64,000 bases of DNA, taken from positions 20,625 through 84,624 of the forward strand of contig DASWNF010000009.1 in NCBI GenBank assembly GCA_036399335.1, in the 5' to 3' direction. Of the stretch, positions 1 through 64,000 are shown piece by piece (within the stretch, counting starts at the first letter, position 1; every line of letters starts with the position of its first letter). This DNA is from Minisyncoccota bacterium. GTDB lineage: Bacteria; Patescibacteriota; Minisyncoccia; Phycocordibacterales; Phycocordibacteraceae. The position numbers were made by a program, and so were the translations under genes. Below the pieces are notes generated by a model. The model did not search any database. It was not told where the DNA came from and saw only the letters and a list, made by a program, of their open reading frames with translations.

Positions 1-1
1 C

Positions 2-466
2 GAGCTCTATCAAATTGGCCGTGGCGAACAGGGCGTACTCATGGTCGAACCGTATAAGTCGGAAATACTTCCGCACTGGCGATTCAAGACGCCCGAGATA
101 GCCCAAGTATCCTCAAAAGCTATATACGGGCTCTTTCTCGCGTACAAGCGCAAGAAGGATTTCGTTGGTATGGACATGGCGCGAAAGTTCCTGCAGATGG
201 GGTACACGCGTGCCTGCCGCTACGCGAACCATGCGTCCGGGAAGAAGTACGAGAAGAACCCACAAAAGGAGCAAACCAAAGAGATGGAGAAGGACGCACG
301 CCACAAGGTGCGACCCCAAGAGGCGGACTGGAAGACGAGCGAGAAGGCCGAGGCGGCGCGCATATTTTATGGGGTTTATGTAAGGGCACGTGAAGACCCG
401 GCATATAAGAAGATGCGGGAAGCGCATAAGGAGATAGAGGCCACGCGCAAGAAGTTCGAAACCTAG
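2..466 (+). CDS. hypothetical protein; 5' end runs off the window, highly charged Lys/Glu-rich C-terminus
   Basis: The ORF is open to position 2 in frame. Composition is protein-like and it is followed by a hairpin at 490-517. Confidence 0.5.
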   Translation, partial: ELYQIGRGEQGVLMVEPYKSEILPHWRFKTPEIAQVSSKAIYGLFLAYKRKKDFVGMDMARKFLQMGYTRACRYANHASGKKYEKNPQKEQTKEMEKDARHKVRPQEADWKTSEKAEAARIFYGVYVRAREDPAYKKMREAHKEIEATRKKFET

Positions 467-489
467 TCTGCCAGCAATAAATAGAGAAA

Positions 490-517
490 CCGCGTAAACG
501 GAATCTCCGTTACGCGG
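490..517. terminator. bidirectional hairpin between convergent ORFs
   Basis: ccgcgtaaacgg-aatct-ccgttacgcgg stem-loop. Confidence 0.5.
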
Positions 518-534
518 CACTACTGCTGAGTCCC

Positions 535-723
535 TCAGGAAGGCTTTTCGTACGCGATGACCACATTCTCGTCCGGGTTAGATTTGTCGGTGATCAGGAT
601 ACGCGCACCACTTCCAGACTTGGCATGTCTGTACAGATCGTCGACCGAAAGCGGGGAAGTGAATTTTGCCCTCTCCTGCTCATCCACATTCTGGCCAAGA
701 ACCGTGCGTGCTGGTCTTTTCAT
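535..723 (-). CDS. small hypothetical protein (about 62 aa from the internal Met)
   Basis: A minus-strand ORF with charged, protein-like composition. The overlapping plus-strand ORF 557-772 looks less protein-like. Confidence 0.4.
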   Translation of the reverse strand: MKRPARTVLGQNVDEQERAKFTSPLSVDDLYRHAKSGSGARILITDKSNPDENVVIAYEKPS

Positions 724-774
724 GACCTCTACTCCCTTGCTGCCTGGACAGAACCTTAGCATAGTTGCATAAGG

Positions 775-806
775 GTTCCAACATCGTCCCAGACTGCCAG
801 CAATTG
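775..806 (+). repeat. copy 1 of a recurrent ~30-bp intergenic motif (GTTCCAACATCGTCCCAGACTGCCAGCAA)
   Basis: Direct reading. The same motif recurs at 1095, 1411, 2243, 2723, 33777, 34369 and 34747. Confidence 0.8.
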
Positions 807-810
807 TTGT

Positions 811-1092
811 ATGCTTGAGTGTATGGAATTTCTATATAAAGCGTTTCTACTATTGTTCTGGATTGGTGTGACTTGGCTATTGTATAGAGCCCTTAGAAGT
901 GGCCACATAATGCAGTTTGGTCAGTATCCGAACCCGGATTATCGTATTGGTTCTAATAATCCTGATCACCACCTCTACCGGCACTGGGACAGGAGCAAGA
1001 ATCCGACTGCTTTCTACGTAACCCTTGTAGGGGTGATTGTTATCTTATTTTCACTCACAGGACTCGCGTTAATGTCTTTTACTCAAAACTAG
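811..1092 (+). CDS. small membrane protein (2 predicted TM helices), AT-richer cassette-like ORF
   Basis: Two hydrophobic stretches. Its TAG stop directly abuts motif copy 2. Confidence 0.55.
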   Translation: MLECMEFLYKAFLLLFWIGVTWLLYRALRSGHIMQFGQYPNPDYRIGSNNPDHHLYRHWDRSKNPTAFYVTLVGVIVILFSLTGLALMSFTQN

Positions 1093-1094
1093 GG

Positions 1095-1126
1095 CTCGAA
1101 CATCGTCCCCATTCTTCCAGCAATAC
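1095..1126 (+). repeat. motif copy 2 (GCTCGAACATCGTCCCCATTCTTCCAGCAA, more diverged)
   Basis: Aligned to the consensus by eye. Confidence 0.6.
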
Positions 1127-1179
1127 TCTTGGTAGCAGGAAGTGTGGCATACTAACGCAGGCAACCGAGGGAGTTGGAC

Positions 1180-1323
1180 ATGGCATATCTGAGTCGCGAT
1201 ATTATCGAAAAAATGCACGAGCTGCGGAAAGGGTACGAGATTATCGAAGATGCCCGTCAGAGGTATGTCGAGAAGGTTCGGGCAGACCGCGCTGAACCAC
1301 CGCTTCCGCTGGAGCTTCCATGA
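1180..1323 (+). CDS. small hypothetical protein (47 aa), below the ORF-track length cutoff
   Basis: ATG preceded by a GGGAG Shine-Dalgarno-like sequence. It lies between motif copies 2 and 3. Translation: MAYLSRDIIEKMHELRKGYEIIEDARQRYVEKVRADRAEPPLPLELP. Confidence 0.35.
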   Translation: MAYLSRDIIEKMHELRKGYEIIEDARQRYVEKVRADRAEPPLPLELP

Positions 1324-1410
1324 AGTCATGAATCTGAGGCACTGCTCTTTGCAGCTGTTCAACCGCCCAAGCACCATGCTTGGGCGGTTTCGCATACCAT
1401 AGTTCCATCA

Positions 1411-1442
1411 TCGTCCCAGACCGCCAGCAAAAGCTATATACT
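1411..1442 (+). repeat. motif copy 3 (AGTTCCATCATCGTCCCAGACCGCCAGCAA)
   Basis: Direct reading. Confidence 0.8.
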
Positions 1443-1449
1443 TTAGGTC

Positions 1450-2241
1450 ATGATCAACTCATCAGTTCCAGTTCAAAAAATTGGGTCATATTTTGAGATA
1501 GATAACGACGGTTATGTCACGAATCCGAGTTCGCTTGAGAAGCTTCAGGCGGAGTGGAAGCCACTTATTGATGAAGTGGTAGAAGCATATAAGCGTCATT
1601 CTGGAGACACGCTTCACAGCATCTATGTTCGGGGCTCGGTAGCTCGAGGAAAGGCAATAACTGGGATTTCGGACGTCGACAGCTACGCCTACACGACTCA
1701 AGAGGGGAAGCTGGACAAAACCTGGATGAAAGAGGAAGAGGAAACTCTCTTAAAAAGATTTCCCTTTGCGGAAGGTATAGAGTTTTCGCTCGACCTGCTC
1801 AAGTTCGCAGAGGAAGATCACGTTATGCTGGCTCAAAGCGTCTGTCTATACGGCACGGACCTCACGATACAAGCGCCTAAGCTTAAGCCGGGAAGGGATA
1901 TGGTGGTCCATGTCCTCACGCTCGGTAAGCGTCTTGAGTGGCTTGAAAAACGTCTGCAGCAAATCGACAGTGAAGAGGATATTAAAAAGGCCTGCCTCTG
2001 GCTCATGAAGACTTTCTTGCGTTCCGGATTTGAACTCACCATGCCTCTATCCGGTATGTATACGCGTGACCTGTACCCCTGCTACGAGACATTCTCCAAA
2101 TACTATCCGGATCGTGAGTCCCAGATGTGCGAGTTCCTACGTTTGGCTCTTAACCCCATAGCGGATAAGAAGACGCTTAGAGTTATGGCAAGAGAGTTCG
2201 GGGGCTGGCTACAAGAAGAGGCGAAGCGTGTGTATACATAA
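1450..2241 (+). CDS. nucleotidyltransferase-domain protein with ANT(3'')/ANT(9)/AadA-like architecture; putative aminoglycoside adenylyltransferase-like
   Basis: GS-x11-DxD motif (RGSVARGKAITGISDVDSY) closely resembles AadA (LYGSAVDGGLKPHSDIDLL). It has a helical C-terminal domain and 263 aa, the same length class as AadA. Coding is AT-richer than the surroundings. Confidence 0.6.
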   Translation: MINSSVPVQKIGSYFEIDNDGYVTNPSSLEKLQAEWKPLIDEVVEAYKRHSGDTLHSIYVRGSVARGKAITGISDVDSYAYTTQEGKLDKTWMKEEEETLLKRFPFAEGIEFSLDLLKFAEEDHVMLAQSVCLYGTDLTIQAPKLKPGRDMVVHVLTLGKRLEWLEKRLQQIDSEEDIKKACLWLMKTFLRSGFELTMPLSGMYTRDLYPCYETFSKYYPDRESQMCEFLRLALNPIADKKTLRVMAREFGGWLQEEAKRVYT

Positions 2242-2242
2242 G

Positions 2243-2273
2243 AGTTCCAACGTCGTCCCAGACAGCCGAAATT
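2243..2273 (+). repeat. motif copy 4 (AGTTCCAACGTCGTCCCAGACAGCCGAAA)
   Basis: Direct reading. The stop TAA of the upstream ORF abuts it. Confidence 0.75.
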
Positions 2274-2290
2274 AATGTTCTAATAGCTTC

Positions 2291-2716
2291 ATGCAAGAAA
2301 GGGGGGGCAAGATCATTCGCAACGCCTCAGTCCAATTGGCGATTATCTTTCCTTTTATCTGGTTCGTATTGCTTTCCATACAGGCAGTTCGTGAGGGAAC
2401 GGCGAGCATCTATCTCGAAATGGGATGGCTAGCAGTCCCGCTTAGCTTGCTTATGGCAAGTGATTCGTTCGTAAGGTATACAAAGATAGATTTTGAAAAT
2501 AAAACCATTTCTACTAAAGATGGAATTGGGAATAAGACAATCCTTACCGAGGGGAGTCTTCTAAGGATTATTAAAAAGGGTAGTGCCTATGATCTGGTTT
2601 ATTCAGAAAACGGTGTAGAGAAAACGGTACGGTGGTCGCTCTTCTTTTATGCGCCCAAGAAACAAAAGATGATTGTAGAGACCTTATTAGCGTTTAATCC
2701 ACGTGTCGTTAAATAA
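2291..2716 (+). CDS. hypothetical membrane protein (N-terminal TM helices, possible bacterial PH-like C-terminal domain)
   Basis: ORF with two hydrophobic segments. It lies between motif copies 4 and 5. Confidence 0.5.
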   Translation: MQERGGKIIRNASVQLAIIFPFIWFVLLSIQAVREGTASIYLEMGWLAVPLSLLMASDSFVRYTKIDFENKTISTKDGIGNKTILTEGSLLRIIKKGSAYDLVYSENGVEKTVRWSLFFYAPKKQKMIVETLLAFNPRVVK

Positions 2717-2722
2717 GGAAAG

Positions 2723-2754
2723 GGTTCCAGTATCGTCCCAGAGCCCAGCAGGGT
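2723..2754 (+). repeat. motif copy 5 (GGTTCCAGTATCGTCCCAGAGCCCAGCAGG)
   Basis: Direct reading. The stop TAA of the 2291-2716 ORF abuts it. Confidence 0.75.
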
Positions 2755-2948
2755 TGAAGCCGCTAACTTGCAATATAGCCCCAAACCTGTTACGGTATGG
2801 GCACAATCGTTCTCCTAGTTTTGGCGCGAGTAGCCCTCAGCCCCGGGATTTTCATCCCACTAAACTCGAGATCGCTTGGATCTCTGATTAACGCACAGAG
2901 TTTACTTAATCCGCCCGGGAGCGTTTCGGGCTACTAGTTTTGACTCAT

Positions 2949-4220
2949 ATGGCAACTGAATATATTCGCCGCACTGACGGCCGCCGTCCTCCGCGTACCG
3001 GAGGCTACAGCCGCGTCGGTTCTACCAGCAAACCCCGTTCTTCATCAGGTGGTGACCGCTCACGCGGTAACTCGGGTAATTCCCGCAGCCGCAGCGGAGG
3101 AGGGAAGCGCAATTACCAGGAGATGTCCGTCGACCTCTCGAAGCTCGTGAACAAGGCCCAACCGGCCGAAGAGGTGGAAGCCTTCAACCCGGTGCACGCC
3201 TTCACGGATTTTCCCATCGACGAGCAGCTTAAGGACAACATCGTCAGCAAGGGCTATGCGCTCCCGACCCCTATCCAGGACCAGTCGATCCCGCACGTGC
3301 TTGCGGGCCGCGACATCGTCGGCATCGCGAACACTGGTACCGGCAAGACGGCGAGCTTCCTCGTGCCGCTCATCGATAAGGTATTGAAGGACCGCCAGGA
3401 ACGCATCCTCATCATGGTGCCGACCCGCGAGCTCGCTATCCAGATTGAAGAGGAGTTCTACGGCTTTGCGAAGCGCCTTAACGTCCACGCCGTTACGTGC
3501 GTCGGCGGTGCAGGCATCGAGCCCCAGCTCCGCGGCCTCCGCAGGAGCCCGAACTTCGTCATCGGCACGCCGGGACGCCTTAAGGACCTGATCGAGCGCC
3601 GCTCGCTTAACCTTTCGTCCTTCGCCACCGTCGTACTCGACGAGGCCGATCGCATGCTCGACATGGGCTTCATCGGCGACATGCGTGAAATCATGGGATA
3701 CATGCCGGAGAACCGCCACACGCTCTTCTTCTCGGCAACCCTGTCCCGCGATATCGAGGCACTCATCGGCGCCTTCCTGAACGACCCGGTACGGGTCTCG
3801 GTGAAGACGCGCGATACGGCCCACACCATCGACCAGGACGTCGTCCGCATCGAAGGCGGCCGCAAGTTTGAGCAGCTCGTTGAGCTCCTCCAGGAGCCCG
3901 AGTTCGACAAGGTGCTGGTCTTCGGACGCACGAAGCACGGCGTCGAACGCCTCGCGAACGACCTCCTGCGCGCAAACATCCCGGCTGAGAGCATCCATGG
4001 CGACAAGACGCACGGACGCCGCCAGAAGGCGCTTGGCCTCTTCAAGCAGGATAAGGTGCGCGTGCTCGTCGCGACTGACGTTGCCGCCCGCGGCCTCGAC
4101 ATCTCCGGCGTCTCACACGTCATCAACTACGACCTGCCAGCGACGTATGAAGACTATACGCACCGCATCGGCCGTACCGGCCGCGCAGGGAAGACGGGTA
4201 AGGCACTTACCTTCATCTAA
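2949..4220 (+). CDS. DEAD-box ATP-dependent RNA helicase with an Arg/Gly/Ser-rich N-terminal extension
   Basis: Q motif (PTPIQ), motif I (TGTGKT), DEAD (VLDEADRMLDMGF), SAT, HGDKTHGRRQ, VATDVAARGLDI, HRIGRTGRAGKTG. Confidence 0.92.
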   Translation: MATEYIRRTDGRRPPRTGGYSRVGSTSKPRSSSGGDRSRGNSGNSRSRSGGGKRNYQEMSVDLSKLVNKAQPAEEVEAFNPVHAFTDFPIDEQLKDNIVSKGYALPTPIQDQSIPHVLAGRDIVGIANTGTGKTASFLVPLIDKVLKDRQERILIMVPTRELAIQIEEEFYGFAKRLNVHAVTCVGGAGIEPQLRGLRRSPNFVIGTPGRLKDLIERRSLNLSSFATVVLDEADRMLDMGFIGDMREIMGYMPENRHTLFFSATLSRDIEALIGAFLNDPVRVSVKTRDTAHTIDQDVVRIEGGRKFEQLVELLQEPEFDKVLVFGRTKHGVERLANDLLRANIPAESIHGDKTHGRRQKALGLFKQDKVRVLVATDVAARGLDISGVSHVINYDLPATYEDYTHRIGRTGRAGKTGKALTFI

Positions 4221-4335
4221 CCAAATAGCCCGAAGGTTCACCAAAAGCGCTCGCCCTGCGGGCGCTTTTGTATTGGGGATTAACGGTAACCTCAGCTTTA
4301 GCGGGGTATACTAATCGGGTTCCTAATCAAAACCC

Positions 4336-4620
4336 ATGGAAGACTTTCTCAAAATGGACATTTTCTTCGTCGTCGCTACGGTGGTGATGACGCTTATCGG
4401 CGCGCTTGTCGTAGTCGCGCTCGTCTATGCCGTGCGTTTCCTGCGCACCCTGAACCGCGTCGGCGATGAGTTCGCTGAAGAGGCGAAGGCGATACGTGAG
4501 GATGTGCGCGCAGCACGGGCCCGCGTGAAAGAGGAAGGATTCCGTGCAGCGTCGCTCTTCTCCTTGTTCGGCAAGAGCGTGAAGCGTGCGACGCGCAAGA
4601 AACGTGCGACTAACGAATAA
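4336..4620 (+). CDS. hypothetical membrane protein (N-terminal TM helix plus charged helical tail)
   Basis: Protein-like ORF. Confidence 0.5.
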   Translation: MEDFLKMDIFFVVATVVMTLIGALVVVALVYAVRFLRTLNRVGDEFAEEAKAIREDVRAARARVKEEGFRAASLFSLFGKSVKRATRKKRATNE

Positions 4621-4624
4621 TTTT

Positions 4625-5089
4625 ATGGCATCAAAACAAAAGAAGGGGATGAGTACGCAGACGGTTGTCGGCGTAGGTGCGGGCGTTCTCGCCGCCGCAG
4701 CAGCAGCCGGAGCAGGCTATTACTTCTACGGCGATAAGGACGCAAAGAAGCATCGCCAGGCTGCGAGCAAGTGGGCACAGGGCATGAAGGCAGACGTCGT
4801 GAAGGAAGCGAAGAACCTGAAGAAGCTCGACCAGAAGGCCGTAGCGCGCATCGTCGACCAGGCAGCGGCCATGTACCAGGGAGCGCGTTCCGTCGACCGG
4901 GATGATCTCCGTAATGCCGCGATGGAGCTGAAGCGTAACTGGAAGGAGCTTGCGAGCGAAGTCTCGGTGCCTTCAATCAAGAAGTCAGCAGCAAAGAAAA
5001 CTGCAGCTAAGAAGGCCCCGGCAAAGAAAGCTGCGCCTAAAAAAGCCGCCTCATCTGCGCCTAAGAAGTCCACAAAGCGCGCAAAATAG
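4625..5089 (+). CDS. hypothetical protein with a Gly/Ala N-terminal segment and a Lys/Ala-rich basic C-terminal tail
   Basis: ORF starting at MASKQKK. Low-complexity AKKAAPKK repeats at the C-terminus. Confidence 0.5.
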   Translation: MASKQKKGMSTQTVVGVGAGVLAAAAAAGAGYYFYGDKDAKKHRQAASKWAQGMKADVVKEAKNLKKLDQKAVARIVDQAAAMYQGARSVDRDDLRNAAMELKRNWKELASEVSVPSIKKSAAKKTAAKKAPAKKAAPKKAASSAPKKSTKRAK

Positions 5090-5138
5090 GAAGTGCTACA
5101 ATAGTTTTATTGTCAGGGAATAACAGATATTTGGTTCT

Positions 5139-5828
5139 ATGGCTTCAGAAAACGTATTTATGGAGCGGTATTTGACCCCGCTCGCCGTACTCCTCGGCGC
5201 CGTGCTCATCACCCTCGGCCTTATCTTCGGTGGTGGCCTCGGTACTTCCGGGACGTCCGACGAGCCTGCGGCAGCTGCCGAAGTCGACGTGAACGACATC
5301 GAGACCGACAACAGCCCGTCCGTCGGACAGAAGGACGCGCCGGTCACGGTCGTCGTGTGGTACGACTTCCAGTGCCGATACTGCAAGCAGTTCGAAAGCG
5401 CGACGCTTTCGGAAGTGGAGAAGAATTACGTAGCGAACGGCCAGGTCCGCATCGTCTACAAGGACTTCCAGTTCCTCGGCCCCGAGTCGATTGAAGCTGC
5501 AATTTACTCGCGCGCCGTCTGGGAGGCACATCCTGACCGCTGGCACGAGTGGTTCAAGCGCATGCTGACCGGCGAAAGCGAGTCGGCTCCGTCGCTTGCC
5601 GGCATGAATGAGATCTCGACGTCGCTTGGCCTCGACGCCGCGCGCATCACGCAGCTCATGAACGACAACAAGGCCAAGTACCAGGAAGCAGTTGACGCAG
5701 ACCGCGACGAAGGCATTAAGTTCGGTGTCGACAGCACGCCAAGCACCGTGATCGGCAAGGCCCTCATCAAGGGAGCCCAGCCTATCGCAACGGTTTCGGC
5801 AGCCATTGACGCAGAGCTAAAGAAATAG
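5139..5828 (+). CDS. DsbA-family thiol:disulfide oxidoreductase (thioredoxin fold, CxxC)
   Basis: N-terminal TM/signal segment, then WYDFQCRYCKQF with a CxxC motif. Typical DsbA/BdbD layout. Confidence 0.8.
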   Translation: MASENVFMERYLTPLAVLLGAVLITLGLIFGGGLGTSGTSDEPAAAAEVDVNDIETDNSPSVGQKDAPVTVVVWYDFQCRYCKQFESATLSEVEKNYVANGQVRIVYKDFQFLGPESIEAAIYSRAVWEAHPDRWHEWFKRMLTGESESAPSLAGMNEISTSLGLDAARITQLMNDNKAKYQEAVDADRDEGIKFGVDSTPSTVIGKALIKGAQPIATVSAAIDAELKK

Positions 5829-5844
5829 TTCACGCGGGGTAAAA

Positions 5845-5880
5845 GGAAAACGCACGCAGCAATGCGTGCGTTTTCCTTTT
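5845..5880 (+). terminator. rho-independent terminator after the DsbA-like gene
   Basis: ggaaaacgcacgc-agcaa-gcgtgcgttttcc stem followed by TTTT. Confidence 0.6.
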
Positions 5881-5901
5881 GGGGACGGTATCGTACGTCG
5901 T

Positions 5902-6510
5902 ATGGGTACTATCCGTATCGGCGCCGTTTCCGCGCTCCTATTCGTCCTCTTTGCGGGCTTGCTCATATATGCCCCAGGCGTGCTTGCGCGCATCGACCTT
6001 GCCGCAAGCACGCTCGTAGCGCCGCTCCAGACACTCGATGTCATTGAGGCCTTCCTCGTCATTACGGTGCTTGGCGGCGGCGTGGGCGTCATCGTCGTTT
6101 CGGTCGGTGCAATCTATATCGGACGGTTCGGGACTACGGAGGTATTACAGCTGGGAACCGTCCTTGCGGGAGTCTTGTTCGCGAACAAGGTCCTCAAGGA
6201 GGTATTTGTCAGGGCGCGGCCGGAGACCCTTCTTTGGCTTGACCCCATCCCGTCATTTTCGTTCCCCAGCGGGCACGCTACGGCTGCCATCGCGCTCTAC
6301 GGCTTCCTTGCCGTCCTTGCGTACCGACGGACACAAAGGTTGCTTATACCGGCGCTCCTCGTTGCCGTCGGTATTCTTGTTGGGTTGAGTCGGATCGTCC
6401 TCAGCGCACACTACCTCTCGGACGTGCTCGCTGGATTCTTCCTCGGGACGGCGCTCGTGTGCCTTGCGTTTTCGATGCCTGTCGGTCGGCTCGTAGAAAA
6501 GTATGGATGA
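5902..6510 (+). CDS. PAP2-family phosphatase (phosphatidic acid phosphatase type 2 / undecaprenyl-diphosphatase-like)
   Basis: KxxxxxxRP (KEVFVRARP), PSGH and SRxxxxxHxxxD (SRIVLSAHYLSD) motifs. The start was moved to MGTIRIG because the 5866 start overlaps the upstream terminator. Confidence 0.8.
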   Translation: MGTIRIGAVSALLFVLFAGLLIYAPGVLARIDLAASTLVAPLQTLDVIEAFLVITVLGGGVGVIVVSVGAIYIGRFGTTEVLQLGTVLAGVLFANKVLKEVFVRARPETLLWLDPIPSFSFPSGHATAAIALYGFLAVLAYRRTQRLLIPALLVAVGILVGLSRIVLSAHYLSDVLAGFFLGTALVCLAFSMPVGRLVEKYG

Positions 6511-6937
6511 GGAAACATTTCAGCGCATAGTGGGCGAAGAGTGGGACGCCGTGCCCGCACCTTACCGCGAGCGCATACAGAACGTCGCGCTCCTGGTGGA
6601 AGACGAACCGAACGAGGAGGTCCGGAGGCTGGAAGGGCTTGAAGGTACCGAAACCCTGCTCGGCATCTACCAAGGCGTACCCTTAAGCGAACGCGGTGAA
6701 GGGTATGGGATAGGGGAGGTGCTTCCGGATACCATCACGGTATACCGTCTGCCGACTCTGCTTGAGGCCGAGGATATTCGGCTTGAGACCCGGGTCGATA
6801 GGCTGGAATTCGCTGATATCGTCCGCAGCGTAGTGCGGGATACGATCTGGCATGAGATAGGACATTACTTCGGACACGGCGAGGAAGCCATCATGCATCG
6901 GGAAGAAGAGGGGAAGAACACCTATCCGGTGGTTTGA
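6503..6937 (+). CDS. minimal zinc metallopeptidase family protein (HExxH)
   Basis: HEIGHYFG motif near the C-terminus. Size and layout fit the Zn-dependent 'metallopeptidase family protein' group. Confidence 0.7.
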   Translation: MDEETFQRIVGEEWDAVPAPYRERIQNVALLVEDEPNEEVRRLEGLEGTETLLGIYQGVPLSERGEGYGIGEVLPDTITVYRLPTLLEAEDIRLETRVDRLEFADIVRSVVRDTIWHEIGHYFGHGEEAIMHREEEGKNTYPVV

Positions 6938-7047
6938 GGACTATCCCCACCTGGCGGGCGTTCAGGTTAACCTCATCATTAGGGAGCTATACTTAGCCTA
7001 ATGATAGGGCTTAGCCCATATCAGTACTTATCACGTTAACCACACTT

Positions 7048-7443
7048 ATGGCTAAAACGCTCGCAATCGTGTTCGGTATCGTGTTTGTGCTTGTGGCGGT
7101 CCTCGGCTTTGTCGACAGCGGTATCGCTGGCGAGAACGGGATCTTCCAGACGGACACGCTCCATGACCTTGTGCACCTTATCTTGGGCCTCATCCTCCTC
7201 GTTGTTGCCTTTACGGCACCAGCACGCTCGGCTGCATGGCTTAAGATCCTTGGTATCGTGTACCTCGTGCTCGCCGTACTCGGCTTCCTCACCATCCCTG
7301 AAGGCGGTGAGCTCCTCGGCCTCGTACTCATGAACACGGCGGACCACTGGCTCCACGTCGTCCTCGGTATCGCTCTCATCCTCGCCGGCATGGCAGGACG
7401 GAAGAACGATGTCTCCGGCGGCATGCCCGCAAGCTCGATGTAG
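7048..7443 (+). CDS. hypothetical integral membrane protein (4 TM; DUF4383-like)
   Basis: Four hydrophobic helices with conserved His residues. Confidence 0.6.
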   Translation: MAKTLAIVFGIVFVLVAVLGFVDSGIAGENGIFQTDTLHDLVHLILGLILLVVAFTAPARSAAWLKILGIVYLVLAVLGFLTIPEGGELLGLVLMNTADHWLHVVLGIALILAGMAGRKNDVSGGMPASSM

Positions 7444-7466
7444 GTCTTCCTACTCGGACACTATAA

Positions 7467-7493
7467 GAAAGCGGCGCCTTTGGCGCCGCTTTC
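7467..7493. terminator. bidirectional hairpin terminator
   Basis: aaagcggcgcc-ttt-ggcgccgcttt. A second hairpin, agacccgga-gtgtggg-tccgggtct, follows at 7507-7535. Confidence 0.6.
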
Positions 7494-7623
7494 TTCGTAT
7501 ACGTAAGAAGACCCGGAGTGTGGGTCCGGGTCTTGGGGTGGTGGGTTGAGGTTAAGGAGCAGGGTAGGGGGCGTGGGGGAGGGAGAATTGGGGGCGGTCG
7601 GATAGTGAGGTGGTGGTGGCAGC

Positions 7624-7899
7624 GTGTTCGATAATGGTGGTAGCAGTGAGCGCGCTAGCCTGGGCACCTTCGAGAAATACGATCGCCGTTTGTTCTCCCT
7701 CATGAAGAACGTTTGGAAGCATGAGCCTGAGGACGATAAGCAGTACGCCGAACCCGAAAGCCTTGAAGAGTGGCATAAGGGGAAAGCTAGGGGTAAGCCG
7801 CAAGACGAAGTCTGGCGGCGAGACAAGATGCCTTGTCTCCTGCGTAGGTCTTCGAGGTCCATCTCCCTCTACCCCTTAGAACCAGCCGCGGGAGGGTGA
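7624..7899 (+). CDS. hypothetical small protein (uncertain; alternative minus-strand ORFs overlap)
   Basis: Charged, protein-like composition. It ends 22 bp before msrA. Confidence 0.3.
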   Translation: MFDNGGSSERASLGTFEKYDRRLFSLMKNVWKHEPEDDKQYAEPESLEEWHKGKARGKPQDEVWRRDKMPCLLRRSSRSISLYPLEPAAGG

Positions 7900-7920
7900 G
7901 GTTTCAGGTATAGTGGGCAT

Positions 7921-8394
7921 ATGAAAAAAGCTTATTTTGCAGCCGGATGCTTCTGGGGGGTCGAGCACGCCTTCCGGCAAGTGCCGGGCGTTATCGAGAC
8001 GGTGAGCGGGTACATGAACGGAAAGACCGAGCACCCGACGTATCGGGACGTATGCTCGGGAACGACTGGCCACGCGGAAGCCGTCGAGGTCACCTATGAC
8101 CCGGAAGCCGTTACCTATGAGGCCCTGGTCCGAAAGTTCTTTACGCTCCATGACCCGACCCAGCTGAATCGCCAGGGGCCGGATGTCGGCACGCAGTACC
8201 GTTCAGGCATTTTCTATGGCACTGACGAGGAGCGTGAGGTCTCCGAGAGCGTGAAGAAGGAGCTTTCGTCGGCCTACCCGCAGCCAATCGCAAGCGAGGT
8301 TACCCAAGCAGCGACATTTTATCCTGCAGAGGAGTATCACCAACGCTACTTTGAGAAGAATCCGGGGCGCGCCGCGTGCCACCTTGGTACTTAG
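7921..8394 (+). CDS. msrA: peptide methionine (S)-sulfoxide reductase MsrA
   Basis: GCFWG active-site motif and full-length similarity to MsrA. Confidence 0.93.
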   Translation: MKKAYFAAGCFWGVEHAFRQVPGVIETVSGYMNGKTEHPTYRDVCSGTTGHAEAVEVTYDPEAVTYEALVRKFFTLHDPTQLNRQGPDVGTQYRSGIFYGTDEEREVSESVKKELSSAYPQPIASEVTQAATFYPAEEYHQRYFEKNPGRAACHLGT

Positions 8395-8409
8395 GGTTAT
8401 ACTTTCCGT

Positions 8410-9255
8410 ATGAGAGCCCCACGCTTTGAAGCACAGAAAAAGAAAGACGCTACTGCTTTCGAAGGCGGTGTGGGGAAGAGTAACGTGATGCCGCTCGAAG
8501 AGTTTGACGAGATTGCCGCTGAGACTATAGAGGGGGCTGAAAGGGAATTAGAAATGATTGCTCCCTCCCTACAAGACCTAGCACGCCGTATCCAGCGTGA
8601 ACAACCTGATGCCGTGGTATTTCTCGATATGAGTGCCAGAATTTTCGGAAGCCCATATAAGAAATACCTAAGTGAGAGTATGGGTAGTGAGGCGCCTCAG
8701 GTTCATTTTTATAACGATAACGACCTCAAGGCGTACCATTACACCGATCGTACCCAATTCATAAAAGTAGCAAAGGAAGATTTCGCCCCTCAGGAGGGTA
8801 AGAAAATATTTTTTGTGGATGAGACGTTCTCACACGGGAAGGGAGCGGTTGCGTTACTGGAGGCGTCTGCCGCGGCAGGCGTTGATGCTTATTACATTGC
8901 CCTGACTAAAGATCCGGCGCCAGTAGAGGAACTAATGGACGAGGGCCGTGATAGGAACGTTGCGCGGTACCGCTCAGACGGACGGATAACCGTATACGAT
9001 AATCCGTTAAAGGATGTATTTTCGCGTTTCGCTAGTCGTTTATACGTCCAGGACTTCCAAGGTGAGACTCTATCTCCCCATAAGCAAGACAAACCTGCGG
9101 CAGAAAACAATATTCCGGATGCAAACAAGTATTCAAGACCCCCTGCAGGCATGACAATCGAAGAGTACAACAAGGAACTTTCTGTGCGCACGATGCGACT
9201 CGTGGGGCAACTGAAGGACAGGATATACGATACCCTTATGGCAGAGGAGGCTTAA
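8410..9255 (+). CDS. hypothetical protein with a phosphoribosyltransferase-like (PRTase) core
   Basis: VVFLDMSARIFGSPY ... KKIFFVDETFSHGKGAV resembles a PRPP-binding motif. Confidence 0.45.
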   Translation: MRAPRFEAQKKKDATAFEGGVGKSNVMPLEEFDEIAAETIEGAERELEMIAPSLQDLARRIQREQPDAVVFLDMSARIFGSPYKKYLSESMGSEAPQVHFYNDNDLKAYHYTDRTQFIKVAKEDFAPQEGKKIFFVDETFSHGKGAVALLEASAAAGVDAYYIALTKDPAPVEELMDEGRDRNVARYRSDGRITVYDNPLKDVFSRFASRLYVQDFQGETLSPHKQDKPAAENNIPDANKYSRPPAGMTIEEYNKELSVRTMRLVGQLKDRIYDTLMAEEA

Positions 9256-9257
9256 AA

Positions 9258-9656
9258 CTAGCCAGCGTCTTTTTCGAAGTTGAGGCAGATTGAGTTGATG
9301 CAGTAGCGGAGGCCGCCGCGGTCTTTCGGGCCGTCGGTGAAGACGTGGCCTAAGTGGCTCCCACAGTTTTTGCAGTAGGCTTCAGTCCGGCGCATGCCGT
9401 GGCTCTCGTCTTCGCGGGTGCCGACATTCTCGGCAACGGCAGGGTCGGTGAAGGACGGCCAGCCCGAGCCTGAGTCGAACTTCGCCGATGACGAGAAAAG
9501 TACGGTACTGCACGCGTGGCAGCGGTACGTACCGTCCTCGTGGTTGTCGACATACGCACCCGAAAAGGGCGCTTCGGTGCCGCCCTCGCGCAGGACGTGG
9601 TAAGCCTCGGGTGATAGGCGTTCTTTGAGCTCGCGCTCGCGGTCTTCGTCGGTCAT
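9258..9656 (-). CDS. msrB: peptide methionine (R)-sulfoxide reductase MsrB
   Basis: Two CxxC pairs (zinc site) and the RYCINS active-site motif. Confidence 0.92.
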   Translation of the reverse strand: MTDEDRERELKERLSPEAYHVLREGGTEAPFSGAYVDNHEDGTYRCHACSTVLFSSSAKFDSGSGWPSFTDPAVAENVGTREDESHGMRRTEAYCKNCGSHLGHVFTDGPKDRGGLRYCINSICLNFEKDAG

Positions 9657-9719
9657 AGGTACACCATACTCCTTTCGTCCACGGTTGCCAGCCTGTGCCG
9701 GTAGGGTAGGATAGGGGGC

Positions 9720-10166
9720 ATGTCCCGCAGGGTTCTCCTCGTCAGTATTCTTGTGCTCTCATTCCTCGGTCTCGCTGACTCGTGGTATCTCGCACAATCG
9801 GCACTCACCGATACGGCACTCACCTGCGGTATTGAGTCCCTTAACGGCTGCAATACGGTCGCGCAAAGCGAGTACTCGAACCTCTTCGGCGTACCGCTCG
9901 CGCTTTATGGCGTAGCCTTCTACGCCATTATCTTTATTGCCGCTGCCTTCCTACTCACGAATACCCGCGCTTGGCTTGTGCGCCTCCTGTTCCTTGCAAC
10001 CGTCGTTGGCTTCCTCGCCTCGCTTTATTTCCTGTATCTCCAGGTATTCCTGATCAAAGCGTTGTGCATCTACTGCCTCGCCTCGTTTGTGTTTTCCGTC
10101 CTTCTTTTCCTTGCTGCCTGGCGGTTCAAAGCCCGCGAAACCTTAACCTCATCCGTGGTACCATAA
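9720..10166 (+). CDS. vitamin K epoxide reductase (VKOR) family protein
   Basis: Loop Cys pair (TCGIESLNGC) and a TM CxxC (CIYC). Confidence 0.8.
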   Translation: MSRRVLLVSILVLSFLGLADSWYLAQSALTDTALTCGIESLNGCNTVAQSEYSNLFGVPLALYGVAFYAIIFIAAAFLLTNTRAWLVRLLFLATVVGFLASLYFLYLQVFLIKALCIYCLASFVFSVLLFLAAWRFKARETLTSSVVP

Positions 10167-10173
10167 CCGCATC

Positions 10174-11334
10174 ATGACGAGGCGACTCCTGATAGCGCTT
10201 CTTGGGCTCCTACTTCCGCTCTCGGGCCAGGCGGCAACCTTTGCCGGTAATGACACCGGCCTCACCCTCTCGGAATCCGTTCCCGATAATGCCTACCTCG
10301 GGGGTTCGAGCGTTACCGTTACCGCCGACCTTCCGGCAGACCTCACCGCAGCAGCCGGTACGGTCGGCGTGTATGCGCCAATTGCAGGAGACGTCCTTAC
10401 CGCTGCAGGCACGCTCATCATCGAACGGCCAATCGCGGGAGATGTCCGTGCAGCCGTAGGTAGCCTGCACCTCTCCGGGGATGTAGGAGGCGACGTCGCC
10501 GTCATTGCAGGTACGGCCGTCGTTACGGGAAAGGCGCGGGAGATTTATATAATCGGGAGCCACATCGAGGTGACGGGAGGCGCATCCGGTCCCGTTACCA
10601 TTTACGGGGCAGACGTCACGCTTGCGGGAGACTTTGCCGGTGACATAGAAGTCATCGCGTCGGACCGGTTCGTCATTAAGGAGGGTACGCATGTTGCCGG
10701 AACCCTCCGGTACAACGCGCCCGAAGCCGTACAGGTGCCCCCGTCCGCAGTCGTCGACGGGGGAGTCACGTATACGGGCTCATATGCCTACGTTCCCACC
10801 AAGGAAGAGGCCCGTAAGTTTGCGCTTGCCGGTGCCGGCGTCTTCCTTATCGTCCGCGCTACTGCCGGCATGATTGTCGCCGGGCTCCTGGTCGGCCTTT
10901 TCCCGGGGATTGCCGGCCGCATTACCGGCCTAGCGCTCCGGAGCGGTGGGAAGCGTGCAGGCCTATTCGGGCTCCTCGGCTTTGCGCTCTTCCTCGCGAC
11001 GCCGGTACTTACGCTTTTGCTCCTCCTTTCATTCGTCGGCGCGGGAGTCGCCTTTATACTGGGCATCCTGTATCTCCTCCTCCTTATGCTTTCCTACGCC
11101 TACGCAGGCGTCATTGCCGGGGCGGCGCTCCGTAAGCACGCCTTCTCGCGGCTTACCGACGATCATGAAGTTACCTGGCGGGATGCCGTGCTCGGCGTCC
11201 TTGTGCTGAATGTCATAAGTATCGTGCCGGGGATCGGTTCGCTGGTGAAATTCCTTCTTGCCGCCGTTGCCGCAGGCATCATTGTCACGCTCGCGTACCG
11301 GTATGCATTTCGTGCCGGCGATACGCCCGTCTAG
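10174..11334 (+). CDS. hypothetical membrane protein: signal peptide, repetitive AGDV/GDV ectodomain (bactofilin/polymer-forming-like), C-terminal TM helices
   Basis: Repeated IAGDV.AA.G units, then 4-5 hydrophobic helices. Confidence 0.55.
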   Translation: MTRRLLIALLGLLLPLSGQAATFAGNDTGLTLSESVPDNAYLGGSSVTVTADLPADLTAAAGTVGVYAPIAGDVLTAAGTLIIERPIAGDVRAAVGSLHLSGDVGGDVAVIAGTAVVTGKAREIYIIGSHIEVTGGASGPVTIYGADVTLAGDFAGDIEVIASDRFVIKEGTHVAGTLRYNAPEAVQVPPSAVVDGGVTYTGSYAYVPTKEEARKFALAGAGVFLIVRATAGMIVAGLLVGLFPGIAGRITGLALRSGGKRAGLFGLLGFALFLATPVLTLLLLLSFVGAGVAFILGILYLLLLMLSYAYAGVIAGAALRKHAFSRLTDDHEVTWRDAVLGVLVLNVISIVPGIGSLVKFLLAAVAAGIIVTLAYRYAFRAGDTPV

Positions 11335-11336
11335 CC

Positions 11337-11999
11337 ATGGCAACCTTTGAAGAGCGTAAGGAGCGGGCGGCCGCGCTAGTCGCCTACCTTAAGGAAGCGT
11401 ACCCGGAGCCGAAGACGGAGCTCCGTTACGAGACGCCGTTCCAGATGGTCACGGCCGTCATACTTTCGGCGCAATGCACGGATAAGAAGGTGAACGAAGT
11501 GACGGATGTCATCTATAAGAAATACCGCACCATTGATGACTTTGCGGATGCCGACCCCACCATCTTTACGAAGGAGATTTGCTCAATACCGTTTTATAAC
11601 AACAAGGCGAAGTCCATCTTAGGTGCGGCAAAGATGCTGCGCGATGACTTTGGCGGGGAAGTGCCGAAGACCGAGAAGGAGCTCGTGCTGCTCCCGGGGG
11701 TCGCCTATAAGACCGCGCACGTCGTCCTTGGCGAACTCTATGACCTGTGGGAAGGCATCCCGACCGATACCCATGTCCGGCGGTTCGCGCTCCGCTTCGA
11801 TCTCACGGATAATACGGACCTTACGAAGATATCAAAGGATCTTGAGGCTTTGGTGCCGAAGGAAGACTGGCGGTATGTGAACAACGGCCTCGTACTCTAT
11901 GGCCGGTACGTGTGCCCGGCGCGTCCGCATGAATGCGCGGACCACCCGCTTACCCTCCTCTGGCCGCCTGCGGGACACGTTTGGCCAAAGGCTAAATAA
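11337..11999 (+). CDS. nth: endonuclease III-like HhH-GPD DNA glycosylase (only 2 of the 4 usual Fe-S Cys visible)
   Basis: LPGVAYKTAHVVL helix-hairpin-helix motif, catalytic Lys/Asp region, CPARPHEC. Confidence 0.8.
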   Translation: MATFEERKERAAALVAYLKEAYPEPKTELRYETPFQMVTAVILSAQCTDKKVNEVTDVIYKKYRTIDDFADADPTIFTKEICSIPFYNNKAKSILGAAKMLRDDFGGEVPKTEKELVLLPGVAYKTAHVVLGELYDLWEGIPTDTHVRRFALRFDLTDNTDLTKISKDLEALVPKEDWRYVNNGLVLYGRYVCPARPHECADHPLTLLWPPAGHVWPKAK

Positions 12000-12228
12000 T
12001 TGACACTCCTGCGGCCGGGACTATGCTCGATACCAGTCATGGTCCTTTGCGGGCGGACGCACATGCTCTCGCGAGCGGAAGTAACCATTAGCCCAAGGAG
12101 TGGACGGCCCCCTACGTGCCGCATACCGTTCCAAAGGCTTGAATGCCATGCTTCTACTGAGTTGACGCGTAAGCCTCGGCCCGAAAGCCCCACGATCAAG
12201 CGCCCTCCGACCTCCGGAGGGCGCTTTT
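12000..12228 (+). ncRNA. candidate small RNA or structured leader of unknown family
   Basis: -35/-10-like TTGACA-N17-TATGCT at 12000-12029. A GC hairpin plus TTTT terminator sits at 12200-12228. No convincing ORF. Confidence 0.3.
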
Positions 12229-12232
12229 CCAT

Positions 12233-12938
12233 GTATCATAAAGGTATGGAATCAAAGCGTCCGGTAGCTGTGTTCGATATCGATGGGACGGTCTTCCGTT
12301 CGTCGCTCCTTGTCGAGCTCGTTGACCGCCTCATCCTCCGCGGAATATTCCCGGAAAGCGCACATACGTATTACGAGAAGGCTAAGGAGGAGTGGATTAA
12401 CCGGCAGGGCGAGTTCGAGCCGTACATCAAGAAAGTCGTCACGTCCTTCGCGAAGTACTTAAAGGGCTCCCCGTATGGCGACGTCGCTGACGTTGCCGGC
12501 GAGGTCATCGAAGAGATGCGGCACCGCACGTACCGCTACACGCGCGACCTCATCCAGGAGCTCAAGGCGAAGGACTACTTCCTCCTTGCGGTGTCGCACT
12601 CGCCGAAGTTCATTGTCGATGGCTTTGCGTACGAACTCGGCTTCGATAAGTCATACGGCACGTTCTACGATACGGGCGCGAGTAACCGGTTTACGGGAGA
12701 AATAGTCGACGAGCATCTCATCATGAACAAGGCGTCTATCCTGAGGCGTGCCGTAGAGAAGGAAAGCCTTACGCTCACGGGCTCGGTCGGGGTGGGGGAT
12801 ACGGAAAGCGACGTATCCATGCTCCAGCTTGTTGAGGACCCGATCGCCTTCAACCCGAACCGCGGGCTCTATCGCCATGCGCAGAAGCACCTGTGGCGCA
12901 TTGTCGTCGAGCGGAAGGACGTCATTTATGAAATATAA
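12233..12938 (+). CDS. HAD-superfamily hydrolase (HAD-IB / phosphoserine-phosphatase-like)
   Basis: DIDGT motif I (VAVFDIDGTVF), conserved Ser/Thr motif II, and VGDTESD motif IV. Confidence 0.8.
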
Positions 12939-12963
12939 GGGGTGATTTGGTACAATAGGACCT

Positions 12964-13203
12964 ATGCATAAGAAACTCTACCGCTCACGCGAACACCGCA
13001 TGGTATCGGGCGTTCTGGGCGGCCTCGGTGAATACTTCAAGATTGACCCGGTAATCATCCGTATCGTGGTCGTCCTGGTTACGGTCACGACCGGACTGGT
13101 TCCCGGCATCATCGCGTATGTCGTTGCCGTTTTCATGATTCCCGAGGCCGCGCCTGTAACGCCTTCGGCACCGATCACTGAGGATGACTCCCCGGCGATT
13201 TAG
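12964..13203 (+). CDS. PspC-domain protein
   Basis: LYRSREHRMVSGVLGGLGEYFKIDPVIIRI followed by a TM helix, the typical PspC domain. Confidence 0.8.
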   Translation: MHKKLYRSREHRMVSGVLGGLGEYFKIDPVIIRIVVVLVTVTTGLVPGIIAYVVAVFMIPEAAPVTPSAPITEDDSPAI

Positions 13204-14017
13204 GGACATCGTATTCGACCATGCGGCACGCCACGGCAGGGACCACCTGCCGTGGCGTTCGCGTACGGCCTCACCGTACGCCGTACTCGTATCCGAAATC
13301 ATGCTCCAGCAAACGCAGGTTGACCGCGTTATCCCGTTTTACCGCGCGTTCCTCAGGCGTTTCCCCAGCGTTCGCGCGCTTGCACGCGCCCCGCTTGCAG
13401 ACGTGCTTTCCGCATGGCAAGGCCTTGGCTACAACCGGCGTGCGAAGATGCTCCACGAGGCAGCACAGGCAGTCGTCGGGAAGTACGGCGGGCGGCTCCC
13501 CAAAGAGGTTTCTGAACTCGAGAAGCTCCCCGGGATAGGGCCGTATACGGCGCGCGCCGTCGCTGCCTTCGCACACAACAAAGACGTCGTTTTCGTTGAG
13601 ACGAACTTGCGCACGGCCGTGCTACATCACTTCTTCCCGGGCGACGCGCTGGTGAAGGACGCCCAAATAGTTTCCATACTTGAAAAGGCGCTTCCAGCCG
13701 GACGTGCACGCGATTGGTATGCCGCCCTCATGGACTACGGCGCCCACCTGAAGCGGCACGGCGTCCGCCTAAACCACCGCTCAGCAGGGTACGTGAAGCA
13801 GCCAGTATTTAAGGGCTCGAAGCGCGAAGCGCGCGGTGCCGTGCTAAAGGCGCTTACCCAGGGAGCCAAAAGTGCGCACTTCCTTGAGCGGTTACTCGGA
13901 ACGGAACGGAAGGAACAAGTGCGTGAGGCTATCGCTACGCTCGTGCGCGACGGCATGCTCCAAAAAGAAGGCAGGTCGTACGTACTTCCGGGGGCAGACC
14001 GCAAAACTACCCGATAA
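13184..14017 (+). CDS. HhH-GPD DNA glycosylase, MutY/A-G-specific adenine glycosylase-like (no Fe-S Cys cluster or NUDIX domain visible)
   Basis: IMLQQTQVDRVIPFYRAFLRRFP ... LPGIGPYTARAV motifs as in MutY N-terminal domains. Confidence 0.7.
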   Translation: MTPRRFRDIVFDHAARHGRDHLPWRSRTASPYAVLVSEIMLQQTQVDRVIPFYRAFLRRFPSVRALARAPLADVLSAWQGLGYNRRAKMLHEAAQAVVGKYGGRLPKEVSELEKLPGIGPYTARAVAAFAHNKDVVFVETNLRTAVLHHFFPGDALVKDAQIVSILEKALPAGRARDWYAALMDYGAHLKRHGVRLNHRSAGYVKQPVFKGSKREARGAVLKALTQGAKSAHFLERLLGTERKEQVREAIATLVRDGMLQKEGRSYVLPGADRKTTR

Positions 14018-14084
14018 CCCGAAGCGAACAGCCAGTGAGAGGTGCAGCTGGGGGAAGAAGCCGATGCTTCGCGATGCCTATACG

Positions 14085-14115
14085 AAAAAACCTCCGCGTA
14101 ATGCGGAGGTTTTTT
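14085..14115. terminator. bidirectional rho-independent terminator (A6-hairpin-T6)
   Basis: aaaaaa-cctccgc-gtaat-gcggagg-tttttt. Confidence 0.7.
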
Positions 14116-14130
14116 CGGTCGCGGGTGTCC

Positions 14131-16086
14131 CTACACGCCAATGAGCACGGGGATGACCATCGGTGCCTTATTCGTACGGCTGAAGAGGTAGCCTGCCATG
14201 ACGTCGGCGAGGTTGTTCTTCACGTAGTCGAGGTCGACGGGGTTCATGCCACGGGTTGAATCTTCGACGGTCTTCTTAATGAGAAGCCGCGCCTGGTTCA
14301 GGAGATCCTGTGATTCACGCAGGTAGATGAAGCCGCGCGAAATGATATCCGGTGACTTGCGGAGCTTGCCGGTCTTCAGGTTCACGGTCGCGATGATGAC
14401 GAACATGCCGTCCTTTGAGAGCATCTGGCGGTCGCGGATGACGACCTCCTGCATGTCGCCGATGGCGAAGCCGTCAACGACGAGCGGGGTCGAAGGCACT
14501 TTCTCCTTGTGCACCTCCATGCGGTCGCCGTCGATGATGTCGATGACGCTGCCGTTATCGGCGACGACAATCGATTCCTTTGGGCGTCCGGCCTGCTCCA
14601 CCGCCTTGGCGTGCGACTTGGTCATGGAGTAGTAGCCGTAGGCGGGCATGAAGAACTTGGCGTTTACCTGCTGGTTGATCCAGATGAGCTCGCCCGTGTT
14701 GCCGTGGCCGGTCGAGTGCACATCCGACGAACGGTAGTGGATGAGCGCTGCGCCGGTGCGGAAGAGGTTGTCCTTCAGGCGCTGCACGGAGATCTCGTTA
14801 CCCGGGATGACGGAGGACGAGAGCACGATCGTGTCGCGCTCGGTGAGGGCGATGGACTTGTGCTGCTTCGTCGCGATGCGCATGAGTGCGGCGAATTCTT
14901 CGCCCTGCGCGCCCGTAGCGAGGATGACGACGCGGTCGGGAGGGTAGTCGGCGATCTCCTGCGCTGCGATGATCGTGTCCTTCTTGAGGGTAAGGAGGCC
15001 GGTCTTCTGCGCAATTTCAAGGTTCGTCTTGATCGAACGGCCTTCGGTGACGATTTTCTTGCCCATGCGCTCAGCCGTCATGATGATATGGATCATGCGG
15101 TCGAACTGCGAGGCGAAGGTACCGATGATGAGGCGGCCTTTCACTGTGCGGATGATCTCTTCGAGGGTATCGTGCACGCGGCGCTCGGGGATAGAGAAGC
15201 CGTCGCGCTCGGCGTTCGTCGAGTCAGCGATAAAGAAAAGGTTCTTCTCGGCGCCAAGGGAGCCCCACTTCTTCTGTTCGGCCTCGGTCGGGATGCCGTT
15301 CTCGTGGTCGAGCTTCAAGTCACCGGTGGCGATGACGTTTCCGTACGGGGTGCCGATGGCGATACCCATGGAATCGGGGATCGAGTGGGTTACGGGGAAG
15401 AACCTCACCTTCGAGTTGCCGATGGTGTGGGTCGAGCCCGGTTCGACGACGATAAGGTTCGGGGCCGGCAGGTCAGGGTATTCCTCCTGGCGCTTCGCGA
15501 TCATGACGGCAGAAAGGTTCTGCGTGTAAATCGGCGGGTTGCCGAAACGGTTCATGAGGAAGGGGATGCCGCCGATGTGGTCCAAGTGGCCGTGGGTAAT
15601 AAAGACGGCACGGACGCGGTCGGCATTATGCTCGAGGTACGCGGTATTGGGGAGTACGTAGTCGACGCCGGGATTGGTGTCCTCGGACGTGAACTGGAAG
15701 CCGACATCGAAGACGAAGATATCGTTCTGGGTCTCGACGGCGATCATGTTGCGGCCGACCTCCTCGACGCCGCCGAGGGGGACGATGCGCACGACGTTCT
15801 CAGGCGCAGGAGGCGGGAAGTAGTCGGCGCCGCGCGGTTTCGTGGTTGTCGGTGCGGGACGGCGCATCATGCGACGCGTGTCGCGACCGCCGCGGTTGCC
15901 GCCGCGGTTGCCTCCCCTCCGGGGGCCGTTGTCACGGCTGCGTCCGCCGCCGCCGCTATTTGCGGGGCCACGCCGCGGTGGGCGCGCGGGACCTCCTGCC
16001 GCCGGACCTAGCGGTCGGGTAGCGGGACTGGGTGTTGCCGGTCCCCGGGACTGTGGGGCAGGGGCCGGTGCTGGTGCTGAACTCAT
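14131..16086 (-). CDS. rnj: ribonuclease J (metallo-beta-lactamase/beta-CASP) with a ~95-aa Pro/Gly/Arg-rich N-terminal extension
   Basis: HGHLDHIGG motif, beta-CASP region, C-terminal domain. The N-terminus is RGG/PAPAPAP low-complexity sequence. Confidence 0.9.
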   Translation of the reverse strand: MSSAPAPAPAPQSRGPATPSPATRPLGPAAGGPARPPRRGPANSGGGGRSRDNGPRRGGNRGGNRGGRDTRRMMRRPAPTTTKPRGADYFPPPAPENVVRIVPLGGVEEVGRNMIAVETQNDIFVFDVGFQFTSEDTNPGVDYVLPNTAYLEHNADRVRAVFITHGHLDHIGGIPFLMNRFGNPPIYTQNLSAVMIAKRQEEYPDLPAPNLIVVEPGSTHTIGNSKVRFFPVTHSIPDSMGIAIGTPYGNVIATGDLKLDHENGIPTEAEQKKWGSLGAEKNLFFIADSTNAERDGFSIPERRVHDTLEEIIRTVKGRLIIGTFASQFDRMIHIIMTAERMGKKIVTEGRSIKTNLEIAQKTGLLTLKKDTIIAAQEIADYPPDRVVILATGAQGEEFAALMRIATKQHKSIALTERDTIVLSSSVIPGNEISVQRLKDNLFRTGAALIHYRSSDVHSTGHGNTGELIWINQQVNAKFFMPAYGYYSMTKSHAKAVEQAGRPKESIVVADNGSVIDIIDGDRMEVHKEKVPSTPLVVDGFAIGDMQEVVIRDRQMLSKDGMFVIIATVNLKTGKLRKSPDIISRGFIYLRESQDLLNQARLLIKKTVEDSTRGMNPVDLDYVKNNLADVMAGYLFSRTNKAPMVIPVLIGV

Positions 16087-16176
16087 AGGATGATTAGTTA
16101 TTACTAGAGGTTGCTTTGGTACGTACTGTACCGTGGTGAGTGCGCAAAGGATTGTGGACTCATCACGAAACGGTCG

Positions 16177-17916
16177 TTAGGTGTTGAAGAAGGGCCAGAT
16201 GAGCTCGGTCCGCCGATACCAGTAGCGTGCGCTCTGGAAGCGGTCCGAAGGTGAGGATACGCGGGTAAGGGCGAGTCCCTGCAGGTCGCCCGGGACGGAA
16301 TACAGGAAGTCGGGCGTGTGCGTGAAGGCGGCGGGGTAGTCTGCGGCGATGAGCTCGTTTGCGCGCGCGAGGTCGGCGAGCGCGCGGCCGCGGTCCGTTT
16401 CGGTGCGCGCCCGCTCAAGGAGCTGGTCCACCTCGGTATTCGCGTACCCTGCGATATTGAGTCCCGGGTCGTTCCGCTCGCCCGAATACCAAAAGGCGTA
16501 GAGGTCGGGATAGGTGCCAATGACCTCGCCGAAGAGAAGCGCCCCGAAGGCGCGCGGCCGGATGACGGCTTGCGTGAGCTCGCCCGGCTGGTGGAGCTCA
16601 ATCGTTACCGGTACGCCGATAGCGTTCCATTCGGCCTGGATCTTCGATGCGAGCGCCTTCAGTTCCGGCACGTTCGAGGTCTTGAGGGTGATGGCAAGCA
16701 CCTGCCCGTTCTTGCTCCACGACTGGCCCTCCTCGCTCCATGTCCAATCGCCCTCGTGCAGGATGTTGCGCGCGTCTTCAATGCGCGTGGCGGTGTTCGG
16801 GAGCGGAAGTTCCGGCACGCCGGAGCCTGCCGGTACCGGGCCGATAGCGGGCGTCGCATACCCGCCAAGGACATCGCGCACGAGCGCCTCGCGGTCTATC
16901 GCTAGGGAAAGCGCGCGCCGCGCCGCGCCGTCGGCATACACGGGGCCTGCCTCAGGGTTGAAGAATACGCCGAAGACGCGCGAGTACGGCACCCGAAGCG
17001 CACCTTCACGCGCAACACCGTATCCGCTTTCCGCCTGTCCCTTCCTAAGTCCGGAAAGCAGGGAAGCGTAGTCGGGATAGACGGTAAAGCGGATACGGTC
17101 GAGGTACGGGCGGCCTAGGGCGTACTTCTCGTTCGCGACGACGTCGTAGCGCACGATGCGGCCGGCGCTATCCCGGGCAACACTTCCGACCTTGAAGGGT
17201 CCTGCACCGATGGGCTCGCTCGCGTACGGGGAGAACGGGAATTCCTCCGTACGGATGTTGCTCCAGAGGTGCGCGGGGAGGATGCCCAGGGTAGCGTCCA
17301 CCAGGAACGGCGCGTAGGCACGCGGCAAGGTGAAGCGGACAGTGCGCGGCCCTTCGGCCGCGACCTCGATGTTCGCCCAGTTCGAGAGCACGGGACTCTT
17401 AAGCGCTGGGTCCTTTGCCTTCTCTACGGTGAAGACGACATCCTCGGCAGTCACGGGCGTGCCGTCCGAGAACACGGCGTCCTCACGGATGAGGAAGGTG
17501 TACGTCCGCCCATCCTCCGAACGCGTAAAGCTCTCGGCAATGACGGGTACGATGTCGCCGCCCTCGCCGTATCCCATAAGCCCCGCATACGTAAGGGCCG
17601 TGAGGTCCCGGTCAGAATCTGAAAGCGCGAGCAGGGGATGTACGAAGCGCGGTGCGCCCACCACCCCTTCGGCAAGGCTCCCGCCGACGGCAGGCACTTC
17701 TATAAGGAAGAAGCGCTCGAGCCCGATAAGGCTCACGACGCTCGTGACGGCGACGACGAAGCCGAGCACCCAGGCGATAAAACGGTCACCGGGCGGCAAA
17801 TCGCTTACGTATGCCGAAAGCCGCGCGACGGGACCGCGCCCACGGCGTACGATGTCCGTGATATTACCCGATATATTCCGAGAAACTCGTCCCGGTATGT
17901 CGATGTAGGGTGCCAT
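16177..17916 (-). CDS. ABC transporter substrate-binding protein, family 5 (peptide/nickel type), with an N-terminal TM anchor
   Basis: Family-5 SBP similarity across the protein. The start was taken at the internal Met (MAPYIDIPGR); the ORF is open to 18003. Confidence 0.75.
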   Translation of the reverse strand: MAPYIDIPGRVSRNISGNITDIVRRGRGPVARLSAYVSDLPPGDRFIAWVLGFVVAVTSVVSLIGLERFFLIEVPAVGGSLAEGVVGAPRFVHPLLALSDSDRDLTALTYAGLMGYGEGGDIVPVIAESFTRSEDGRTYTFLIREDAVFSDGTPVTAEDVVFTVEKAKDPALKSPVLSNWANIEVAAEGPRTVRFTLPRAYAPFLVDATLGILPAHLWSNIRTEEFPFSPYASEPIGAGPFKVGSVARDSAGRIVRYDVVANEKYALGRPYLDRIRFTVYPDYASLLSGLRKGQAESGYGVAREGALRVPYSRVFGVFFNPEAGPVYADGAARRALSLAIDREALVRDVLGGYATPAIGPVPAGSGVPELPLPNTATRIEDARNILHEGDWTWSEEGQSWSKNGQVLAITLKTSNVPELKALASKIQAEWNAIGVPVTIELHQPGELTQAVIRPRAFGALLFGEVIGTYPDLYAFWYSGERNDPGLNIAGYANTEVDQLLERARTETDRGRALADLARANELIAADYPAAFTHTPDFLYSVPGDLQGLALTRVSSPSDRFQSARYWYRRTELIWPFFNT

Positions 17917-17953
17917 GCAAGCGACAGATGGGCCGGCACGGCAACGAACCCCC

Positions 17954-18187
17954 TTAGAACGTAAGGAAGTGCGCGACTGCGGTAACGACGAAGAGGACCG
18001 CAACGACTATCGTGGCGTTGAAAAGGAATTTCTCCGCGCCGCGGCGCTTGTAGAACGTCGATGCGAAATTATCGCCTCCAAAAGCCCCTCCGATACCGGC
18101 GCCGCGCTGCTGGAGCACGATGCCAGTGATAAGGAGAAGGGAGAGTATGATTTCAGCGTAAGGCAGGTATGCCATGAGTGACTCCAT
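17954..18187 (-). CDS. secG: preprotein translocase subunit SecG
   Basis: Two TM helices with the Gly-rich loop LQQRGAGIGGAFGG. Confidence 0.8.
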   Translation of the reverse strand: MESLMAYLPYAEIILSLLLITGIVLQQRGAGIGGAFGGDNFASTFYKRRGAEKFLFNATIVVAVLFVVTAVAHFLTF

Positions 18188-18278
18188 CTGTGCCAAAAAG
18201 GTACCACGGCGCGCGTTTGGGAGCAATAGTACGGGGTATATAGAGCTCCCCGGGCGTATCCCGGGGAGGTAAAAGGCG

Positions 18279-18590
18279 TTAGCCGAAGGTTTCGCGGTAT
18301 TTCTGTTGGACTGACGTAACCAGCCATGCGGACACGCCAGCCTGGAAGCAGCAGATGGTGAATTGCGGATATAGCCGCTCCTGTCCGTGGAAGCGCACGA
18401 AGAGCATGCAGAGGGTGAGCGTTACGAATGTCGCAATACCCAGGTGCGCGGTCAGGTAAAAGGTCCCGTCCACCCATTTGGCTTTCCAGGGCAGGTTCAG
18501 CCGCCGTACGAAGAAGAAGAGCATGCTGAAGTAGCTGAAAAGGATGTAGAGGCCGGTTGCGACGACTACCCCAAATTCGAAGATGAGCAT
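18279..18590 (-). CDS. hypothetical membrane protein (3 TM)
   Basis: Hydrophobic ORF. Confidence 0.5.
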   Translation of the reverse strand: MLIFEFGVVVATGLYILFSYFSMLFFFVRRLNLPWKAKWVDGTFYLTAHLGIATFVTLTLCMLFVRFHGQERLYPQFTICCFQAGVSAWLVTSVQQKYRETFG

Positions 18591-18782
18591 CGGTGCCCCC
18601 TTTGGTTAATCTGCCGGGATTAAACTATATCTCTCGCCTATAGGCAAATTGGATTGACGCTGTATTTTCGCAGACCTATACTACGACCGACTCGGCAGGA
18701 AACTGCCGTGGGCATTTTTAAAAGCGAGCTGCTTGTCGTGGCCCTTATGCCCGACTCCAAAGCAGCGGTAACTCATGGCGCT

Positions 18783-19097
18783 ATGGCAAAAACAAATACG
18801 AAACTTTCTCTCTCGCCACTGGCTGACCGCGTCGTGGTGCAGCCCGTCACGCGTGAAGAGAAGACGCTGTCGGGCATCATCATTCCCGACACGGCAAAGC
18901 CGGAGAAGCCCGAACGCGGCACTGTCGTCGCTGTCGGCCCCGGCAAGGTTGGTGACGACAACGAACGCATCCCCATGTCCGTTTCGGTGGGGGATACGGT
19001 CATATTTTCAAAGTACGGCTATGACGAGGTAAAGATCGACGGCACAGAGTACTACATCCTGTCCGAGTCGAGCGTCCTCGCAATTATTAACGACTAA
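18783..19097 (+). CDS. groES: co-chaperonin GroES
   Basis: LSPLADRVVVQP ... GIIIPDTAKEKP ... GTVVAVGPG motifs. Confidence 0.93.
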   Translation: MAKTNTKLSLSPLADRVVVQPVTREEKTLSGIIIPDTAKPEKPERGTVVAVGPGKVGDDNERIPMSVSVGDTVIFSKYGYDEVKIDGTEYYILSESSVLAIIND

Positions 19098-20762
<1,665 letters not shown>

Positions 20763-20795
20763 TAGAGACCCAATAAAAAAGTAAGAGGGGATACA

Positions 20796-20826
20796 ACACC
20801 CGCCGGCACGCGCTGCCGGCGGGTGT
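20796..20826 (+). terminator. hairpin after groEL
   Basis: acacccgccggc-acgcgct-gccggcgggtgt. Confidence 0.55.
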
Positions 20827-20949
20827 TCCCGTATAGGGCCTATGCCTGGGCCCTCCTGTCCACACGTTGCCCCCAGGTACCCAAAACAAGTGCTTTACTT
20901 AGGGCAGTAGCCTATTCCCTTTACAAGAATCTAAAAATGCTATATAATT

Positions 20950-21723
20950 ATGGGCATGGAAACACCAAAGCCAATAGCCATGCAAAGCCCGGAAGCCCAG
21001 GCCGCCCGCGAAAAGGTGGAGCACGCACGGACAGAAAAGGGACGCGTTGAAGCGCAGGCAATTTTTGAACGACAGATGCGCATCGACGCAAAAAACGAAG
21101 GCACCGAGTCCGCATTGTATTCGCACCATGCCGTCCAGGCACGAGAGGCATCTGACCGCGAGCTCGCCCATCGTGCCAAGCAGCGTAATGCGACGAGGAC
21201 ACTTTTTCAGAAACTCACCGGACGCGGCAAGGTATCCGGACTGGATCTATTGCATGAGGAGGCTGACCAGGTGAACGAACTCGTAGATGCTAAGGTGGCG
21301 CGCGAACGAACGGTGATCTCTGCCCAGGAAGCGGCGGACGAGATCATGGACAGCAAGGAATTCGAGGTCTTGGATTCGGCAGCCGGGCTCGACCGTAACG
21401 AATTCCGTGAATACTTGAGGGAACAGGACCCCCAGATAGAAAGGTCAATCGAGGCCGGGGACTTGAAGCCTATAAACGCACTGATAGGTGAGATGGCTGG
21501 TACTGAGGACGGGCGTATGAATAGCAGGTTTTTGGAGTCGGGCAGGAGGATGATTGCCGAGAAAGTGGACACGATGCTCAAGAGCGGGAATACGGAAACG
21601 CTTAAGCTCATGCTTATGCATAACGACCTAAGGTACGTAGACAGAAAGACGCTTGCATCCCTGCCCGAGGAAATACGCACTGCGCCCGGGATAGCGGGGA
21701 AGATTCAGGAGCGGCTCGGTTAG
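20950..21723 (+). CDS. hypothetical protein (charged, helical)
   Basis: ORF preceded by TTTACA-N16-TATATAAT promoter-like sequence. A long terminator follows. Confidence 0.55.
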   Translation: MGMETPKPIAMQSPEAQAAREKVEHARTEKGRVEAQAIFERQMRIDAKNEGTESALYSHHAVQAREASDRELAHRAKQRNATRTLFQKLTGRGKVSGLDLLHEEADQVNELVDAKVARERTVISAQEAADEIMDSKEFEVLDSAAGLDRNEFREYLREQDPQIERSIEAGDLKPINALIGEMAGTEDGRMNSRFLESGRRMIAEKVDTMLKSGNTETLKLMLMHNDLRYVDRKTLASLPEEIRTAPGIAGKIQERLG

Positions 21724-21735
21724 GGCCGTAACGGA

Positions 21736-21784
21736 CATGAACGCAAGAAGCCGCAGCCTATGGCTGCGGCTTCTTGCGTTCATG
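21736..21784 (+). terminator. 23-bp perfect-stem hairpin terminator
   Basis: catgaacgcaagaagccgcagcc-tat-ggctgcggcttcttgcgttcatg. Confidence 0.7.
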
Positions 21785-21809
21785 GGGGAAAGTCCTACAA
21801 TTAAGGTAT

Positions 21810-22370
21810 ATGACTATCCTCTATATATTGATCGGCGTGCTCGTGCTCCTCGTGCTCTGGGTGATATTCGCGTATAACGGCTTCGTTGCGAAGGTAAACC
21901 GCGCGAAGGAAGCGTGGGCTGACATCGATGTGCAGCTGAAGCGCCGGTATGACCTCATCCCTAACCTTGTGGAGACGGTAAAGGGGTACGCGACGCACGA
22001 GCGTGCGACCCTCGACAGCGTCACCGCAGCCCGCGCAAACGCGATGAACGCAACGACCGTTGGCGAGCACGCGGCCGCTGAGAACATGCTCACGGGCGCC
22101 CTCAAGTCGCTCTTTGCGGTTTCCGAGGCCTACCCTGACCTTAAGGCGAATACGAACTTCCTCGAGCTCCAGCGCGAGCTTTCAGATACGGAAAACAAGA
22201 TCATGGCGTCGCGCCGCTTCTACAACAGCACGGTGCAGGAGCTCAACACCTCGGTTGAATCGTTCCCGGGCAACGTCATCGCCTCCTCCTTCAGCTTCGC
22301 GAAAATGGACCTCTTTGAACTGACCGATGCTGAGAGCGCCGCACGCGAACCCGTAAAGGTAGCCTTCTAG
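21810..22370 (+). CDS. lemA: LemA family protein
   Basis: N-terminal TM helix plus conserved LemA core (YNGFV..VN..KEAWADIDVQLKRRYDLIPNLV). Confidence 0.85.
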   Translation: MTILYILIGVLVLLVLWVIFAYNGFVAKVNRAKEAWADIDVQLKRRYDLIPNLVETVKGYATHERATLDSVTAARANAMNATTVGEHAAAENMLTGALKSLFAVSEAYPDLKANTNFLELQRELSDTENKIMASRRFYNSTVQELNTSVESFPGNVIASSFSFAKMDLFELTDAESAAREPVKVAF

Positions 22371-22404
22371 TTGTTACTAAGACTGCGAGCGAAAAGAAGT
22401 CTGC

Positions 22405-22911
22405 ATGACCCCTCCCCAGCCTGCAAATAATGAGTTACATCGGGTCGTGCTGACCGGCACGATCTGGCGCCTCAATAGCTCGGGCAGGTACGAATATCTC
22501 ATCACGAAGCGATCAGATAAGAAAATCTTCCCAAATAAATGGCATTTGCCCGGTGGTGGCATGGAGGCTAGTGATTATGTGAATGAAGAACCTTCATATA
22601 AGAATGCTGAAAGCCCGCAATGGTACTACGCAGTTGAGCGAGCATTAAGGCGTGAGATTCGAGAAGAGGTTGGTCTAGAGATTGAGGATGCAAAGTACCT
22701 GCTTGATGTCGCCTTTATACGCCCAGACGGTATCCCCGTCGTTGTACTTAGCTACTATTGTAAGTATGGGAGTGGGGAAGTCACTCCCGACTACGAGGAT
22801 ACCGTAGACTTTAGGTGGATTACCGTGGACGAGGTAGATGATTTCGACTTTATTAAGGGCATCGAAGATGAAATACGCATGGTAGAAGAACGTCTTACTA
22901 AGCAAGCATAA
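22405..22911 (+). CDS. NUDIX hydrolase with an insertion inside the Nudix box
   Basis: LPGGGMEA ... RREIREEVGLEI. Confidence 0.7.
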   Translation: MTPPQPANNELHRVVLTGTIWRLNSSGRYEYLITKRSDKKIFPNKWHLPGGGMEASDYVNEEPSYKNAESPQWYYAVERALRREIREEVGLEIEDAKYLLDVAFIRPDGIPVVVLSYYCKYGSGEVTPDYEDTVDFRWITVDEVDDFDFIKGIEDEIRMVEERLTKQA

Positions 22912-22912
22912 T

Positions 22913-23794
22913 ATGGCAACCCTATACCAAGACCGCTCCCGCAACATGTTCAAGACCTGGGCCCTCATGGCCGGGTTCCTCGTCGGCGTCATCGCGCTCG
23001 GCTGGGCCGTGTCCGCATACTTCGGCAACCCGGTCATTTTGTATGTTGCTGTGGCCTTCTCGATCGTCATGAACATCGGGAGCTACTGGTTTTCGGACAA
23101 GATAGTCCTCAAGATGACGAATGCGAAGCCGGCAAGCCGCGAGGAATTCTTTGACCTCTATACGGTGACCGAAAACCTCGCCATCACCGCAGGCCTCCCG
23201 ATGCCCAAGCTCTACGTCATCGACGACCCGGCACCTAACGCCTTTGCTACGGGAAGAAACGAGAAGCACGCCGTCGTCGCGGCAACCACCGGACTCCTCG
23301 CGCGCCTCGACCGCACCGAGCTTGAGGGCGTCATCGCGCACGAGCTTTCGCATATCAAGAACAGGGACATGCTCGTCATGACCGTGGCCGTCGTGCTTGC
23401 CGGCTTCATTGCTATTGTCGCCGATATCTTCCTTCGCATGTCGATGTTCGGGGGCGACCGCGACTCGGGCCGCGCAGGCGTCATCTTCCTCGTGCTTGGC
23501 GTCGTGGCTGCCATCCTGCTTCCCATTGCCGCGCAGCTCATCCAGCTTGCAATCTCGCGCCGTCGCGAGTTTCTTGCCGACGCATCAGGGGCGCTTTTGA
23601 CCCGCTACCCGGAGGGTCTCGCCTCAGCGCTCCAGAAGATACACACCTATGCCGCACCGATGAAATCCGCCAACCATGCGACGGCGCACCTCTTTATCGG
23701 GAACCCCTTCGGCCCCCAGGCAGGGAAGCTCATGAACCGCATGTTTGCGACCCATCCGCCCGTCGAGGACCGGGTGGCCGCCCTCCTAACGTAG
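22913..23794 (+). CDS. htpX: zinc metalloprotease HtpX (M48)
   Basis: HELSHIKNRD HExxH motif, 4 TM helices, C-terminal conserved Glu. Confidence 0.9.
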   Translation: MATLYQDRSRNMFKTWALMAGFLVGVIALGWAVSAYFGNPVILYVAVAFSIVMNIGSYWFSDKIVLKMTNAKPASREEFFDLYTVTENLAITAGLPMPKLYVIDDPAPNAFATGRNEKHAVVAATTGLLARLDRTELEGVIAHELSHIKNRDMLVMTVAVVLAGFIAIVADIFLRMSMFGGDRDSGRAGVIFLVLGVVAAILLPIAAQLIQLAISRRREFLADASGALLTRYPEGLASALQKIHTYAAPMKSANHATAHLFIGNPFGPQAGKLMNRMFATHPPVEDRVAALLT

Positions 23795-23855
23795 CGCTTG
23801 ACAATATAGGGACAGCATGCCATGATAGTCCTGGCACATAACAGGAGGAAGCCAC

Positions 23856-24086
23856 ATGGACCAGGTTGCCGAACGCCCCCGGAAGATTCTGACCCTTGCG
23901 ACGCCGCGCCAGATCGCGCCCGTCACTCCCATGACCCTGACCCCGCGCATCGACGCGCCGACGCCCTGCCGCGCATCCTGCAGCAGGGAATCCGCACCGC
24001 CGCGCCCGGCCCGCCCGCCTGCAGGCTCTTTATCGCTCGACAACCGGCAGCTGATGCGGCTCAGGGTCCGTCCCCGTCGCCGCTGA
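23856..24086 (+). CDS. possible small Pro/Arg-rich protein (low complexity; uncertain)
   Basis: Canonical AGGAGG Shine-Dalgarno 7 nt upstream of the ATG, but the composition is low-complexity. Confidence 0.2.
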   Translation: MDQVAERPRKILTLATPRQIAPVTPMTLTPRIDAPTPCRASCSRESAPPRPARPPAGSLSLDNRQLMRLRVRPRRR

Positions 24087-24109
24087 TCTGAAACCATATT
24101 CATGGAAAG

Positions 24110-24137
24110 GGCGGCGCTAGAAATGGCGCCGCTTTTC
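24110..24137 (+). terminator. rho-independent terminator
   Basis: ggcggcgc-tagaaatg-gcgccgc followed by TTTTC. Confidence 0.6.
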
Positions 24138-24164
24138 ATATCTTGTGCTATAACAATTCGGACA

Positions 24165-24251
24165 GGAGACGTCGCATAGTGGTCTAGTGCACCGCCTTGG
24201 AAAGGCGGCAGACTCGAAAGGGTCTCGAGAGTTCGAATCTCTCCGTCTCCG
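24165..24251 (+). tRNA. tRNA-Ser (anticodon GGA), long variable arm; CCA not encoded
   Basis: Acceptor GGAGACG/CGTCTCC, anticodon stem CCGCC/GGCGG with loop TTGGAAA, long variable arm, T-loop GTTCGAATC. Confidence 0.9.
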
Positions 24252-24267
24252 CCTGATTATTTTCTTA

Positions 24268-25311
24268 TCACCCTAGCCAGAACCAAAACTTGTTTTTGAG
24301 GTCTCGGCCAAGCTTGTACGCGTTTGCGTGAGACAACACGCCTAGATACGAGCGCAGCGATGCTTCAAGGCGATCTTTTCCCATCTGACCCTGCTTATGC
24401 TCCCTGACCCTGCTTTCCAGCTTCCTGAATATACGGCTCTTTGTCCTGGCCCTCGGGAGTATGCAGTGGGGAAGGACGACGTATCCAAGAAAGTCCACAC
24501 CCTGTCCGTATTTTCGTATGTCTATTTTGTTTGGGTGAAGAACAAGCTCCAAGCGCTCGCCCAGGAATTCCTCAATCTGTGGAATAAGCGCCTCCAAGTA
24601 GCCTTTGTCGCGCGACACGATAATAAAATCGTCTGTATATCTTGCGTAGTGCTTTACGCGCAACGCGTGTTTCATAAACTGATCAAACTCGTTCATATAA
24701 ATGTTTGCGAACAACTGCGACGTCAGGTTGCCGATAGGGATACCGGCATGCTTAAGGTGGCTCTGTCCCACAGCAAAGCTGCCTACAATCTCTCGCATGA
24801 GCCACATGACGTCACGATCTACAATTCGTCGCTCCAGTATTTCAAGCAGGACGCCGTGGTCGACAGAGTCGAAGAACTTCCGAACGTCGCACTTAAGCGC
24901 GTAACAGGTTCTTGTATTGTTCCGGCTTTCGGAACGGAGCATCTTGGCTATGGCTTCTACGCCTTTATGGGCACCTTTGCCAATGCGGCACGAGAAGGAG
25001 GTGGCTATAAAGCTCGGCTCGAATATGGGATTCAGGACGGCAAAAACGACGTGGTGAAGCACGCGATCTCTGACTGTCGCTTTACTAATCTCTCGGAGTT
25101 TCGGATCGGTGATGCGAAAGCCCGCGTACTCCTGATGCCGATACGTTTTGTCGCGCAAGTCGCGCTGGAGCTTGAAAATGTTCTTCTCAAGCTCCTTCTC
25201 GAAGCGAAGCACATCAAGTTTATTCCGTTTGCCTTTCTTAAAGCGGTCCCACGCCGAAAACAACGCCTCTGCCGAGACAATCTTTTCAAACAATCGCTCA
25301 TGCTGCTCCAT
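24268..25311 (-). CDS. diversity-generating retroelement (DGR) reverse transcriptase
   Basis: RT motifs including IPIGNLTSQLFANIYMNEFD (the DGR-type [IV]GxxxSQ signature) and YTDDF (YxDD), ~350 aa. The N-terminus LFEKIVSAEALFSAWDRFKKGKRNK is typical of DGR RTs. Confidence 0.9.
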   Translation of the reverse strand: MEQHERLFEKIVSAEALFSAWDRFKKGKRNKLDVLRFEKELEKNIFKLQRDLRDKTYRHQEYAGFRITDPKLREISKATVRDRVLHHVVFAVLNPIFEPSFIATSFSCRIGKGAHKGVEAIAKMLRSESRNNTRTCYALKCDVRKFFDSVDHGVLLEILERRIVDRDVMWLMREIVGSFAVGQSHLKHAGIPIGNLTSQLFANIYMNEFDQFMKHALRVKHYARYTDDFIIVSRDKGYLEALIPQIEEFLGERLELVLHPNKIDIRKYGQGVDFLGYVVLPHCILPRARTKSRIFRKLESRVREHKQGQMGKDRLEASLRSYLGVLSHANAYKLGRDLKNKFWFWLG

Positions 25312-25313
25312 AT

Positions 25314-25664
25314 ATGAATGAGGTTGATATACCGATTCTAAAGAAGTCCTATGACTTGTACCGAACTTTTCATGAGTACCGGAAGGTTGTGCCGAAACAA
25401 GACCGTTTTACTATCTTCGAGCGCAGCGAGAACGTGATGCTTGATCTCATCGAGTGCCTCTTGTCGGCCGGGTACGGCGATAAACAAGGTAAGCGCCCGA
25501 TTCTTGAGCGCGCGAGCATAAAATTGAATGTGCTTCGCTTCTTTATCCGGCTCATGAAGGAAACAAAGTCTCTAGATAATAAGAAGTATGTGGTTCTTCA
25601 GGAGATGATCGACGAGATCGGCAGGATGCTAGGAGGGTGGACGCGCTCACTTGAGTCCCGATAA
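25314..25664 (+). CDS. avd: DGR accessory variability determinant Avd (four-helix-bundle protein)
   Basis: 116 aa. IKLNVLRFFIRLMKE ... EIGRMLGGW matches the conserved Avd helices (compare bAvd LAMLRFWLRFL ... EVGRILGSW). Confidence 0.85.
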   Translation: MNEVDIPILKKSYDLYRTFHEYRKVVPKQDRFTIFERSENVMLDLIECLLSAGYGDKQGKRPILERASIKLNVLRFFIRLMKETKSLDNKKYVVLQEMIDEIGRMLGGWTRSLESR

Positions 25665-25694
25665 GCAAAGAGGCGTCGTACGACGCCTCTTTGC
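25665..25694. terminator. perfect palindromic hairpin between avd and TR
   Basis: gcaaagaggcgtcgta|cgacgcctctttgc. Confidence 0.65.
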
Positions 25695-25709
25695 TCTAGC
25701 GAGGAGCGA

Positions 25710-25838
25710 CTTCGGGACGAACCCGGAGGCAGAACCGTAGTTCTCGTTGGCGTTGTCGATCCAGTTCGCGTTGAACTTAACCTTGTCGTCGTTGAAGTTG
25801 AAGATCGGGGCGTTCGAGAAGTCGCCATCGGCGTCCGG
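25710..25838 (-). repeat. DGR template repeat (TR); sense strand is the minus strand
   Basis: The reverse complement matches VR at 27068-27197 except at 15 positions. All 15 are adenines in TR and other bases in VR. Confidence 0.9.
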
Positions 25839-26327
25839 CTAATTGCCTTCACCCATCCATGTCACCGAAGCTCGAAGCCTTACGGCATCTGGCCCCTGAA
25901 TTTAATCCGACGACGCCCGCGCGGCTCGTCTTGGGTGGAGGCAAGCAGTATCTCCTCGCTACGACGCGCTCCCGGAAGCCGTGGCCTTCGGGACTCTGGC
26001 CGTCTTCTCGCAAAGAGAAAGAGTTCGGCGACGGCTTTCCTTGAAAGGCCGTACACGAGCCTAGACTCATGGGGAAGTATAGCAATACAGCTGAGCTGCT
26101 TATGCTTAGAATCCACCACAGCGTTTCCTTGACGAGTTAGGCTATATATAGCATGATAGAGCAGGAACCTTGATAATCAGGATCACTCCATGAGGCGAGC
26201 TTTTTACGGCTTATTTCCAGCTTTACTGGACTCTTTTACAATGGTCTTTAGACCTAGGCCGTAAACAGCTCGCCTCATGGGAGGTCAAGCCGCAAGTCCG
26301 ACGATTCGGGCGTAAGGAGCTAACGTC

Positions 26328-27200
26328 ATGGCGACGCTTACTCGTATCCCCTCGGCCTCTGATGGCCAGCTCAAGCAGATCAACCGTGTGGCCGCCGATG
26401 CGGCCGAAAAGGCGATCAATGAGTTCGGCCTCAACAAGGACCAGGCTCAGCGCGTTCACGGCAGCGCCGAGTTTGCCGCCCGCATCCGCGCGGCGGTGAC
26501 CACGGTCCTCACCGACGTAGCGATCACCGATCGCTACAAGGACGAGGAAGTCGAATCCACCTACGGCTATCTCTCGGGCTACAAGCCCAAGCCGTTCATG
26601 GAGCAGGTCGCGATTCTCCAGCAGCACTTCCCGAATCTCTCGCACACCGACCTGTCGGGGTTCGACATTCCGGACGGCGCGGAGGATACATTCGCAATTC
26701 CGCGCTTCGAGAAGATCGCGCCGACGTACGGCCAGGCGGTGGAAATCGTCCTCGGCCTGATCGGGCAGACCCGCGGGTTCTACAACTACCGGAAGGGCCA
26801 GACCGGTCCGACCTATCTGCGGCAGAGCGAGCGCAAGCTCGCCGCGCTCGAAGCCATCGGCGAGAAGCAGGAAGGCGACATCCTCGTCATCCCGGCGCAG
26901 TTCGGTATCCGCCATCGCGGCCGCTCGGTTCGCCGGGCGCGGGAGGTTTTTGATGGCGACGAGTTCGGCCTGGGTGCTTTCGAGGTCAGCATCATGCTCC
27001 TCACGCACCCGGAACGGCTCCAGCACTACGATGACCTCTGGATTGACTGCGCGGGCGACGAATTCGCCCCGGGCGCCGATGGCGGCTTCTCGGACGCCCC
27101 GTTCTTCTACTTCTACGGCGTCAAGGTTAAGTTCTTCGCGTACTGGATCGACTACGCCTACGAGTACTACGGTTCTGCCTCCGGGTTCGTCCCGCAGTAA
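26328..27200 (+). CDS. DGR target (variable) protein; C-terminal ~45 aa encoded by VR; no signal peptide or TM evident
   Basis: The 3' end carries VR. TR Asn-codon (AAC) positions are replaced by TAC/TTC/GGC etc. in VR. Confidence 0.85.
   Translation: MATLTRIPSASDGQLKQINRVAADAAEKAINEFGLNKDQAQRVHGSAEFAARIRAAVTTVLTDVAITDRYKDEEVESTYGYLSGYKPKPFMEQVAILQQHFPNLSHTDLSGFDIPDGAEDTFAIPRFEKIAPTYGQAVEIVLGLIGQTRGFYNYRKGQTGPTYLRQSERKLAALEAIGEKQEGDILVIPAQFGIRHRGRSVRRAREVFDGDEFGLGAFEVSIMLLTHPERLQHYDDLWIDCAGDEFAPGADGGFSDAPFFYFYGVKVKFFAYWIDYAYEYYGSASGFVPQ
27068..27197 (+). repeat. DGR variable repeat (VR)
   Basis: Base-by-base alignment with the TR reverse complement: 15 of 15 mismatches are TR-A to VR-N. Non-A positions are identical. 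Confidence 0.9.
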
Positions 27201-27259
27201 TCCTCGCGTCTTGAGTCCTTGAATCTTTTGTATCCTTGATCCTTGGGCTCGAAATTTTT

Positions 27260-27291
27260 GGGACCATCCGCGCATATCTGCGGATGGTCCC
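27260..27291 (+). promoter_or_regulatory. 12-bp-stem hairpin downstream of VR (DGR-associated hairpin/cruciform candidate)
   Basis: gggaccatccgc-gcatatct-gcggatggtccc, 60 bp after the VR end. Confidence 0.6.
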
Positions 27292-27467
27292 AACTCTTTA
27301 TATGTTGGATAGGACATCACGCGTAAGGGTGAGCTCATATGAGGCCACTTTCAACAGACTCAGATGTGGGATTAGGACCTTAATGGACGAGCTTACGTGC
27401 TAATCTGTTCTTATTGAATATGGCGGCCTAAGCCGCTCCTCAGGCATAACCCTAAATCGCCACGCAT

Positions 27468-28556
27468 ATGAAAAGTTTTAAGATGTCCACGGGTGACGAA
27501 CCTACTAATGACGGACAGGACGTAAAAGAGGTGCGCCTTGTAGACGAAAAAGATACGCAGACATTCAAGAAGGTGGCGAAATATGCCGGTATTGGTATAG
27601 CCATTCTTCTCGGCATCAAGTTTTGGTATATCGCGGTACCTGCTCTAGCCGTCTGGTACCTCTATAAGAGGGACACCAGGCTCTCTTCCAAGACAAGGAT
27701 GAGGCTCTCTGTCGGTATTACGGCCGTGTTCTTCATGCTCGGCGGTATCACGCTGTATTCAAACAGAGCCCCTTCACTCGTTATTGCCGAACCTGCCGAC
27801 GCAGCAGCAGTTCAATCGGAAAGAATTACCGTTGCAGGCGAGGTGTCTCCCAAGGACTCTACCGTTACGGTAAACGGTATTCCCGTAGAGGTCGACGACC
27901 ACGGCCACTTTTCGTATGACATACGACTGAAGAACGAGAATAATCCACTCACCATTGAAGCCGCTCACGGAAGCAAGAAAAGCTCCCAGACGCTTACGGT
28001 CGCAAGAATATTCACCGAGGAAGAGAAGGAGGCCGTCCGGGTTGCTGAGGTGGAGGCAGCTAAGGAAAATATCCGGAGAGAAATTGCCAGTCTCAATAAG
28101 CCATTCGACGGTAGCAACTTCCGCGGAAGCGTTGTTGCGATGCAGCTAGAGATCGCTCTTTTTGGGGCATACGCAAAAACTGTTGCCGATTACAAACAGC
28201 ATCCCGACCCGGAAGTTAAGGCTCTCGCCAATCAAATGGAAGCGAAGGTGGGGCAGCTGCAGGTGAGCGAGTTCCCAAAGCTCCGGAAGGCCTATGCGGA
28301 CCTAATAGCAAAAGAGATGTGGGAGAACGATATGGAGGTATCCGTGGCTGGTAGTGCAAACAAGACAATTGTCTTTACCGCCGCGATGTTTGCAAGCAAT
28401 AAGAACATTGCGGAAGCGCATGGAACACTCCAGGAAACACTCGGTCTCTTCAGGTTCACACGGGCTAACTATAAGTGGTATACGTACGACAGTGAATACA
28501 GCTTCTATAAGATAGACAGTCCTGCGGACAGCAAGGTGGTCCAGATTGGCCAGTAA
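27468..28556 (+). CDS. hypothetical membrane-anchored protein (2 TM, large C-terminal domain), AT-richer than neighbours
   Basis: ORF with two N-terminal hydrophobic helices. Codon usage is distinct from the flanks. Confidence 0.55.
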   Translation: MKSFKMSTGDEPTNDGQDVKEVRLVDEKDTQTFKKVAKYAGIGIAILLGIKFWYIAVPALAVWYLYKRDTRLSSKTRMRLSVGITAVFFMLGGITLYSNRAPSLVIAEPADAAAVQSERITVAGEVSPKDSTVTVNGIPVEVDDHGHFSYDIRLKNENNPLTIEAAHGSKKSSQTLTVARIFTEEEKEAVRVAEVEAAKENIRREIASLNKPFDGSNFRGSVVAMQLEIALFGAYAKTVADYKQHPDPEVKALANQMEAKVGQLQVSEFPKLRKAYADLIAKEMWENDMEVSVAGSANKTIVFTAAMFASNKNIAEAHGTLQETLGLFRFTRANYKWYTYDSEYSFYKIDSPADSKVVQIGQ

Positions 28557-28592
28557 TTAATCGGGAGTTTAAGCCTGTGCGCCACAGGTAGC

Positions 28593-28629
28593 AAAAACCG
28601 TGGGGAGCTCGTCCCCACGGTTCATTTTT
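28593..28629. terminator. bidirectional terminator
   Basis: aaaaa-ccgtgggg-agctcgt-ccccacgg-ttcattttt. Confidence 0.65.
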
Positions 28630-28645
28630 GTCCGGCCCTCCCTGG

Positions 28646-29299
28646 CTACTCGAACTTCTTCAGGAATTCGCCGTCCACCACGCTGCCGTAGAACTGCTGC
28701 GTGGCGCGGCAATAGTGCTGGACCGCGAGCTCGGACGAAGCGGCGAGTTCCATGCGGAAGTGTTCGTGTTCGCCCGACCTGATGGCCTCGAGCACGGCCT
28801 CGAATTGGTTGGGATTCGACACGACGATACGTCCGCTCTTTGCGGCCGCCCGCAGCAGGGTCGGGCCGCCGATGTCGATAGCCTCGATGACGGAACGGAG
28901 CGTGCAGTCATCCTTGTTCAGCTCTTCGAGAAGCGGATAGAAGTTCACATAGACGAGCGAGATGGGCTCGATGCCGAGGCGCTCGAGCTCGGCCATGTCG
29001 TCCGGGTTGTCGAGCCGCGCAAGGATCCCCGCGTGGATTTCCCGGCTCAGCGTGACCACGCGATGCCCCAGGATGGGCGCGCCCACGATGTCTGCCACAT
29101 CCCTTGAGGGGATGTCGTGCTTTTCGAGGAAGGTCTTTGTCCCCGACGAGGCCAGCAGCGACCAATCGAGGTCGATGAGGCCCTGGGCAAAGGCAACCAG
29201 GGAGGAATCCTTGGTTGATGCGCTCAGGAGCGCAATCTTGGTAGTGGTCTTCACGGCACAACTCCTAGATGAAAGGGCAGGCTGTTTACCCGGTGCCAC
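28646..29299 (-). CDS. IMP cyclohydrolase-like protein (PurH N-terminal MGS-like domain only)
   Basis: IALLSASTKDSSLVAFAQGL ... HRVVTLSREIHAGILARLDNPDD ... ISLVYVNFYP ... IDIGGPTLLRAAAKS parallels E. coli PurH residues ~10-200. There is no AICAR transformylase domain. Confidence 0.7.
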   Translation of the reverse strand: MAPGKQPALSSRSCAVKTTTKIALLSASTKDSSLVAFAQGLIDLDWSLLASSGTKTFLEKHDIPSRDVADIVGAPILGHRVVTLSREIHAGILARLDNPDDMAELERLGIEPISLVYVNFYPLLEELNKDDCTLRSVIEAIDIGGPTLLRAAAKSGRIVVSNPNQFEAVLEAIRSGEHEHFRMELAASSELAVQHYCRATQQFYGSVVDGEFLKKFE

Positions 29300-29329
29300 T
29301 GTATAGGAAGGAGCCCTAAGCGCAACTGG

Positions 29330-29641
29330 CTACACCCAGCCCGAAACGGTAAGGTCCACCGCTTCCTTTTTGAACATCACGCCCTCCTTGCTGAGGAGTT
29401 TCTTCTTCGTGCTCAGGCCATCGCCGTATGCATAGCCCGTGAGTTTGCCGCCGGCGCCTACCACGCGGTGGCAGGGAACGGCCTTCGTATCCTTATTGGT
29501 GCGCATGCACATGCCCACGGCGCGAGCGGCTCCGGGTACGCCTGCGCGTCTTGCGACTTCGCCATACGTGAGTACTTTGCCGGCAGGGATGGCGGCGACA
29601 ATCGCGTAGACCCGCTCACGAAAACTGGGGATGCTCTTCAT
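29330..29641 (-). CDS. ogt: methylated-DNA--protein-cysteine methyltransferase (MGMT/Ogt) DNA-binding/active-site domain
   Basis: PCHRVV active-site motif and YGEVA helix-turn-helix. Confidence 0.8.
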   Translation of the reverse strand: MKSIPSFRERVYAIVAAIPAGKVLTYGEVARRAGVPGAARAVGMCMRTNKDTKAVPCHRVVGAGGKLTGYAYGDGLSTKKKLLSKEGVMFKKEAVDLTVSGWV

Positions 29642-29676
29642 GCATACAGGATACCAGACTGCTACAATGTTCCTAC

Positions 29677-30225
29677 ATGCACGAGCACTTCACCAGGAGA
29701 CCTCTTGTCCTTTACGGCGGCCTCGCCGCAGTGGTGCTGCTTGTCCTTGTTGCCGCTGCATTTCTCATGCGGGAAGACGTGTCCTATACGGAGCCGCCAG
29801 TGGCAACGAGCACCAGCCAGGTGGTTGCTACCTCAAGCCGACCCGCGCCTTCTGCGTCAGTGCCGGCTGAGGCGCCGAAGCCTTTCCGGTTCGAAGTGGT
29901 GACCTCAGTCGCCGCACAAGCTAAAGGCTTGGGCGGCCGTGCCGATATCCCAGCGGATTACGGCATGCTGTTTATATTTGAGGCTAAGGAACGCCGCGGG
30001 TTTTGGATGAAAGACATGTTGGCTCCCATAGATATCATCTGGATTTCCGACGAAAGCATCGTCGTGGGAGTTGAGGAGAACGTATCACCGGACTCCTATA
30101 AGAAGGCAAAGCCCGATGTCTTTTACCCGCCCGAAGCCGTGCGATATGTCCTTGAGACCCGGGCAGGGGAGGCGCGTCGGCTTGGTCTTGCGCCTGGGGT
30201 AAAACTCAACCTCCCGCTGCCGTAA
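29677..30225 (+). CDS. DUF192-domain protein (N-terminal TM anchor)
   Basis: MKDMLAPIDIIWISDESIVVGVEENVSP ... RYVLETRAG pattern typical of DUF192. Confidence 0.65.
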   Translation: MHEHFTRRPLVLYGGLAAVVLLVLVAAAFLMREDVSYTEPPVATSTSQVVATSSRPAPSASVPAEAPKPFRFEVVTSVAAQAKGLGGRADIPADYGMLFIFEAKERRGFWMKDMLAPIDIIWISDESIVVGVEENVSPDSYKKAKPDVFYPPEAVRYVLETRAGEARRLGLAPGVKLNLPLP

Positions 30226-30382
30226 GCTTCCCCGTACTTGCCACGGGGGGTGGAGGGTGTCGCACTGCGCCTTGTCCCCAAGTCGAGCTCGGGCATGGCG
30301 CGGTAGAATAGACTTCACGTCGACTTCACTCCAACCCCGCCCGATTCTTCGACGCCAATTATTACCTCACCCTTAATGTCGT

Positions 30383-32743
30383 ATGCCCAAAACCGCGAAG
30401 TCTCCAGCCGCCAAGAAGGCCGCCCCTAGTGCCCCAGCCGTTATCGAAAGCAAGGAGACTAAGCGATATCGCGAACTCATTCCTAAGATTGAGAAGCGCG
30501 ATGGCCGTCTTACGACATTCAACTTTGAGAAGATTGTAGAAGCCACCCACAAGGCGATGCTCGCCGCAGACGAAGGTTCCCACGACGACGCTACCCTGGT
30601 CGCGCACCAAGTTGCCGGCAACCTCGCGCGCTTCGCGAAGAAGTACAAGAATTTCCTCCCAACCGTCGAGGGCATCCAGGACGATGTCGAGAAGCAGCTC
30701 ATGTTGAACGACTTCACGGCAACGGCGAAGGCGTACATCCTGTACCGCGACAAGAGGAACCAGATGCGTGCGGAGCAGGTGGAAATCCCGGACGAGGTAC
30801 GGGCGCTTGCTGCCGAGAGTAAGGCATATTTTAAAGACAACGCGCTCGGCGAATTCGTGTACCTGCGCAGCTACTCGAAGTGGGTACCGGGCGAAGGGCG
30901 CCGCGAGACGTGGATCGAGACCGTTGACCGCTACCTCGGCTTCATGCGCGAGAACCTCGGCACCAAGCTGACCGAAAAGGAATACACGGAAATCCGGACG
31001 GCCATCCTGAACCAGGAGATCGTCCCGTCGATGCGCCTCATGCAGTTCGCCGGCGAGGCCGTGCGTCGCTGCAACGTCGCCGCCTACAATTGCTCGTACA
31101 TCGCACCGTCGAAGGTGCGCGACTTCGCCGAGATCATGTACATCTCCATGTGCGGTACGGGCGTAGGCTATTCGGTCGAGAGCGCAAACGTGCAGGCGCT
31201 CCCACAGATCAGCTACCAGACCGGCGATAAGCTCGCGACCCACGTCGTTGAGGACTCGAAGGAAGGCTGGTGCGACGCGCTTACCCTCGGGCTTACCACC
31301 TGGTATGACGGCAACGACATCGACTTCGATTTCTCTAAGATCCGTCCTGCAGGCGCCCGCCTCAAGACCATGGGCGGCAAGGCCTCGGGCCCGGAGCCGC
31401 TCCGCAGCCTCCTCGCCTTCGCGCGTGAACGCTTGCTCGCACGCCAGGGCCGCCGTCTCCGCAACATCGACGCGCACGACATCATCTGCAAGATCGGGGA
31501 ATGCGTCGTTGCCGGCGGCGTACGCCGTAGCGCCATGATTTCGCTTTCCGACCTCGACGACGAGCAGGTGCGTGACGCAAAGAAGGGCCAGTTCTGGATG
31601 ACCGACGCCCATCGCTCAATCGCAAACAACTCCGCCGTTTACCACGAGAAACCGACGAACGAAGAGTTCATGGACGAGTGGGTTGCGCTCATGAAGAGCA
31701 AGACGGGCGAGCGCGGCATCTTTAACCGCGGCGGCCTCATGACCCAGCTCCCAGAACGCCGCATCAACTTCTGGAAGGAGAGCGGCTACGTACGCAACGA
31801 CAAGGTCGTCGGTCCTGCCGGCACGAACCCGTGCGGCGAGATCATCCTCAAGTCGAAGCAGTTCTGTAACCTCACCGAAGTCATCGCCCGTGCCGAAGAT
31901 ACGAAGGAGACCCTCGTACGCAAGGCCCGCCTCGCGACCATCCTCGGCACCTACCAGTCGACGCTCGTGAAGCTCGGCTACCTCTCCGAAGAGTGGACGA
32001 AGAACTGCAAGGAAGAGCGCCTTCTCGGCGTTTCCATTACCGGGCAGTGGGACTCAAAGGTCGTACGCACCGACGAAGCGCTCCGTGCCATGCGCAAAGA
32101 GACGATCAAGACGAACCAGAAGTATGCCGAACGGTTCGGCGTGCCGGCATCAACGGCCATCACCTGCGTAAAGCCTTCCGGAACCACGTCGCAGACCATG
32201 GGCGTCTCAAGCGGCATGCATCCGCGTCACGCGCCATACTACGTGCGCCGTATCCGCATCAGCGCAACGGACTCCTTGTTCAAGCTTATGCGCGACGCCG
32301 GCGTGCCGTACTACCCGGAAGTGGGGCAGGCGATAGACAGCGCCAATACGTACGTACTCGAGTTCCCGGTGAAGGCTCCGCAAGGCGCCATCTGCAAGGA
32401 CGACCTTACGGCACTCGACCAGCTCGAGCACTGGAAGCTCGTGAAGGAAAGCTACACCGAGCACAACCCGTCCGTGACCATCTCCATCGGTGACGACGAG
32501 TGGATTGAGGTCGCTAACTGGGTGTATGAGAACTGGGAGAAGGTGGGCGGCCTTTCCTTCCTTCCGCGCGAGAACCACGCCTACCGCCTCGCGCCGTACG
32601 AAGCAATCTCGAAGGATGAGTACGAGGAGCGCATGAAGAGCTTCCCGACGGTGGATTACGCCAAGCTCATGCTCTACGAGCGCCAGGACGAGACGGAGCT
32701 TAAGAAGGAGCTGGCCTGCGTTTCAGGCGTCTGCGAAATCTAA
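30383..32743 (+). CDS. nrdJ: ribonucleotide reductase, most likely adenosylcobalamin-dependent class II (NrdJ-like), with N-terminal ATP-cone
   Basis: TNPCGEI active-site motif and a C-terminal Cys pair. No small-subunit gene lies adjacent. Confidence 0.75.
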   Translation: MPKTAKSPAAKKAAPSAPAVIESKETKRYRELIPKIEKRDGRLTTFNFEKIVEATHKAMLAADEGSHDDATLVAHQVAGNLARFAKKYKNFLPTVEGIQDDVEKQLMLNDFTATAKAYILYRDKRNQMRAEQVEIPDEVRALAAESKAYFKDNALGEFVYLRSYSKWVPGEGRRETWIETVDRYLGFMRENLGTKLTEKEYTEIRTAILNQEIVPSMRLMQFAGEAVRRCNVAAYNCSYIAPSKVRDFAEIMYISMCGTGVGYSVESANVQALPQISYQTGDKLATHVVEDSKEGWCDALTLGLTTWYDGNDIDFDFSKIRPAGARLKTMGGKASGPEPLRSLLAFARERLLARQGRRLRNIDAHDIICKIGECVVAGGVRRSAMISLSDLDDEQVRDAKKGQFWMTDAHRSIANNSAVYHEKPTNEEFMDEWVALMKSKTGERGIFNRGGLMTQLPERRINFWKESGYVRNDKVVGPAGTNPCGEIILKSKQFCNLTEVIARAEDTKETLVRKARLATILGTYQSTLVKLGYLSEEWTKNCKEERLLGVSITGQWDSKVVRTDEALRAMRKETIKTNQKYAERFGVPASTAITCVKPSGTTSQTMGVSSGMHPRHAPYYVRRIRISATDSLFKLMRDAGVPYYPEVGQAIDSANTYVLEFPVKAPQGAICKDDLTALDQLEHWKLVKESYTEHNPSVTISIGDDEWIEVANWVYENWEKVGGLSFLPRENHAYRLAPYEAISKDEYEERMKSFPTVDYAKLMLYERQDETELKKELACVSGVCEI

Positions 32744-32767
32744 TTCGCTTTAAGAAAAAGGTAATAG

Positions 32768-32795
32768 CAAAGACCCGCCGTTAGGCGGGTCTTTG
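32768..32795. terminator. bidirectional terminator between the RNR gene and rnpB
   Basis: caaagacccgcc-gtta-ggcgggtctttg. Confidence 0.7.
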
Positions 32796-32803
32796 CATAT
32801 ATT

Positions 32804-33141
32804 GTGGACCGGCCCGATAAGCCGAATTCTGTCCGGGGCCGAAGCCCCTAGGACGGTCATCTATCTGGGATGGCTGTTACCAGCCACCTCGAGCGGCGCT
32901 CCAGGTCAAGCCTGGCTCGGCCTTGCACCGGGGTAAGGATTTAGCCGTTTCAGCCCGGGATCGCTCCGGGGACGCTCTCAGGGAGAGCACCTATCCTTTC
33001 GGAATCGGTCGTTTCTGTTCGCACCTCGTAGTTCGCACTAGGCGGGCGTTACCCGCTACCTTGCTGCGCTCTTCCGAGCGCCGGTGTTCGGACTTTCCTC
33101 TAGGGCCGGAGCCCCAGCGACCGTCTAGACCGGTCCGGCAG
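32804..33141 (-). ncRNA. rnpB: RNase P RNA (bacterial type A)
   Basis: Minus strand reads GAGGAAAGUCCGAAC (P4 5' strand), GGUAACGCCCG, AACAGAAACGACCG, and ACAGAAUUCGGCUUAUCGGGCCGGUCC (P4 3' strand plus P1). GG to AA and CC to UU covary in P4. P1 pairs the two ends. Confidence 0.85.
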
Positions 33142-33276
33142 CAATATACCACGCGTATCCATACTAACCATGGTTCGAAACTAGTCTGCCCAGCGATGAT
33201 AAAGAAAAGCCGTCGCTTGTAAGTGCCCATAAGGCGACTTAGAAGCGACGACTTGAGTCTGCTTGCCTAGTTCAGG

Positions 33277-33762
33277 CTAGGCTTCCGGGAAACCGAGGCG
33301 GAGAAACCCATCGGGGTCGTAGACGCCGCCGTTCAGGTGGAAGCTCACGGCACCCTGTACAGAACTGACGTTCTTGATTCTCAGCTCGGCGAGCGCCTTA
33401 GCCAACGAATCCATGTAGCCGTGAAAGGCATAGAGTTGAGCAGGCTTGATAGCCTGGATGGACAGTCGGAACTTAACCGTATGCGCTCCCCATTTGTGGT
33501 CGAAAGCTATGTCAGGCCCAAGAACGCTCGGCTCTTTCCATTCTTCACCCCGCGTAGCATCGCGCCACGGATGCGCTTCGCTAAAGTTCAGGAGCGCTAC
33601 CCGCAAGTCGCTCACGAGGGAATGCCTGGGGTAATAGCGAGAGGTAATGAAGCTGATGCTGCCCTCGCAACTGTGGCGTGTTTGACGCCAGTTTTCACGG
33701 GTCTCCATAGGAGGACCTCCTCTATCGGGCGGAACTACCCGAGACAAATGGTACTCGTCCAA
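33277..33762 (-). CDS. hypothetical protein (orphan)
   Basis: Protein-like ORF between rnpB and the island. An antisense ORF of similar length also exists. Confidence 0.4.
   Translation of the reverse strand: MDEYHLSRVVPPDRGGPPMETRENWRQTRHSCEGSISFITSRYYPRHSLVSDLRVALLNFSEAHPWRDATRGEEWKEPSVLGPDIAFDHKWGAHTVKFRLSIQAIKPAQLYAFHGYMDSLAKALAELRIKNVSSVQGAVSFHLNGGVYDPDGFLRLGFPEA
33708..33762 (-). other. alternative start region; see the CDS 33277-33762
   Basis: Internal Met METRENW. Confidence 0.1.
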
Positions 33763-33776
33763 ATAAGGATGTCAAA

Positions 33777-33808
33777 GTTCCAGCATCGTCCCAGAGCCCA
33801 GCAAGTGC
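33777..33808 (+). repeat. motif copy 6 (AGTTCCAGCATCGTCCCAGAGCCCAGCAAG)
   Basis: Direct reading, 13 nt upstream of the ATG at 33821. Confidence 0.8.
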
Positions 33809-33820
33809 TAGCATAAGAAC

Positions 33821-34345
33821 ATGAATAAATACGTGATACTTGTCGTTTTGTGTGCGGCACTCTTAGGCGTATTCCTTTTAAACAAAAACTGGTCAGGAAA
33901 CGACACGACTAATTACGAAGGGGCGCCAGCCTCCTCAAGCGTTATGAGCGTGATTGACTTAAAGCCAGGAGATATTTCTGGAGGTATGCGTGTAGTTTCC
34001 ATTGAGCCATATAACAAGGAGTTCGGGCCGTTGGCATCAAACAATGCTAAGGCGGAGTTCTCTGGGACTGCGGTAATTGAAGGAGAGTACAACTATTATT
34101 TTAGTGAGCTTGGCGGTGACTGGTGGCTCAGTTTTTCCGCCTCAAGCACGAGTAGTGGGCTTCCGGCGGTCGAAGAAAGATCCCCAGGTTTTAGCGTGAT
34201 CAACCAGGAGGAAGCACTGCGCCTTCTTAAAATCACACCGCAAATAGCTGCAAAGGGTGCGGCTCGCGTTACGGTGCAAAATTACACGTTAGAAAGCTAT
34301 CCATCAGAGGTAAGTGATAAATCAACAATTATTTCCGTAGAGTAA
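33821..34345 (+). CDS. hypothetical secreted protein (signal peptide), AT-richer
   Basis: N-terminal hydrophobic signal sequence. Codon usage is lower-GC. Confidence 0.55.
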   Translation: MNKYVILVVLCAALLGVFLLNKNWSGNDTTNYEGAPASSSVMSVIDLKPGDISGGMRVVSIEPYNKEFGPLASNNAKAEFSGTAVIEGEYNYYFSELGGDWWLSFSASSTSSGLPAVEERSPGFSVINQEEALRLLKITPQIAAKGAARVTVQNYTLESYPSEVSDKSTIISVE

Positions 34346-34368
34346 TCTTGCCGTTCTTAGGGCAGCGG

Positions 34369-34398
34369 TTCCAACATCGTCCCACACTCTCAACAATA
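34369..34398 (+). repeat. motif copy 7 (GGTTCCAACATCGTCCCACACTCTCAACAA)
   Basis: Direct reading. Followed by the hairpin cggccgcag-actag-ctgcggccg at 34400-34422. Confidence 0.7.
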
Positions 34399-34431
34399 AC
34401 GGCCGCAGACTAGCTGCGGCCGCGTTCCATC

Positions 34432-34722
34432 TCAGGCTGGCTTCTGTCCCAGAATCGAAATATTCACTTCTTCAAACCAGCGCTGCTCGAGGAACTCATT
34501 AGGGAGTGGATCCTTCTCGCGCTGCTCCTGCTCACCATGGGCGCGAGCTTTCTCCATCCACGCCTCAGAAATGGCGTCATGGTTTGCCGGGATAGCCGTC
34601 TGTGTGAGAAATGTAGCGAGTCTCCTTAGTCCTTCTTTATCCGTAGGTTTGGTCTCGCTGATAAGATTGAGGACCGACTCATGAAAGGGCATTAGCATGG
34701 TGCTTCTCCTTAGCCTCCACAC
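34432..34722 (-). CDS. hypothetical small protein
   Basis: Minus-strand ORF between motif copies 7 and 8. Confidence 0.45.
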   Translation of the reverse strand: MWRLRRSTMLMPFHESVLNLISETKPTDKEGLRRLATFLTQTAIPANHDAISEAWMEKARAHGEQEQREKDPLPNEFLEQRWFEEVNISILGQKPA

Positions 34723-34746
34723 TATCTAACCCCAACATACTTAAAG

Positions 34747-34775
34747 AAGTTCCAACGCTGTCCTACTGCCAATTA
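34747..34775 (+). repeat. motif copy 8 (degenerate: AGTTCCAACGCTGTCCTACTGCCAATTA)
   Basis: Aligned by eye. Weaker match. Confidence 0.5.
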
Positions 34776-34855
34776 TTTCCTATTAGACCGTACACCCGAG
34801 ACGCGTAGTTCAAGAGGATTTATTAATCCTACAAAAGAGCTATATACTGCTGAGT

Positions 34856-37800
34856 ATGGAACTTACCCGCACCTTTGGTGGGTTAAGTAAGAACGACGCC
34901 CCAATCGCCGGCGGGAAAGGTGCGTCCCTTGGCGAAATGACCCAGGCGGGTATTCCGGTGCCTCCCGGATACGTTATTCTCTCTTCCGCCTTCGAGCGCT
35001 TTCTTGAGGAGGCAGACCTCATCCAGGAAGTGGAGGCAATTCTCGGACAAGTAGACCATAACGAGGTCCACACCATAGAACGTGCTTCCGAAGAGATCCA
35101 AGGCCTCATCTTGAACGCGAAGATGCCTGAGAATATCGAAACCGATGTTATGAAACTCTTCAGGGAACTCGATACTGAGTACGTTGCGGTGCGCTCATCC
35201 GCGACTGCTGAGGACGGGGCTGAGCACGCATGGGCAGGACAACTCGACAGTTATCTCAATACGACCGAGGAGGCACTCCTAAAGAACGTACAGCGCTGCT
35301 GGGCGTCTCTCTTCACCCCTCGTGCCATCTTCTATCGTTTCGAAAAGGGCTTGCATACGACCAGCATTTCAGTCGCCGTTGTGGTACAGAAAATGGTCGA
35401 CTCTGAAATCTCAGGGATCGCTTTCTCAGTGCATCCAATCACTGAAGACCGGAACCAGCTCATTATCGAATCGGGCTTCGGTCTCGGTGAAGCTATTGTT
35501 TCCGGCCAAGTGACCCCTGACAGCTACGTGGTCGAGAAGCAGCCACGGAAGCTTATCGATAAGAATATTTCGGCCCAAACCCGCGGCATTTACCGTGCTG
35601 AAGAAGGAGGGAATGAGTGGCGAGATATTCCTGAACCAAAAGCTTCCTCTCAGGTGCTCTCCGATGAGCAAATCCTTGAGCTCTCAGAGCTCGTCATACG
35701 AATCGAGACCCACTACGGCTTCCCATGCGATATTGAGTGGGCGTACGAGAAGGGAAGTTTCTATATAACCCAGAGCAGGCCAATTACGACCCTCTCGTCA
35801 TTAACGAATGAGAATAGGCGACCGCTGTATAGGGTAAATGTTGCACGCGATATTTGCCTCGCTACGTTTGAGGTGTGGGCAGAGAGTGATACCAAGTACC
35901 TCAACGACTGGATAGGAGTTACTACTGAGCGGCTAGTCTTGGAAAGAAAGGAAGGAGTGATTACCGCCTATGAGGACGAGCAGATATTCAAGGATGTTAC
36001 TGAACGGCTCACGTATCTCCTGAAGGACCCAGAGTGGTTCAACACCGCAATTGAGAAATATCGGGCGGGAATCAAACGCGCAGAAGAGCTAAAGGGAGTC
36101 CTTCGAGAGAGCCCTTCTAAGGAGAATTTACGAAGGTTGTTTGAGCAACTTGCTCGTACTCAGGGCGGCCTAGCCGTTGTGTATTTTGTCCCTTCAGTCG
36201 CGGGTATACCTGAGGAGATAAAGGAACGAGCGCTTGATGAGCGTAAGAATACAGAAGCGTTTTTCTATAGCTCTGACGAGGTGCTTAGCGAAGCAATTAA
36301 GACCCTATACCCTGACCAAGCTGAGTATGCGCAAATTCTAAGCATCGAGGAACTTACAACAAATCTTCCTTATGTAAGCGAACTGCAGAAACGACTTAAT
36401 CATTTCATCTATTACGATAAGAAGTTCTTCTATGATCAAGGCCTGGAAGTTGTAGAAAATGAATTAGGTATTCAGATTGAAAGGCCTACGCCTACAAGTA
36501 ACACATATCAGAAGCATCAGCGTGACTACACGCTGCTAGGAACCTCCGTCGTGTTCTCAGGGTACTGCGGTAAAGTTACTCAGGATTACTTCTCCTTCTC
36601 CCCGCAGCCGATGTTCATTTATATAAATAATGGTATTTTGTACCACTTTACCTCTGAGGGGGACTCGGCTGGCCGCGCAAAATCATGGGTGCATAAATAT
36701 GGGTCGGCCAAGGAGCTAGACGCGCACAAGAAGGTGCACGACACTCTCCTAAAGGACTATCGCGCCTTTATGGCGAGGGAAGGTCATAGTGGACGCGAGA
36801 GCCTCCCCATATTGCACAAATATTTTACTAACCTACTTCCTCTAATTCTCGTTGCGATTGAAGTCCCAGAGCATGAGGCGGCAATAGACAAGGAAATTAT
36901 TGACGCGTGTTTTAAGATTCGTTCGGAAAACGAGGACGTGTATAAAGTGGGCTTTGACTTCCAAAAGAAGCTACTTAACCAGCTGGAGACAGAAGACGGG
37001 CTTGCGGAAAACGTCCTCTCGCTTACTACGGTAAACGAGTTTGACAGGTATCTTTCCACAGGCGCATTGCCGACTGATCTAGTAAACAGGAATGCATTTG
37101 CTCTTATAGAGCACGGTACTGGAGGCATTATCGTCCATAAAGATGAATCAAAACTTACTGAGTTAGATCGCCAGGCTACGGTTACTGACACCAGCGAGTT
37201 GAAAGGCAATACTGCGTATGGTGGGAGGGCTACGGGAAGAGTGCGCATTATTAAGCTGGTTAAAGACATGGACCAGCTTCAAGAAGGCGAGGTTCTTGTG
37301 GCATCAATGACGGATCCAAGATACGTTCCAGCGATGAAAAAAGCCGCAGCAATCGTTACCGATGAGGGTGGAGTAACGAGCCACGCGGCGATAGTCGCGA
37401 GAGAGCTGAAGAAGCCCTGCATTATTGGTACCAAAGTTGCCACCCAAGTATTAAGAAATGGAGACGACGTTGATGTGGACGCGGACTCTGGAGTAATCCG
37501 CATAGTGAAGCGAGCGCCATTGTTCAAAAAAGAGGATTACGTACTTTCATTTTGGGCGCAGGGAGTGAGTATTTTTGTTACGGATATTCATTTTGATGCT
37601 TACAAACACCTAGGCATTCTCTTCATAATTGAAGATGGAAAATTCAAACAGTACTTCCTAAAGGAAAAATACGAGGAAGCCCTTGATGAAGGAGTCAAGT
37701 TTTACAGTCAGGAGCATGCGGTCCTGGAGTACAAGGAGGCGCTTGAGGCGCATTGCAATAACCTGGCTCAATTCTTTGAGACTCAAATTAAGGGGAAGGA

Positions 37801-38596
37801 GCATCTCGCTCAAAATCAGGTTAGAGAATTTTTTGAGTACACAAAGAAACTCGTAGGGGACTACACCAAAATGAATTTTGAGTATACGGACAAGGCGTAC
37901 ACCAAGAAGGACCAAGATACAGTGATTGAGAGTAATCTTGCGCTCATCACCAAGTTTAAGGACGAAGTACGGGCCGTCATGAACAAGACCCTCTTTGAAT
38001 CAGATGGCTATGTCGCGGAAATTTGGAAAATCTTGGCTAAACAGTTTGACGTGGCTCCCGCAATGCTCGATAACCTGACACAAGAGGAGATACTTGCATT
38101 GTTTAGTGGCTCTAAGCCAGCTGCTGACGTGGCAGATAGGCGGCACGCGTTTGTATATAGTTACGCGAATCGTATGCCAATAGATGGGGAGGAGGCCGTG
38201 AGCATAGTCAAAGAATTTGAGGAGAACGTAGACGCTGCAATGGAGTTGCGTGGCCAGACGGCAAACAAGGGCAAGGTTAGGGGGAGGGTAAAAGTAATCG
38301 CGGTAGATTACAGCGATTTCGGGAAATTAAACAGAGAAATTGAGCGCATGAAGGAGGGTGAAGTCCTCGTCGCCGAGACGACCGCACCCGAGCTGTTGAT
38401 GGCCTGCAAAAAAGCGGGTGCCATCATTACAGATATGGGTGGCTTGATGTCGCATGCCGCTATCGTGAGCCGGGAGTTCGGCATCCCCTGCATTGTTGGA
38501 ACAAAAAATGCGAGCCAGGTGCTCAAAGACGGTGACTTAGTAGAAGTGGATGCCGATACGGGGGTGGTCACCAGGATTGAAACTAGCCGCAGTTAA
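34856..38596 (+). CDS. large PEP-utilizing-enzyme-family protein: N-terminal PEP-synthase/PPDK-type ATP-grasp nucleotide-binding domain plus two phosphohistidine swivel domains (rifampin-phosphotransferase/PEP-synthase-like architecture, duplicated)
   Basis: GGKGASLGEM ... VAVRSSATAEDG in the N-terminal domain. Two copies of the mobile His domain (GGVTSHAAIVARELKKPCIIGTK and GGLMSHAAIVSREFGIPCIVGTK). AT-richer coding. Confidence 0.75.
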   Translation: MELTRTFGGLSKNDAPIAGGKGASLGEMTQAGIPVPPGYVILSSAFERFLEEADLIQEVEAILGQVDHNEVHTIERASEEIQGLILNAKMPENIETDVMKLFRELDTEYVAVRSSATAEDGAEHAWAGQLDSYLNTTEEALLKNVQRCWASLFTPRAIFYRFEKGLHTTSISVAVVVQKMVDSEISGIAFSVHPITEDRNQLIIESGFGLGEAIVSGQVTPDSYVVEKQPRKLIDKNISAQTRGIYRAEEGGNEWRDIPEPKASSQVLSDEQILELSELVIRIETHYGFPCDIEWAYEKGSFYITQSRPITTLSSLTNENRRPLYRVNVARDICLATFEVWAESDTKYLNDWIGVTTERLVLERKEGVITAYEDEQIFKDVTERLTYLLKDPEWFNTAIEKYRAGIKRAEELKGVLRESPSKENLRRLFEQLARTQGGLAVVYFVPSVAGIPEEIKERALDERKNTEAFFYSSDEVLSEAIKTLYPDQAEYAQILSIEELTTNLPYVSELQKRLNHFIYYDKKFFYDQGLEVVENELGIQIERPTPTSNTYQKHQRDYTLLGTSVVFSGYCGKVTQDYFSFSPQPMFIYINNGILYHFTSEGDSAGRAKSWVHKYGSAKELDAHKKVHDTLLKDYRAFMAREGHSGRESLPILHKYFTNLLPLILVAIEVPEHEAAIDKEIIDACFKIRSENEDVYKVGFDFQKKLLNQLETEDGLAENVLSLTTVNEFDRYLSTGALPTDLVNRNAFALIEHGTGGIIVHKDESKLTELDRQATVTDTSELKGNTAYGGRATGRVRIIKLVKDMDQLQEGEVLVASMTDPRYVPAMKKAAAIVTDEGGVTSHAAIVARELKKPCIIGTKVATQVLRNGDDVDVDADSGVIRIVKRAPLFKKEDYVLSFWAQGVSIFVTDIHFDAYKHLGILFIIEDGKFKQYFLKEKYEEALDEGVKFYSQEHAVLEYKEALEAHCNNLAQFFETQIKGKEHLAQNQVREFFEYTKKLVGDYTKMNFEYTDKAYTKKDQDTVIESNLALITKFKDEVRAVMNKTLFESDGYVAEIWKILAKQFDVAPAMLDNLTQEEILALFSGSKPAADVADRRHAFVYSYANRMPIDGEEAVSIVKEFEENVDAAMELRGQTANKGKVRGRVKVIAVDYSDFGKLNREIERMKEGEVLVAETTAPELLMACKKAGAIITDMGGLMSHAAIVSREFGIPCIVGTKNASQVLKDGDLVEVDADTGVVTRIETSRS

Positions 38597-38795
38597 AAGA
38601 GGGTATGAGTAATAGAGCCTTAACCCGTCCGTAGCGGGCTCGACACAATCCATTTAGCTCTCGGAAGAGCTCCAGGAAACCGCCTAGATGCTATTCAAGC
38701 TGTCCCCAAAATAATTAAGGACCAGGTGCGAGCGCGCTATACTAAAGGAGTTATTAATTGTGCAGGGTTAATCCCGTAATTACGGAGTAAAAAAT

Positions 38796-41213
38796 ATGGA
38801 ACCTACAACTTCCGCATCGACGGCGCCTCACCCCAGGCGTACTTCGTTCGATGCGCTCGCCCTGTGGGCGCTTACGATAACCGCGTCGCTCGCGGCCGTC
38901 GTATTCATCCCCTCAGCTGGCATACCGTTTATCTATAGCAAGGTGTCGGTCTTGGCCCTCGGCGGCCTTGTCGCCCTTGCGTTCTATGTCCTGGCACGCC
39001 TTACACGCGGCAACATCATCGTGCCGCCTATGGCGCTCGTCGGGGCATTCTGGCTCGTACCGCTCGCGTACGCGCTCTCAAGCCTGTTCTCGGGAGTCGG
39101 CATCATGGCCGGACTCTTCGGTAACGCGCTTGAGACGGACACGCTCGGCTTCATGATCATCCTCGCATCCTTCGCGAGCCTGGTCGCGCTCACCTTCCGT
39201 CGTTCAAGCCAGTACCGGATCTTCTTCAAGGCAGCACTTATCGTGCTCGGGCTCGTGCTTGCCGCCCAAATAGTGTTCCTCATCATCGGCAATACGTCGG
39301 AGTCCTTGTCGGCAACGGCAAACCTCGTCGGTTCCTTCGCCGACCTCGGCATGCTGCTCGGCCTCGGCGTCGCGCTCATCTTGCTTGCGTTCCGTTTCCT
39401 CGAACTCGATGAGCGGATGGTGCGCGTGCTCTGGGCGATTGAAGGCCTTTCGCTCCTCATGCTCGCCTTGGTGAACTCACGTCTCGTCTGGGTCCTCGTG
39501 TCCCTCGTCGCACTCGGCCTCTTCATCGAAGCCATCATGCGTCGCCAGGGCACGAGCAACGACGACGACCTTGAAGGTGGAAGCCTCGTCTCGGACGACG
39601 TTCGTTCGCTTGATAACGCGCCCGCAACCGATCCGCACGGCCTTGCCGCGCCGCTCGTGACGCTCGTCGCCGCGCTCTTCTTCGTCATCGGCGGGAGCAC
39701 CATCGGTACGAGCCTCGCAAACACGCTGGGCGTCAGCTACCTCGATGTCCGTCCGTCTTGGCAGGCCACCTTCGATGTCGGGAGCCATACCTACGCGGCG
39801 TCACCGCTCTTTGGTTCGGGCCCTGGCTCGTTCGTAAGCGAGTGGCTTAAGTTCAAGGACCGCGCGCTTAACGAGACGGTCTTCTGGAACGTCGACTTCA
39901 CGTCAGGTATCGGCCTCATCCCGACATCGTTCATCACGACCGGTATTGCCGGAGCCCTCGCGTGGCTCGCCTTTATCGGTATCTTCCTCTACGTGGGTAT
40001 CAGGTTCCTCCTGTTCCGCGCCCCTGAGGAAGCGTTTGCGCGGTACGTATCGATAGCGACCTTCGTCGGTACCATCTACGTACTTGCGCTCGCCGTCTTC
40101 TCCGTGCCAGGGCCGGTCGTGCTCATCGCCGGCTTCTTCCTCGCCGGACTGTTCGCGTCCTCGCTCCGCTACGGCGGTACGCGGCGTGAACGGGGCATTA
40201 TCTTCTCGCGAAACCCGCGCGTCGGCTTCATTATCGTCTTCGTACTGACGCTGCTTTTGCTGGCGTCCGTCGTGACGGCCTATGTCGTCATTGAGCGGTA
40301 CCTCGCCGACGTCTCGTACCAGAAGGGAACGGCCATGCTCGCAGATGGCGACCTCGCCGGAGCCGATGCGGCCGCGCGCCGCTCACTCGTCTTCGCGGCA
40401 AGCGACCGGGCATACCAGCTCGCCGCAGCCGTAGGCATTGCGAACATGAACCGTATCGCCGCCGATACGACCTTGGCGCCTTCCGAAGCGCAGCAGCAAT
40501 TCCAGGCATCGCTTTCAAGCGCGATCCAGGCATCGCTCGCCGCTACGCAGCTCCGCCCGGACAACTACCAGAACTGGGTAGCGCTCGGCAATGTGTACCA
40601 GACCGTCGTACCGCTCCGCATCGAAGGCGCGTATGAGAACGCGAAAGCCGCATACGAGCGCGCCGTGGAACTGAACCCGACCAACCCGACCCTGCCGTTC
40701 GTCATGGCGCAGCTCGAGATTGCACGCGGGAACGGCCAGGCGGCAGAAGCCGAGCTTGTGAAGGCGATCGGGCTCAAGCGCGATTACACACAGGCCATCT
40801 TCCTCTTGTCACAGCTCGAGGTGCAGCTCGGTAAGGCCCGCGAGGCCCTCCAGGCTGCCGAGGCCGCGGCGTACTTCGCGCCGAACGACCCGGTTGTCCT
40901 CTTCCAGGTCGGTATCCTCCGCTCGGGTACGGGCGACGTCGATGGCTCGGTCCAGGCACTTTCGCGTGCCGTGGAACTCAATCCGCAGTACGCTAACGCC
41001 CGGTTCTTCCTCGCCGTCTCGTACGCAACCAAGGGAGCCTTCGACCAAGCGCTTGCGCAGCTGAATGCCGTTGCGGCACTCTCACCGGAGAACGCTGCAG
41101 CCGTCGACACCTACATCACGGCCCTCGCGCAAGGACGCAACCCGTTCCCGCGCCAGGCGCTTAGCATTCCGCCTCCCGTAACCGACACGCCACAGACAAG
41201 AACCGGACAGTAG
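38796..41213 (+). CDS. O-antigen ligase/Wzy_C-family membrane protein fused to C-terminal TPR repeats (possible O-oligosaccharyltransferase)
   Basis: >10 TM helices, ASPLFGSGPGSF Wzy_C-type motif, then TPR-like repeats (AYERAVELNP, LSRAVELNPQY). Confidence 0.7.
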   Translation: MEPTTSASTAPHPRRTSFDALALWALTITASLAAVVFIPSAGIPFIYSKVSVLALGGLVALAFYVLARLTRGNIIVPPMALVGAFWLVPLAYALSSLFSGVGIMAGLFGNALETDTLGFMIILASFASLVALTFRRSSQYRIFFKAALIVLGLVLAAQIVFLIIGNTSESLSATANLVGSFADLGMLLGLGVALILLAFRFLELDERMVRVLWAIEGLSLLMLALVNSRLVWVLVSLVALGLFIEAIMRRQGTSNDDDLEGGSLVSDDVRSLDNAPATDPHGLAAPLVTLVAALFFVIGGSTIGTSLANTLGVSYLDVRPSWQATFDVGSHTYAASPLFGSGPGSFVSEWLKFKDRALNETVFWNVDFTSGIGLIPTSFITTGIAGALAWLAFIGIFLYVGIRFLLFRAPEEAFARYVSIATFVGTIYVLALAVFSVPGPVVLIAGFFLAGLFASSLRYGGTRRERGIIFSRNPRVGFIIVFVLTLLLLASVVTAYVVIERYLADVSYQKGTAMLADGDLAGADAAARRSLVFAASDRAYQLAAAVGIANMNRIAADTTLAPSEAQQQFQASLSSAIQASLAATQLRPDNYQNWVALGNVYQTVVPLRIEGAYENAKAAYERAVELNPTNPTLPFVMAQLEIARGNGQAAEAELVKAIGLKRDYTQAIFLLSQLEVQLGKAREALQAAEAAAYFAPNDPVVLFQVGILRSGTGDVDGSVQALSRAVELNPQYANARFFLAVSYATKGAFDQALAQLNAVAALSPENAAAVDTYITALAQGRNPFPRQALSIPPPVTDTPQTRTGQ

Positions 41214-41216
41214 TTC

Positions 41217-42926
41217 ATGGTGCGACAGATACTGTCTCGCATATCAGCACCGGTAAGCGGCCTTCATCAGGCCGCTTACCTGCTTGCTGGGCTTACCCTC
41301 GCGTCCCAAGTGCTTGCGCTCTTGCGCGACCGCATGTTCGCGCACCTCTTCGGCGCAGGGGAAGTACTCGACCTCTACTACGCGGCATTCCGTATCCCGG
41401 ACCTGGTGTACGCGCTCGTCGTGTCGCTTGTCTCGGCGTACGTGCTCATCCCGCGCATTGCCGGGCTCCTGGACGGTCCTGACGGAGATGCAGGGGAGGG
41501 CAGGGCGAGGGCGCGCGAGCTCATCTCGCACACGGCGTCCTTCCTCTTCCTTGGTGCCGGAGCCATCGCGCTCGTTGCGGCGGTGCTTGCGCCCCAGCTT
41601 CTCGCAATCTTGTTCCCGGCCCTTACGGAATCGGTACACGCAGACCAATTCATCGGCCTTGTCCGGCTCCTTCTGCTCCAGCCTATCCTGCTCGGGCTTT
41701 CGAGCGTGCTTTCAAGCGTGACACAGCTGAAGCGCCGCTTCTTCCTGTTCGCCTTGTCGCCCGTGCTCTACAACCTCGGCATCATCCTCGGCACCGCGCT
41801 CCTCTACCCGCACTATGGGCTTATGGGCATCGGCCTTGGCGTGCTCATCGGTGCCATCGCGCACGTCGCGATACATATTCCGGTCGTCCGAAATGCCGGG
41901 CTTATGCCGCGTCCGGTGCTGCCTGACTTCAGGCTCTTGTGGAGCGTGGCGAAGGACTCGGCACCGCGCTCGCTCGCGCTTACGCTCGGTTCCTTCTCAA
42001 CCCTACTTCTCGTCGCCCTTGCGTCCCGGACGGGGGAGGGCGGCGTCTCGGTCTTCATGCTTGCCGCAAACCTTGAAGCCGTGCCCCTCTCGCTCATCGG
42101 TGCCGCATACGCTACGGCGGCATTCCCGGTCCTTGCCGAACAGGTGGGTGGAAAGCGCCTTGAGGAGTTCAAGGCGACCCTCGTCACGGCATTCAGGCAC
42201 ATCATCTTCTGGTCTTCGGTGATCACCGTTCTTGCCATCGTGCTCCGTGCGCATATCGTGCGCGTCTTGTACGGTTCGGGCGCCTTTGACTGGGACGACA
42301 CCCGTCTCACTGCGGCCATCTTCGCCGTGCTCGTCATCGGCCTCTTGGCCCAAGGCATCGTTCTGCTCGCCTCGCGCGCCTTCTACGCTTCAGGGCGCTC
42401 CTGGAACCCGCTGGCCGTGCAGTTCGTCGGTCTCGTGCTTTCGGTCGTAAGCGCCTATGCCATGCTCTCCGTAGCCTATGAGTACCCGCCTATCCGGTAC
42501 TTCTTCGAAGCCCTGCTCCGTGTACCCGAAGTCCAAGGGGCGCCCATCGTCTTTATCGCTATCGGCGCGACCTTGGGGCAGCTCGCTATGGCCGCCATCG
42601 CGCTCGGCTCGCTTCGTGCGGTTGCGCCCGGGATGGCATCATCGCTTGCGCGGCCGTTGTTCGAGGGACTGGGCGCGGCTATCGTCGGCGGGGCGGCCGC
42701 GTATGTGGCACTTGCCTTCATGGGAGCGCTCGCACCGCTCACGTCGCTCGCCGTAGTGGTTGCGGAAGGCGCCGTGGCTGGTATCGTGGGCTTAACCGTT
42801 TCCGGCACGATACTCGCCTACCTTGAGAACCAGGAATACCACGGCCTGGTCGCCTCACTTCGGCGGCTTACCTCAGCCGAGGCACTCGAGCCCTACGGAT
42901 CAATGAATGACCGATCAAATACGTAA
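41217..42926 (+). CDS. murJ: lipid II flippase MurJ (MviN family)
   Basis: 14-TM MOP-superfamily topology. The N-terminal LRDRMFAHLFGAGEVLDLYYAAFRIPDLV is a typical MurJ signature. Confidence 0.85.
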   Translation: MVRQILSRISAPVSGLHQAAYLLAGLTLASQVLALLRDRMFAHLFGAGEVLDLYYAAFRIPDLVYALVVSLVSAYVLIPRIAGLLDGPDGDAGEGRARARELISHTASFLFLGAGAIALVAAVLAPQLLAILFPALTESVHADQFIGLVRLLLLQPILLGLSSVLSSVTQLKRRFFLFALSPVLYNLGIILGTALLYPHYGLMGIGLGVLIGAIAHVAIHIPVVRNAGLMPRPVLPDFRLLWSVAKDSAPRSLALTLGSFSTLLLVALASRTGEGGVSVFMLAANLEAVPLSLIGAAYATAAFPVLAEQVGGKRLEEFKATLVTAFRHIIFWSSVITVLAIVLRAHIVRVLYGSGAFDWDDTRLTAAIFAVLVIGLLAQGIVLLASRAFYASGRSWNPLAVQFVGLVLSVVSAYAMLSVAYEYPPIRYFFEALLRVPEVQGAPIVFIAIGATLGQLAMAAIALGSLRAVAPGMASSLARPLFEGLGAAIVGGAAAYVALAFMGALAPLTSLAVVVAEGAVAGIVGLTVSGTILAYLENQEYHGLVASLRRLTSAEALEPYGSMNDRSNT

Positions 42927-44706
42927 CTTCAGCATTATTGCCCACATCGATCACGGGAAGTCGACCCTCGCGGACCGGCTTCTTGAGCGTACCGGGACCA
43001 TCGAGGCGCGTAAGATGCGCGACCAGGTCCTCGACTCGATGGATCTCGAACGCGAGCGCGGCATCACCATTAAGATGCAGCCGGCCCGCATGGCGTACCG
43101 CGCAAACGACGGGAAGCAATACGTCATGAACCTGATTGATACGCCGGGGCATATCGACTTCGCGTACGAGGTGTCCCGGGCACTTTCGGCAGTCGAAGGC
43201 GTGGTACTCCTTGTCGACTGTACCCAGGGCGTGCAGGCGCAGACGCTCACGACGCTCGGCATGGCCCGTAAGGCCGGGTGCGTCATCATCCCCGTCCTCT
43301 CAAAGGTGGACTCGCCGTATGCGCGCGTCGACGACGTGCGCTTCGAGCTCGCCGAGCTCCTCTCCGTCCCTGAGGACACGGTGCTTGCCGTCTCAGGGCG
43401 GACTGGCGAGGGGGTCGAGGTGCTTCTCGAGAAGATTGTAGAGCTCGTACCGCCGCCGCGCGTAAGCGAAGGCATTGCGGCGCGTGCGCTTATCTTCGAC
43501 TTCTCGTACTCGACGCATCGCGGCGTCGCCGTCTACGCCCGCATCTTCGACGGGTCCTTGAAGAAGGGTGACGCGCTTGAATTCAAGGCCGCGGGGAAGC
43601 GCTTTACCGCGCTTGAGACCGGCATCTTCGCCCCGGGCGAGACGCCGACGCCCCGCCTCGAGACTGGGGAAATCGGTTATATCGTCACGGGTATCAAGGA
43701 GCCGGGTGTCGTTGCCGTCGGTGACACGATTGCCGCCGAACGCACGGGCGCAGAAGCGGCGCTCGCAGGCTTCGAGCGCCCGCGTCCTGTCGTGTGGGCA
43801 TCCATATACCCTAAGAACCAGGACAACCTGCCTGATTTGCGCCAGGCGCTTGAGCGCCTCCGGCTTACCGACTCCTCGCTCTCCTTCGAGGAGGAATCGT
43901 CAGGCGTGCTCGGCCGCGGTTTCCGCTGCGGCTTCCTCGGCATGCTCCACCTTGAGATCATCACCGAGCGGCTCCGCCGCGAGCACGACCTCGACCTTAT
44001 CGTCACCATCCCGACGATTGCGTATACGGTTGTCGATAAGCAAGGGAAGCGCGAAATCGTGTACACACCGTCCAAGTTCCCGGCTTTCGGGGATATCGGC
44101 GCCATCGAAGAGCCGTGGGTGAAGGTCATCCTCATCACGCCTCCCGAAACGCTCTCCGGCATGATCCAGCTCTTCCAAGACCATGAGGGCGCCATCATGA
44201 CGACGGAGACGTATCTCGACGGGCGCATAGAGCTCGTCGCCGAAATGCCGCTCCGCGAGCTCATGCGCGGCTTCTTCGACCGGGTTAAGAACGTATCCTC
44301 GGGGTACGCGTCGCTCTCGTACGAGTTCCTCGACGAGCGGCCCGCAGACGTGGTGAAGCTTGAGATTTTCGTGGCTGAAGAGTCCGTACCCGCCTTTGCA
44401 CGCGTCGTCTCGCGCCGCCGGGTCGTTGAAGAAGGGGAGCGTATGGTGGAAAAGCTCCACGGTATCCTGCCGCGCCAACAGTTCGTGACGAAGATCCAGG
44501 CGCACGCACTTGGACGCATCCTCGCGTCCAAGTCCCTGTCGGCGTTCCGCAAGGACGTGACCGGATACCTCTACGGCGGCGACATCACGCGCAAGATGAA
44601 GCTCCTTGAGAAGCAGAAGAAGGGGAAGAAGCGCCGCGGTGAGCACGCCAAGATGGACATCCCGCAAGAGGTGTTCATGAAGATGGTTCAGGATTCGGAA
44701 CGGTAA
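42907..44706 (+). CDS. lepA: elongation factor 4 (LepA)
   Basis: IRNFSIIAHIDHGKST G1 motif, DTPGH, and the LepA-specific C-terminal domain. Confidence 0.95.
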   Translation: MTDQIRNFSIIAHIDHGKSTLADRLLERTGTIEARKMRDQVLDSMDLERERGITIKMQPARMAYRANDGKQYVMNLIDTPGHIDFAYEVSRALSAVEGVVLLVDCTQGVQAQTLTTLGMARKAGCVIIPVLSKVDSPYARVDDVRFELAELLSVPEDTVLAVSGRTGEGVEVLLEKIVELVPPPRVSEGIAARALIFDFSYSTHRGVAVYARIFDGSLKKGDALEFKAAGKRFTALETGIFAPGETPTPRLETGEIGYIVTGIKEPGVVAVGDTIAAERTGAEAALAGFERPRPVVWASIYPKNQDNLPDLRQALERLRLTDSSLSFEEESSGVLGRGFRCGFLGMLHLEIITERLRREHDLDLIVTIPTIAYTVVDKQGKREIVYTPSKFPAFGDIGAIEEPWVKVILITPPETLSGMIQLFQDHEGAIMTTETYLDGRIELVAEMPLRELMRGFFDRVKNVSSGYASLSYEFLDERPADVVKLEIFVAEESVPAFARVVSRRRVVEEGERMVEKLHGILPRQQFVTKIQAHALGRILASKSLSAFRKDVTGYLYGGDITRKMKLLEKQKKGKKRRGEHAKMDIPQEVFMKMVQDSER

Positions 44707-44738
44707 GGCTGGGCATACCGGCTGATATACTGGGCAGG

Positions 44739-45095
44739 ATGATACGCCGACCAAGCCGGAACCGCATGCGCGAGTACGCCATCGCCGCTATCCTGGCGCT
44801 CATTATCATTTGGCTCCTCTCGCTCATATTCGGCATTGCCCGCAAAGAGGAGATAGCCCGGAGCGCCGTCGGAGAGACTCGCGCCGAACTTGAGCTCTTG
44901 CGAGAGCGAGAGACAATCCTTGAAGCTAACTTGGCCGAACTGGCCACTGACCGTGGCCAGGAGGCGACGCTGCGCCAGGCATTCGGCGTTGCGAAACCCG
45001 GTGAGGAAGTTATTATCGTCGTACCCGAAAAGCAGATGGTGCCGCCGCCCACGCTCCCGTGGTGGCGGAAGGCGCTCAACCTTATCGGGCTCTAA
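44739..45095 (+). CDS. septum formation initiator (FtsB/DivIC family)
   Basis: N-terminal TM plus a coiled coil (ELELLRERETILEANLAEL). Confidence 0.65.
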   Translation: MIRRPSRNRMREYAIAAILALIIIWLLSLIFGIARKEEIARSAVGETRAELELLRERETILEANLAELATDRGQEATLRQAFGVAKPGEEVIIVVPEKQMVPPPTLPWWRKALNLIGL

Positions 45096-45106
45096 ATAGC
45101 GCCATT

Positions 45107-45180
45107 GCGGAATTAGTTTAGTGGCAGAATGAGTGCTTCCCAAGCACTAGGCACGAGTTCGATTCTCGTATTCCGCACCA
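45107..45180 (+). tRNA. tRNA-Gly (anticodon CCC), CCA encoded
   Basis: Acceptor GCGGAAT/ATTCCGC, anticodon loop TTCCCAA, T-loop GTTCGATTC, ends ACCA. Confidence 0.85.
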
Positions 45181-45283
45181 TTGCAGGATAGTTGCCGGGA
45201 CGTCGTTCCTGGTAGGGAAATTGCAGTTAAGCCCAAGTATTGGGCACGTTATCCACAGACCCCGTATGCTATAATCGACTCCT

Positions 45284-45526
45284 ATGGATAAACAAGTCAC
45301 TATCTACAGCACGCCAACGTGCCACTTTTGTCAGCTTGCGAAGGAGTACTTTGCGGAAAATAATGTTTCTTATACCGAGCACAATGTTGCTGCGGATATG
45401 GAAAAGCGCCAGGAGATGATCGATAGGAGCGGCCAGATGGGCGTTCCCGTCATTTTCATCGGTGAGGAGATGATTGTCGGCTTCGATAAGGAGCGAATTG
45501 CCGCAGCCGTCGGTGCCGGCGCGTAA
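45284..45526 (+). CDS. glutaredoxin-like protein (NrdH/Grx family, CxxC)
   Basis: YSTPTCHFCQLAKEYF CxxC thioredoxin fold, 80 aa. Confidence 0.8.
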   Translation: MDKQVTIYSTPTCHFCQLAKEYFAENNVSYTEHNVAADMEKRQEMIDRSGQMGVPVIFIGEEMIVGFDKERIAAAVGAGA

Positions 45527-45542
45527 GTACGAGCGGTAACAC

Positions 45543-45572
45543 AAAAGCGCCCTCCTGCGGAGGGCGCTTTTG
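45543..45572 (+). terminator. rho-independent terminator
   Basis: aaaa-gcgccctcc-tgcg-ggagggcgc-tttt. Confidence 0.7.
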
Positions 45573-45589
45573 TGTTAGTCTCGTCACAA

Positions 45590-45661
45590 GCCCCTGTAGT
45601 TCAATGGATAGAACATCTCACTCCTAACGAGATAATGTAGGTTCGATTCCTGCCGGGGGCA
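45590..45661 (+). tRNA. tRNA-Arg (anticodon CCT); CCA not encoded
   Basis: Acceptor GCCCCTG pairs with CGGGGGC (one GU). D-stem GTTC/GAAC, anticodon loop CTCCTAA, T-arm GTAGG-TTCGATT-CCTGC. Confidence 0.8.
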
Positions 45662-45716
45662 TGAAAGAAAGCCGCCTCCCGTACGGCTCAGGTAAGGTAC
45701 TTGCTATACTATCCCC

Positions 45717-46454
45717 ATGAACCAAAAACAGCGCACCACTGCCGCCCTCATCGCACTCTTCCTTGTCGCCGGAGGAGCCTATGCCTTCCTCGAGTGGCAG
45801 GCGAACCCGTCCTCCGTCCAGGTGGCTGACGGCACCGCTACGACGACTCCGGGCGCCCCAGCGACGACTACGGAAGAGAAGCCGGCAGAGCCGGAACCCG
45901 TACCGGCGACGTCTTCTACGCACGCATACGGTACGGTGACCCTCCGCTTGAACGAGACCGCATCGTTCCCTGACGGGCTTTCGATGCGCGTCGCCGCCGT
46001 AACCGAGGACAGCCGTTGTCCGCAGGACGTGCACTGCATCCAAGCCGGTACTGTTCGCATCTCGCTTCGCACCCGTTCTGCCATGGGAGCAAGCACCAGC
46101 GACCTCGCGCTCGGCGCAAGCGTCACGACCGAGGCTGAGCGCATTACCTTCCTGCGCGTGGCTCCCGGCAAGAACTCCACCCAACCTATTACCGATGCCG
46201 ACTACCGCTTTACCTTCGAGGTGGCCAAGAAGGACGCACCGCCTGCCCCTGTCGCAGGACCCTGCTTCGTCGGCGGCTGTTCCGCGCAGCTTTGCAGTGA
46301 CACTCCGTCTATGGCGTCTACCTGCGAATACCGCTCAGAATATGCCTGCTATAGAAATGCGACCTGCGAGCGCCAAGCCAGCGGCCAGTGCGGTTGGACG
46401 GAGACTTCAGAGCTTCGTGCGTGTCTCAGGAATCCTCCGGAGGACGAGGAATAG
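45717..46454 (+). CDS. hypothetical secreted/lipoprotein-like protein with a Cys-rich C-terminal domain
   Basis: N-terminal TM/signal and Thr/Pro-rich linker. 8+ Cys in the last 70 aa. Confidence 0.55.
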   Translation: MNQKQRTTAALIALFLVAGGAYAFLEWQANPSSVQVADGTATTTPGAPATTTEEKPAEPEPVPATSSTHAYGTVTLRLNETASFPDGLSMRVAAVTEDSRCPQDVHCIQAGTVRISLRTRSAMGASTSDLALGASVTTEAERITFLRVAPGKNSTQPITDADYRFTFEVAKKDAPPAPVAGPCFVGGCSAQLCSDTPSMASTCEYRSEYACYRNATCERQASGQCGWTETSELRACLRNPPEDEE

Positions 46455-46719
46455 GAAGGCATATAAAGGGGCCGGGGAGGCGTACGGGCTTCGTACTCCT
46501 CCCCGGCCAACTATGCCTTTTTCATACGTACCTATCTCACCTTAATGGGTAATGCCTCGTCGATAATGAATCGCACTTCAGCATTCCTGTCGTATCAAGA
46601 AATTAAAATCGTATCAGAGAACTAAAAGTGTGCGTACTACGAGGTAATCGAGGCCGCAACGCGTGCCTTCGAATGACCTCAAGCGAACTATAGCTGGCAG
46701 GCCGTGAACGAAAGATGAA

Positions 46720-47847
46720 TTACGAGAGGTTCAAATCGACCTCTTCCACTTCGTCGCGCGCCCCCTCCGCCCGGATTTGGTCACTTATGATCTTGGGGAA
46801 GGTAACCGATATCGTTGTACCGCGGTTGAGGACGCTTCGGACGAATATTTTGCCGTGATGCGCCCGGACGATCTCATTGACGATTGCGAGCCCGAGACCC
46901 GAAGTACCGCCGTTTACGCCGCGTGCGCGCGAAGTGTCCGCCCGGTAGAACGGCTGGAATATATAGGACAGGTCTTCCTTGGCAATGCCGATGCCCGTGT
47001 CTGAAACCGAGACCGTTACCTTGTCACCTTCGCTGCGTACCAAAACCCTCACTTCACCGCCCGAATGTTGGGGCGTATAGTTTAGGGCGTTTTTAACAAG
47101 GTTCGTCAGTACTTGCTCGATGCCTGTCGAGTTGCCGAGGATGAGGTGCTCGTCGCGCGAATCAACTGAGAGCGCGATGCCGCGGGACTCGGCAAGAGGC
47201 CGGTGGCGCTCCGTAACGGCTTCGGCAACGATGCCGAGGTCGAGCTCGATGAGGGAAACCTTGCTCGGACGGATCATCGTCTCGAAAGACAGGAGGTTAT
47301 TAATCGTTTCCGAAATACGGTCCAGTTCCGTGCTCGTCGTCTCGAGGACGTCGCGTACGTCAGCGTTAATCTTGGGGTCCATGAGCGCTACTTCCGTGTT
47401 GGTCTTGATGATGGCAAGGGGCGTACGGAGTTCGTGTGCCATGTTACCGATAAAGCGTTTCTGGAACTGGAGTGAGTCCCGGGTAGGCCGGAGCGCGAAG
47501 CGCGCCATAAGGTAGCCAAAGAAGACGGTAAGCAGTACGAGGCCTGTAAGCGCGAACCTAAGGGTCTCGAGCCGCACGGCGCGAAGGGACTCCCCAAGCG
47601 GGGTTACGGCTCCCGTACTCCCCGTAAGGAGGGCATCGACATACGTGCCGACTGCGGTAATCGTACTTTCTTGCTGGAACCTAAGGGCAACGCCGAATAC
47701 GAGGACGAGGATAATCGTCAGGAGTACCTGGAGCAGGATTATGTTGACCGTGCTCCGTACGTACGGGTTATGCCGGTACCTATCCGTTAAGTCGGTAGCC
47801 GATACCGCGGATAGTTTCGAAGAGAGGATCGGAATCTTCATAGTCAT
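46720..47847 (-). CDS. two-component sensor histidine kinase
   Basis: 2 TM helices, HisKA (MAHELRTPL) and HATPase_c (N/G1/F/G2 boxes). Its ORF start overlaps the end of the RR gene by 68 bp, so the true start is probably internal. Confidence 0.85.
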   Translation of the reverse strand: MTMKIPILSSKLSAVSATDLTDRYRHNPYVRSTVNIILLQVLLTIILVLVFGVALRFQQESTITAVGTYVDALLTGSTGAVTPLGESLRAVRLETLRFALTGLVLLTVFFGYLMARFALRPTRDSLQFQKRFIGNMAHELRTPLAIIKTNTEVALMDPKINADVRDVLETTSTELDRISETINNLLSFETMIRPSKVSLIELDLGIVAEAVTERHRPLAESRGIALSVDSRDEHLILGNSTGIEQVLTNLVKNALNYTPQHSGGEVRVLVRSEGDKVTVSVSDTGIGIAKEDLSYIFQPFYRADTSRARGVNGGTSGLGLAIVNEIVRAHHGKIFVRSVLNRGTTISVTFPKIISDQIRAEGARDEVEEVDLNLS

Positions 47848-48457
47848 CTAGCTTTTTACGAAGGTTCTTCATGTGTACGTCGAGCACGTTACTGAAGGCA
47901 GGGAAGTCGAAGCTCCACACGTGGTCCAGGACCGTTTCGCGTTTTACGGCCTCGTTCGGATTGCGCATGAAGAACTCAAGGAGCGAGAACTCTTTAAGGG
48001 TAAGGGAAACCTCTTTGCCGCCCTTGGTAACCGTGTGCTTTCCGGGGTCGAGGGTAATGTCGCGGATAGCAAGCACGGACGGCAACGCGTGCTCCGGGCG
48101 GCGGAGGACCGCGTTAATGCGGGCCACAAGCTCGTCGAAGGAGAACGGCTTCGAAAGGTAGTCGTCAGCGCCGAGGTTAAGGAGGTCGACCTTGGTCTCG
48201 GTCTCGTCACGGGCCGTAAGGACGATGATAGGAGTTGAGACGCCCGCTTCGCGCACATCCTTGCAGATGGTGGCACCGTCGACGCCAGGGAGCATGAGAT
48301 CGAGCAGGATGACGTCGTACTCGTCGCGGTAGAGCATCATGCGGGTACGCGCCTTCTCGGCGTCAGCAAGCCAGTCCACGGTAAAGCCCTTGAGTTCAAG
48401 GCCTTTTTTCGTGGCTTCTGCCAGCTTCTCTTCGTCTTCTACGATTAGGATACGCAT
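47780..48457 (-). CDS. OmpR-family response regulator
   Basis: Receiver domain (DEEKLAE ... LDLMLPGVDG ... KP) plus a winged-helix DNA-binding domain. Confidence 0.9.
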   Translation of the reverse strand: MRILIVEDEEKLAEATKKGLELKGFTVDWLADAEKARTRMMLYRDEYDVILLDLMLPGVDGATICKDVREAGVSTPIIVLTARDETETKVDLLNLGADDYLSKPFSFDELVARINAVLRRPEHALPSVLAIRDITLDPGKHTVTKGGKEVSLTLKEFSLLEFFMRNPNEAVKRETVLDHVWSFDFPAFSNVLDVHMKNLRKKLDDYEDSDPLFETIRGIGYRLNG

Positions 48458-48553
48458 AGGATGATTATTTAAAGTACCTCTGCAGTATCAAGCATAGAGC
48501 ATGAACGCTTCATGAATTATCTTCATGAAGCGTATATTTATTATTATCTAGAA

Positions 48554-48940
48554 TTAGGTGCCTTTCTGCGCTTCAAGCTCAAGCGTCTTAATGCGAGCGG
48601 CGAGCGGGTCAAAGTGTTGGTGGAATGTCCCGACCTGCTTGTCGATGGCAATGGCGAAGTCGCCACGGGTAGTCTCAAATTCCTTCTGCACTGAGTCCCT
48701 GAAGGCGTTAATGTCCTGTCTGGTCGTCGAAAATTCTTCGGCTGTTGACCGCGCCAAACTATCAATTTCTTCACGTGTCAGCACAAACTCTGCAGTCATG
48801 GTTTTACGCAAATCCTCAATCGAGCCCTCTAGAGTCCCAACAGAACCCTTCAAATTCTCAATCGAACCCTTTAAGGTCTCACTTAGTTGGTCAATTTTCG
48901 CCTCAAGCGCCTTCATTGGGTCGAGTATATCATCCTGCAT
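48554..48940 (-). CDS. hypothetical coiled-coil protein, AT-richer
   Basis: Repetitive heptad-like sequence (LKGSIENLKGSVGTLEGSIEDL). Confidence 0.5.
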   Translation of the reverse strand: MQDDILDPMKALEAKIDQLSETLKGSIENLKGSVGTLEGSIEDLRKTMTAEFVLTREEIDSLARSTAEEFSTTRQDINAFRDSVQKEFETTRGDFAIAIDKQVGTFHQHFDPLAARIKTLELEAQKGT

Positions 48941-48951
48941 ATTTTTCGGAA

Positions 48952-49410
48952 TTATCGGGTAACACAATAAGGCTCGCTGTCTTCTATGGAGGCCTCGGCA
49001 GCAGCAGGGGCGCAAATAGTGAGGCGCCCAGATGCAGTGTCACGGACAATGGTATATCCGGTATCGTAATCCTCACCCGTAATCCCAACGGAGGGATCGA
49101 CAGGGAGCTCGGCGATGTAGAGGGGGACGAGGCAGGAGCGCAAGTCGAATTGTCGAGCCGCTATACGTACGGCATCAATAGGGATGTCTCCTGGACAGTC
49201 TCCTGTGCCAGCCAATAAGCCGCGATTCTCTGCCATACGCGTACTGAGAGCATTCAGGATTGCGTGTATGTTGCTTACGCGCTGAGTATTGCGCGCTTGT
49301 GCAAATTGGCGCGCAGGATTAATGGCAACGAGAACACTTGAAGCGAGTATGGCGATGAGGCCCATTACTATTAATATTTCAATCAGGGTAAATCCGTGGG
49401 TCTGGCGCAT
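48952..49410 (-). CDS. type IV pilin / pseudopilin (prepilin-type N-terminal cleavage/methylation domain)
   Basis: MRQTHG|FTLIEILIVMGLIAILA class III signal peptide with Glu at +5. Confidence 0.85.
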   Translation of the reverse strand: MRQTHGFTLIEILIVMGLIAILASSVLVAINPARQFAQARNTQRVSNIHAILNALSTRMAENRGLLAGTGDCPGDIPIDAVRIAARQFDLRSCLVPLYIAELPVDPSVGITGEDYDTGYTIVRDTASGRLTICAPAAAEASIEDSEPYCVTR

Positions 49411-49516
49411 ACCCTTAGTCTAGGTTCCGGTTAAGAAAAACAGGCGTAATTAGAGGTGCGCACAGGGCAGCTAGGGCAGGAATTATTTTAGGTATATTCC
49501 ATAGCGCACACATCCC

Positions 49517-49861
49517 TTACCGATGAATCCGTTCTGAATAAGTGGTATGACCAACCCGAGAAAAAGCGATGACTGACTCGCCGCTATCGTCAGGCAGGAC
49601 AAGGCAGGTAGATTCTTTGGATAGTCGCACCACATCTCCATCCGTATCCGGGTAGTAGGAAGAGTCTTGTACGATCAAGATGCGGACGGCCGCGCCGCAG
49701 GCACGGGCAGCATGTTTCGCTATAACCCTGTTTTCCAGGTCCGTGCTATTCATTCTCGAATAGAAGCTTGACTGGGTAGCCGTAATCGCGAACGAGGTGA
49801 GTGTGAGCGAAAGGAGGAATATGGTCACTAGGGCGATGTAAGCGCGGTGCGTATGAGTCAT
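49517..49861 (-). CDS. hypothetical protein with N-terminal TM in the pilus operon (possible atypical minor pilin)
   Basis: Lies between pilin genes on the same strand. Hydrophobic N-terminus without a canonical GFxxxE motif. Confidence 0.45.
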   Translation of the reverse strand: MTHTHRAYIALVTIFLLSLTLTSFAITATQSSFYSRMNSTDLENRVIAKHAARACGAAVRILIVQDSSYYPDTDGDVVRLSKESTCLVLPDDSGESVIAFSRVGHTTYSERIHR

Positions 49862-50325
49862 GACGCAGTAAGCACTAAAAGGCGCTTAACTTCTCGAACT
49901 ACGGGCTGCCCGCTTCTGGTTCGTGTAGATAGCCGTATCTCTAGATGCAGGTCTGCACCCCTCCTTTCAAAGGAAAGCACCTCTGTGGTTATATCTCCAT
50001 CGCTTACCAGAAGGACGCCGTGACTATCCTCTAATACGATATGGTCTTCTGTCACATAGATGCTGAAGACCCCTTCAGGCGTGCGGGCGCTAAGCCGGCG
50101 CCCATGTCCATTTGGACCTGGCTCTTCAATTGTTTGGGCCTGGCTGACTACGTACTCAACCTTCTGTACGACAAACTCCAGCTCATCTGTGAGCCGTGCA
50201 TCAGTCTCGACCCGCGCTGCACTATCGGTAACGGCGCGAAAGGCAGTCGCTATACCCGTCACGAGTACGGAGAAGAGCGCAATATAGAGAAGCAGTTCAA
50301 TCATCGTGAAGCCGCGCATATTCAA
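49858..50325 (-). CDS. prepilin-type N-terminal domain protein (minor pilin/pseudopilin)
   Basis: MNMRG|FTMIELLLYIALFSVL. Confidence 0.8.
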   Translation of the reverse strand: MNMRGFTMIELLLYIALFSVLVTGIATAFRAVTDSAARVETDARLTDELEFVVQKVEYVVSQAQTIEEPGPNGHGRRLSARTPEGVFSIYVTEDHIVLEDSHGVLLVSDGDITTEVLSFERRGADLHLEIRLSTRTRSGQPVVREVKRLLVLTAS

Positions 50326-51782
50326 GTACTTTCATACGCTTCAATGAACCCGCGACCGCCCTCGTCTGTTGAACCGATAAACAGGGTATTGCCGCGGCAC
50401 GAAAGCGCGGTTCCCGTACCGGCGAGATTAACCGGTACGGCTTGCTCGACATAGGATTCGTTTATTGGAGCAAGCGTAAGGAGACGTTTGCCGGATAATA
50501 CGAGGACAAGGCCTTGCCGCACGATGAGGCCGTTAACGCTTTCCGGCTGTAGCGACTTTCCCAGGTCTACGCTAGCAAGGGGAGTCGGTGCTTGCAGATT
50601 AGTAGTGTCGAGTACCCAAAACTCGGGTGCATTATTTACATACGTGCGGCCAAGGTACACTTGTCCGTCCCGCACAAATATACGATTACCAAGACCGAAA
50701 TTCTGAGATCCGGGTGCATCCCATGTCCCGACAATGCGCGGACGTGAGGGTTCGCGTATATCGACAATAATAAGTTCCCTTAAGGGATCGCTTGTGGCGA
50801 GATATGCGTGCCCGTTGGAAACGGCGATGCCGTGTACGCTCCTCCCAACACGCACCCCTCCGAGCCACGCTGGACTCGAAGGGTTCCGGACATCGATAAT
50901 ATTGAATTCCATTCCGTCTACCGTTTTCTCGAGACCTACGTATAGGATTTCCTCGGCGTAAAGCAAGCTTTTTCCGGGGGTGGTCAAACTCCCTGCGCTT
51001 ATAGCCCTCGCGCCGGTAGTCGTACCTAGCGCAAGGCTACCGACAAGCTCCCCCTGAGGTGAGAGTATGTGCACTTGGCTGCACGCATACGACATACACG
51101 TGGCAGGGCTTGCGCTGCCAAAGGCATTAGCCGCATATATGTAGCCCTGTCCAGCAACAACAGCGGCATACCCCGTCCTTGAGGTGGGAGCGTTGTCATG
51201 TGCCCTAAGTAGTTGCGGATGTTCGGGGAAGTTACCCAGGGAATAAAAAGACAGAGTGGCATCACCTGGTCCGAGTGTCGTTGAGAGTGACGTCACGAGG
51301 AGGTCTCTGCTAATTGCGATGCCCGAAATTGCATAAGAGCCTGCGCCTAAGGGGAATGAGGCTGCTTTCCTAAGCGCAGACCACGTACCGAAGAGAATTG
51401 GGCTGCAAGACTCAAACCTGGCAGCATCAGGGTTAGTGATGAGTGATGCTACTTGGACGCGTCTGTGTTCTCCGCGAGCATCGGTCCACCCGACATAGGC
51501 CTCGACAAAGGCCGCGAGCGGCGCATGAAGGGGCACCAGGCTGAGCTCCTGCTCAAAGCCGTCTTCCGTAGTTGTTGAGGTGTTGGCGAGTGAGGTGAAG
51601 TCTTTGTTTGCGCGGGTTTTGGCACGGTCGAGCAGGGTATCGGCGACCGCATAGGCGTGCCGCTCTAGACGCGCGTTCTCGAGCATTAAGGGTGCGCCGA
51701 GTACCAATAGTGACGCGGCAATAATCCCGGTCATCCCTACGGCGCAGGCAATAAGGAGCTCGATAATAGAGAAGGCGCGCAT
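50322..51782 (-). CDS. large pilin-like protein: prepilin-like N-terminus plus C-terminal LVIVD-repeat beta-propeller-like domain
   Basis: MRA|FSIIELLIA N-terminus. Repeated xLVIVD-like units (IIVDIREPSRPRIVG, FWVLDTTN, YIYAANAFG ...). Confidence 0.65.
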   Translation of the reverse strand: MRAFSIIELLIACAVGMTGIIAASLLVLGAPLMLENARLERHAYAVADTLLDRAKTRANKDFTSLANTSTTTEDGFEQELSLVPLHAPLAAFVEAYVGWTDARGEHRRVQVASLITNPDAARFESCSPILFGTWSALRKAASFPLGAGSYAISGIAISRDLLVTSLSTTLGPGDATLSFYSLGNFPEHPQLLRAHDNAPTSRTGYAAVVAGQGYIYAANAFGSASPATCMSYACSQVHILSPQGELVGSLALGTTTGARAISAGSLTTPGKSLLYAEEILYVGLEKTVDGMEFNIIDVRNPSSPAWLGGVRVGRSVHGIAVSNGHAYLATSDPLRELIIVDIREPSRPRIVGTWDAPGSQNFGLGNRIFVRDGQVYLGRTYVNNAPEFWVLDTTNLQAPTPLASVDLGKSLQPESVNGLIVRQGLVLVLSGKRLLTLAPINESYVEQAVPVNLAGTGTALSCRGNTLFIGSTDEGGRGFIEAYEST

Positions 51783-51783
51783 A

Positions 51784-52212
51784 TTAGTGGATGCTAATGC
51801 TGCCGATTCGGCTTACCGACAATATTCTTACTTTCCCCGGGCCGGTATCGATCCGCACGGCTACCGGCTGCTTCACATCCCCAGATTGTGGGAGGAAAGA
51901 GATTTCCGTTGGCTCAAGCTGCAAGTGACCGGAAAGCGGAATACGCTCGTACGTAACATCGGCATCAAGGAGCGCTATCTCATCCGAAGTAATGCGTACC
52001 GACTGTATTGTGCCGGCGTGGCACGCCGCTTCCCGGCATGACTCAGTCATCGCAAGGACACGGGCCCGCCGCAGGAAGAGCATTATTTGGTCAACTTCAG
52101 ATTGGGCCGCTACTCGACGGTACTCGCTGGCACCTGTCCATGCGGCACCTCCCAGTAAGACGGTCAGTATGCCCAGTACGCACATGAGTTCGATGAGAGT
52201 GAACGCGCGCAT
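51784..52212 (-). CDS. prepilin-type pseudopilin (GspH-like)
   Basis: MRA|FTLIELMCVLGILTVL from the internal Met. Confidence 0.75.
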   Translation of the reverse strand: MRAFTLIELMCVLGILTVLLGGAAWTGASEYRRVAAQSEVDQIMLFLRRARVLAMTESCREAACHAGTIQSVRITSDEIALLDADVTYERIPLSGHLQLEPTEISFLPQSGDVKQPVAVRIDTGPGKVRILSVSRIGSISIH

Positions 52213-52213
52213 G

Positions 52214-53302
52214 TTACGGGGAGTTGAGGGTATTCGTAATGCTGTATATGGGAGAAACAATGGCCATCGCCACGAAGCCGATAATTAGGCCCATAAACAC
52301 CATGAGGACTGGTTCGACCAAGTCGGTTAAAAGGTTTATGGTTTCAGCCAAGTCTTCCTCAAACAAGTCAGCCGCCGTCCCGAGCGTCTTACTTAAGGAT
52401 CCGCTTGCCTCACCGGCGGCAGCCAGCTCGACTAGTGACGGATGATAGAGCTCGGGATGGCTGCCTAGGGAGTGAGAGAAGCGATTGCCGTGTTCAATCT
52501 CTTTGCGGAGCGTCTCAAGGCTCTTTTGATATAGGTGATGCTCGATGCCCTCACGGACCAGTACAAGGGAGGGTATGAGCGGGGTACCGCTGCCAAGAAG
52601 TATTGAAAGGGTGCGTGAGATGTGGCCGCTGTAATAGGTACGGGATAAGTCCCGTACGAAGGGAAGCTGCAAGGTGAGTTTCTGTATCATGCGGCGTATG
52701 CGCGCTGTACGCAGGCCCAACCCAACGCCTGTCGTAAGCAGGAGTGCGGCCAGTAGTAGTGCCATTCCGTGAGAAGCGAACAGGCTCGAAACTACCATAA
52801 GTACTTTTGTAGATAATGGAAGCACCGTGCCAAAGCTGCGGAAGATGGGTACGATTTTAGGCAACGCGTAGAGCATGAGAAAAGTCAGCACGCCACCTGC
52901 GCCACATATGATAATTAAAGGGTACACACATGCCGTTCGAACCTTTCGAATAACCACACGCCTCTTCCTGAGAAGGGTTGCGGCCTGGGCCAAGTAGAGA
53001 GACAGGTTCCCACTTTGCTCGCCAAGCCGTATGAGGTGGATTTCAAAGACCGGAATACTGGGTATGGCGCGTGGAAGCGCTACGGAAAGTTGAACTCCTG
53101 ACCGAATTGACTCCTCTACGCGGGCGAGCAATGCACGACGCGTACCGTCTGCTGTACTCCCGAGTAACTGCAAGGATGCGTGGATTGGTATGCCTGATCG
53201 AAGGAAGAGTGAAAGCCGTTCGTAGAGAAGGATCCGGCCCATGACCGTCATGCGAAGGTCGGTGCGCCAGGACTGGACTGCCGTGACTAGTGAGCTAAGC
53301 AT
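52214..53302 (-). CDS. pilC: type IV pilus / type II secretion platform protein PilC/GspF family
   Basis: Two GspF repeats and 3 TM segments. Confidence 0.85.
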   Translation of the reverse strand: MLSSLVTAVQSWRTDLRMTVMGRILLYERLSLFLRSGIPIHASLQLLGSTADGTRRALLARVEESIRSGVQLSVALPRAIPSIPVFEIHLIRLGEQSGNLSLYLAQAATLLRKRRVVIRKVRTACVYPLIIICGAGGVLTFLMLYALPKIVPIFRSFGTVLPLSTKVLMVVSSLFASHGMALLLAALLLTTGVGLGLRTARIRRMIQKLTLQLPFVRDLSRTYYSGHISRTLSILLGSGTPLIPSLVLVREGIEHHLYQKSLETLRKEIEHGNRFSHSLGSHPELYHPSLVELAAAGEASGSLSKTLGTAADLFEEDLAETINLLTDLVEPVLMVFMGLIIGFVAMAIVSPIYSITNTLNSP

Positions 53303-54428
53303 GGCGGAGACAGGTAAGCTCTTCTATAGAAGTGTGACCTTGTGCAGCCTTTCCGTACCCGTCTTCGAGAAGGGAAGGAATACCGTTCGCACGGATGCGG
53401 GCAACGAGTGACGTACGGTCAGGTCTATGTAAAAACTCCTCGCGAAACTCCTGGGTAACCTCAAAAACCTCATAGAGTGCAATACGTCCTTTGAAGCCAC
53501 TGCCTCGGCAAGTGCGGCACTCATGCGAAGGAGGGCGCGCCGCATGTGCGCCACAAGCCCTGCATCGCTTACGCACCAAGCGTTGTGCTATGACGAGGGA
53601 AACGGTTGAGGCAATGACATACGGATCTACTCCCAGATCCTGAAGTCGGGGGAAGGCGCCTGCTACGTCGTTTGCATGCAGCGTCGTAAGTACGAGGTGT
53701 CCGGTCAGGGCAGCGTGCGCGGCAAGGCTGGCGGTCTCCTGGTCCCTGACCTCGCCGACCATAATGACATCTGGATCCTGGCGTAAGAGGCTTCTGAGTC
53801 CGACCGAGAAGGTGTACCCCGCTTGTTGGTTTACTTGTGTTTGTACCACTTCCGCAAGCTCGTACTCCACCGGCTCCTCAATACTAACCATGCTTTTTGT
53901 ACCGGTAGCCAAGAATCGCATACAGGCGTAGAGGGTAGTAGTCTTCCCGCTTCCCGTAGGGCCCGTCACGATAACCATGCCGTGCGCCTGTCCCAGGGTT
54001 CGCAAGACAGACTCCCTTTGTGCATTGGTGAGCGCAAGTGAATCCAGCGAAAAAGACTCAGCGACCAGGAACCGGAGTACTGCGTTCTCGCCATGTATGG
54101 CAGGAGCAATCGAAAGACGGATATCAATAGTGGAGTCGTCACAAATATACTTGAACTTTCCGTCCTGTGGCAGGAAGTGCTCGTCTATCCTTAGTCCAGC
54201 CAGGACTTTTAGTCTTGCGACAAGTTCGTCGTGTGCATCTTTGGGACATTCTTGCAGGGCTCGCACCTGCCCGTCTACGCGTATTCGTGCGATAACTTTA
54301 GTACTCGTGGGAGTAAGATGCAGGTCAGAAGCGCCCTCGGCGCACGCCTGGGTAATAAGCGAATCAAGTAGGTGGGGGCTAAGTACGCCAGACGAGCGTG
54401 AAGTTAATGGGGCGGTAATCTTTTCCAT
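53295..54428 (-). CDS. pilB: type IV pilus assembly ATPase PilB/GspE family (short form, C-terminal tetracysteine)
   Basis: Walker A GPTGSGKTTT, Asp box, Walker B, His box, CRAC ... CRTC tetracysteine. Confidence 0.88.
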   Translation of the reverse strand: MEKITAPLTSRSSGVLSPHLLDSLITQACAEGASDLHLTPTSTKVIARIRVDGQVRALQECPKDAHDELVARLKVLAGLRIDEHFLPQDGKFKYICDDSTIDIRLSIAPAIHGENAVLRFLVAESFSLDSLALTNAQRESVLRTLGQAHGMVIVTGPTGSGKTTTLYACMRFLATGTKSMVSIEEPVEYELAEVVQTQVNQQAGYTFSVGLRSLLRQDPDVIMVGEVRDQETASLAAHAALTGHLVLTTLHANDVAGAFPRLQDLGVDPYVIASTVSLVIAQRLVRKRCRACGAHAARPPSHECRTCRGSGFKGRIALYEVFEVTQEFREEFLHRPDRTSLVARIRANGIPSLLEDGYGKAAQGHTSIEELTCLRHA

Positions 54429-54555
54429 AGCTATCTATATAGGGTAAGGCGACGCAACAGAATGCGCTTGGATTTAAAGCTGCGTTTGCCAACATTAGGC
54501 TATCCTTGGCTTTAACTTCGCGTTAGGAATGCATAATGCGTGGTAGCATTCTCAT

Positions 54556-54948
54556 ATGACTGACAAACAACAACACATCCTGACGATCGCACTCGTGCTT
54601 GTAGCCGGGCTCTTGGGCGGGTACATGATTGGCGGGCATGCACACGGGAAGGGGGGCCATGGGCATGGTGACGAGAAGTCGCATATGGACGGCGGCCACA
54701 GCATGCGTGACCAGATGCACAGCATGACTGCCGGACTTGAGGGGAAAGAAGGTACGGAGTTTGATAAGGCCTTCCTCCACGACATGATTGATCACCACGA
54801 AGGGGCGGTCGATATGGCACAGCTCGCGCTCGTGCACGCAGAACGTCCTGAGATAAAGGCGCTTGCCCAGAAAATAATTGATTCGCAAGGTGCCGAATTG
54901 ACGCAGATGGAAACCTGGCACCACGACTGGTTCCACGCAGGGGAGTAA
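54556..54948 (+). CDS. DUF305-domain protein with His-rich N-terminal segment (metal-binding candidate)
   Basis: HAHGKGGHGHGDEKSHMDGGH, then FDKAFLHDMIDHHEGAVDMA and a second conserved helix pair. Confidence 0.65.
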   Translation: MTDKQQHILTIALVLVAGLLGGYMIGGHAHGKGGHGHGDEKSHMDGGHSMRDQMHSMTAGLEGKEGTEFDKAFLHDMIDHHEGAVDMAQLALVHAERPEIKALAQKIIDSQGAELTQMETWHHDWFHAGE

Positions 54949-55076
54949 GGAGTGTGAGTAAGCAAAACGCCGTCCTTATAGGGCGGCGTTTTGCTTACGG
55001 ACGAGCTTCATAATTCCTTAACTCATCAGGTGCTTAAATGCGGCCTGGATCGCTTATAACTAATGACCCTCTGAAC

Positions 55077-55325
55077 ATGAGCATTATCTTGTGGATTGTT
55101 TTCGGTGCTATCGTCGGTTGGCTCGCGTCTATCATTATGAAGACGAACGGCCAGCAAAACCTCCTTCTGGACATCATTGTCGGTATCGTAGGTGCCCTCC
55201 TCGGCGGTTGGATCATGACGATGCTCGGCCAGGAGAGCGCGTCCGGCTTCAACCTTTACAGCTTTGTGGTTGCCCTCATCGGCGCAATCGTGCTGCTCGC
55301 AATCGTGAAGGCCGTCCGCCGCTAA
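55077..55325 (+). CDS. GlsB/YeaQ/YmgE family stress-response membrane protein
   Basis: IVFGAIVGWLAS ... IIVGIVGALLGGWI twin-helix signature. Confidence 0.8.
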   Translation: MSIILWIVFGAIVGWLASIIMKTNGQQNLLLDIIVGIVGALLGGWIMTMLGQESASGFNLYSFVVALIGAIVLLAIVKAVRR

Positions 55326-55388
55326 TATCCGAAAGCCCTTTTGAAAGGCCGCCTCATGAGGCGGCCTTTCTGGTACACTAATGGACAT

Positions 55389-55940
55389 ATGGCATACGAC
55401 TTTTCCAAATTAAAGACCCAGATTAAGGAGACGGAGGAATGGCTGCAGCGCGAGCTCGCCGGCGTCCGGACCGGGCGTGCTACTCCAGCACTCCTCGACT
55501 CCATCAAGGCCGAAGCATACGGCGCCCGCACACCAGTTACCGGTCTTGCGTCGCTTACCGTCGAGGACGCGCGTACGATACGCGTCGTACCGTGGGACAA
55601 GACGGTCTCAAAGGCCATCGAAAAGGCGATTAATGACGCTGACCTCGGCGTGTCGGTTGCCGTCGATGACACGGGCCTCCGCGTCATCTTCCCTGAGCTT
55701 ACGGCTGACCGCCGCACGATGCTCTCAAAGCTTGCCGGCGAGCGCCTTGAGCAGGCGCGCGTTACGCTGCGCGGCCACCGCGCCGAAGCGCTCAAGGATC
55801 TTGAGGCCGCAGAGAAAGAAGGCGGTATGGGACAGGACGATTTGAAGCGCCTTAAGGAAGAAGCACAGAAGTACGTCGCCGGCTGCATGGACACACTTGA
55901 GGCGCTTGCGAAGAAGAAACAGGAAGACATCGCCCAGTAA
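55389..55940 (+). CDS. frr: ribosome recycling factor
   Basis: Full-length RRF similarity (LRGHRAEALKDL ... KEEAQKYVAGCMDTLE). Confidence 0.92.
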   Translation: MAYDFSKLKTQIKETEEWLQRELAGVRTGRATPALLDSIKAEAYGARTPVTGLASLTVEDARTIRVVPWDKTVSKAIEKAINDADLGVSVAVDDTGLRVIFPELTADRRTMLSKLAGERLEQARVTLRGHRAEALKDLEAAEKEGGMGQDDLKRLKEEAQKYVAGCMDTLEALAKKKQEDIAQ

Positions 55941-55942
55941 GC

Positions 55943-57034
55943 ATGAGCGTCATCCTCTTCATCCTCATACTGGTACTGCTCATCGTCGTGCACGAGTTCG
56001 GGCACTTTGTCGTAGCGAAGCTTTCGGGCATGCGCGTCGATGAGTTCGGTATCGGGTACCCGCCAAGGATTGCCGGGTTCAGGAAAGGGGAGACGGAATA
56101 CACGCTTAACGCGCTCCCGTTCGGTGGCTTCGTAAGCATCTTCGGGGAAGACGACACGGAGGCTGGCTCGCCGCGCGCCTTTGCCGCGCGCCCGCGCATC
56201 CTCCAGGCAGCGACGCTCGTGGCGGGTATCGTGATGAACCTCCTTCTCGGCTACGTCATCATCTCGGGCATGCTTGCGGTGGGCACCCCGCGCTCGCTCA
56301 CTGCAGAAGAAGCGGCGCGCACTCCGGACGCGCGTCTCGTCGTAGCGAGCGTCCTGCCGGGCAGTCCTGCAGAGAAGGCCGGCCTACAGGCAGGGGATAC
56401 GATTAAGGAAACGACGAATGCCGCCGGTATATTTACAACGAACGACCCCTCCGCATTCACGGCGTACGTGTCGGATACCGTCGTGAGCGGCCCGCTTACA
56501 CTCGTAGTCGAGCGTAATGGCGCGCTTGAATCGCTTACGGCAGCCCCTGAGACCGGCGTGATAGCCGGGGAACCGGAACGCCGCGCGCTTGGCATATCGC
56601 TTGCGACCGTGGGCACGCTTGCAGTGCCGTGGTACTTGGCGCCTATCGAGGGCGCGAAACTTACCTGGGAAATAACCAAGCAGGTGGGAGCTGGGCTCAT
56701 TGGTTTCTTTGGCAGCGTCTTTACGCTTTCGGCGGACCTTGCACAAGTCTCGGGACCTGTCGGCATTGCAGGCGCCGTGGGCGACGCCTATGACCAGGGA
56801 CTAACGCCCCTCTTTACCATTACCGCGCTCATATCCATAAACTTGGCGCTCATTAACCTCCTTCCGATACCGGCGCTCGATGGCGGCAGGCTCCTCTTCG
56901 TCATTATCGAATCCATCACTCGTCGCCCGATACCGGCCTTGTTCGTGCGGACGGTGAACGTTGCCGGTTTCGCCTTCCTCATCCTCCTCATGCTGGTCAT
57001 AACGGCGAGCGATATCCTGAAGCTCGTGTTCTAG
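55943..57034 (+). CDS. rseP: RIP metalloprotease RseP (site-2 protease, M50) with PDZ domain
   Basis: HEFGHFVVAK HExxH, PDZ segment, LNLLPIPALDGG motif. Confidence 0.92.
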   Translation: MSVILFILILVLLIVVHEFGHFVVAKLSGMRVDEFGIGYPPRIAGFRKGETEYTLNALPFGGFVSIFGEDDTEAGSPRAFAARPRILQAATLVAGIVMNLLLGYVIISGMLAVGTPRSLTAEEAARTPDARLVVASVLPGSPAEKAGLQAGDTIKETTNAAGIFTTNDPSAFTAYVSDTVVSGPLTLVVERNGALESLTAAPETGVIAGEPERRALGISLATVGTLAVPWYLAPIEGAKLTWEITKQVGAGLIGFFGSVFTLSADLAQVSGPVGIAGAVGDAYDQGLTPLFTITALISINLALINLLPIPALDGGRLLFVIIESITRRPIPALFVRTVNVAGFAFLILLMLVITASDILKLVF

Positions 57035-57052
57035 CGAGGTATACTAATTCCT

Positions 57053-57346
57053 ATGGACGAAGAACAGCTGACGCTTGCGCGGATGCAGCAACTCCTTGAG
57101 GAGAACCTCGAGCTTGCCGAGGAGAATAACCAGCTCCTGCGGAAGATGCGCCGTATGGGGCGCCTTCGCATGGTTGGCTGGATCCTTCTCATCATCCTCC
57201 CGTTCCTCCTTCTCATCCCGGTCATGAACGTACTTATCCCAAGTACTGGCGGGGAAGACTCGGGAATCTTCGGGCTCCCTACGGTAGAGCGCGTACAACG
57301 GGCGCTTGAAGCCCTGCAGAGCCAGGAAATAGGGGAGCGGCTCTAG
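57053..57346 (+). CDS. hypothetical small membrane protein (N-terminal coiled coil plus 1 TM)
   Basis: Protein-like ORF. Confidence 0.5.
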   Translation: MDEEQLTLARMQQLLEENLELAEENNQLLRKMRRMGRLRMVGWILLIILPFLLLIPVMNVLIPSTGGEDSGIFGLPTVERVQRALEALQSQEIGERL

Positions 57347-57388
57347 TGGAAAAAGCAGGGCGATGTGCTAGCATACCTCTACTCAAGC

Positions 57389-57464
57389 GCTTGGATAGCT
57401 CAGTTGGTAGAGCACTTCCCTGAAGAGGAAGGGGTCGTCGGTTCGAACCCGACTCCAAGCACCA
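57389..57464 (+). tRNA. tRNA-Phe (anticodon GAA), CCA encoded
   Basis: Acceptor GCTTGGA/TCCAAGC, D-loop AGTTGGTA, anticodon loop CTGAAGA, T-arm GTCGG-TTCGAAC-CCGAC, ends ACCA. Confidence 0.9.
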
Positions 57465-57478
57465 CGTGAGGTTGAAAC

Positions 57479-57508
57479 AAAAAGAGCTGGCATGCGCCAG
57501 CTCTTTTT
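57479..57508. terminator. bidirectional terminator
   Basis: aaaaagagctggc-atgc-gccagctcttttt. Confidence 0.75.
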
Positions 57509-57510
57509 GT

Positions 57511-58047
57511 TTAGAGGATTGGGGCGAGGGGTACGTCTTTTATCTCCTTGAGGTCGAGCCCTTCGCGGACTTCCTTTAAGATGTTCTCCATTTCCTCTTT
57601 CTTTTTCGTAACCGCCTCGGAAGTATCTTCTATCTTCTCTGCGAGGTCTTTTGCTTCGGTAACCGTTTCGGTAACCTTGGGCAGTACTTTCTCGACGACT
57701 GGAAGCGGGAGCGCCGGGCGTACGGCGGGCGTTGCGCTCGCGCTTCCCGTCACGGCCTTCTTAAGTGACGGGACTGAAGACGTGGCTAGGGAGGTGGCCT
57801 CGGGGGCTGCCTGGGGTGTCGAAGTCGACATCGCTTCGAGTAATCCTGATTTTTTGAGCCCTGCCTTAAATTGCACGATAGGGTCTTCCTGCATCTCTAC
57901 CAGTAGGTTTGAGGCGGCCCAGCTTATGCCGAAGATGCCGAGGAAGCCCAGTATGCCGACAAGTACCCGTGGAAGGTATCTTCTAAAGAGACCAAACATT
58001 ACTATAAATAGTACCATTTTCGGTTTTGTTGCTTCAAGCGCATCCAT
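57511..58047 (-). CDS. hypothetical membrane protein (N-terminal TM, Ser/Thr/Ala-rich linker, charged C-terminus)
   Basis: Protein-like ORF. Confidence 0.5.
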   Translation of the reverse strand: MDALEATKPKMVLFIVMFGLFRRYLPRVLVGILGFLGIFGISWAASNLLVEMQEDPIVQFKAGLKKSGLLEAMSTSTPQAAPEATSLATSSVPSLKKAVTGSASATPAVRPALPLPVVEKVLPKVTETVTEAKDLAEKIEDTSEAVTKKKEEMENILKEVREGLDLKEIKDVPLAPIL

Positions 58048-58068
58048 AAAAGAGGCTATACTGACCCC

Positions 58069-59145
58069 ATGAACGGCCTACTCTCCTTCATAGAGCGCCA
58101 CGAACATCGGCTTTCGACCCTTGTCTTCATTACCGGTTTCGTTACCGACCTCCTGACTCTCACCCTGCTCGACCTCAGGCAAATCAACCTGGTTTTCCTC
58201 GCGTACCTCGGTATCGCGGCCCTGCTCACCATATGTACGCACACGTTCAGGCAATACGTGCACGAGCCAGCTTCCTGGCTCAGGAGTATTGCCGTATGCG
58301 CGCCTCTCGGAGCCGCCTTTACCATCGGGAGCATCCTCTCCGGTTGCCTCATCCTCTTTACCCGAAGTTCTGCGCTGTCGGTCTCATGGCCGTTCCTGCT
58401 GCTCCTCGGCATGATCTTCCTTGGGAACGAGCTTTTCCGCAGTTACCGCTCGCACCTGGTATTCCAGGGCATACTCTTCTTCTTTGCGCTCTACGCGTAC
58501 CTCATTTTTGCCATGCCGCTCTATACGCATGTGCTCGCGCCATGGGTCTTCCTCTGGAGCACGACGCTTGCCGTGCTCTTCTTCGCGCTTTTCATGTGCG
58601 TACTTGCACTCTTTAGTCGACAGCAGTTTTCGTCTACGCTTTGGCAGGTTATCGGCGGCGCAGCCGGCATCGTTGCCGTTGTGGTCGGGCTCTACTATAG
58701 CGGCCTGGTACCGCCGATACCGCTTACTCTTATGGAGAGCGGCGTATACCACAGCATCACGCGTACGCCTGACGGCTACGTCGTGACGCACGAGGGCGCA
58801 GGGCGCTGGTCGCGCTTCCTTGAGCGTACGGTACATCATGTGCCCGGCACGCCACTCTACGCGTACGGTGCCGTCTTTGCCCCGGCAGCCTTCTCCGAGA
58901 ACGTCATACATCGTTGGGAGCGCTACGACCCTGCACGCGGTGCGTGGGTGACCGAATCGGTCGTCGCCTTCACCCTCTCAGGAGGCCGTAAGCAAGGCTA
59001 TCGCGGCTACTCGGAAAAGAGCGACCCTAAACCCGGCACGTGGCGCGTAAGCATCGAGACCCTCGACGGGCAGGTAATCGGCCGGCTCCGTTTTGAAGTC
59101 GTGAACGTGTCCGTGCCGCCCCGGCTCTATACGAGTGTGCGATAG
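58069..59145 (+). CDS. DUF2914-domain membrane protein
   Basis: 7-8 TM helices plus a C-terminal domain (GGRKQGYRGYSEKSDPKPGTWRVSIETLDGQVIG) typical of DUF2914. Confidence 0.65.
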   Translation: MNGLLSFIERHEHRLSTLVFITGFVTDLLTLTLLDLRQINLVFLAYLGIAALLTICTHTFRQYVHEPASWLRSIAVCAPLGAAFTIGSILSGCLILFTRSSALSVSWPFLLLLGMIFLGNELFRSYRSHLVFQGILFFFALYAYLIFAMPLYTHVLAPWVFLWSTTLAVLFFALFMCVLALFSRQQFSSTLWQVIGGAAGIVAVVVGLYYSGLVPPIPLTLMESGVYHSITRTPDGYVVTHEGAGRWSRFLERTVHHVPGTPLYAYGAVFAPAAFSENVIHRWERYDPARGAWVTESVVAFTLSGGRKQGYRGYSEKSDPKPGTWRVSIETLDGQVIGRLRFEVVNVSVPPRLYTSVR

Positions 59146-59191
59146 CAAAAGCCTCCGACTATGCGGAGGCTTTGTGCGAAGGCGGATGCGG

Positions 59192-59698
59192 CTAGCCCGC
59201 CTTAACCTTGAGCTTTGTCTGGCGCGACTTATCGAGGCGCGGGAGGGCGAGCGTAAGGAGGCCGTCCTTTGCGCTTGCCGTCGCGTTATCAACGTCTATT
59301 TCCTGGGGCAGGAGGATGGTGGTGGAGAAGGAGCCCCAGAAAAGCTCGCGCTTGATGTAGTCGTGGTCCAAGACCTGGTCGCGCTCCTCGCGCACGCCGT
59401 CGATGACGACCATGTCACGGCTGATAGAAAGGTTGATGTCGTCAGGACGAACGCCGGCGACGAAGGCCCGAACGACGATCTCGTTCTCGGTCTGGTATAC
59501 GTCAACGGGGAGCTGCCCTTCGGCAGTGTCGGGCTCGTGGGCAGCGTATGTGTTTACGGCGACTGCGGATGGGGCTGATGAGGTGCCCGTTACGCCGCGT
59601 CGTACGCCGTATGCGGGTGCAACGTCGTCGTCGAAGGCATCGTAGTCGTCGATTGGGGCAGAGCCCGAGAGGCGATCGAAGAATGAGCGCTTTTTCAT
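59192..59698 (-). CDS. Hsp20/alpha-crystallin family small heat-shock protein
   Basis: Alpha-crystallin domain (ENEIVVRAFVAGVRPDDINL ... GLLTLALPR). Confidence 0.85.
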   Translation of the reverse strand: MKKRSFFDRLSGSAPIDDYDAFDDDVAPAYGVRRGVTGTSSAPSAVAVNTYAAHEPDTAEGQLPVDVYQTENEIVVRAFVAGVRPDDINLSISRDMVVIDGVREERDQVLDHDYIKRELFWGSFSTTILLPQEIDVDNATASAKDGLLTLALPRLDKSRQTKLKVKAG

Positions 59699-59708
59699 AA
59701 TGAAGTTG

Positions 59709-60461
59709 CTAGCAAGTGTTCTTTGGTAAATTGCGATACCTGAAGTAGCGCAGGGCCTCGAAGAGAGCGAAAAATACGACTGCCGAAGTCCAGACGGTCA
59801 GGAATGCGTACAACGTATAGGCGCCGTCTCCTTGGATTATAAAAAAGTTGAACACAGCATGCAATGCGATAGCAAGGATAAGTCCTGCTGCGGCGCAGAG
59901 GGCACGGACCGGTTTGGAATAGGTGAAGGAGAAGGCGAGTGCGAAACCGATGACGGATGAGGCCATAACGTGGAGCAGGGTTGCGCCGATAAAGCGGAGG
60001 TTGCCGGTCGCAAGCCCCGAGAGCACTTCGCCGCTTGCAAACGGCACGACGAGGAAGAGGACGTTTTCGAGGGCGGCAAAGCCGAGTGCAACCGTCAGCA
60101 TGTAAATGACGAGGTCGACAGATTCGTTGACGTCCTTCCGCCAAAGGACGAGGAGGGCGGCGAGACCGTACTTAAGTGTCTCTTCTACGATGGACCAGCC
60201 GAGGATGATGGGCATGCAGAGCGCACCGCCGCGGCATTCGGCATACGTGAGCCGGGCAAAATCACGCACGAGGGCTTCGAGCGGCAGGGCGAGCGGTATG
60301 GCGAGCATGCCGGCGGCGAAGGCGATGACCAGCATCGGCAGCGGTTCGGGGCAGCGCTCGTCCTCCTTGAGGAGGAAGTAAAGCCAGACGAGCGGCGGCA
60401 GCACGCCGCCCAGGAAGGCGTAACCGATGGTGCTGAGCGGGAGGGTCTGGAGGAGTTCCAT
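59709..60461 (-). CDS. prsW: PrsW-family intramembrane metalloprotease
   Basis: EETLKY (EExxK), FxxxH-type motifs (LHVMASS, HAVFNF), 7-8 TM helices. Confidence 0.75.
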   Translation of the reverse strand: MELLQTLPLSTIGYAFLGGVLPPLVWLYFLLKEDERCPEPLPMLVIAFAAGMLAIPLALPLEALVRDFARLTYAECRGGALCMPIILGWSIVEETLKYGLAALLVLWRKDVNESVDLVIYMLTVALGFAALENVLFLVVPFASGEVLSGLATGNLRFIGATLLHVMASSVIGFALAFSFTYSKPVRALCAAAGLILAIALHAVFNFFIIQGDGAYTLYAFLTVWTSAVVFFALFEALRYFRYRNLPKNTC

Positions 60462-60512
60462 AGAGGGCCGGTACGCCTAAGTATAGCCCGTCCATGCCCC
60501 GTATGCGGGGGA

Positions 60513-62639
60513 TTAGGCAGTGGGAGCTGAGGGCCAAGGGGCGACCATAAGGAGGCCATCCGTTCCCGGTACCGAGCCCCAAACCTCTTCGGTGACAAAA
60601 GGCATGAAGGGATGGAGGAGCTTCAGGGAGTCGGTAAGGAGCGACAGGAGAAGCGCCTGGCGCGACGCCTTGGCAGCGATGTCGTCGCCCTGGAGGAGCG
60701 GCTTTGATTCTTCGAGGATGACGGCAGCGAAGCGGTCCCAAACATAGTGGTAGAGCTTCTCGGCGGCAAGGTAGATGCGGTATGCCTCGAGGTCGGCGGT
60801 TACGTCCTTGGCAAGCGCGTCGAGTTCGGCGCGAAGTTCCTGGTCGGCATCCGTAAGCGGAGCGGTGAGGTCTGCGCCTTCAGTATTCTCAAGGACAAAG
60901 CGCGCAATATTCCAGAGCTTGTTGGCGAAGTGCTTGTAGCCCTTGACCTTATCCTCGCGGAGCGCGAGGTCGGTGCCCGGAGTATTCCCGACGACGAGGC
61001 TCATGCGGAGCGCGTCCGTGCCGTACTTGTCGGTGAGTTCGAGTGGGTTGATGACATTGCCCTTCGACTTCGACATCTTCTTGCCGTTCGCGTCGTTCAC
61101 GAGGCCGTGAAGGTAGATGGTGTGGAAGGGCGCCTTGCCCGTCAGGTACAGGCTAAAGGCGACCATACGCGCTACCCAGAAGAAGATGATGTCGCGGCCG
61201 GTTTCCATGACGTCAGTCGGGAAGTGCGCGCCGTAGTCAGGACCGTCCGGGTACCCAGTGACCATAAGCGGCCACTGGCCGGAAGAAAACCACGTATCAA
61301 AGGTGTCTGCGTCGCGTTCCCAGCCTTCACCCTCGGGCTGTTCGAGGGATGCCACTACCTCTTCGGCAGCGGTGCCGCGCCCGCGGAACCAAGCGGGGAT
61401 TTGGATGCCCCAGACAATCTGGCGGGAAATATTCCAATCGAGGACATTTTCCATCCAGTGGCGGAATATTTTCGCTTCGTTATCGGGCACGAAACGGAAG
61501 TCACCGGCGGCCTCGGCCGCAAGCGCTTTCTCGGCAAGCGGTGCCATCTTCACGAACCACTGGTCCTTAACCTGGGGCTCGATCAAGGTCGCGCACTTAT
61601 AGCAGCGCTTTACGACGTGTCGGTAAGACTCGTCAATGCGGGTGACGAGGCCCTTCGCACGGAGCTTCTCGACGATCTTCTCCCGCGCCTCGGCTATCTT
61701 CATGCCTTCGAACTCGCCTGCGATAGGCAGGAGCTTTCCGCGCCAATCGAGAATTTGCTCCATGGGGAGGTCGTACTTCTTAGCCAGGTCGAAGTCAACC
61801 TGGCTGTGCCAGGGGGTAATGGTCATGACGCCGGTACCGAATTCCGGGTCGATGACCTCATCCTTGAGTACCGTCGCCTCGATAGGCCCGTTAATCCACT
61901 CCACCGTGAGCTTCTGGCCGTGTTCGTAGCTTGCATAGCGCGCATCGTCCGGATGCATGACGACGTACTTGTCGGCGAACTTCGTTTCGGGGCGCGCCGT
62001 CGCAATCTCAAACGGGCCGTACTGGAAGTAGTAGAGCTTCGACGGCTCGTCGACGCTTTCGGTCTCGATGTCGGAGAGGGAGGTCTGGTGCTTCGAACAC
62101 CAGTTCACGATGCGGTTGCCGCGGTAGACGAGCCCGTCCCCGTGCATCTTTACGAAGGTTTCTTGCACGCGGGTCACGACGTCCGGGTCGAGGGTGAACT
62201 TCTCACGCGACCAATCGCATGAAGCGCCAAGCGCGCGCACCTGGCCTTCCATGTTCTTCTTATTCTCAAGCGTAAAGGCGAGGATCTCCTCATAGAGTTC
62301 CTTCGGGTCCATCTGGAAGCGGGAGCGACCCTCCTTCTCGAGCTTCTTCTCGTAGACGACCTGGGTCTCAAAGCCTGCGTGGTCTGCGCCCGGGATCCAA
62401 AGCGCCTTATATCCCTGCATGCGGCGGAAGCGTATGAAGAGGTCTTCAAGGGTAATGAAGAGCGCGTGGCCGGCGTGGAGGTTGCCGTTCGCGTTTGGCG
62501 GGGGCATCACGATGGTGAATGCCCGACTTCGCTCGCCCGGAAGGTTGTCCGGGTTAAAGTACCCGCTTTCTTCCCAGCGCTCATAGATAGGCTTCTCGGC
62601 TTCGAGCGGGTTGTACGGCTTAAGGAATTTCTCGTCCAT
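60513..62639 (-). CDS. valS: valine--tRNA ligase (short form)
   Basis: HIGH-type PNANGNLHAGHAL, KMSKSKGNV, and ValRS-like editing domain. Start taken at MDEKFLKPYNP; the ORF is open to 62762. Confidence 0.85.
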   Translation of the reverse strand: MDEKFLKPYNPLEAEKPIYERWEESGYFNPDNLPGERSRAFTIVMPPPNANGNLHAGHALFITLEDLFIRFRRMQGYKALWIPGADHAGFETQVVYEKKLEKEGRSRFQMDPKELYEEILAFTLENKKNMEGQVRALGASCDWSREKFTLDPDVVTRVQETFVKMHGDGLVYRGNRIVNWCSKHQTSLSDIETESVDEPSKLYYFQYGPFEIATARPETKFADKYVVMHPDDARYASYEHGQKLTVEWINGPIEATVLKDEVIDPEFGTGVMTITPWHSQVDFDLAKKYDLPMEQILDWRGKLLPIAGEFEGMKIAEAREKIVEKLRAKGLVTRIDESYRHVVKRCYKCATLIEPQVKDQWFVKMAPLAEKALAAEAAGDFRFVPDNEAKIFRHWMENVLDWNISRQIVWGIQIPAWFRGRGTAAEEVVASLEQPEGEGWERDADTFDTWFSSGQWPLMVTGYPDGPDYGAHFPTDVMETGRDIIFFWVARMVAFSLYLTGKAPFHTIYLHGLVNDANGKKMSKSKGNVINPLELTDKYGTDALRMSLVVGNTPGTDLALREDKVKGYKHFANKLWNIARFVLENTEGADLTAPLTDADQELRAELDALAKDVTADLEAYRIYLAAEKLYHYVWDRFAAVILEESKPLLQGDDIAAKASRQALLLSLLTDSLKLLHPFMPFVTEEVWGSVPGTDGLLMVAPWPSAPTA

Positions 62640-62667
62640 GTAGCCCAAATATAGCAGAGTTACGGCG

Positions 62668-63855
62668 TTATTTAAGCCGGGTACCGAGCGCGCGATTGCC
62701 GTCCGCAATGAGCCCGTCCGCATCTGCAAATTCGCCCCGCTTCGCCCGGAAGTATCCGGCAAGCGCGATCATGATGGCGTTATCGCCTGTAAGGAAGGGC
62801 ACTGGTATGGAAAGCGAGACTTCAGGGTGGTCGGCGGGGAGCTTTTCCGAGAATACCCGCTTTATGTACGCGTTAGCCGAGACGCCACCGCCAATCGCAA
62901 GCGATAGCGCGCCGGTCTCTTCAATAGCCCGCACGGTCTTCGCGTAGAGTACGTCGGCAACGGCCTCCTCGAAGGCGAGCGCCATGTCCTCCTTCTCCGT
63001 CTCGTCGAGTTCTTTATCCTTCACGAGGTACAGCACGGCCGTCTTAAGGCCGCTAAAGGAGAAATCGCAGCTGTCGCTCGTAAGCATGGGGCGCGGAAGG
63101 GTGAACGGGTTGGCGCCGCCGCGCTCGCGCGCCCTCTCTGCGAGCCGCGAAATCTCAGGGCCGCCCGGATAGGGAAGCGCGAGCATGCGCGCGACTTTAT
63201 CGAAGGCTTCGCCCACGGCATCATCACGCGTCTGCCCGACGAGCCGGTACTCGAGCCAGTCGGTCATCTCGACTATTTCCGTATGGCCGCCCGAGATGAG
63301 GAGGCCGAGCAAGGGAAGCGACGTCTCGGGAAGGAGATATGCGTTAGCTTCTTGTTCTTGTAAGAGCGCTGCGAGCAAATGCCCCTCCATGTGATTTACC
63401 GAGATGAGCGGCTTGTGCCATACGAGCGCGAGCGCCTTTGCGAAGTTAACCCCTACCCAAAGCGCGGGCTCGAGCCCGGGGCCGGCCGTCACGGCAATGG
63501 CATCGATATCCGGCACCCCGTACTCGCGCAGCATGGCGAGGAGCGCACCCGCGAGGTCGCCCTCGCGCTCAAGCAGTGTGCCAAGCGCAGACTCAATGTC
63601 GGCAGGGATGCTTTGCAGGTCTTTCCGGAGCATCTCTGCTTCTTCGAGCGCCGCAGAAAGGAGCGGTACGAGGTTCTTTGCATGCTCGCGCTTCGCGAGC
63701 ATGGGGTACACGCCGCCGTATTCGCGGTGTACTTCTATTTGCGAGAGGAGGGCATTCCCGAGAATAGTGAAAGACGTGCCGCCTTCGGCCACTGTCCCCT
63801 CGACGATGGCAATCGCCGTTTCGTCGCAGCTCGTTTCTATGGCCAGGATTCGCAT
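62668..63855 (-). CDS. tsaD: tRNA N6-adenosine threonylcarbamoyltransferase TsaD (Kae1/Gcp family)
   Basis: MRILAIETSCDETAIAIVEG N-terminus. His/His/Asp metal-site pattern of the ASKHA fold. Confidence 0.92.
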   Translation of the reverse strand: MRILAIETSCDETAIAIVEGTVAEGGTSFTILGNALLSQIEVHREYGGVYPMLAKREHAKNLVPLLSAALEEAEMLRKDLQSIPADIESALGTLLEREGDLAGALLAMLREYGVPDIDAIAVTAGPGLEPALWVGVNFAKALALVWHKPLISVNHMEGHLLAALLQEQEANAYLLPETSLPLLGLLISGGHTEIVEMTDWLEYRLVGQTRDDAVGEAFDKVARMLALPYPGGPEISRLAERARERGGANPFTLPRPMLTSDSCDFSFSGLKTAVLYLVKDKELDETEKEDMALAFEEAVADVLYAKTVRAIEETGALSLAIGGGVSANAYIKRVFSEKLPADHPEVSLSIPVPFLTGDNAIMIALAGYFRAKRGEFADADGLIADGNRALGTRLK

Positions 63856-64000
63856 ACGTAGTCAGGGCTACTGACCGTTAGGGGTTCGTGGCTTTTGTAT
63901 TGCCCGTATCCTCATTCGTTTCGACTATTTCCCAAGGGAACGGCCCTTCGCGGGGTATTAGGAAGCCTGCGGAATTGGGGTGCCCGTTGCCGCCGTATTT

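Follow-up and report, generated by a model that had tools for sequence, protein, structure and literature searches.

A conserved hairpin in the 3'UTR of a Patescibacteria DGR target gene with features of a transcription terminator

Organization of the DGR locus

The stretch of DNA analysed here, a 64-kb segment (64,000 nucleotides) of a contig from a Minisyncoccota bacterium that is called the window in the following, contains a DGR reverse transcriptase (RT) gene on the minus strand (24268-25311; RVT_1, E = 4.4e-23) and, on the plus strand, the gene avd for a bAvd-like accessory protein (25314-25664; PF22296, E = 1.3e-17), which is antisense to the template repeat (TR) and the RT gene. The TR is located on the minus strand at 25709-25838 and is homologous to the variable repeat (VR) over 130 nt. 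The VR (27069-27198, plus strand, 130 nt, 88% identity to the TR) forms the 3' end of the target gene, which occupies positions 26328-27200 of the plus strand and encodes a protein of 290 amino acids from a large Patescibacteria family. VR and TR differ at 15 of the 130 nt, and all 15 mismatches are found at TR adenines. With its RT and bAvd domains, the adenine-specific TR/VR differences and the VR at the target 3' end, the locus is a DGR, as the first-pass annotation had recognized from the sequence. The last approximately 29 nt of the VR, which are IMH-like in their sequence, are GC-rich, contain close to zero TR adenines and show one difference from the TR. Homology between VR and TR stops at ...CCCG[C/A]AGT and thereby overlaps the stop codon TAA of the target gene (27198-27200).

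The longest-ORF call at this place is an antisense ORF (26223-27338) that would span the hairpin described below. It was rejected in favour of the plus strand gene at 26328-27200, because the AAC codons of the TR lie in the reading frame of this gene, because of the VR substitutions and because the gene product has 3235 homologues, with the 100% match being annotated as Candidatus Paceibacterota. No Pfam domain was detected in the target protein and no PDB sequence matched a profile of the target family. The AlphaFold2 model of the protein has a mean pLDDT of 60.7, with values below 50 in the VR region. The 5'UTR of the target gene contains a long hairpin with 26-nt arms (26188-26280, plus strand) that is conserved in relatives; it is mentioned as context only and is no part of the 3' element. 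Together with the 100% protein match to Candidatus Paceibacterota, the RNase P RNA and tRNA genes that the window carries identify it as a chromosomal segment of a bacterium of this group (Patescibacteria/CPR). In a comparison of the region 25.6-27.5 kb with Rfam, no family reached the gathering threshold. The RT-7 family gave 22.9 bits at 25940-26000 of the minus strand, within the leader of the TR RNA, which is far under its gathering score, and the other matches in this region, to miRNA and snoRNA families, were spurious.

The hairpin downstream of the target gene

A direct check of the sequence confirmed that positions 27260-27291 read GGGACCATCCGC-GCATATCT-GCGGATGGTCCC, i.e. the hairpin with a 12-bp stem that the first-pass annotation had described. 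Perfect pairing in fact runs two pairs beyond these positions, giving 14 perfect pairs (TTGGGACCATCCGC and GCGGATGGTCCCAA) around the 8-nt loop GCATATCT at 27258-27293 of the plus strand. Nine of the 14 pairs are G-C. In the RNA, a G.U closing pair leaves 6 nt in the loop; the dG of the stem-loop is -27.0 kcal/mol. The distance to the start of the hairpin is 57-59 nt from the target stop codon and 59-61 nt from the end of the VR/TR homology at position 27198, in agreement with the distance of about 60 bp past the VR, just beyond the target stop, that had been given originally.

Folding of 27201-27320 as RNA resulted in z = -5.2 and folding of 27250-27300 as DNA in z = -6.5; in both cases none of 200 shuffles was as good. 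Between the stop codon and the hairpin, the RNA fold of 27201-27320 contains just a weak long-range helix (27211-27218 with 27245-27252), and in 27199-27257 neither the inverted-repeat scan nor the perfect-hairpin scan found a GC-rich inverted repeat besides the main hairpin. A BPP-1-like hairpin closer to the VR, at a distance of 4-34 nt, was looked for and is not present there.

Perfect hairpins with stems of at least 9 bp were found 26 times in the window versus 2.6 times in dinucleotide shuffles, and those with at least 12 bp 16 times versus 0. Thus, the hairpin is real and non-random, yet its kind is common in this genome. Thirteen of the perfect hairpins in the window are intergenic and located 0-65 nt past a stop codon. 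In a terminator scan, the hairpin downstream of the target gene was the number one terminator-like site within 20-35 kb. It is followed by a weak T-rich tail, AACTCTTTATATG (27294-27306, plus strand), which is a degraded version of the TTTCTCTTTT tract of the family; the tail AACUCUUUAUAU has 5 U in its best 8-nt window and passes a simple terminator scan, though as a weak one. The next gene past the hairpin is found at 27468.

A conserved 3'UTR in related genomes

Relatives were represented by 80 loci from different species-level genomes with target proteins 46-62% identical to the query; a relative with 84% identity (L081) contributed two further short contigs. RTs with 53-67% identity adjoin the target in 40 of these relatives, and the relative orientation of avd is as in the window. 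The first-pass annotation had named the target 3' elements of related genomes as the place where its hairpin could be checked, and it recurs there: a strong hairpin, with a dG of -17 to -31, comes after the target stop in 75 of the 79 Patescibacteria loci with enough sequence. The stems comprise 9-15 pairs, the loops 3-11 nt, and 13-141 nt (median 69) separate the hairpin from the stop codon. A T-tract with at least 6 T in 8 nt, not more than 15 nt past the G/C-closed stem, is present at 59 of 80 loci (L081 has 7), and an A-rich stretch with at least 5 A in 8 nt precedes the stem at 20 of 80.

About half of the hairpins share the sequence GGGG[CT]TATCCAC - loop - GTGGATA[GA]CCCC, and the window arms GGGACCATCCGC and GCGGATGGTCCC are a GC-shifted version of this common family stem. 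Approximately half of the relatives carry unrelated stems in the same place, e.g. GAGGGGTTTGC-GAAA-GCAAACCCCTC or AACGGCTCG-CTTG-CGAGCCGTT; a GAAA loop was seen in 11 of 80 relatives. Retention of the hairpin was also observed at 21 homologues whose 4 kb of flanking sequence on each side contain neither RT nor avd nor TR. In four metagenome contigs, an IS200-like gene is located between the target and the hairpin. In some relatives, but not in the window, LOOT RNA flanks the hairpin.

The sequence between stop codon and hairpin (27201-27257, plus strand) is conserved as well. It consists of tandem [CT]CTTGA repeats of about 8 nt, with the units TCTTGAG, TCCTTGAA, TCTTTTGT, TCCTTGA and TCCTTGG in the window, and ends with GCTCGAAATTTTT. 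Such an array occupies approximately 50-70 nt after the stop codon in nearly all of the 80 relatives, where CTTGA motifs amount to 3.8 per 60 nt versus 1.2 in shuffles and 0.1 per 60 nt past the TR; a spacing of 8 nt is the most frequent one. Pairing of this CTTGA-containing 3'UTR with the TR RNA, considered for both sense and antisense, was rejected as unsupported, with RNAduplex energies that mostly equalled those of dinucleotide shuffles: |z| was below 2 in about 20 of 22 loci, with one outlier (L005, z = -3.7).

Homology and covariation of the hairpin

A covariance model (R1) was constructed from 28 relatives, excluding the window and L081. Its sole significant match in the 64-kb window is 27247-27304 on the plus strand (33.2 bits, E = 2.6e-5). 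At the same site the minus strand scored 19.8 bits, 13 bits under the plus strand, and the next matches in the window were other terminator-like hairpins with about 11 bits and E above 2. In the sequences of the relatives (600 kb), R1 matched 50 of 82 loci, each time within the target 3'UTR and in sense orientation; the sole additional match in these 600 kb is situated past a tandem paralogue in L074. Judged by this homology, the window hairpin belongs to a conserved 3'UTR element of the Patescibacteria DGR-target family.

In an alignment of 30 sequences, 90.5% of the cells are standard pairs and 10 of the 14 pairs have changes on both sides. As a control, the pairing partner was slid by 1-3 columns, which gave at most 47% pairing. 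Among the 12 core pairs, the non-Watson-Crick cells comprise 29 G.T (wobble in the sense strand) versus 5 A.C (wobble in the antisense strand). Furthermore, the L081 3'UTR is near-identical to that of the window up to the hairpin, the stem differs by two compensated A-T to G-C pairs, and the similarity is lost about 10 nt past the stem. The sequence of stem and loop is itself conserved (GGGnYTATCCAC, with invariant G, TCC and C columns) among loci at the 46-62% target protein identity given above. The 29:5 bias towards sense wobbles and the hairpin-then-T-tract form favour an RNA terminator over a symmetric cruciform in the DNA. Covariation, wobble bias and the L081 pattern are, as read from the alignments, signatures of RNA structure, or at least of sense-strand structure, at a transcript end.

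These data also bear on the explanation that the inverted repeat arose by chance or is one copy of a repeat dispersed in the genome, be it REP-like or derived from the end of a mobile element, and that it has no gene-linked function. The window's wealth of perfect hairpins, including the 16 with stems of at least 12 bp, is what speaks for it. However, no hairpins of this size arose in the shuffles, and a search with the 12-mer of the stem, allowing up to two mismatches, found no further copy in the 64-kb window beyond chance. The other R1 matches in the window reach just about 11 bits, and compensatory changes occur at the same position across 50 of 82 relatives. This explanation is therefore exceedingly improbable and is effectively refuted by uniqueness, shuffles, covariation and R1. 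According to the first-pass annotation, copies of the hairpin at many unrelated loci would have made it a generic terminator. The same hairpin is found nowhere else in the window, and it is a covarying element confined to the 3'UTR of the DGR target family, i.e. not a generic repeat. Nevertheless, such a test for repeat copies does not discriminate against terminators, since intrinsic terminators normally share no common sequence.

The 3' side of the template repeat

The 3' flank of the TR departs from the VR after ...CCCGAAGT, and a different palindrome follows. Both observations had been made in the first-pass annotation and were reproduced here, with the limits of the palindrome moved from 25665-25694 to 25664-25695. 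It is a perfect palindrome, AGCAAAGAGGCGTC-GTAC-GACGCCTCTTTGCT, with a 14-bp stem and the loop GTAC. On the minus strand it is located 13 nt past the TR and on the plus strand it begins at the avd stop. An A-tract, a hairpin and a T-tract (for example AAAGGGTATCCG-CAAAA-CGGATACCCTTT) are found at a distance of about 12-20 nt past the TR in each of the 37 relatives in which a TR was detected, and the antisense 3' end of avd comes directly beyond this hairpin. The avd 3' end thus converges on the A-tract-hairpin-T-tract of the TR, which suggests one bidirectional terminator common to both, and the palindrome at 25664-25695 is probably this bidirectional terminator for the TR transcript and the convergent avd in the window. 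The inverted avd found here may correspond to arrangement B3 of Wu et al. (2018, PMC5758913).

On the other side of the TR, the TR RNA has a conserved structured leader (25839-26085, minus strand; ...GCTATACT...GAGTCTAGGCTCGTGTACGGCC...GCCGTCGCCGAACTC...GAGGAGATACTGCTTGCC...). A leader of this kind, about 240 nt long and with its own TATAAT-type promoter, is conserved in 37 of 37 TR-bearing loci, and one of its segments pairs with the TR 3' flank CTCCTCGCTA. Since the leader has its own predicted promoter, the TR RNA appears to be a discrete transcript. In relatives with tandem architecture, the VR-side hairpin is situated 30-60 nt before a TATAAT-type promoter and the conserved start of the TR RNA, which is where an insulating terminator is expected.

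Thus, the distinct 3' structures of VR and TR that the first-pass annotation had emphasized are real. The contrast is one between two terminator-like hairpins and not between a hairpin and none.

Comparison with the homing hairpin of BPP-1

The hairpin had initially been likened to the characterised combination of an IMH and a hairpin/cruciform that marks the boundary of mutagenic homing. In BPP-1, a hairpin 3' of the VR is needed for efficient homing, and the structure of its stem counts, not the sequence (Guo et al. 2011, PMC3240598). The element described here shares with the hairpins of the BPP-1 and Legionella DGRs a GC-rich inverted repeat 3' of the target VR, a stem that varies in sequence while the structure is kept, and 3' surroundings unlike those of the TR. 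The BPP-1-type stem, however, is GC-rich with 7-10 bp, and longer stems progressively lose activity, whereas the window stem has 14 bp. The BPP-1-type loop has 4 nt with the sense-strand consensus GRNA, and the addition of 2 nt abolished activity, whereas the window loop GCATATCT has 6-8 nt. BPP-1-type hairpins are located 4-34 bp past the VR, the window hairpin 59 nt from it. In BPP-1-type DGRs no inverted repeat follows the TR (all PMC3240598), while an inverted repeat is present after the TR in the window and in 37 of 37 relatives with a TR. Furthermore, the hairpins of the Patescibacteria family have a terminator shape with a T-tract. Because the hairpin thus departs from the BPP-1 type in the features that were tested, the claim of BPP-1-type identity was lowered, and the original assignment is only partly supported: the element is conserved and specific to DGR targets, but it does not match the characterised hairpin in dimensions or position.

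It is a separate matter whether the hairpin acts, instead of or besides terminating transcription, as a target-recognition hairpin or cruciform in the DNA that promotes cDNA integration. We regard this as rather unlikely. The hairpin differs from the BPP-1 type in loop, stem, distance and TR-side repeat, and in the relatives loop sizes of 3-11 nt, distances of 13-141 nt and the IS200-like gene interposed in four contigs also speak against it. T-tracts (59 of 80 loci), A-rich stretches (20 of 80) and the 29:5 ratio of sense to antisense wobbles fit an RNA terminator. As the TR also has an inverted repeat, presence or absence of a hairpin cannot mark the recipient. On the other hand, the element is confined to the 3'UTR of a single DGR target family, and both its stem and its loop are conserved in sequence beyond the needs of pairing. 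The CTTGA array lies between VR and hairpin and is absent past the TR, and a minority of the relatives (L002, L029, L035, L036, L046 and L069) have stems of 10-12 bp with GAAA loops that fit GRNA. Efficient homing of BPP-1 needs its hairpin, and there the sense strand of the loop matters (PMC3240598), so that the strand asymmetry observed here does not exclude a role in DNA. The persistence of the hairpin at the 21 homologues without a nearby DGR argues against a role in homing, though these homologues are possibly remote targets.

GC-rich inverted repeats after the IMH are described for 34% of 372 DGRs, and some of them are considered to be terminators, in the parts of Wu et al. (2018, PMC5758913) consulted here; terminators as such, inverted repeats past DGR targets and the suspicion that some of these are terminators are therefore already known. 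A sequence-conserved 3'UTR composed of CTTGA repeats and a hairpin, or a terminator shared by TR and avd, is not mentioned in these parts of that study (PMC5758913).

The hairpin as a probable terminator or 3'-end stem-loop

In our view, the hairpin is most probably (with a probability of roughly 60%) an intrinsic (Rho-independent) terminator or a 3'-end stabilising stem-loop of the target mRNA that acts as sense-strand RNA. From the existence of the hairpin, its conservation, covariation, strand bias and position as well as from its flanking tracts we infer that termination would be the selected activity. Like intrinsic terminators, the window element is a stable GC-rich stem-loop tens of nucleotides past a stop codon, and its family has a T-tract in 59 of 80 members and an A-rich tract in front of the stem in about one quarter, as is found in bidirectional terminators. 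Covarying pairs, the sense-strand G.U bias and a conservation that ends just after the stem add to this likeness. The first rank in the terminator scan, the abundance of perfect hairpins past stop codons elsewhere in the window, the R1 homology and the place of the hairpin ahead of the TR RNA promoter in tandem relatives also speak for this reading. The loss of conservation between window and L081 about 10 nt past the hairpin is what would be expected at a transcript end, and the retention of the hairpin at 21 homologues without nearby RT, avd or TR would likewise count in favour of a terminator.

RNA polymerase would transcribe the target gene together with the conserved 57-nt 3'UTR, upon which the nascent GC-rich stem of 14-15 bp would form and, with the U-rich stretch after it, lead to release of the transcript. 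Where a relative has the TR cassette directly downstream, the hairpin would keep transcription of the VR-containing mRNA from reading through into the TR RNA, which has a promoter of its own. In the window, whose TR cassette lies upstream in divergent orientation, the hairpin would just end the target transcript before the gene at 27468. The palindrome at 25664-25695 would represent a second terminator of the same general type that serves the TR RNA and the convergent avd.

Several properties differ from those of ordinary intrinsic terminators. The window copy lacks a canonical U-tract, the U-rich stretch being weak and interrupted, and its loop is long with 6-8 nt; both would argue against termination. 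In the family, stem and loop keep their sequence even between distant species, as terminators usually do not, and the hairpin is preceded by the conserved array of 8-nt CTTGA units. Termination alone would explain neither this sequence conservation across species nor the approximately 60 nt of conserved CTTGA repeats.

DnaA-box motifs in a part of the family

The common family stem resembles a binding site of DnaA, for which the consensus TTWTNCACA is known (PMC13438810). Among the 80 relatives, 24 hairpins contain an exact match to this consensus in sense orientation and 2 in the opposite one, with 0.12 expected from composition-matched shuffles, and 35 of 80 match the site TTATCCACA in at least 8 of 9 positions, versus 0.4% of shuffles. 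The exact box thus occupies the sense arm in about one third of the homologous hairpins and extends one base into the loop; this ninth base is free of pairing and is an A in 18 of 22 sequences. Hairpins of the DnaA-box type read GGGGTTATCCACA, e.g. in L030 and L056, and the window version reads GGGACCATCCGCG.

A motif scan of metagenomes returned 94 sites, of which 59 are located 16-198 nt past a target homologue, while further sites lie at truncated targets or in a repeat context. About 12 sites are unrelated and represent oriC-like clusters of DnaA boxes and terminators of other genes.

The family stem might accordingly serve as the DnaA site TTATCCACA that couples transcription of the target or integration of the cDNA to DnaA and replication, with the window copy having lost its box. 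The box counts given above would support this reading, as would the oriC-like clusters of DnaA boxes (L087, L088, L137 and L175) that were caught by the same motif scan. Even so, we consider it very improbable. The best match within the window hairpin, counting both strands, is 6 of 9, with CCATCCGCG reaching 5 of 9 on the sense strand, and its closest relative L081 has 5 of 9, so that the explanation does not apply to the window hairpin. Unrelated stems (GAGGGGTTTGC, AACGGCTCG and others) occupy the same position in around half of the relatives, and the counts, coming from loci with a shared phylogeny, are not independent. Boxes are not clustered in the window, and an oriC context is absent. 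In the 64-kb window, 7 DnaA boxes were observed versus 6.9 expected; with no excess and a match of 6 of 9, a DnaA box in the window hairpin was rejected. A link between the box and a nearby RT was rejected as well, the box being present at 22 of 40 RT-linked loci versus 7 of 21 orphan loci, which is not a significant difference. A literature search at the level of titles and abstracts gave no sign that DnaA had been linked to DGR target sites. As far as the motif matches go, the DnaA-box resemblance is a real property of part of the family and not of the window element.

A combined role is conceivable, in which the CTTGA array and the hairpin are a terminator and also a recipient-site signal for cDNA integration. 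In that case the module would recruit a host factor, be it DnaA or another DNA- or RNA-binding protein, or would stall replication or transcription beside the VR, and single-stranded DNA would thereby be exposed for the mutagenised cDNA. We judge this to be quite improbable. If true, it would mean a mode of target recognition unlike the IMH/GRNA-cruciform of BPP-1 and a first link between DGR homing and a replication initiator.

Conclusions

To our knowledge, tested rules for the recipient site, at which the cDNA of a DGR replaces the VR, come only from the Bordetella phage and Legionella elements. DGRs of CPR/Patescibacteria are the most numerous DGRs in nature. As VR and TR are both followed by hairpins and both of these are terminator-like, the BPP-1 rules are not simply transferable to the CPR/Patescibacteria DGRs. 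For annotation this means that the label of a homing cruciform should not be given by default to every inverted repeat past a DGR target. Furthermore, our analysis defines landmarks for this family, namely the conserved 3'UTR of the target, the TR RNA with its own promoter and a leader some 240 nt long, and the TR/avd terminator. These landmarks provide concrete constructs for reconstituting a CPR DGR.

Sequence elements downstream of the target gene

The hairpin that follows the DGR target gene (14-bp stem, window 27258-27293) is separated from the target stop codon by 5-7 tandem copies of a repeat, about 8 nt in length, with the form [CT]CTTGA (window 27201-27257). This array is conserved within the first 50-70 nt past the target stop in the homologous loci from relatives (L001-L082). 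The density of the CTTGA motif is 3.8 per 60 nt, versus 1.2 in shuffled sequences, and its modal spacing is 8 nt. The array is absent 3' of TR, and a check for complementarity between the array and the TR RNA gave nothing significant. At four loci (L085, L091, L107 and L132) the DGR target stop is followed by an inserted ORF for an IS200-like transposase (146 aa), with the distal CTTGA repeats and the hairpin beyond it; this insertion puts several hundred bases between VR and hairpin.

The commonest version of the hairpin found after the target stop in homologous Patescibacteria loci contains an exact match to the DnaA-box consensus (TTATCCACA), which spans the sense-strand arm and one base of the loop. 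Exact DnaA boxes were found in the hairpins of 24 out of 80 loci (e.g. L030, L056, L003 and L005), compared to 0.12 expected, with a strong orientation bias. The consensus also occurs at the oriC-like loci L087, L088, L137 and L175, and it has been lost from the hairpin copy of the window.

Beyond the hairpin, a non-coding stretch of 174 nt (window 27294-27467) containing a small GC hairpin (GGCGGCCTAAGCCGC) extends to the next gene (window 27468-28556), which encodes Glucodextran_B / cadherin-like domains. This stretch has no match in Rfam and is not conserved in the closest relative (L081, 84% identical). In several relatives that share the divergent architecture of the window, a LOOT RNA (Rfam RF03000, 73-78 bits) was detected 60-100 nt past the target-gene hairpin (L005, 5066-5185; L009, 5050-5178; L015, 5026-5150; L018, 5050-5172; also L003 and L080). 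A search of window 27200-27520 gave no match to LOOT.

Organization of RT, avd and TR

RT on the minus strand and avd on the plus strand start divergently, with just 2 nt between their start codons (window 25309-25316), and each promoter must therefore sit within the coding sequence of the other gene. A tRNA gene (window 24165-24251) is located 17 nt past the RT stop codon on the strand opposite to RT. At the other end of avd, the last base of its stop codon is the first base of a palindrome (window 25664-25695), which on the other strand is reached 13 nt past the end of TR. This palindrome appears to be one bidirectional terminator on which TR and avd converge; the convergent arrangement is kept in all relatives having TR.

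TR is preceded on the minus strand by a conserved, apparently structured RNA leader of about 240 nt (window 25839-26085) with its own TATAAT-type promoter (GAGTCTAGGCTnATGnACGG...GCCGTCGCCGAACTC...GAGGAGATACTGCTTG...AAATTCAGG...TTCAAGCTTCGGTGAC). Its counterpart is present upstream of TR in 37 relatives. One leader segment pairs with the 3' flank of TR (window version TAGCGAGGAG / CTCCTCGCTA). The sole Rfam match of the leader is RT-7, which is far below threshold (22.9 bits versus 116.8).

The target gene and its homologues

The 5'UTR of the target gene contains a long hairpin with 26-nt arms (window 26188-26213 / 26255-26280) that are 92% complementary; the dG of region 26180-26290 is about -58. 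The same hairpin, TGAGGyGAGC...GCTCrCCTCA, was found in the 11 relatives inspected, where a TTGACA-17-TATACT promoter precedes it and a second, smaller hairpin, an SD sequence and finally the ATG come after it. It is a candidate cis-regulatory leader of the DGR target gene. An antisense ORF of 371 aa (minus strand, window 26223-27338) covers the entire target gene and the downstream hairpin. This ORF, an artefact produced by the high GC content of the coding region, was rejected as a gene; automatic gene callers could be misled by it.

At 21 loci, including L010, L012, L014, L017, L019, L020, L023 and L025, a target homologue has an intact 3'UTR and hairpin, but RT, avd and TR are all missing from the 4 kb of DNA on each side. 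These homologues could be DGR targets at remote positions, or paralogues that do not undergo diversification.

Follow-up and report, generated by a model that had tools for sequence, protein, structure and literature searches.

The window analysed here, a 64,000-nucleotide stretch of DNA from a Candidatus Paceibacterota MAG (an ultrasmall CPR/Paceibacteria bacterium), carries on its minus strand (48952–54428) a seven-gene type IV pilus-like operon for an ATPase, a platform protein, four minor pilins and a major pilin. These genes form a compact type IV filament (T4F) operon that is uncharacterised and of an already known kind. Structure modelling showed that the 486-aa minor pilin is modular in its predicted fold, with a normal pilin helix and a small sheet followed by a seven-bladed LVIVD beta-propeller. 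By analogy with other modular pilins, this propeller minor pilin is probably displayed at the filament tip.

Gene Content of the Operon

All eight minus-strand ORFs of the sequence-only reading are present where it had placed them (Table 1), and its view of a compact type IV pilus/pseudopilus operon was borne out by family matches for PilB and PilC and by N_methyl motifs. With an ATPase of the PilB/GspE family and a platform protein of the PilC/GspF family, the operon belongs to the T4F superfamily. Motif reading revealed class III signal peptides of the T4F type (short leader, Gly or Ala at −1, hydrophobic helix, Glu5), and the predicted N-termini, with a slash at the predicted cleavage site, are MRA/FTLIE, MRA/FSIIE, MRG/FTMIE and THG/FTLIE, plus HRA/YIALV, which has no Glu5. 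Ala stands instead of Gly at −1 in three of the five pilins, and Glu5 is carried by the H, J and major pilins. The N_methyl profile (PF07963) was over its gathering cut-off in the 158-aa, 155-aa and 152-aa ORFs. Two pilin genes on the contig were overlooked by automated annotation. The same contig also carries DsbA and VKOR genes, which is consistent with the conserved Cys pairs of the pilins.

Table 1. Features of the pilus operon and its flanks, in positions of the window
Feature	Coordinates	Strand	Length	Basis
PilB/GspE/ComGA-class extension ATPase	53295..54428	-	377 aa	PF00437, E 3e-108
PilC/GspF/ComGB-class platform	52214..53302	-	362 aa	PF00482, E 2e-47
H-type (GspH/FimU/ComGD-like) minor pilin	51784..52212	-	142 aa	N_methyl, 29.9 bits
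Modular propeller minor pilin	50322..51782	-	486 aa	AlphaFold2 model and LVIVD match
J-type (GspJ/PilW/ComGF-like) minor pilin	49858..50319	-	153 aa	N_methyl, 25.2 bits
Glu5-less minor pilin	49517..49861	-	114 aa	GspI/GspK-like fold
Major pilin	48952..49410	-	152 aa	N_methyl, 31.2 bits
Coiled-coil protein	48554..48940	-	128 aa	Sequence reading
Palindromic hairpin	48505..48533	.		Perfect 12-bp stem; consensus scan
OmpR-type response regulator and histidine kinase	46720..48457	-		Response_reg/Trans_reg_C and HisKA/HATPase_c matches

ATPase and Platform Protein

Of the seven products, the ATPase has no regulatory N-terminal domain, the platform is of the PilC type, and the other five are pilins, one major and four minor. 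In PilB, the PF00437 match spans residues 19–371, the Walker A motif GPTGSGKT begins at residue 156, and a zinc-type CxxC...CxxC arrangement is formed by CRAC (289–292) and CRTC (304–307), in agreement with the short PilB bearing C-terminal CxxC pairs that had been described at the outset. Only the N2 and C-terminal domains were found by the profile search; an MshEN/N1 domain is lacking. Among the NCBIfam models, PilB scored 383 bits with GspE, 357 with PilB and 258 with ComGA, every score lying under the equivalog cut-off; among solved structures it is closest to PilF, GspE and PilB (E 1e-83 to 1e-71), compared with 1e-30 for PilT. PilC was matched by PF00482 in two stretches, and its NCBIfam scores (GspF, 225 bits; Thermus-type PilC, 168.5; ComGB, 134) are likewise all under cut-off. 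The JGI version of PilC is 345 aa long and starts at 53251.

The GspE and GspF top scores, together with weak matches of the minor pilins to GspH, GspJ and GspI, would suit a pseudopilus akin to type II secretion, one that drives proteins out through the cell wall instead of forming long pili. However, all of these scores are far under the equivalog cut-offs, neither a GspC/L/M platform nor the GspD secretin was found in the window or in related loci, and a bulky propeller on such a piston is without precedent. In addition, we know of no type II secretion system described in single-membrane bacteria, and a secretion role is regarded as highly improbable.

Major and H- and J-Type Pilins

The true start of the 158-aa H-type ORF is probably ATG 52212, which gives a 142-aa protein (MRA/FTLIEL) with an N_methyl score of 29.9 bits against a cut-off of 21.2 and, in the orthologue alignment, a conserved Cys pair (C59/C64); its matches to GspH and ComGD are weak. 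This gene is missing from the JGI gene calls. For the J-type gene the probable start is 50319, as in the JGI call, and the N-terminus reads MRG/FTMIELL; its matches to GspH, GspJ and ComGF are also weak. The major-pilin-like gene, proposed for its G/FTLIEILIV motif, was upheld by the N_methyl match. The encoded protein begins MRQTHG/FTLIEILIV, has four Cys, matches solved major pilins with its N-terminal part, and, among the cassette's pilins, is the best conserved, with 53% identity to orthologues whose propeller pilins are only ~30% identical.

The Glu5-Less Subunit

The gene described earlier as coding for an atypical N-terminal-TM protein is present, but its product is no atypical outsider: the predicted structure shows a GspI/GspK minor-pilin fold without Glu5, superposing on EpsI, GspI and GspK, and makes it the fourth minor pilin. 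Its N-terminus (HRA/YIALV) is followed by a conserved Cys pair (C55/C86), and it is C-terminally shorter than its orthologues. In all 44 orthologues in which the cleavage motif was found, the residue at +5 is not Glu (Ile, Met, Leu, Val, Thr or Phe instead). The subunit is enlarged to 650–1387 aa in eight loci, and all four of the enlarged versions scanned contain VWA or SpaA_2 modules. By analogy, the 114-aa protein is probably the top-most subunit of a tip complex.

The Propeller Pilin

For the 486-aa protein, the sequence-only reading had claimed a pilin-like N-terminus and an LVIVD-repeat beta-propeller, and had proposed structure prediction of the gene as a check, in which a missing helix/propeller arrangement would tell against the claim. 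The AlphaFold2 model (pLDDT 89, pTM 0.82) has that arrangement: an alpha-1 pilin helix (3–60), a four-stranded pilin sheet (71–116) and a propeller (137–485) whose 28 strands make seven four-stranded blades of the LVIVD type. A single LVIVD match is above cut-off (33.3 bits against 20.2, residues 313–354) and, with the propeller fold, places the protein among the LVIVD-repeat beta-propellers (PF08309/IPR013211). It is likewise a modular type IV pilin in the sense of Raynaud et al. (2021), as a pilin module is followed by a folded domain that is not T4P-specific. The N_methyl match is weak (E 0.08), and the profile was matched in 10 of 17 homologues. The N-terminus reads MRA/FSIIELL; the unusual Ala at −1 also occurs in orthologues, while most family members have RG/F...E5. 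Many residues are invariant, including C126 and C462, and C229 and C234 are nearly so. Across 43 loci the propeller domains prove acidic, with a median pI of 4.9 and net charge of −8. Structure matches of the propeller are generic WD40 and YncE-type folds without a functional signature.

The role of tip adhesin given to this protein is one that we infer by analogy. Alternatively, the propeller may act chiefly as a structural cap or primer, as a functional analogue, fused to a pilin, of the conserved C-terminal propeller of PilY1, with host specificity residing elsewhere, for instance in the modules of the Glu5-less subunits. The position of the propeller pilin in the cassette is fixed, it diverges at a rate similar to that of the H and J pilins, and its numerous invariant residues agree with such a role, as do the enlarged Glu5-less subunits with their added modules. 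Furthermore, the conserved C-terminal propeller of PilY1 has been proposed as a carrier contacting minor pilins (PMC8179133). Since the propeller is about as conserved as the other minor pilins and the variable modules of other species are on the Glu5-less subunit, the conservation pattern is no less compatible with a structural or priming role than with that of a host-specific adhesin. On the other hand, the propeller is the sole bulky exposed module in this genome, because the Glu5-less subunit is minimal here. A sequence relation to the PilY1/PilC family was not detected: Neisseria_PilC/IPR008707 gave no match to the 486-aa protein in Pfam, PDB sequences gave none, and the PilY1 propeller was absent among the top 50–60 fold matches listed. 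Moreover, filaments are extruded without PilX2, the nearest precedent studied by experiment, whereas binding requires it. A mainly structural propeller is considered quite unlikely.

Conservation of the Cassette and Linked Absences

Many Patescibacteria carry the same genes in the same order around their propeller pilin. The propeller-pilin family counts 7231 cluster representatives at E ≤ 1e-30, and more than 100 of the top 150 relatives are full-length (~500 aa). Among 57 species-representative genomes with a propeller pilin, the order PilB–PilC–H–propeller pilin–J–Glu5-less pilin–major pilin recurs, being complete and colinear in 29 loci and identical in the loci found through P0016 and P0012. 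Where the flank is long enough, PilB occurs in 43/44 loci, PilC in 48/49, H in 40/52, J in 51/56, the Glu5-less pilin in 51/54 and the major pilin in 34/43.

The earlier observation that the window holds no pilD, pilM/N/O or secretin was reproduced by the family scan. No match to Peptidase_A24 (PilD), PilM/N/O, PilT or secretin was obtained among the main window ORFs of at least 150 aa (overlapping alternative-frame ORFs left out), and none of these genes is among the genes called in the 10 kb past either window end. A PilD motif scan of the related loci found none, and PilM/N/O and PilT have no linkage to the cassette across 58 loci. As no prepilin peptidase, PilM/N/O or PilT is linked, processing and assembly are assumed. 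CPR bacteria are generally assumed to be single-membrane, so a secretin is not expected. Neither the window nor the cassette of the 58 loci shows the features of T4aP machinery (PilM/N/O, PilT and a PilB with MshEN/N1). In one genome (L041), a separate PilM-PilO-PilB(MshEN)-PilT cluster adjoins the cassette, which indicates that the cassette is a second T4F gene set and not T4aP machinery.

These absences bear on whether the cassette is a DNA- or nutrient-capture pseudopilus, the Paceibacteria counterpart of ComG serving ComEC-dependent uptake of extracellular DNA, with the propeller pilin as capture module. The composition equals that of ComG, MshEN/N1 is missing, the 58 loci show no linked genes for alignment or retraction, and the cassette stands as the second set beside the cluster of L041; ComEC, ComF and DprA are within the Parcubacteria core genome (PMC4508563). 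However, the scores with ComGA (257.9 bits, cut-off 300) and ComGB (134.4, cut-off 240) miss the equivalog level and are below those with GspE and GspF. No com genes occur in the window, none is conserved beside the cassette in related loci, and linkage to ComEC/ComEA was not found. The acidity of the propeller is unfavourable for DNA binding, and its YncE match is no better than the matches to WD40 proteins. An uptake function of this kind is judged unlikely.

Flanking Genes

The coiled-coil gene starts at ATG 48940 rather than at 49015, 12 nt past the pilin stop. By sequence reading, its product has no signal and no TM segment, and it matched no family over cut-off. It does adjoin the operon in which it had been included, but it is not a conserved member of the cassette, as a homologue was found in none of the 58 related loci. 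The hairpin 3' of this gene is followed by no T-run on the minus strand; from the consensus scan, the pilus transcription unit may end here.

The response regulator (47780–48457) and the histidine kinase (46720–47847), reported earlier as an HK/RR pair flanking the operon, are present. In four other loci (L009, L010, L019, L026), orthologues of both lie downstream of the cassette in the same direction, and in L045 the regulator alone does. The pair is a candidate regulator of the operon, but it looks separately promoted: the consensus scan found a promoter-like TTGATA-16-AATAAT at 48491–48464.

The 805-aa protein at 38796–41213, put forward as an O-antigen-ligase-like/TPR fusion and, speculatively, as a candidate pilin O-glycosyltransferase by analogy with PglL/PilO, matched TPR models only and no O-antigen-ligase (Wzy_C) model; that proposal found no profile support.

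Proposed Assembly and Significance

We favour, as reasonably probable, the reading of the cassette as a compact T4F gene set of single-membrane Paceibacteria with a four-minor-pilin tip complex that displays the propeller. The mechanism is drawn from two analogous cases, the GspH-I-J-K complex and the PilABC tip complex of S. sanguinis. Cleavage after Gly or Ala at −1 would fall to a prepilin peptidase encoded outside the cassette, and the four minor pilins would form a priming complex on PilC, with the Glu5-less subunit uppermost. Addition of major pilin from below, driven by PilB, would then push this complex outward to the filament tip. At or beside the tip, the acidic propeller would be shown as a ligand- or host-surface-binding module, possibly serving also as a PilY1-like cap, and the C126–C462 pair, a presumed disulfide, probably fastens the last blade to the linker. 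Retraction and alignment proteins would be encoded elsewhere or be absent.

It is also conceivable that the cassette is a distinct, Patescibacteria-specific T4F class, minimal and Com-like in composition, without PilM/N/O or PilT, in which the pilin-fused propeller replaces the priming or capping by PilY1 in T4aP and the Glu5-less subunit is an exchangeable adhesin carrier. We consider this doubtful; if true, Paceibacteria would depend on it as their chief organelle for host contact or uptake.

The core genomes of the uncultivated, ultrasmall and abundant Paceibacteria and their relatives encode few surface structures, type IV pili being among them; these bacteria are believed to live attached to other cells. 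The fixed seven-gene set, the confident model of the propeller pilin and the variable Glu5-less subunit offer testable targets for host contact. The findings extend to another CPR class both the modular-pilin concept already in print and what was shown for PilX2 in Saccharibacteria; nothing is overturned.

Comparison with Known Systems

Modular pilins are presented at the filament tip (PMC8179133, PMC9934059). Architectures combining IPR012902 with IPR013211 (LVIVD) are already in Dataset S1 of Raynaud 2021 (PMC8179133), where LVIVD pilins were catalogued, yet none has been studied.

The monoderm ComG operon also counts seven genes, with five pilins (one major, four minor) beside the platform and a short ATPase; genes for PilM/N/O and PilT are likewise lacking, and the peptidase is encoded elsewhere. 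It differs from the present operon, which has another gene order, a larger major pilin predicted to be disulfide-bonded, and a propeller-bearing minor pilin. With the core sets GspH-I-J-K, FimU-PilV-PilW-PilX and ComGD-GE-GF-GG, the cassette shares four consecutive minor pilin genes, one without Glu5, and its H and J pilins weakly match GspH, GspJ, ComGD and ComGF. However, no member attains a family cut-off, the bulky module is on the second gene and not on the Glu5-less one, and the major pilin comes last, not first.

PilY1/PilC, the T4aP tip adhesin, likewise joins a seven-bladed propeller to a minor-pilin tip complex, but it is a functional analogue only: PilY1 is a non-pilin of another propeller family (Neisseria_PilC/IPR008707), whereas the 486-aa protein is itself a pilin. 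The modular pilins of S. sanguinis, a monoderm (PilB with vWA, PilC with a lectin), also couple a small pilin module to a folded non-pilin module, and a Glu5-less GspI-fold subunit (PilA) has been proposed on top of the PilABC tip complex (PMC8179133, PMC9934059). That system has three minor pilins, compared to four and a beta-propeller module here, and includes PilM/N/O and PilT.

By architecture, PilX2 of the Saccharibacteria (TM7x) T4P-2 is comparable: this CPR minor pilin has a non-canonical signal peptide, ends in a seven-bladed beta-propeller and was shown by experiment to be required for efficient binding to the host, though not for extruding filaments (PMC11623550). In contrast to the LVIVD propeller encoded here, that of PilX2 is built of RCC1 repeats, and its pilin locus lies apart from the machinery locus with PilM/N/O.

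Gene Content of the Pilus Cassette

Eight tightly spaced ORFs were found on the minus strand of the window. The overall interpretation of the sequence-only reading (a compact type IV pilus/pseudopilus operon with a propeller-bearing pilin-like protein) was upheld except for peripheral points. The first ORF codes for a 377-aa ATPase, nearly the full length of which is covered by the Pfam model PF00437 (E-value, 3 × 10−108), with a Walker A motif (GPTGSGKT) at residue 156 and CxxC pairs at residues 289 and 304. Among solved proteins, it is closest to the extension ATPases PilF, GspE and PilB (E-values, 1 × 10−83 to 1 × 10−71), whereas the matches to PilT retraction ATPases are much weaker (E-value, ~1 × 10−30). 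The ATPase lacks an MshEN/N1 domain, and is therefore short like ComGA. The second ORF encodes a PilC/GspF platform protein that is matched by PF00482 in two places. Among the NCBI equivalog models, the ATPase and the platform protein score best with GspE/GspF, then with PilB/PilC, and then with ComGA/ComGB, every score being far under the cut-off. Judged by their sequences, the two proteins are superfamily members outside every curated subtype. A T2SS reading of the cassette is unlikely. A ComG-like filament for DNA capture is an alternative with which the gene composition agrees, but the ComG models remain under cut-off, the propellers described below are acidic (median pI of 4.9), and com genes are not linked to the cassette.

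Features of the window and their coordinates (parentheses in the strand column give the DNA strand)
Feature	Coordinates	Strand	Product (aa)	Remark
DsbA-like thioredoxin gene	5139–5828	(+)		
VKOR gene	~9720–10166	(+)		
tRNA-Ser	24165–24253	(+)		
Reverse transcriptase ORF	24268–25311	(−)	347	RVT_1, E-value 4 × 10−23
PPDK_N protein gene	34856–38596	(+)	1246	PPDK_N and two PEP-utilizers mobile domains
TPR-matching protein gene	38796–41213	(+)	805	
MurJ-type flippase gene	41217–42926			
Cys-rich protein gene	45717–46454	(+)	245	
Eight-ORF operon	48554–54428	(−)		
Coiled-coil gene		(−)	128	revised start, 48940
Glu5-less pilin gene	49517–49861	(−)	114	fourth minor pilin
J-type pilin gene		(−)	155 (ORF)	probable start, 50319
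Propeller pilin gene	50322–51782	(−)	486	
H-type pilin gene	51784–52212	(−)	142 (158-aa ORF)	probable true start, ATG 52212

The genes for the ATPase and the platform protein are followed by five pilin-type genes, three of which (the 158-aa, 155-aa and 152-aa ORFs) reach the Pfam gathering score for N_methyl. The H-type pilin probably starts 2 bases past the pilC stop, which yields the N-terminus MRA↓FTLIEL (the arrow marks the predicted peptidase cut), and the J-type pilin probably begins with MRG↓FTMIEL. The 152-aa protein (MRQTHG↓FTLIEIL) is the best conserved of the pilins, being 53% identical to orthologues from cassettes in which the remaining pilins reach 24–32% identity, and its N-terminal helix region matches solved major pilins; on these sequence grounds, it is regarded as the major pilin. 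A pattern search of the 64-kb window returned no further prepilin-motif ORFs; the pattern is not exhaustive, since the H-type pilin escaped it too. In this genome, Ala replaces Gly at position −1 in three of the five pilins. Two of the five pilin genes, those for the H-type and Glu5-less pilins, are missing from the JGI gene calls for the contig.

The Propeller Pilin

Pfam analysis of the 486-aa protein revealed one LVIVD repeat over threshold (residues 313–354, 33.3 bits) and an N_methyl match that stays under threshold. Among 5.8 billion proteins searched, an identical copy was found in a 'Candidatus Paceibacterota bacterium' MAG, along with about 20 full-length homologues, mostly with a canonical RG↓F(S/T)xLE N-terminus; the N-terminal parts of the homologues match N_methyl in 10 out of 17 cases. 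The AlphaFold2 model, computed with an alignment of these homologues, is confident (mean pLDDT, 89.4; pTM, 0.82) and bears out the pilin helix and propeller previously proposed for this protein. A helix (residues 3–60) and a four-stranded sheet (71–116) make up a small pilin module, and 28 strands within residues 137–485 form seven four-stranded blades. No PDB chain matched the propeller-pilin profile under an E-value of 0.1, and the profile of the pilin module alone matched no solved minor pilin. The 'I-type' label of the propeller pilin is therefore based on gene position and a weak PilV match (E-value, 0.028).

Two cysteines are invariant, C126 directly behind the pilin module and C462 in the final blade; C229 and C234 are nearly so. 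We infer that a C126–C462 disulfide would close the propeller onto the linker. Genes for a DsbA-like thioredoxin and a VKOR protein are present on the same contig, and such a disulfide-forming pair is in keeping with the Cys pairs conserved in all five pilins. When 1.84 billion cluster representatives were searched by profile, 7231 matched at E-values ≤ 1 × 10−30, and the best 150 of these are mostly full-length proteins of about 500 aa; the propeller-pilin family is large.

The Glu5-Less Pilin

The 114-aa protein, initially described as an atypical N-terminal-TM protein, is a fourth minor pilin, of the Glu5-less kind. This assignment is based on orthologue N-termini, a shared Cys pair and the predicted fold. 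A homologue search with the single sequence returned only the protein itself, and orthologues were recovered by profile search and from the related loci. The orthologues always begin with (R/K)G↓(F/Y)IAL (HRA↓YIALV in the window copy), never have Glu at +5, and all share a Cys pair. The AlphaFold2 model (pLDDT, 90) consists of a helix (residues 4–65) and a four-stranded sheet, i.e., a pilin-type fold. The window copy is C-terminally shorter than its orthologues (mostly 126–174 aa). Glu5-less minor pilins are thought to occupy the top of the tip complex (PMC9934059).

In eight of the related loci (L011, L013, L014, L018, L024, L025, L048 and L049), the Glu5-less subunit, taken as the product of the gene after the J-type pilin, reaches 650–1387 aa. 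Four of the enlarged subunits were scanned for domains, revealing VWA domains in L013, L024 and L048, and SpaA_2, a SpaA-like prealbumin-fold domain, in L011. The enlarged subunit is thus a second, variable modular pilin within the same cassette. As an alternative to a binding function, a chiefly structural, PilY1-like capping role for the propeller is suggested by the variable modules that the Glu5-less subunit bears in other loci and by the fixed cassette position of the propeller pilin.

Downstream Genes, Regulation and Neighboring Features

The last ORF of the operon, previously reported as a coiled-coil gene, is retained with a revised start, which really lies 12 nt past the pilin stop; its product matches no family, and none of the related loci encodes a homologue. 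This gene is followed by a perfect 12-bp palindromic hairpin, and a promoter-like sequence (TTGATA-16-AATAAT) is found just upstream of the response regulator. Since both precede the regulator, the regulator/kinase pair is probably its own transcription unit, as far as consensus scans can indicate. Orthologues of the OmpR-type regulator and the kinase, conserved far above the level of the pilins, are co-directional downstream of the cassette in L009, L010, L019 and L026, and the regulator alone is found in L045; in all five loci, the regulator orthologues (~400 bits) come after the major pilin. A regulatory link between this pair and the cassette is possible.

Pfam scans of the main window ORFs of at least 150 aa, with overlapping alternative-frame ORFs left out, revealed no Peptidase_A24, PilM/N/O, PilT or secretin, in agreement with the earlier observation that pilD, pilM/N/O and a secretin are missing from the window. 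The same machinery was not found within 10 kb past either window end on the 124-kb contig, of which the window covers bases 20625–84624. Among the other main ORFs of this size, the scans identified housekeeping genes.

The 805-aa protein had been read as an O-antigen-ligase-like/TPR fusion. The ligase part of this proposal was abandoned: no O-antigen-ligase model matches the protein, TPR models match it in the C-terminal quarter, and its N-terminal ~570 aa have no Pfam or NCBIfam match. A MurJ-type flippase gene is its neighbor. The gene for the 1246-aa PPDK_N protein is located in a GC dip (0.46–0.51 vs. ~0.57 elsewhere), and may have been horizontally acquired. The 245-aa protein, encoded between tRNA-Arg and the kinase gene, looks secreted and is rich in Cys at its C-terminus; the JGI annotation gives it a weak Heavy_Cys_CGP match. 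The reverse transcriptase ORF abuts tRNA-Ser and could be a retron, DGR or group II intron remnant; no convincing DGR template/variable repeat pair was detected at 23.5–28.8 kb.

Distribution of the Cassette

Scanning a single genome for each GTDB species with a propeller-pilin profile built from a 12-sequence subset retrieved 58 loci, 57 of which contain a complete propeller-pilin ORF. Nearly all belong to Patescibacteria (Paceibacterota, Kaiser-, Adler-, Zambryski-, Doudna-, Lloyd-, Taylor- and Staskawiczbacteria), and two records under other taxon labels are probably mislabelled. HMMs of the cassette proteins were run against six-frame ORFs of these loci. Counted over loci with enough flank, PilB is present in 43 out of 44, PilC in 48 out of 49, the H-type pilin in 40 out of 52, the J-type pilin in 51 out of 56, the Glu5-less pilin in 51 out of 54, and the major pilin in 34 out of 43; the complete colinear seven-gene set was found in 29 loci. 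As the loci were chosen by the presence of the propeller pilin, these counts show that the propeller pilin lives in the cassette, not that every such cassette has one. A variant (L055–L065) has no H gene, a J-like ORF of 50–65 aa and a more distant propeller pilin (~140–200 bits).

Clustering of the flanking ORFs from the 58 loci revealed only housekeeping genes, one surface protein and a kinase as conserved neighbors, and a crude scan of these loci found no match to the G.GD.K motif of A24 peptidases. In L041, a cluster located 0.8 kb past the cassette (12570–18741) codes for PilM, a possible PilN, PilO, an unknown protein, PilB (with MshEN), a receiver and PilT. At least this genome has T4aP-type machinery besides the compact cassette, and the two are separated by a gene for a ComF-like phosphoribosyltransferase.

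Putative Assembly and Comparison with Known Systems

The analysis establishes the parts list, the modelled folds of two minor pilins and the conservation of gene order, and the assembly steps are proposed by comparison with the GspHIJK and S. sanguinis PilABC complexes. A peptidase encoded elsewhere would cut after Gly or Ala at −1. On PilC, the four minor pilins would assemble into a priming complex topped by the Glu5-less subunit, and PilB would insert the major pilin underneath, so that the propeller may finally face outward at the tip and serve in binding.

The core genome of Parcubacteria includes type IV pilus genes (PMC4508563). Pam pili, a CPR pilus system assembled by donor-strand exchange (bioRxiv), were considered and found to be unrelated to this operon. 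Modular pilins are an established concept, and Dataset S1 of Raynaud et al. 2021 lists IPR012902 together with IPR013211, one, two and five repeats of the latter being recorded in 8, 8 and 7 proteins, respectively, and 12 in one Falkowbacteria protein (PMC8179133). IPR013211 is the LVIVD repeat. No published account of the cassette, or of propeller-pilin structure or distribution, was found in the literature searched; the cassette is so far uncharacterised, while the pilin and LVIVD architecture itself is already catalogued. The cassette is a solid, useful annotation and a sensible experimental target for CPR host contact, but would not surprise specialists. The nearest precedent with experimental data is the minor pilin PilX2 of Saccharibacteria TM7x, which carries a seven-bladed RCC1 propeller; host binding requires PilX2, whereas filament extrusion does not (PMC11623550). 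The blades of PilX2 consist of RCC1 repeats, and those of the propeller described here of LVIVD repeats.
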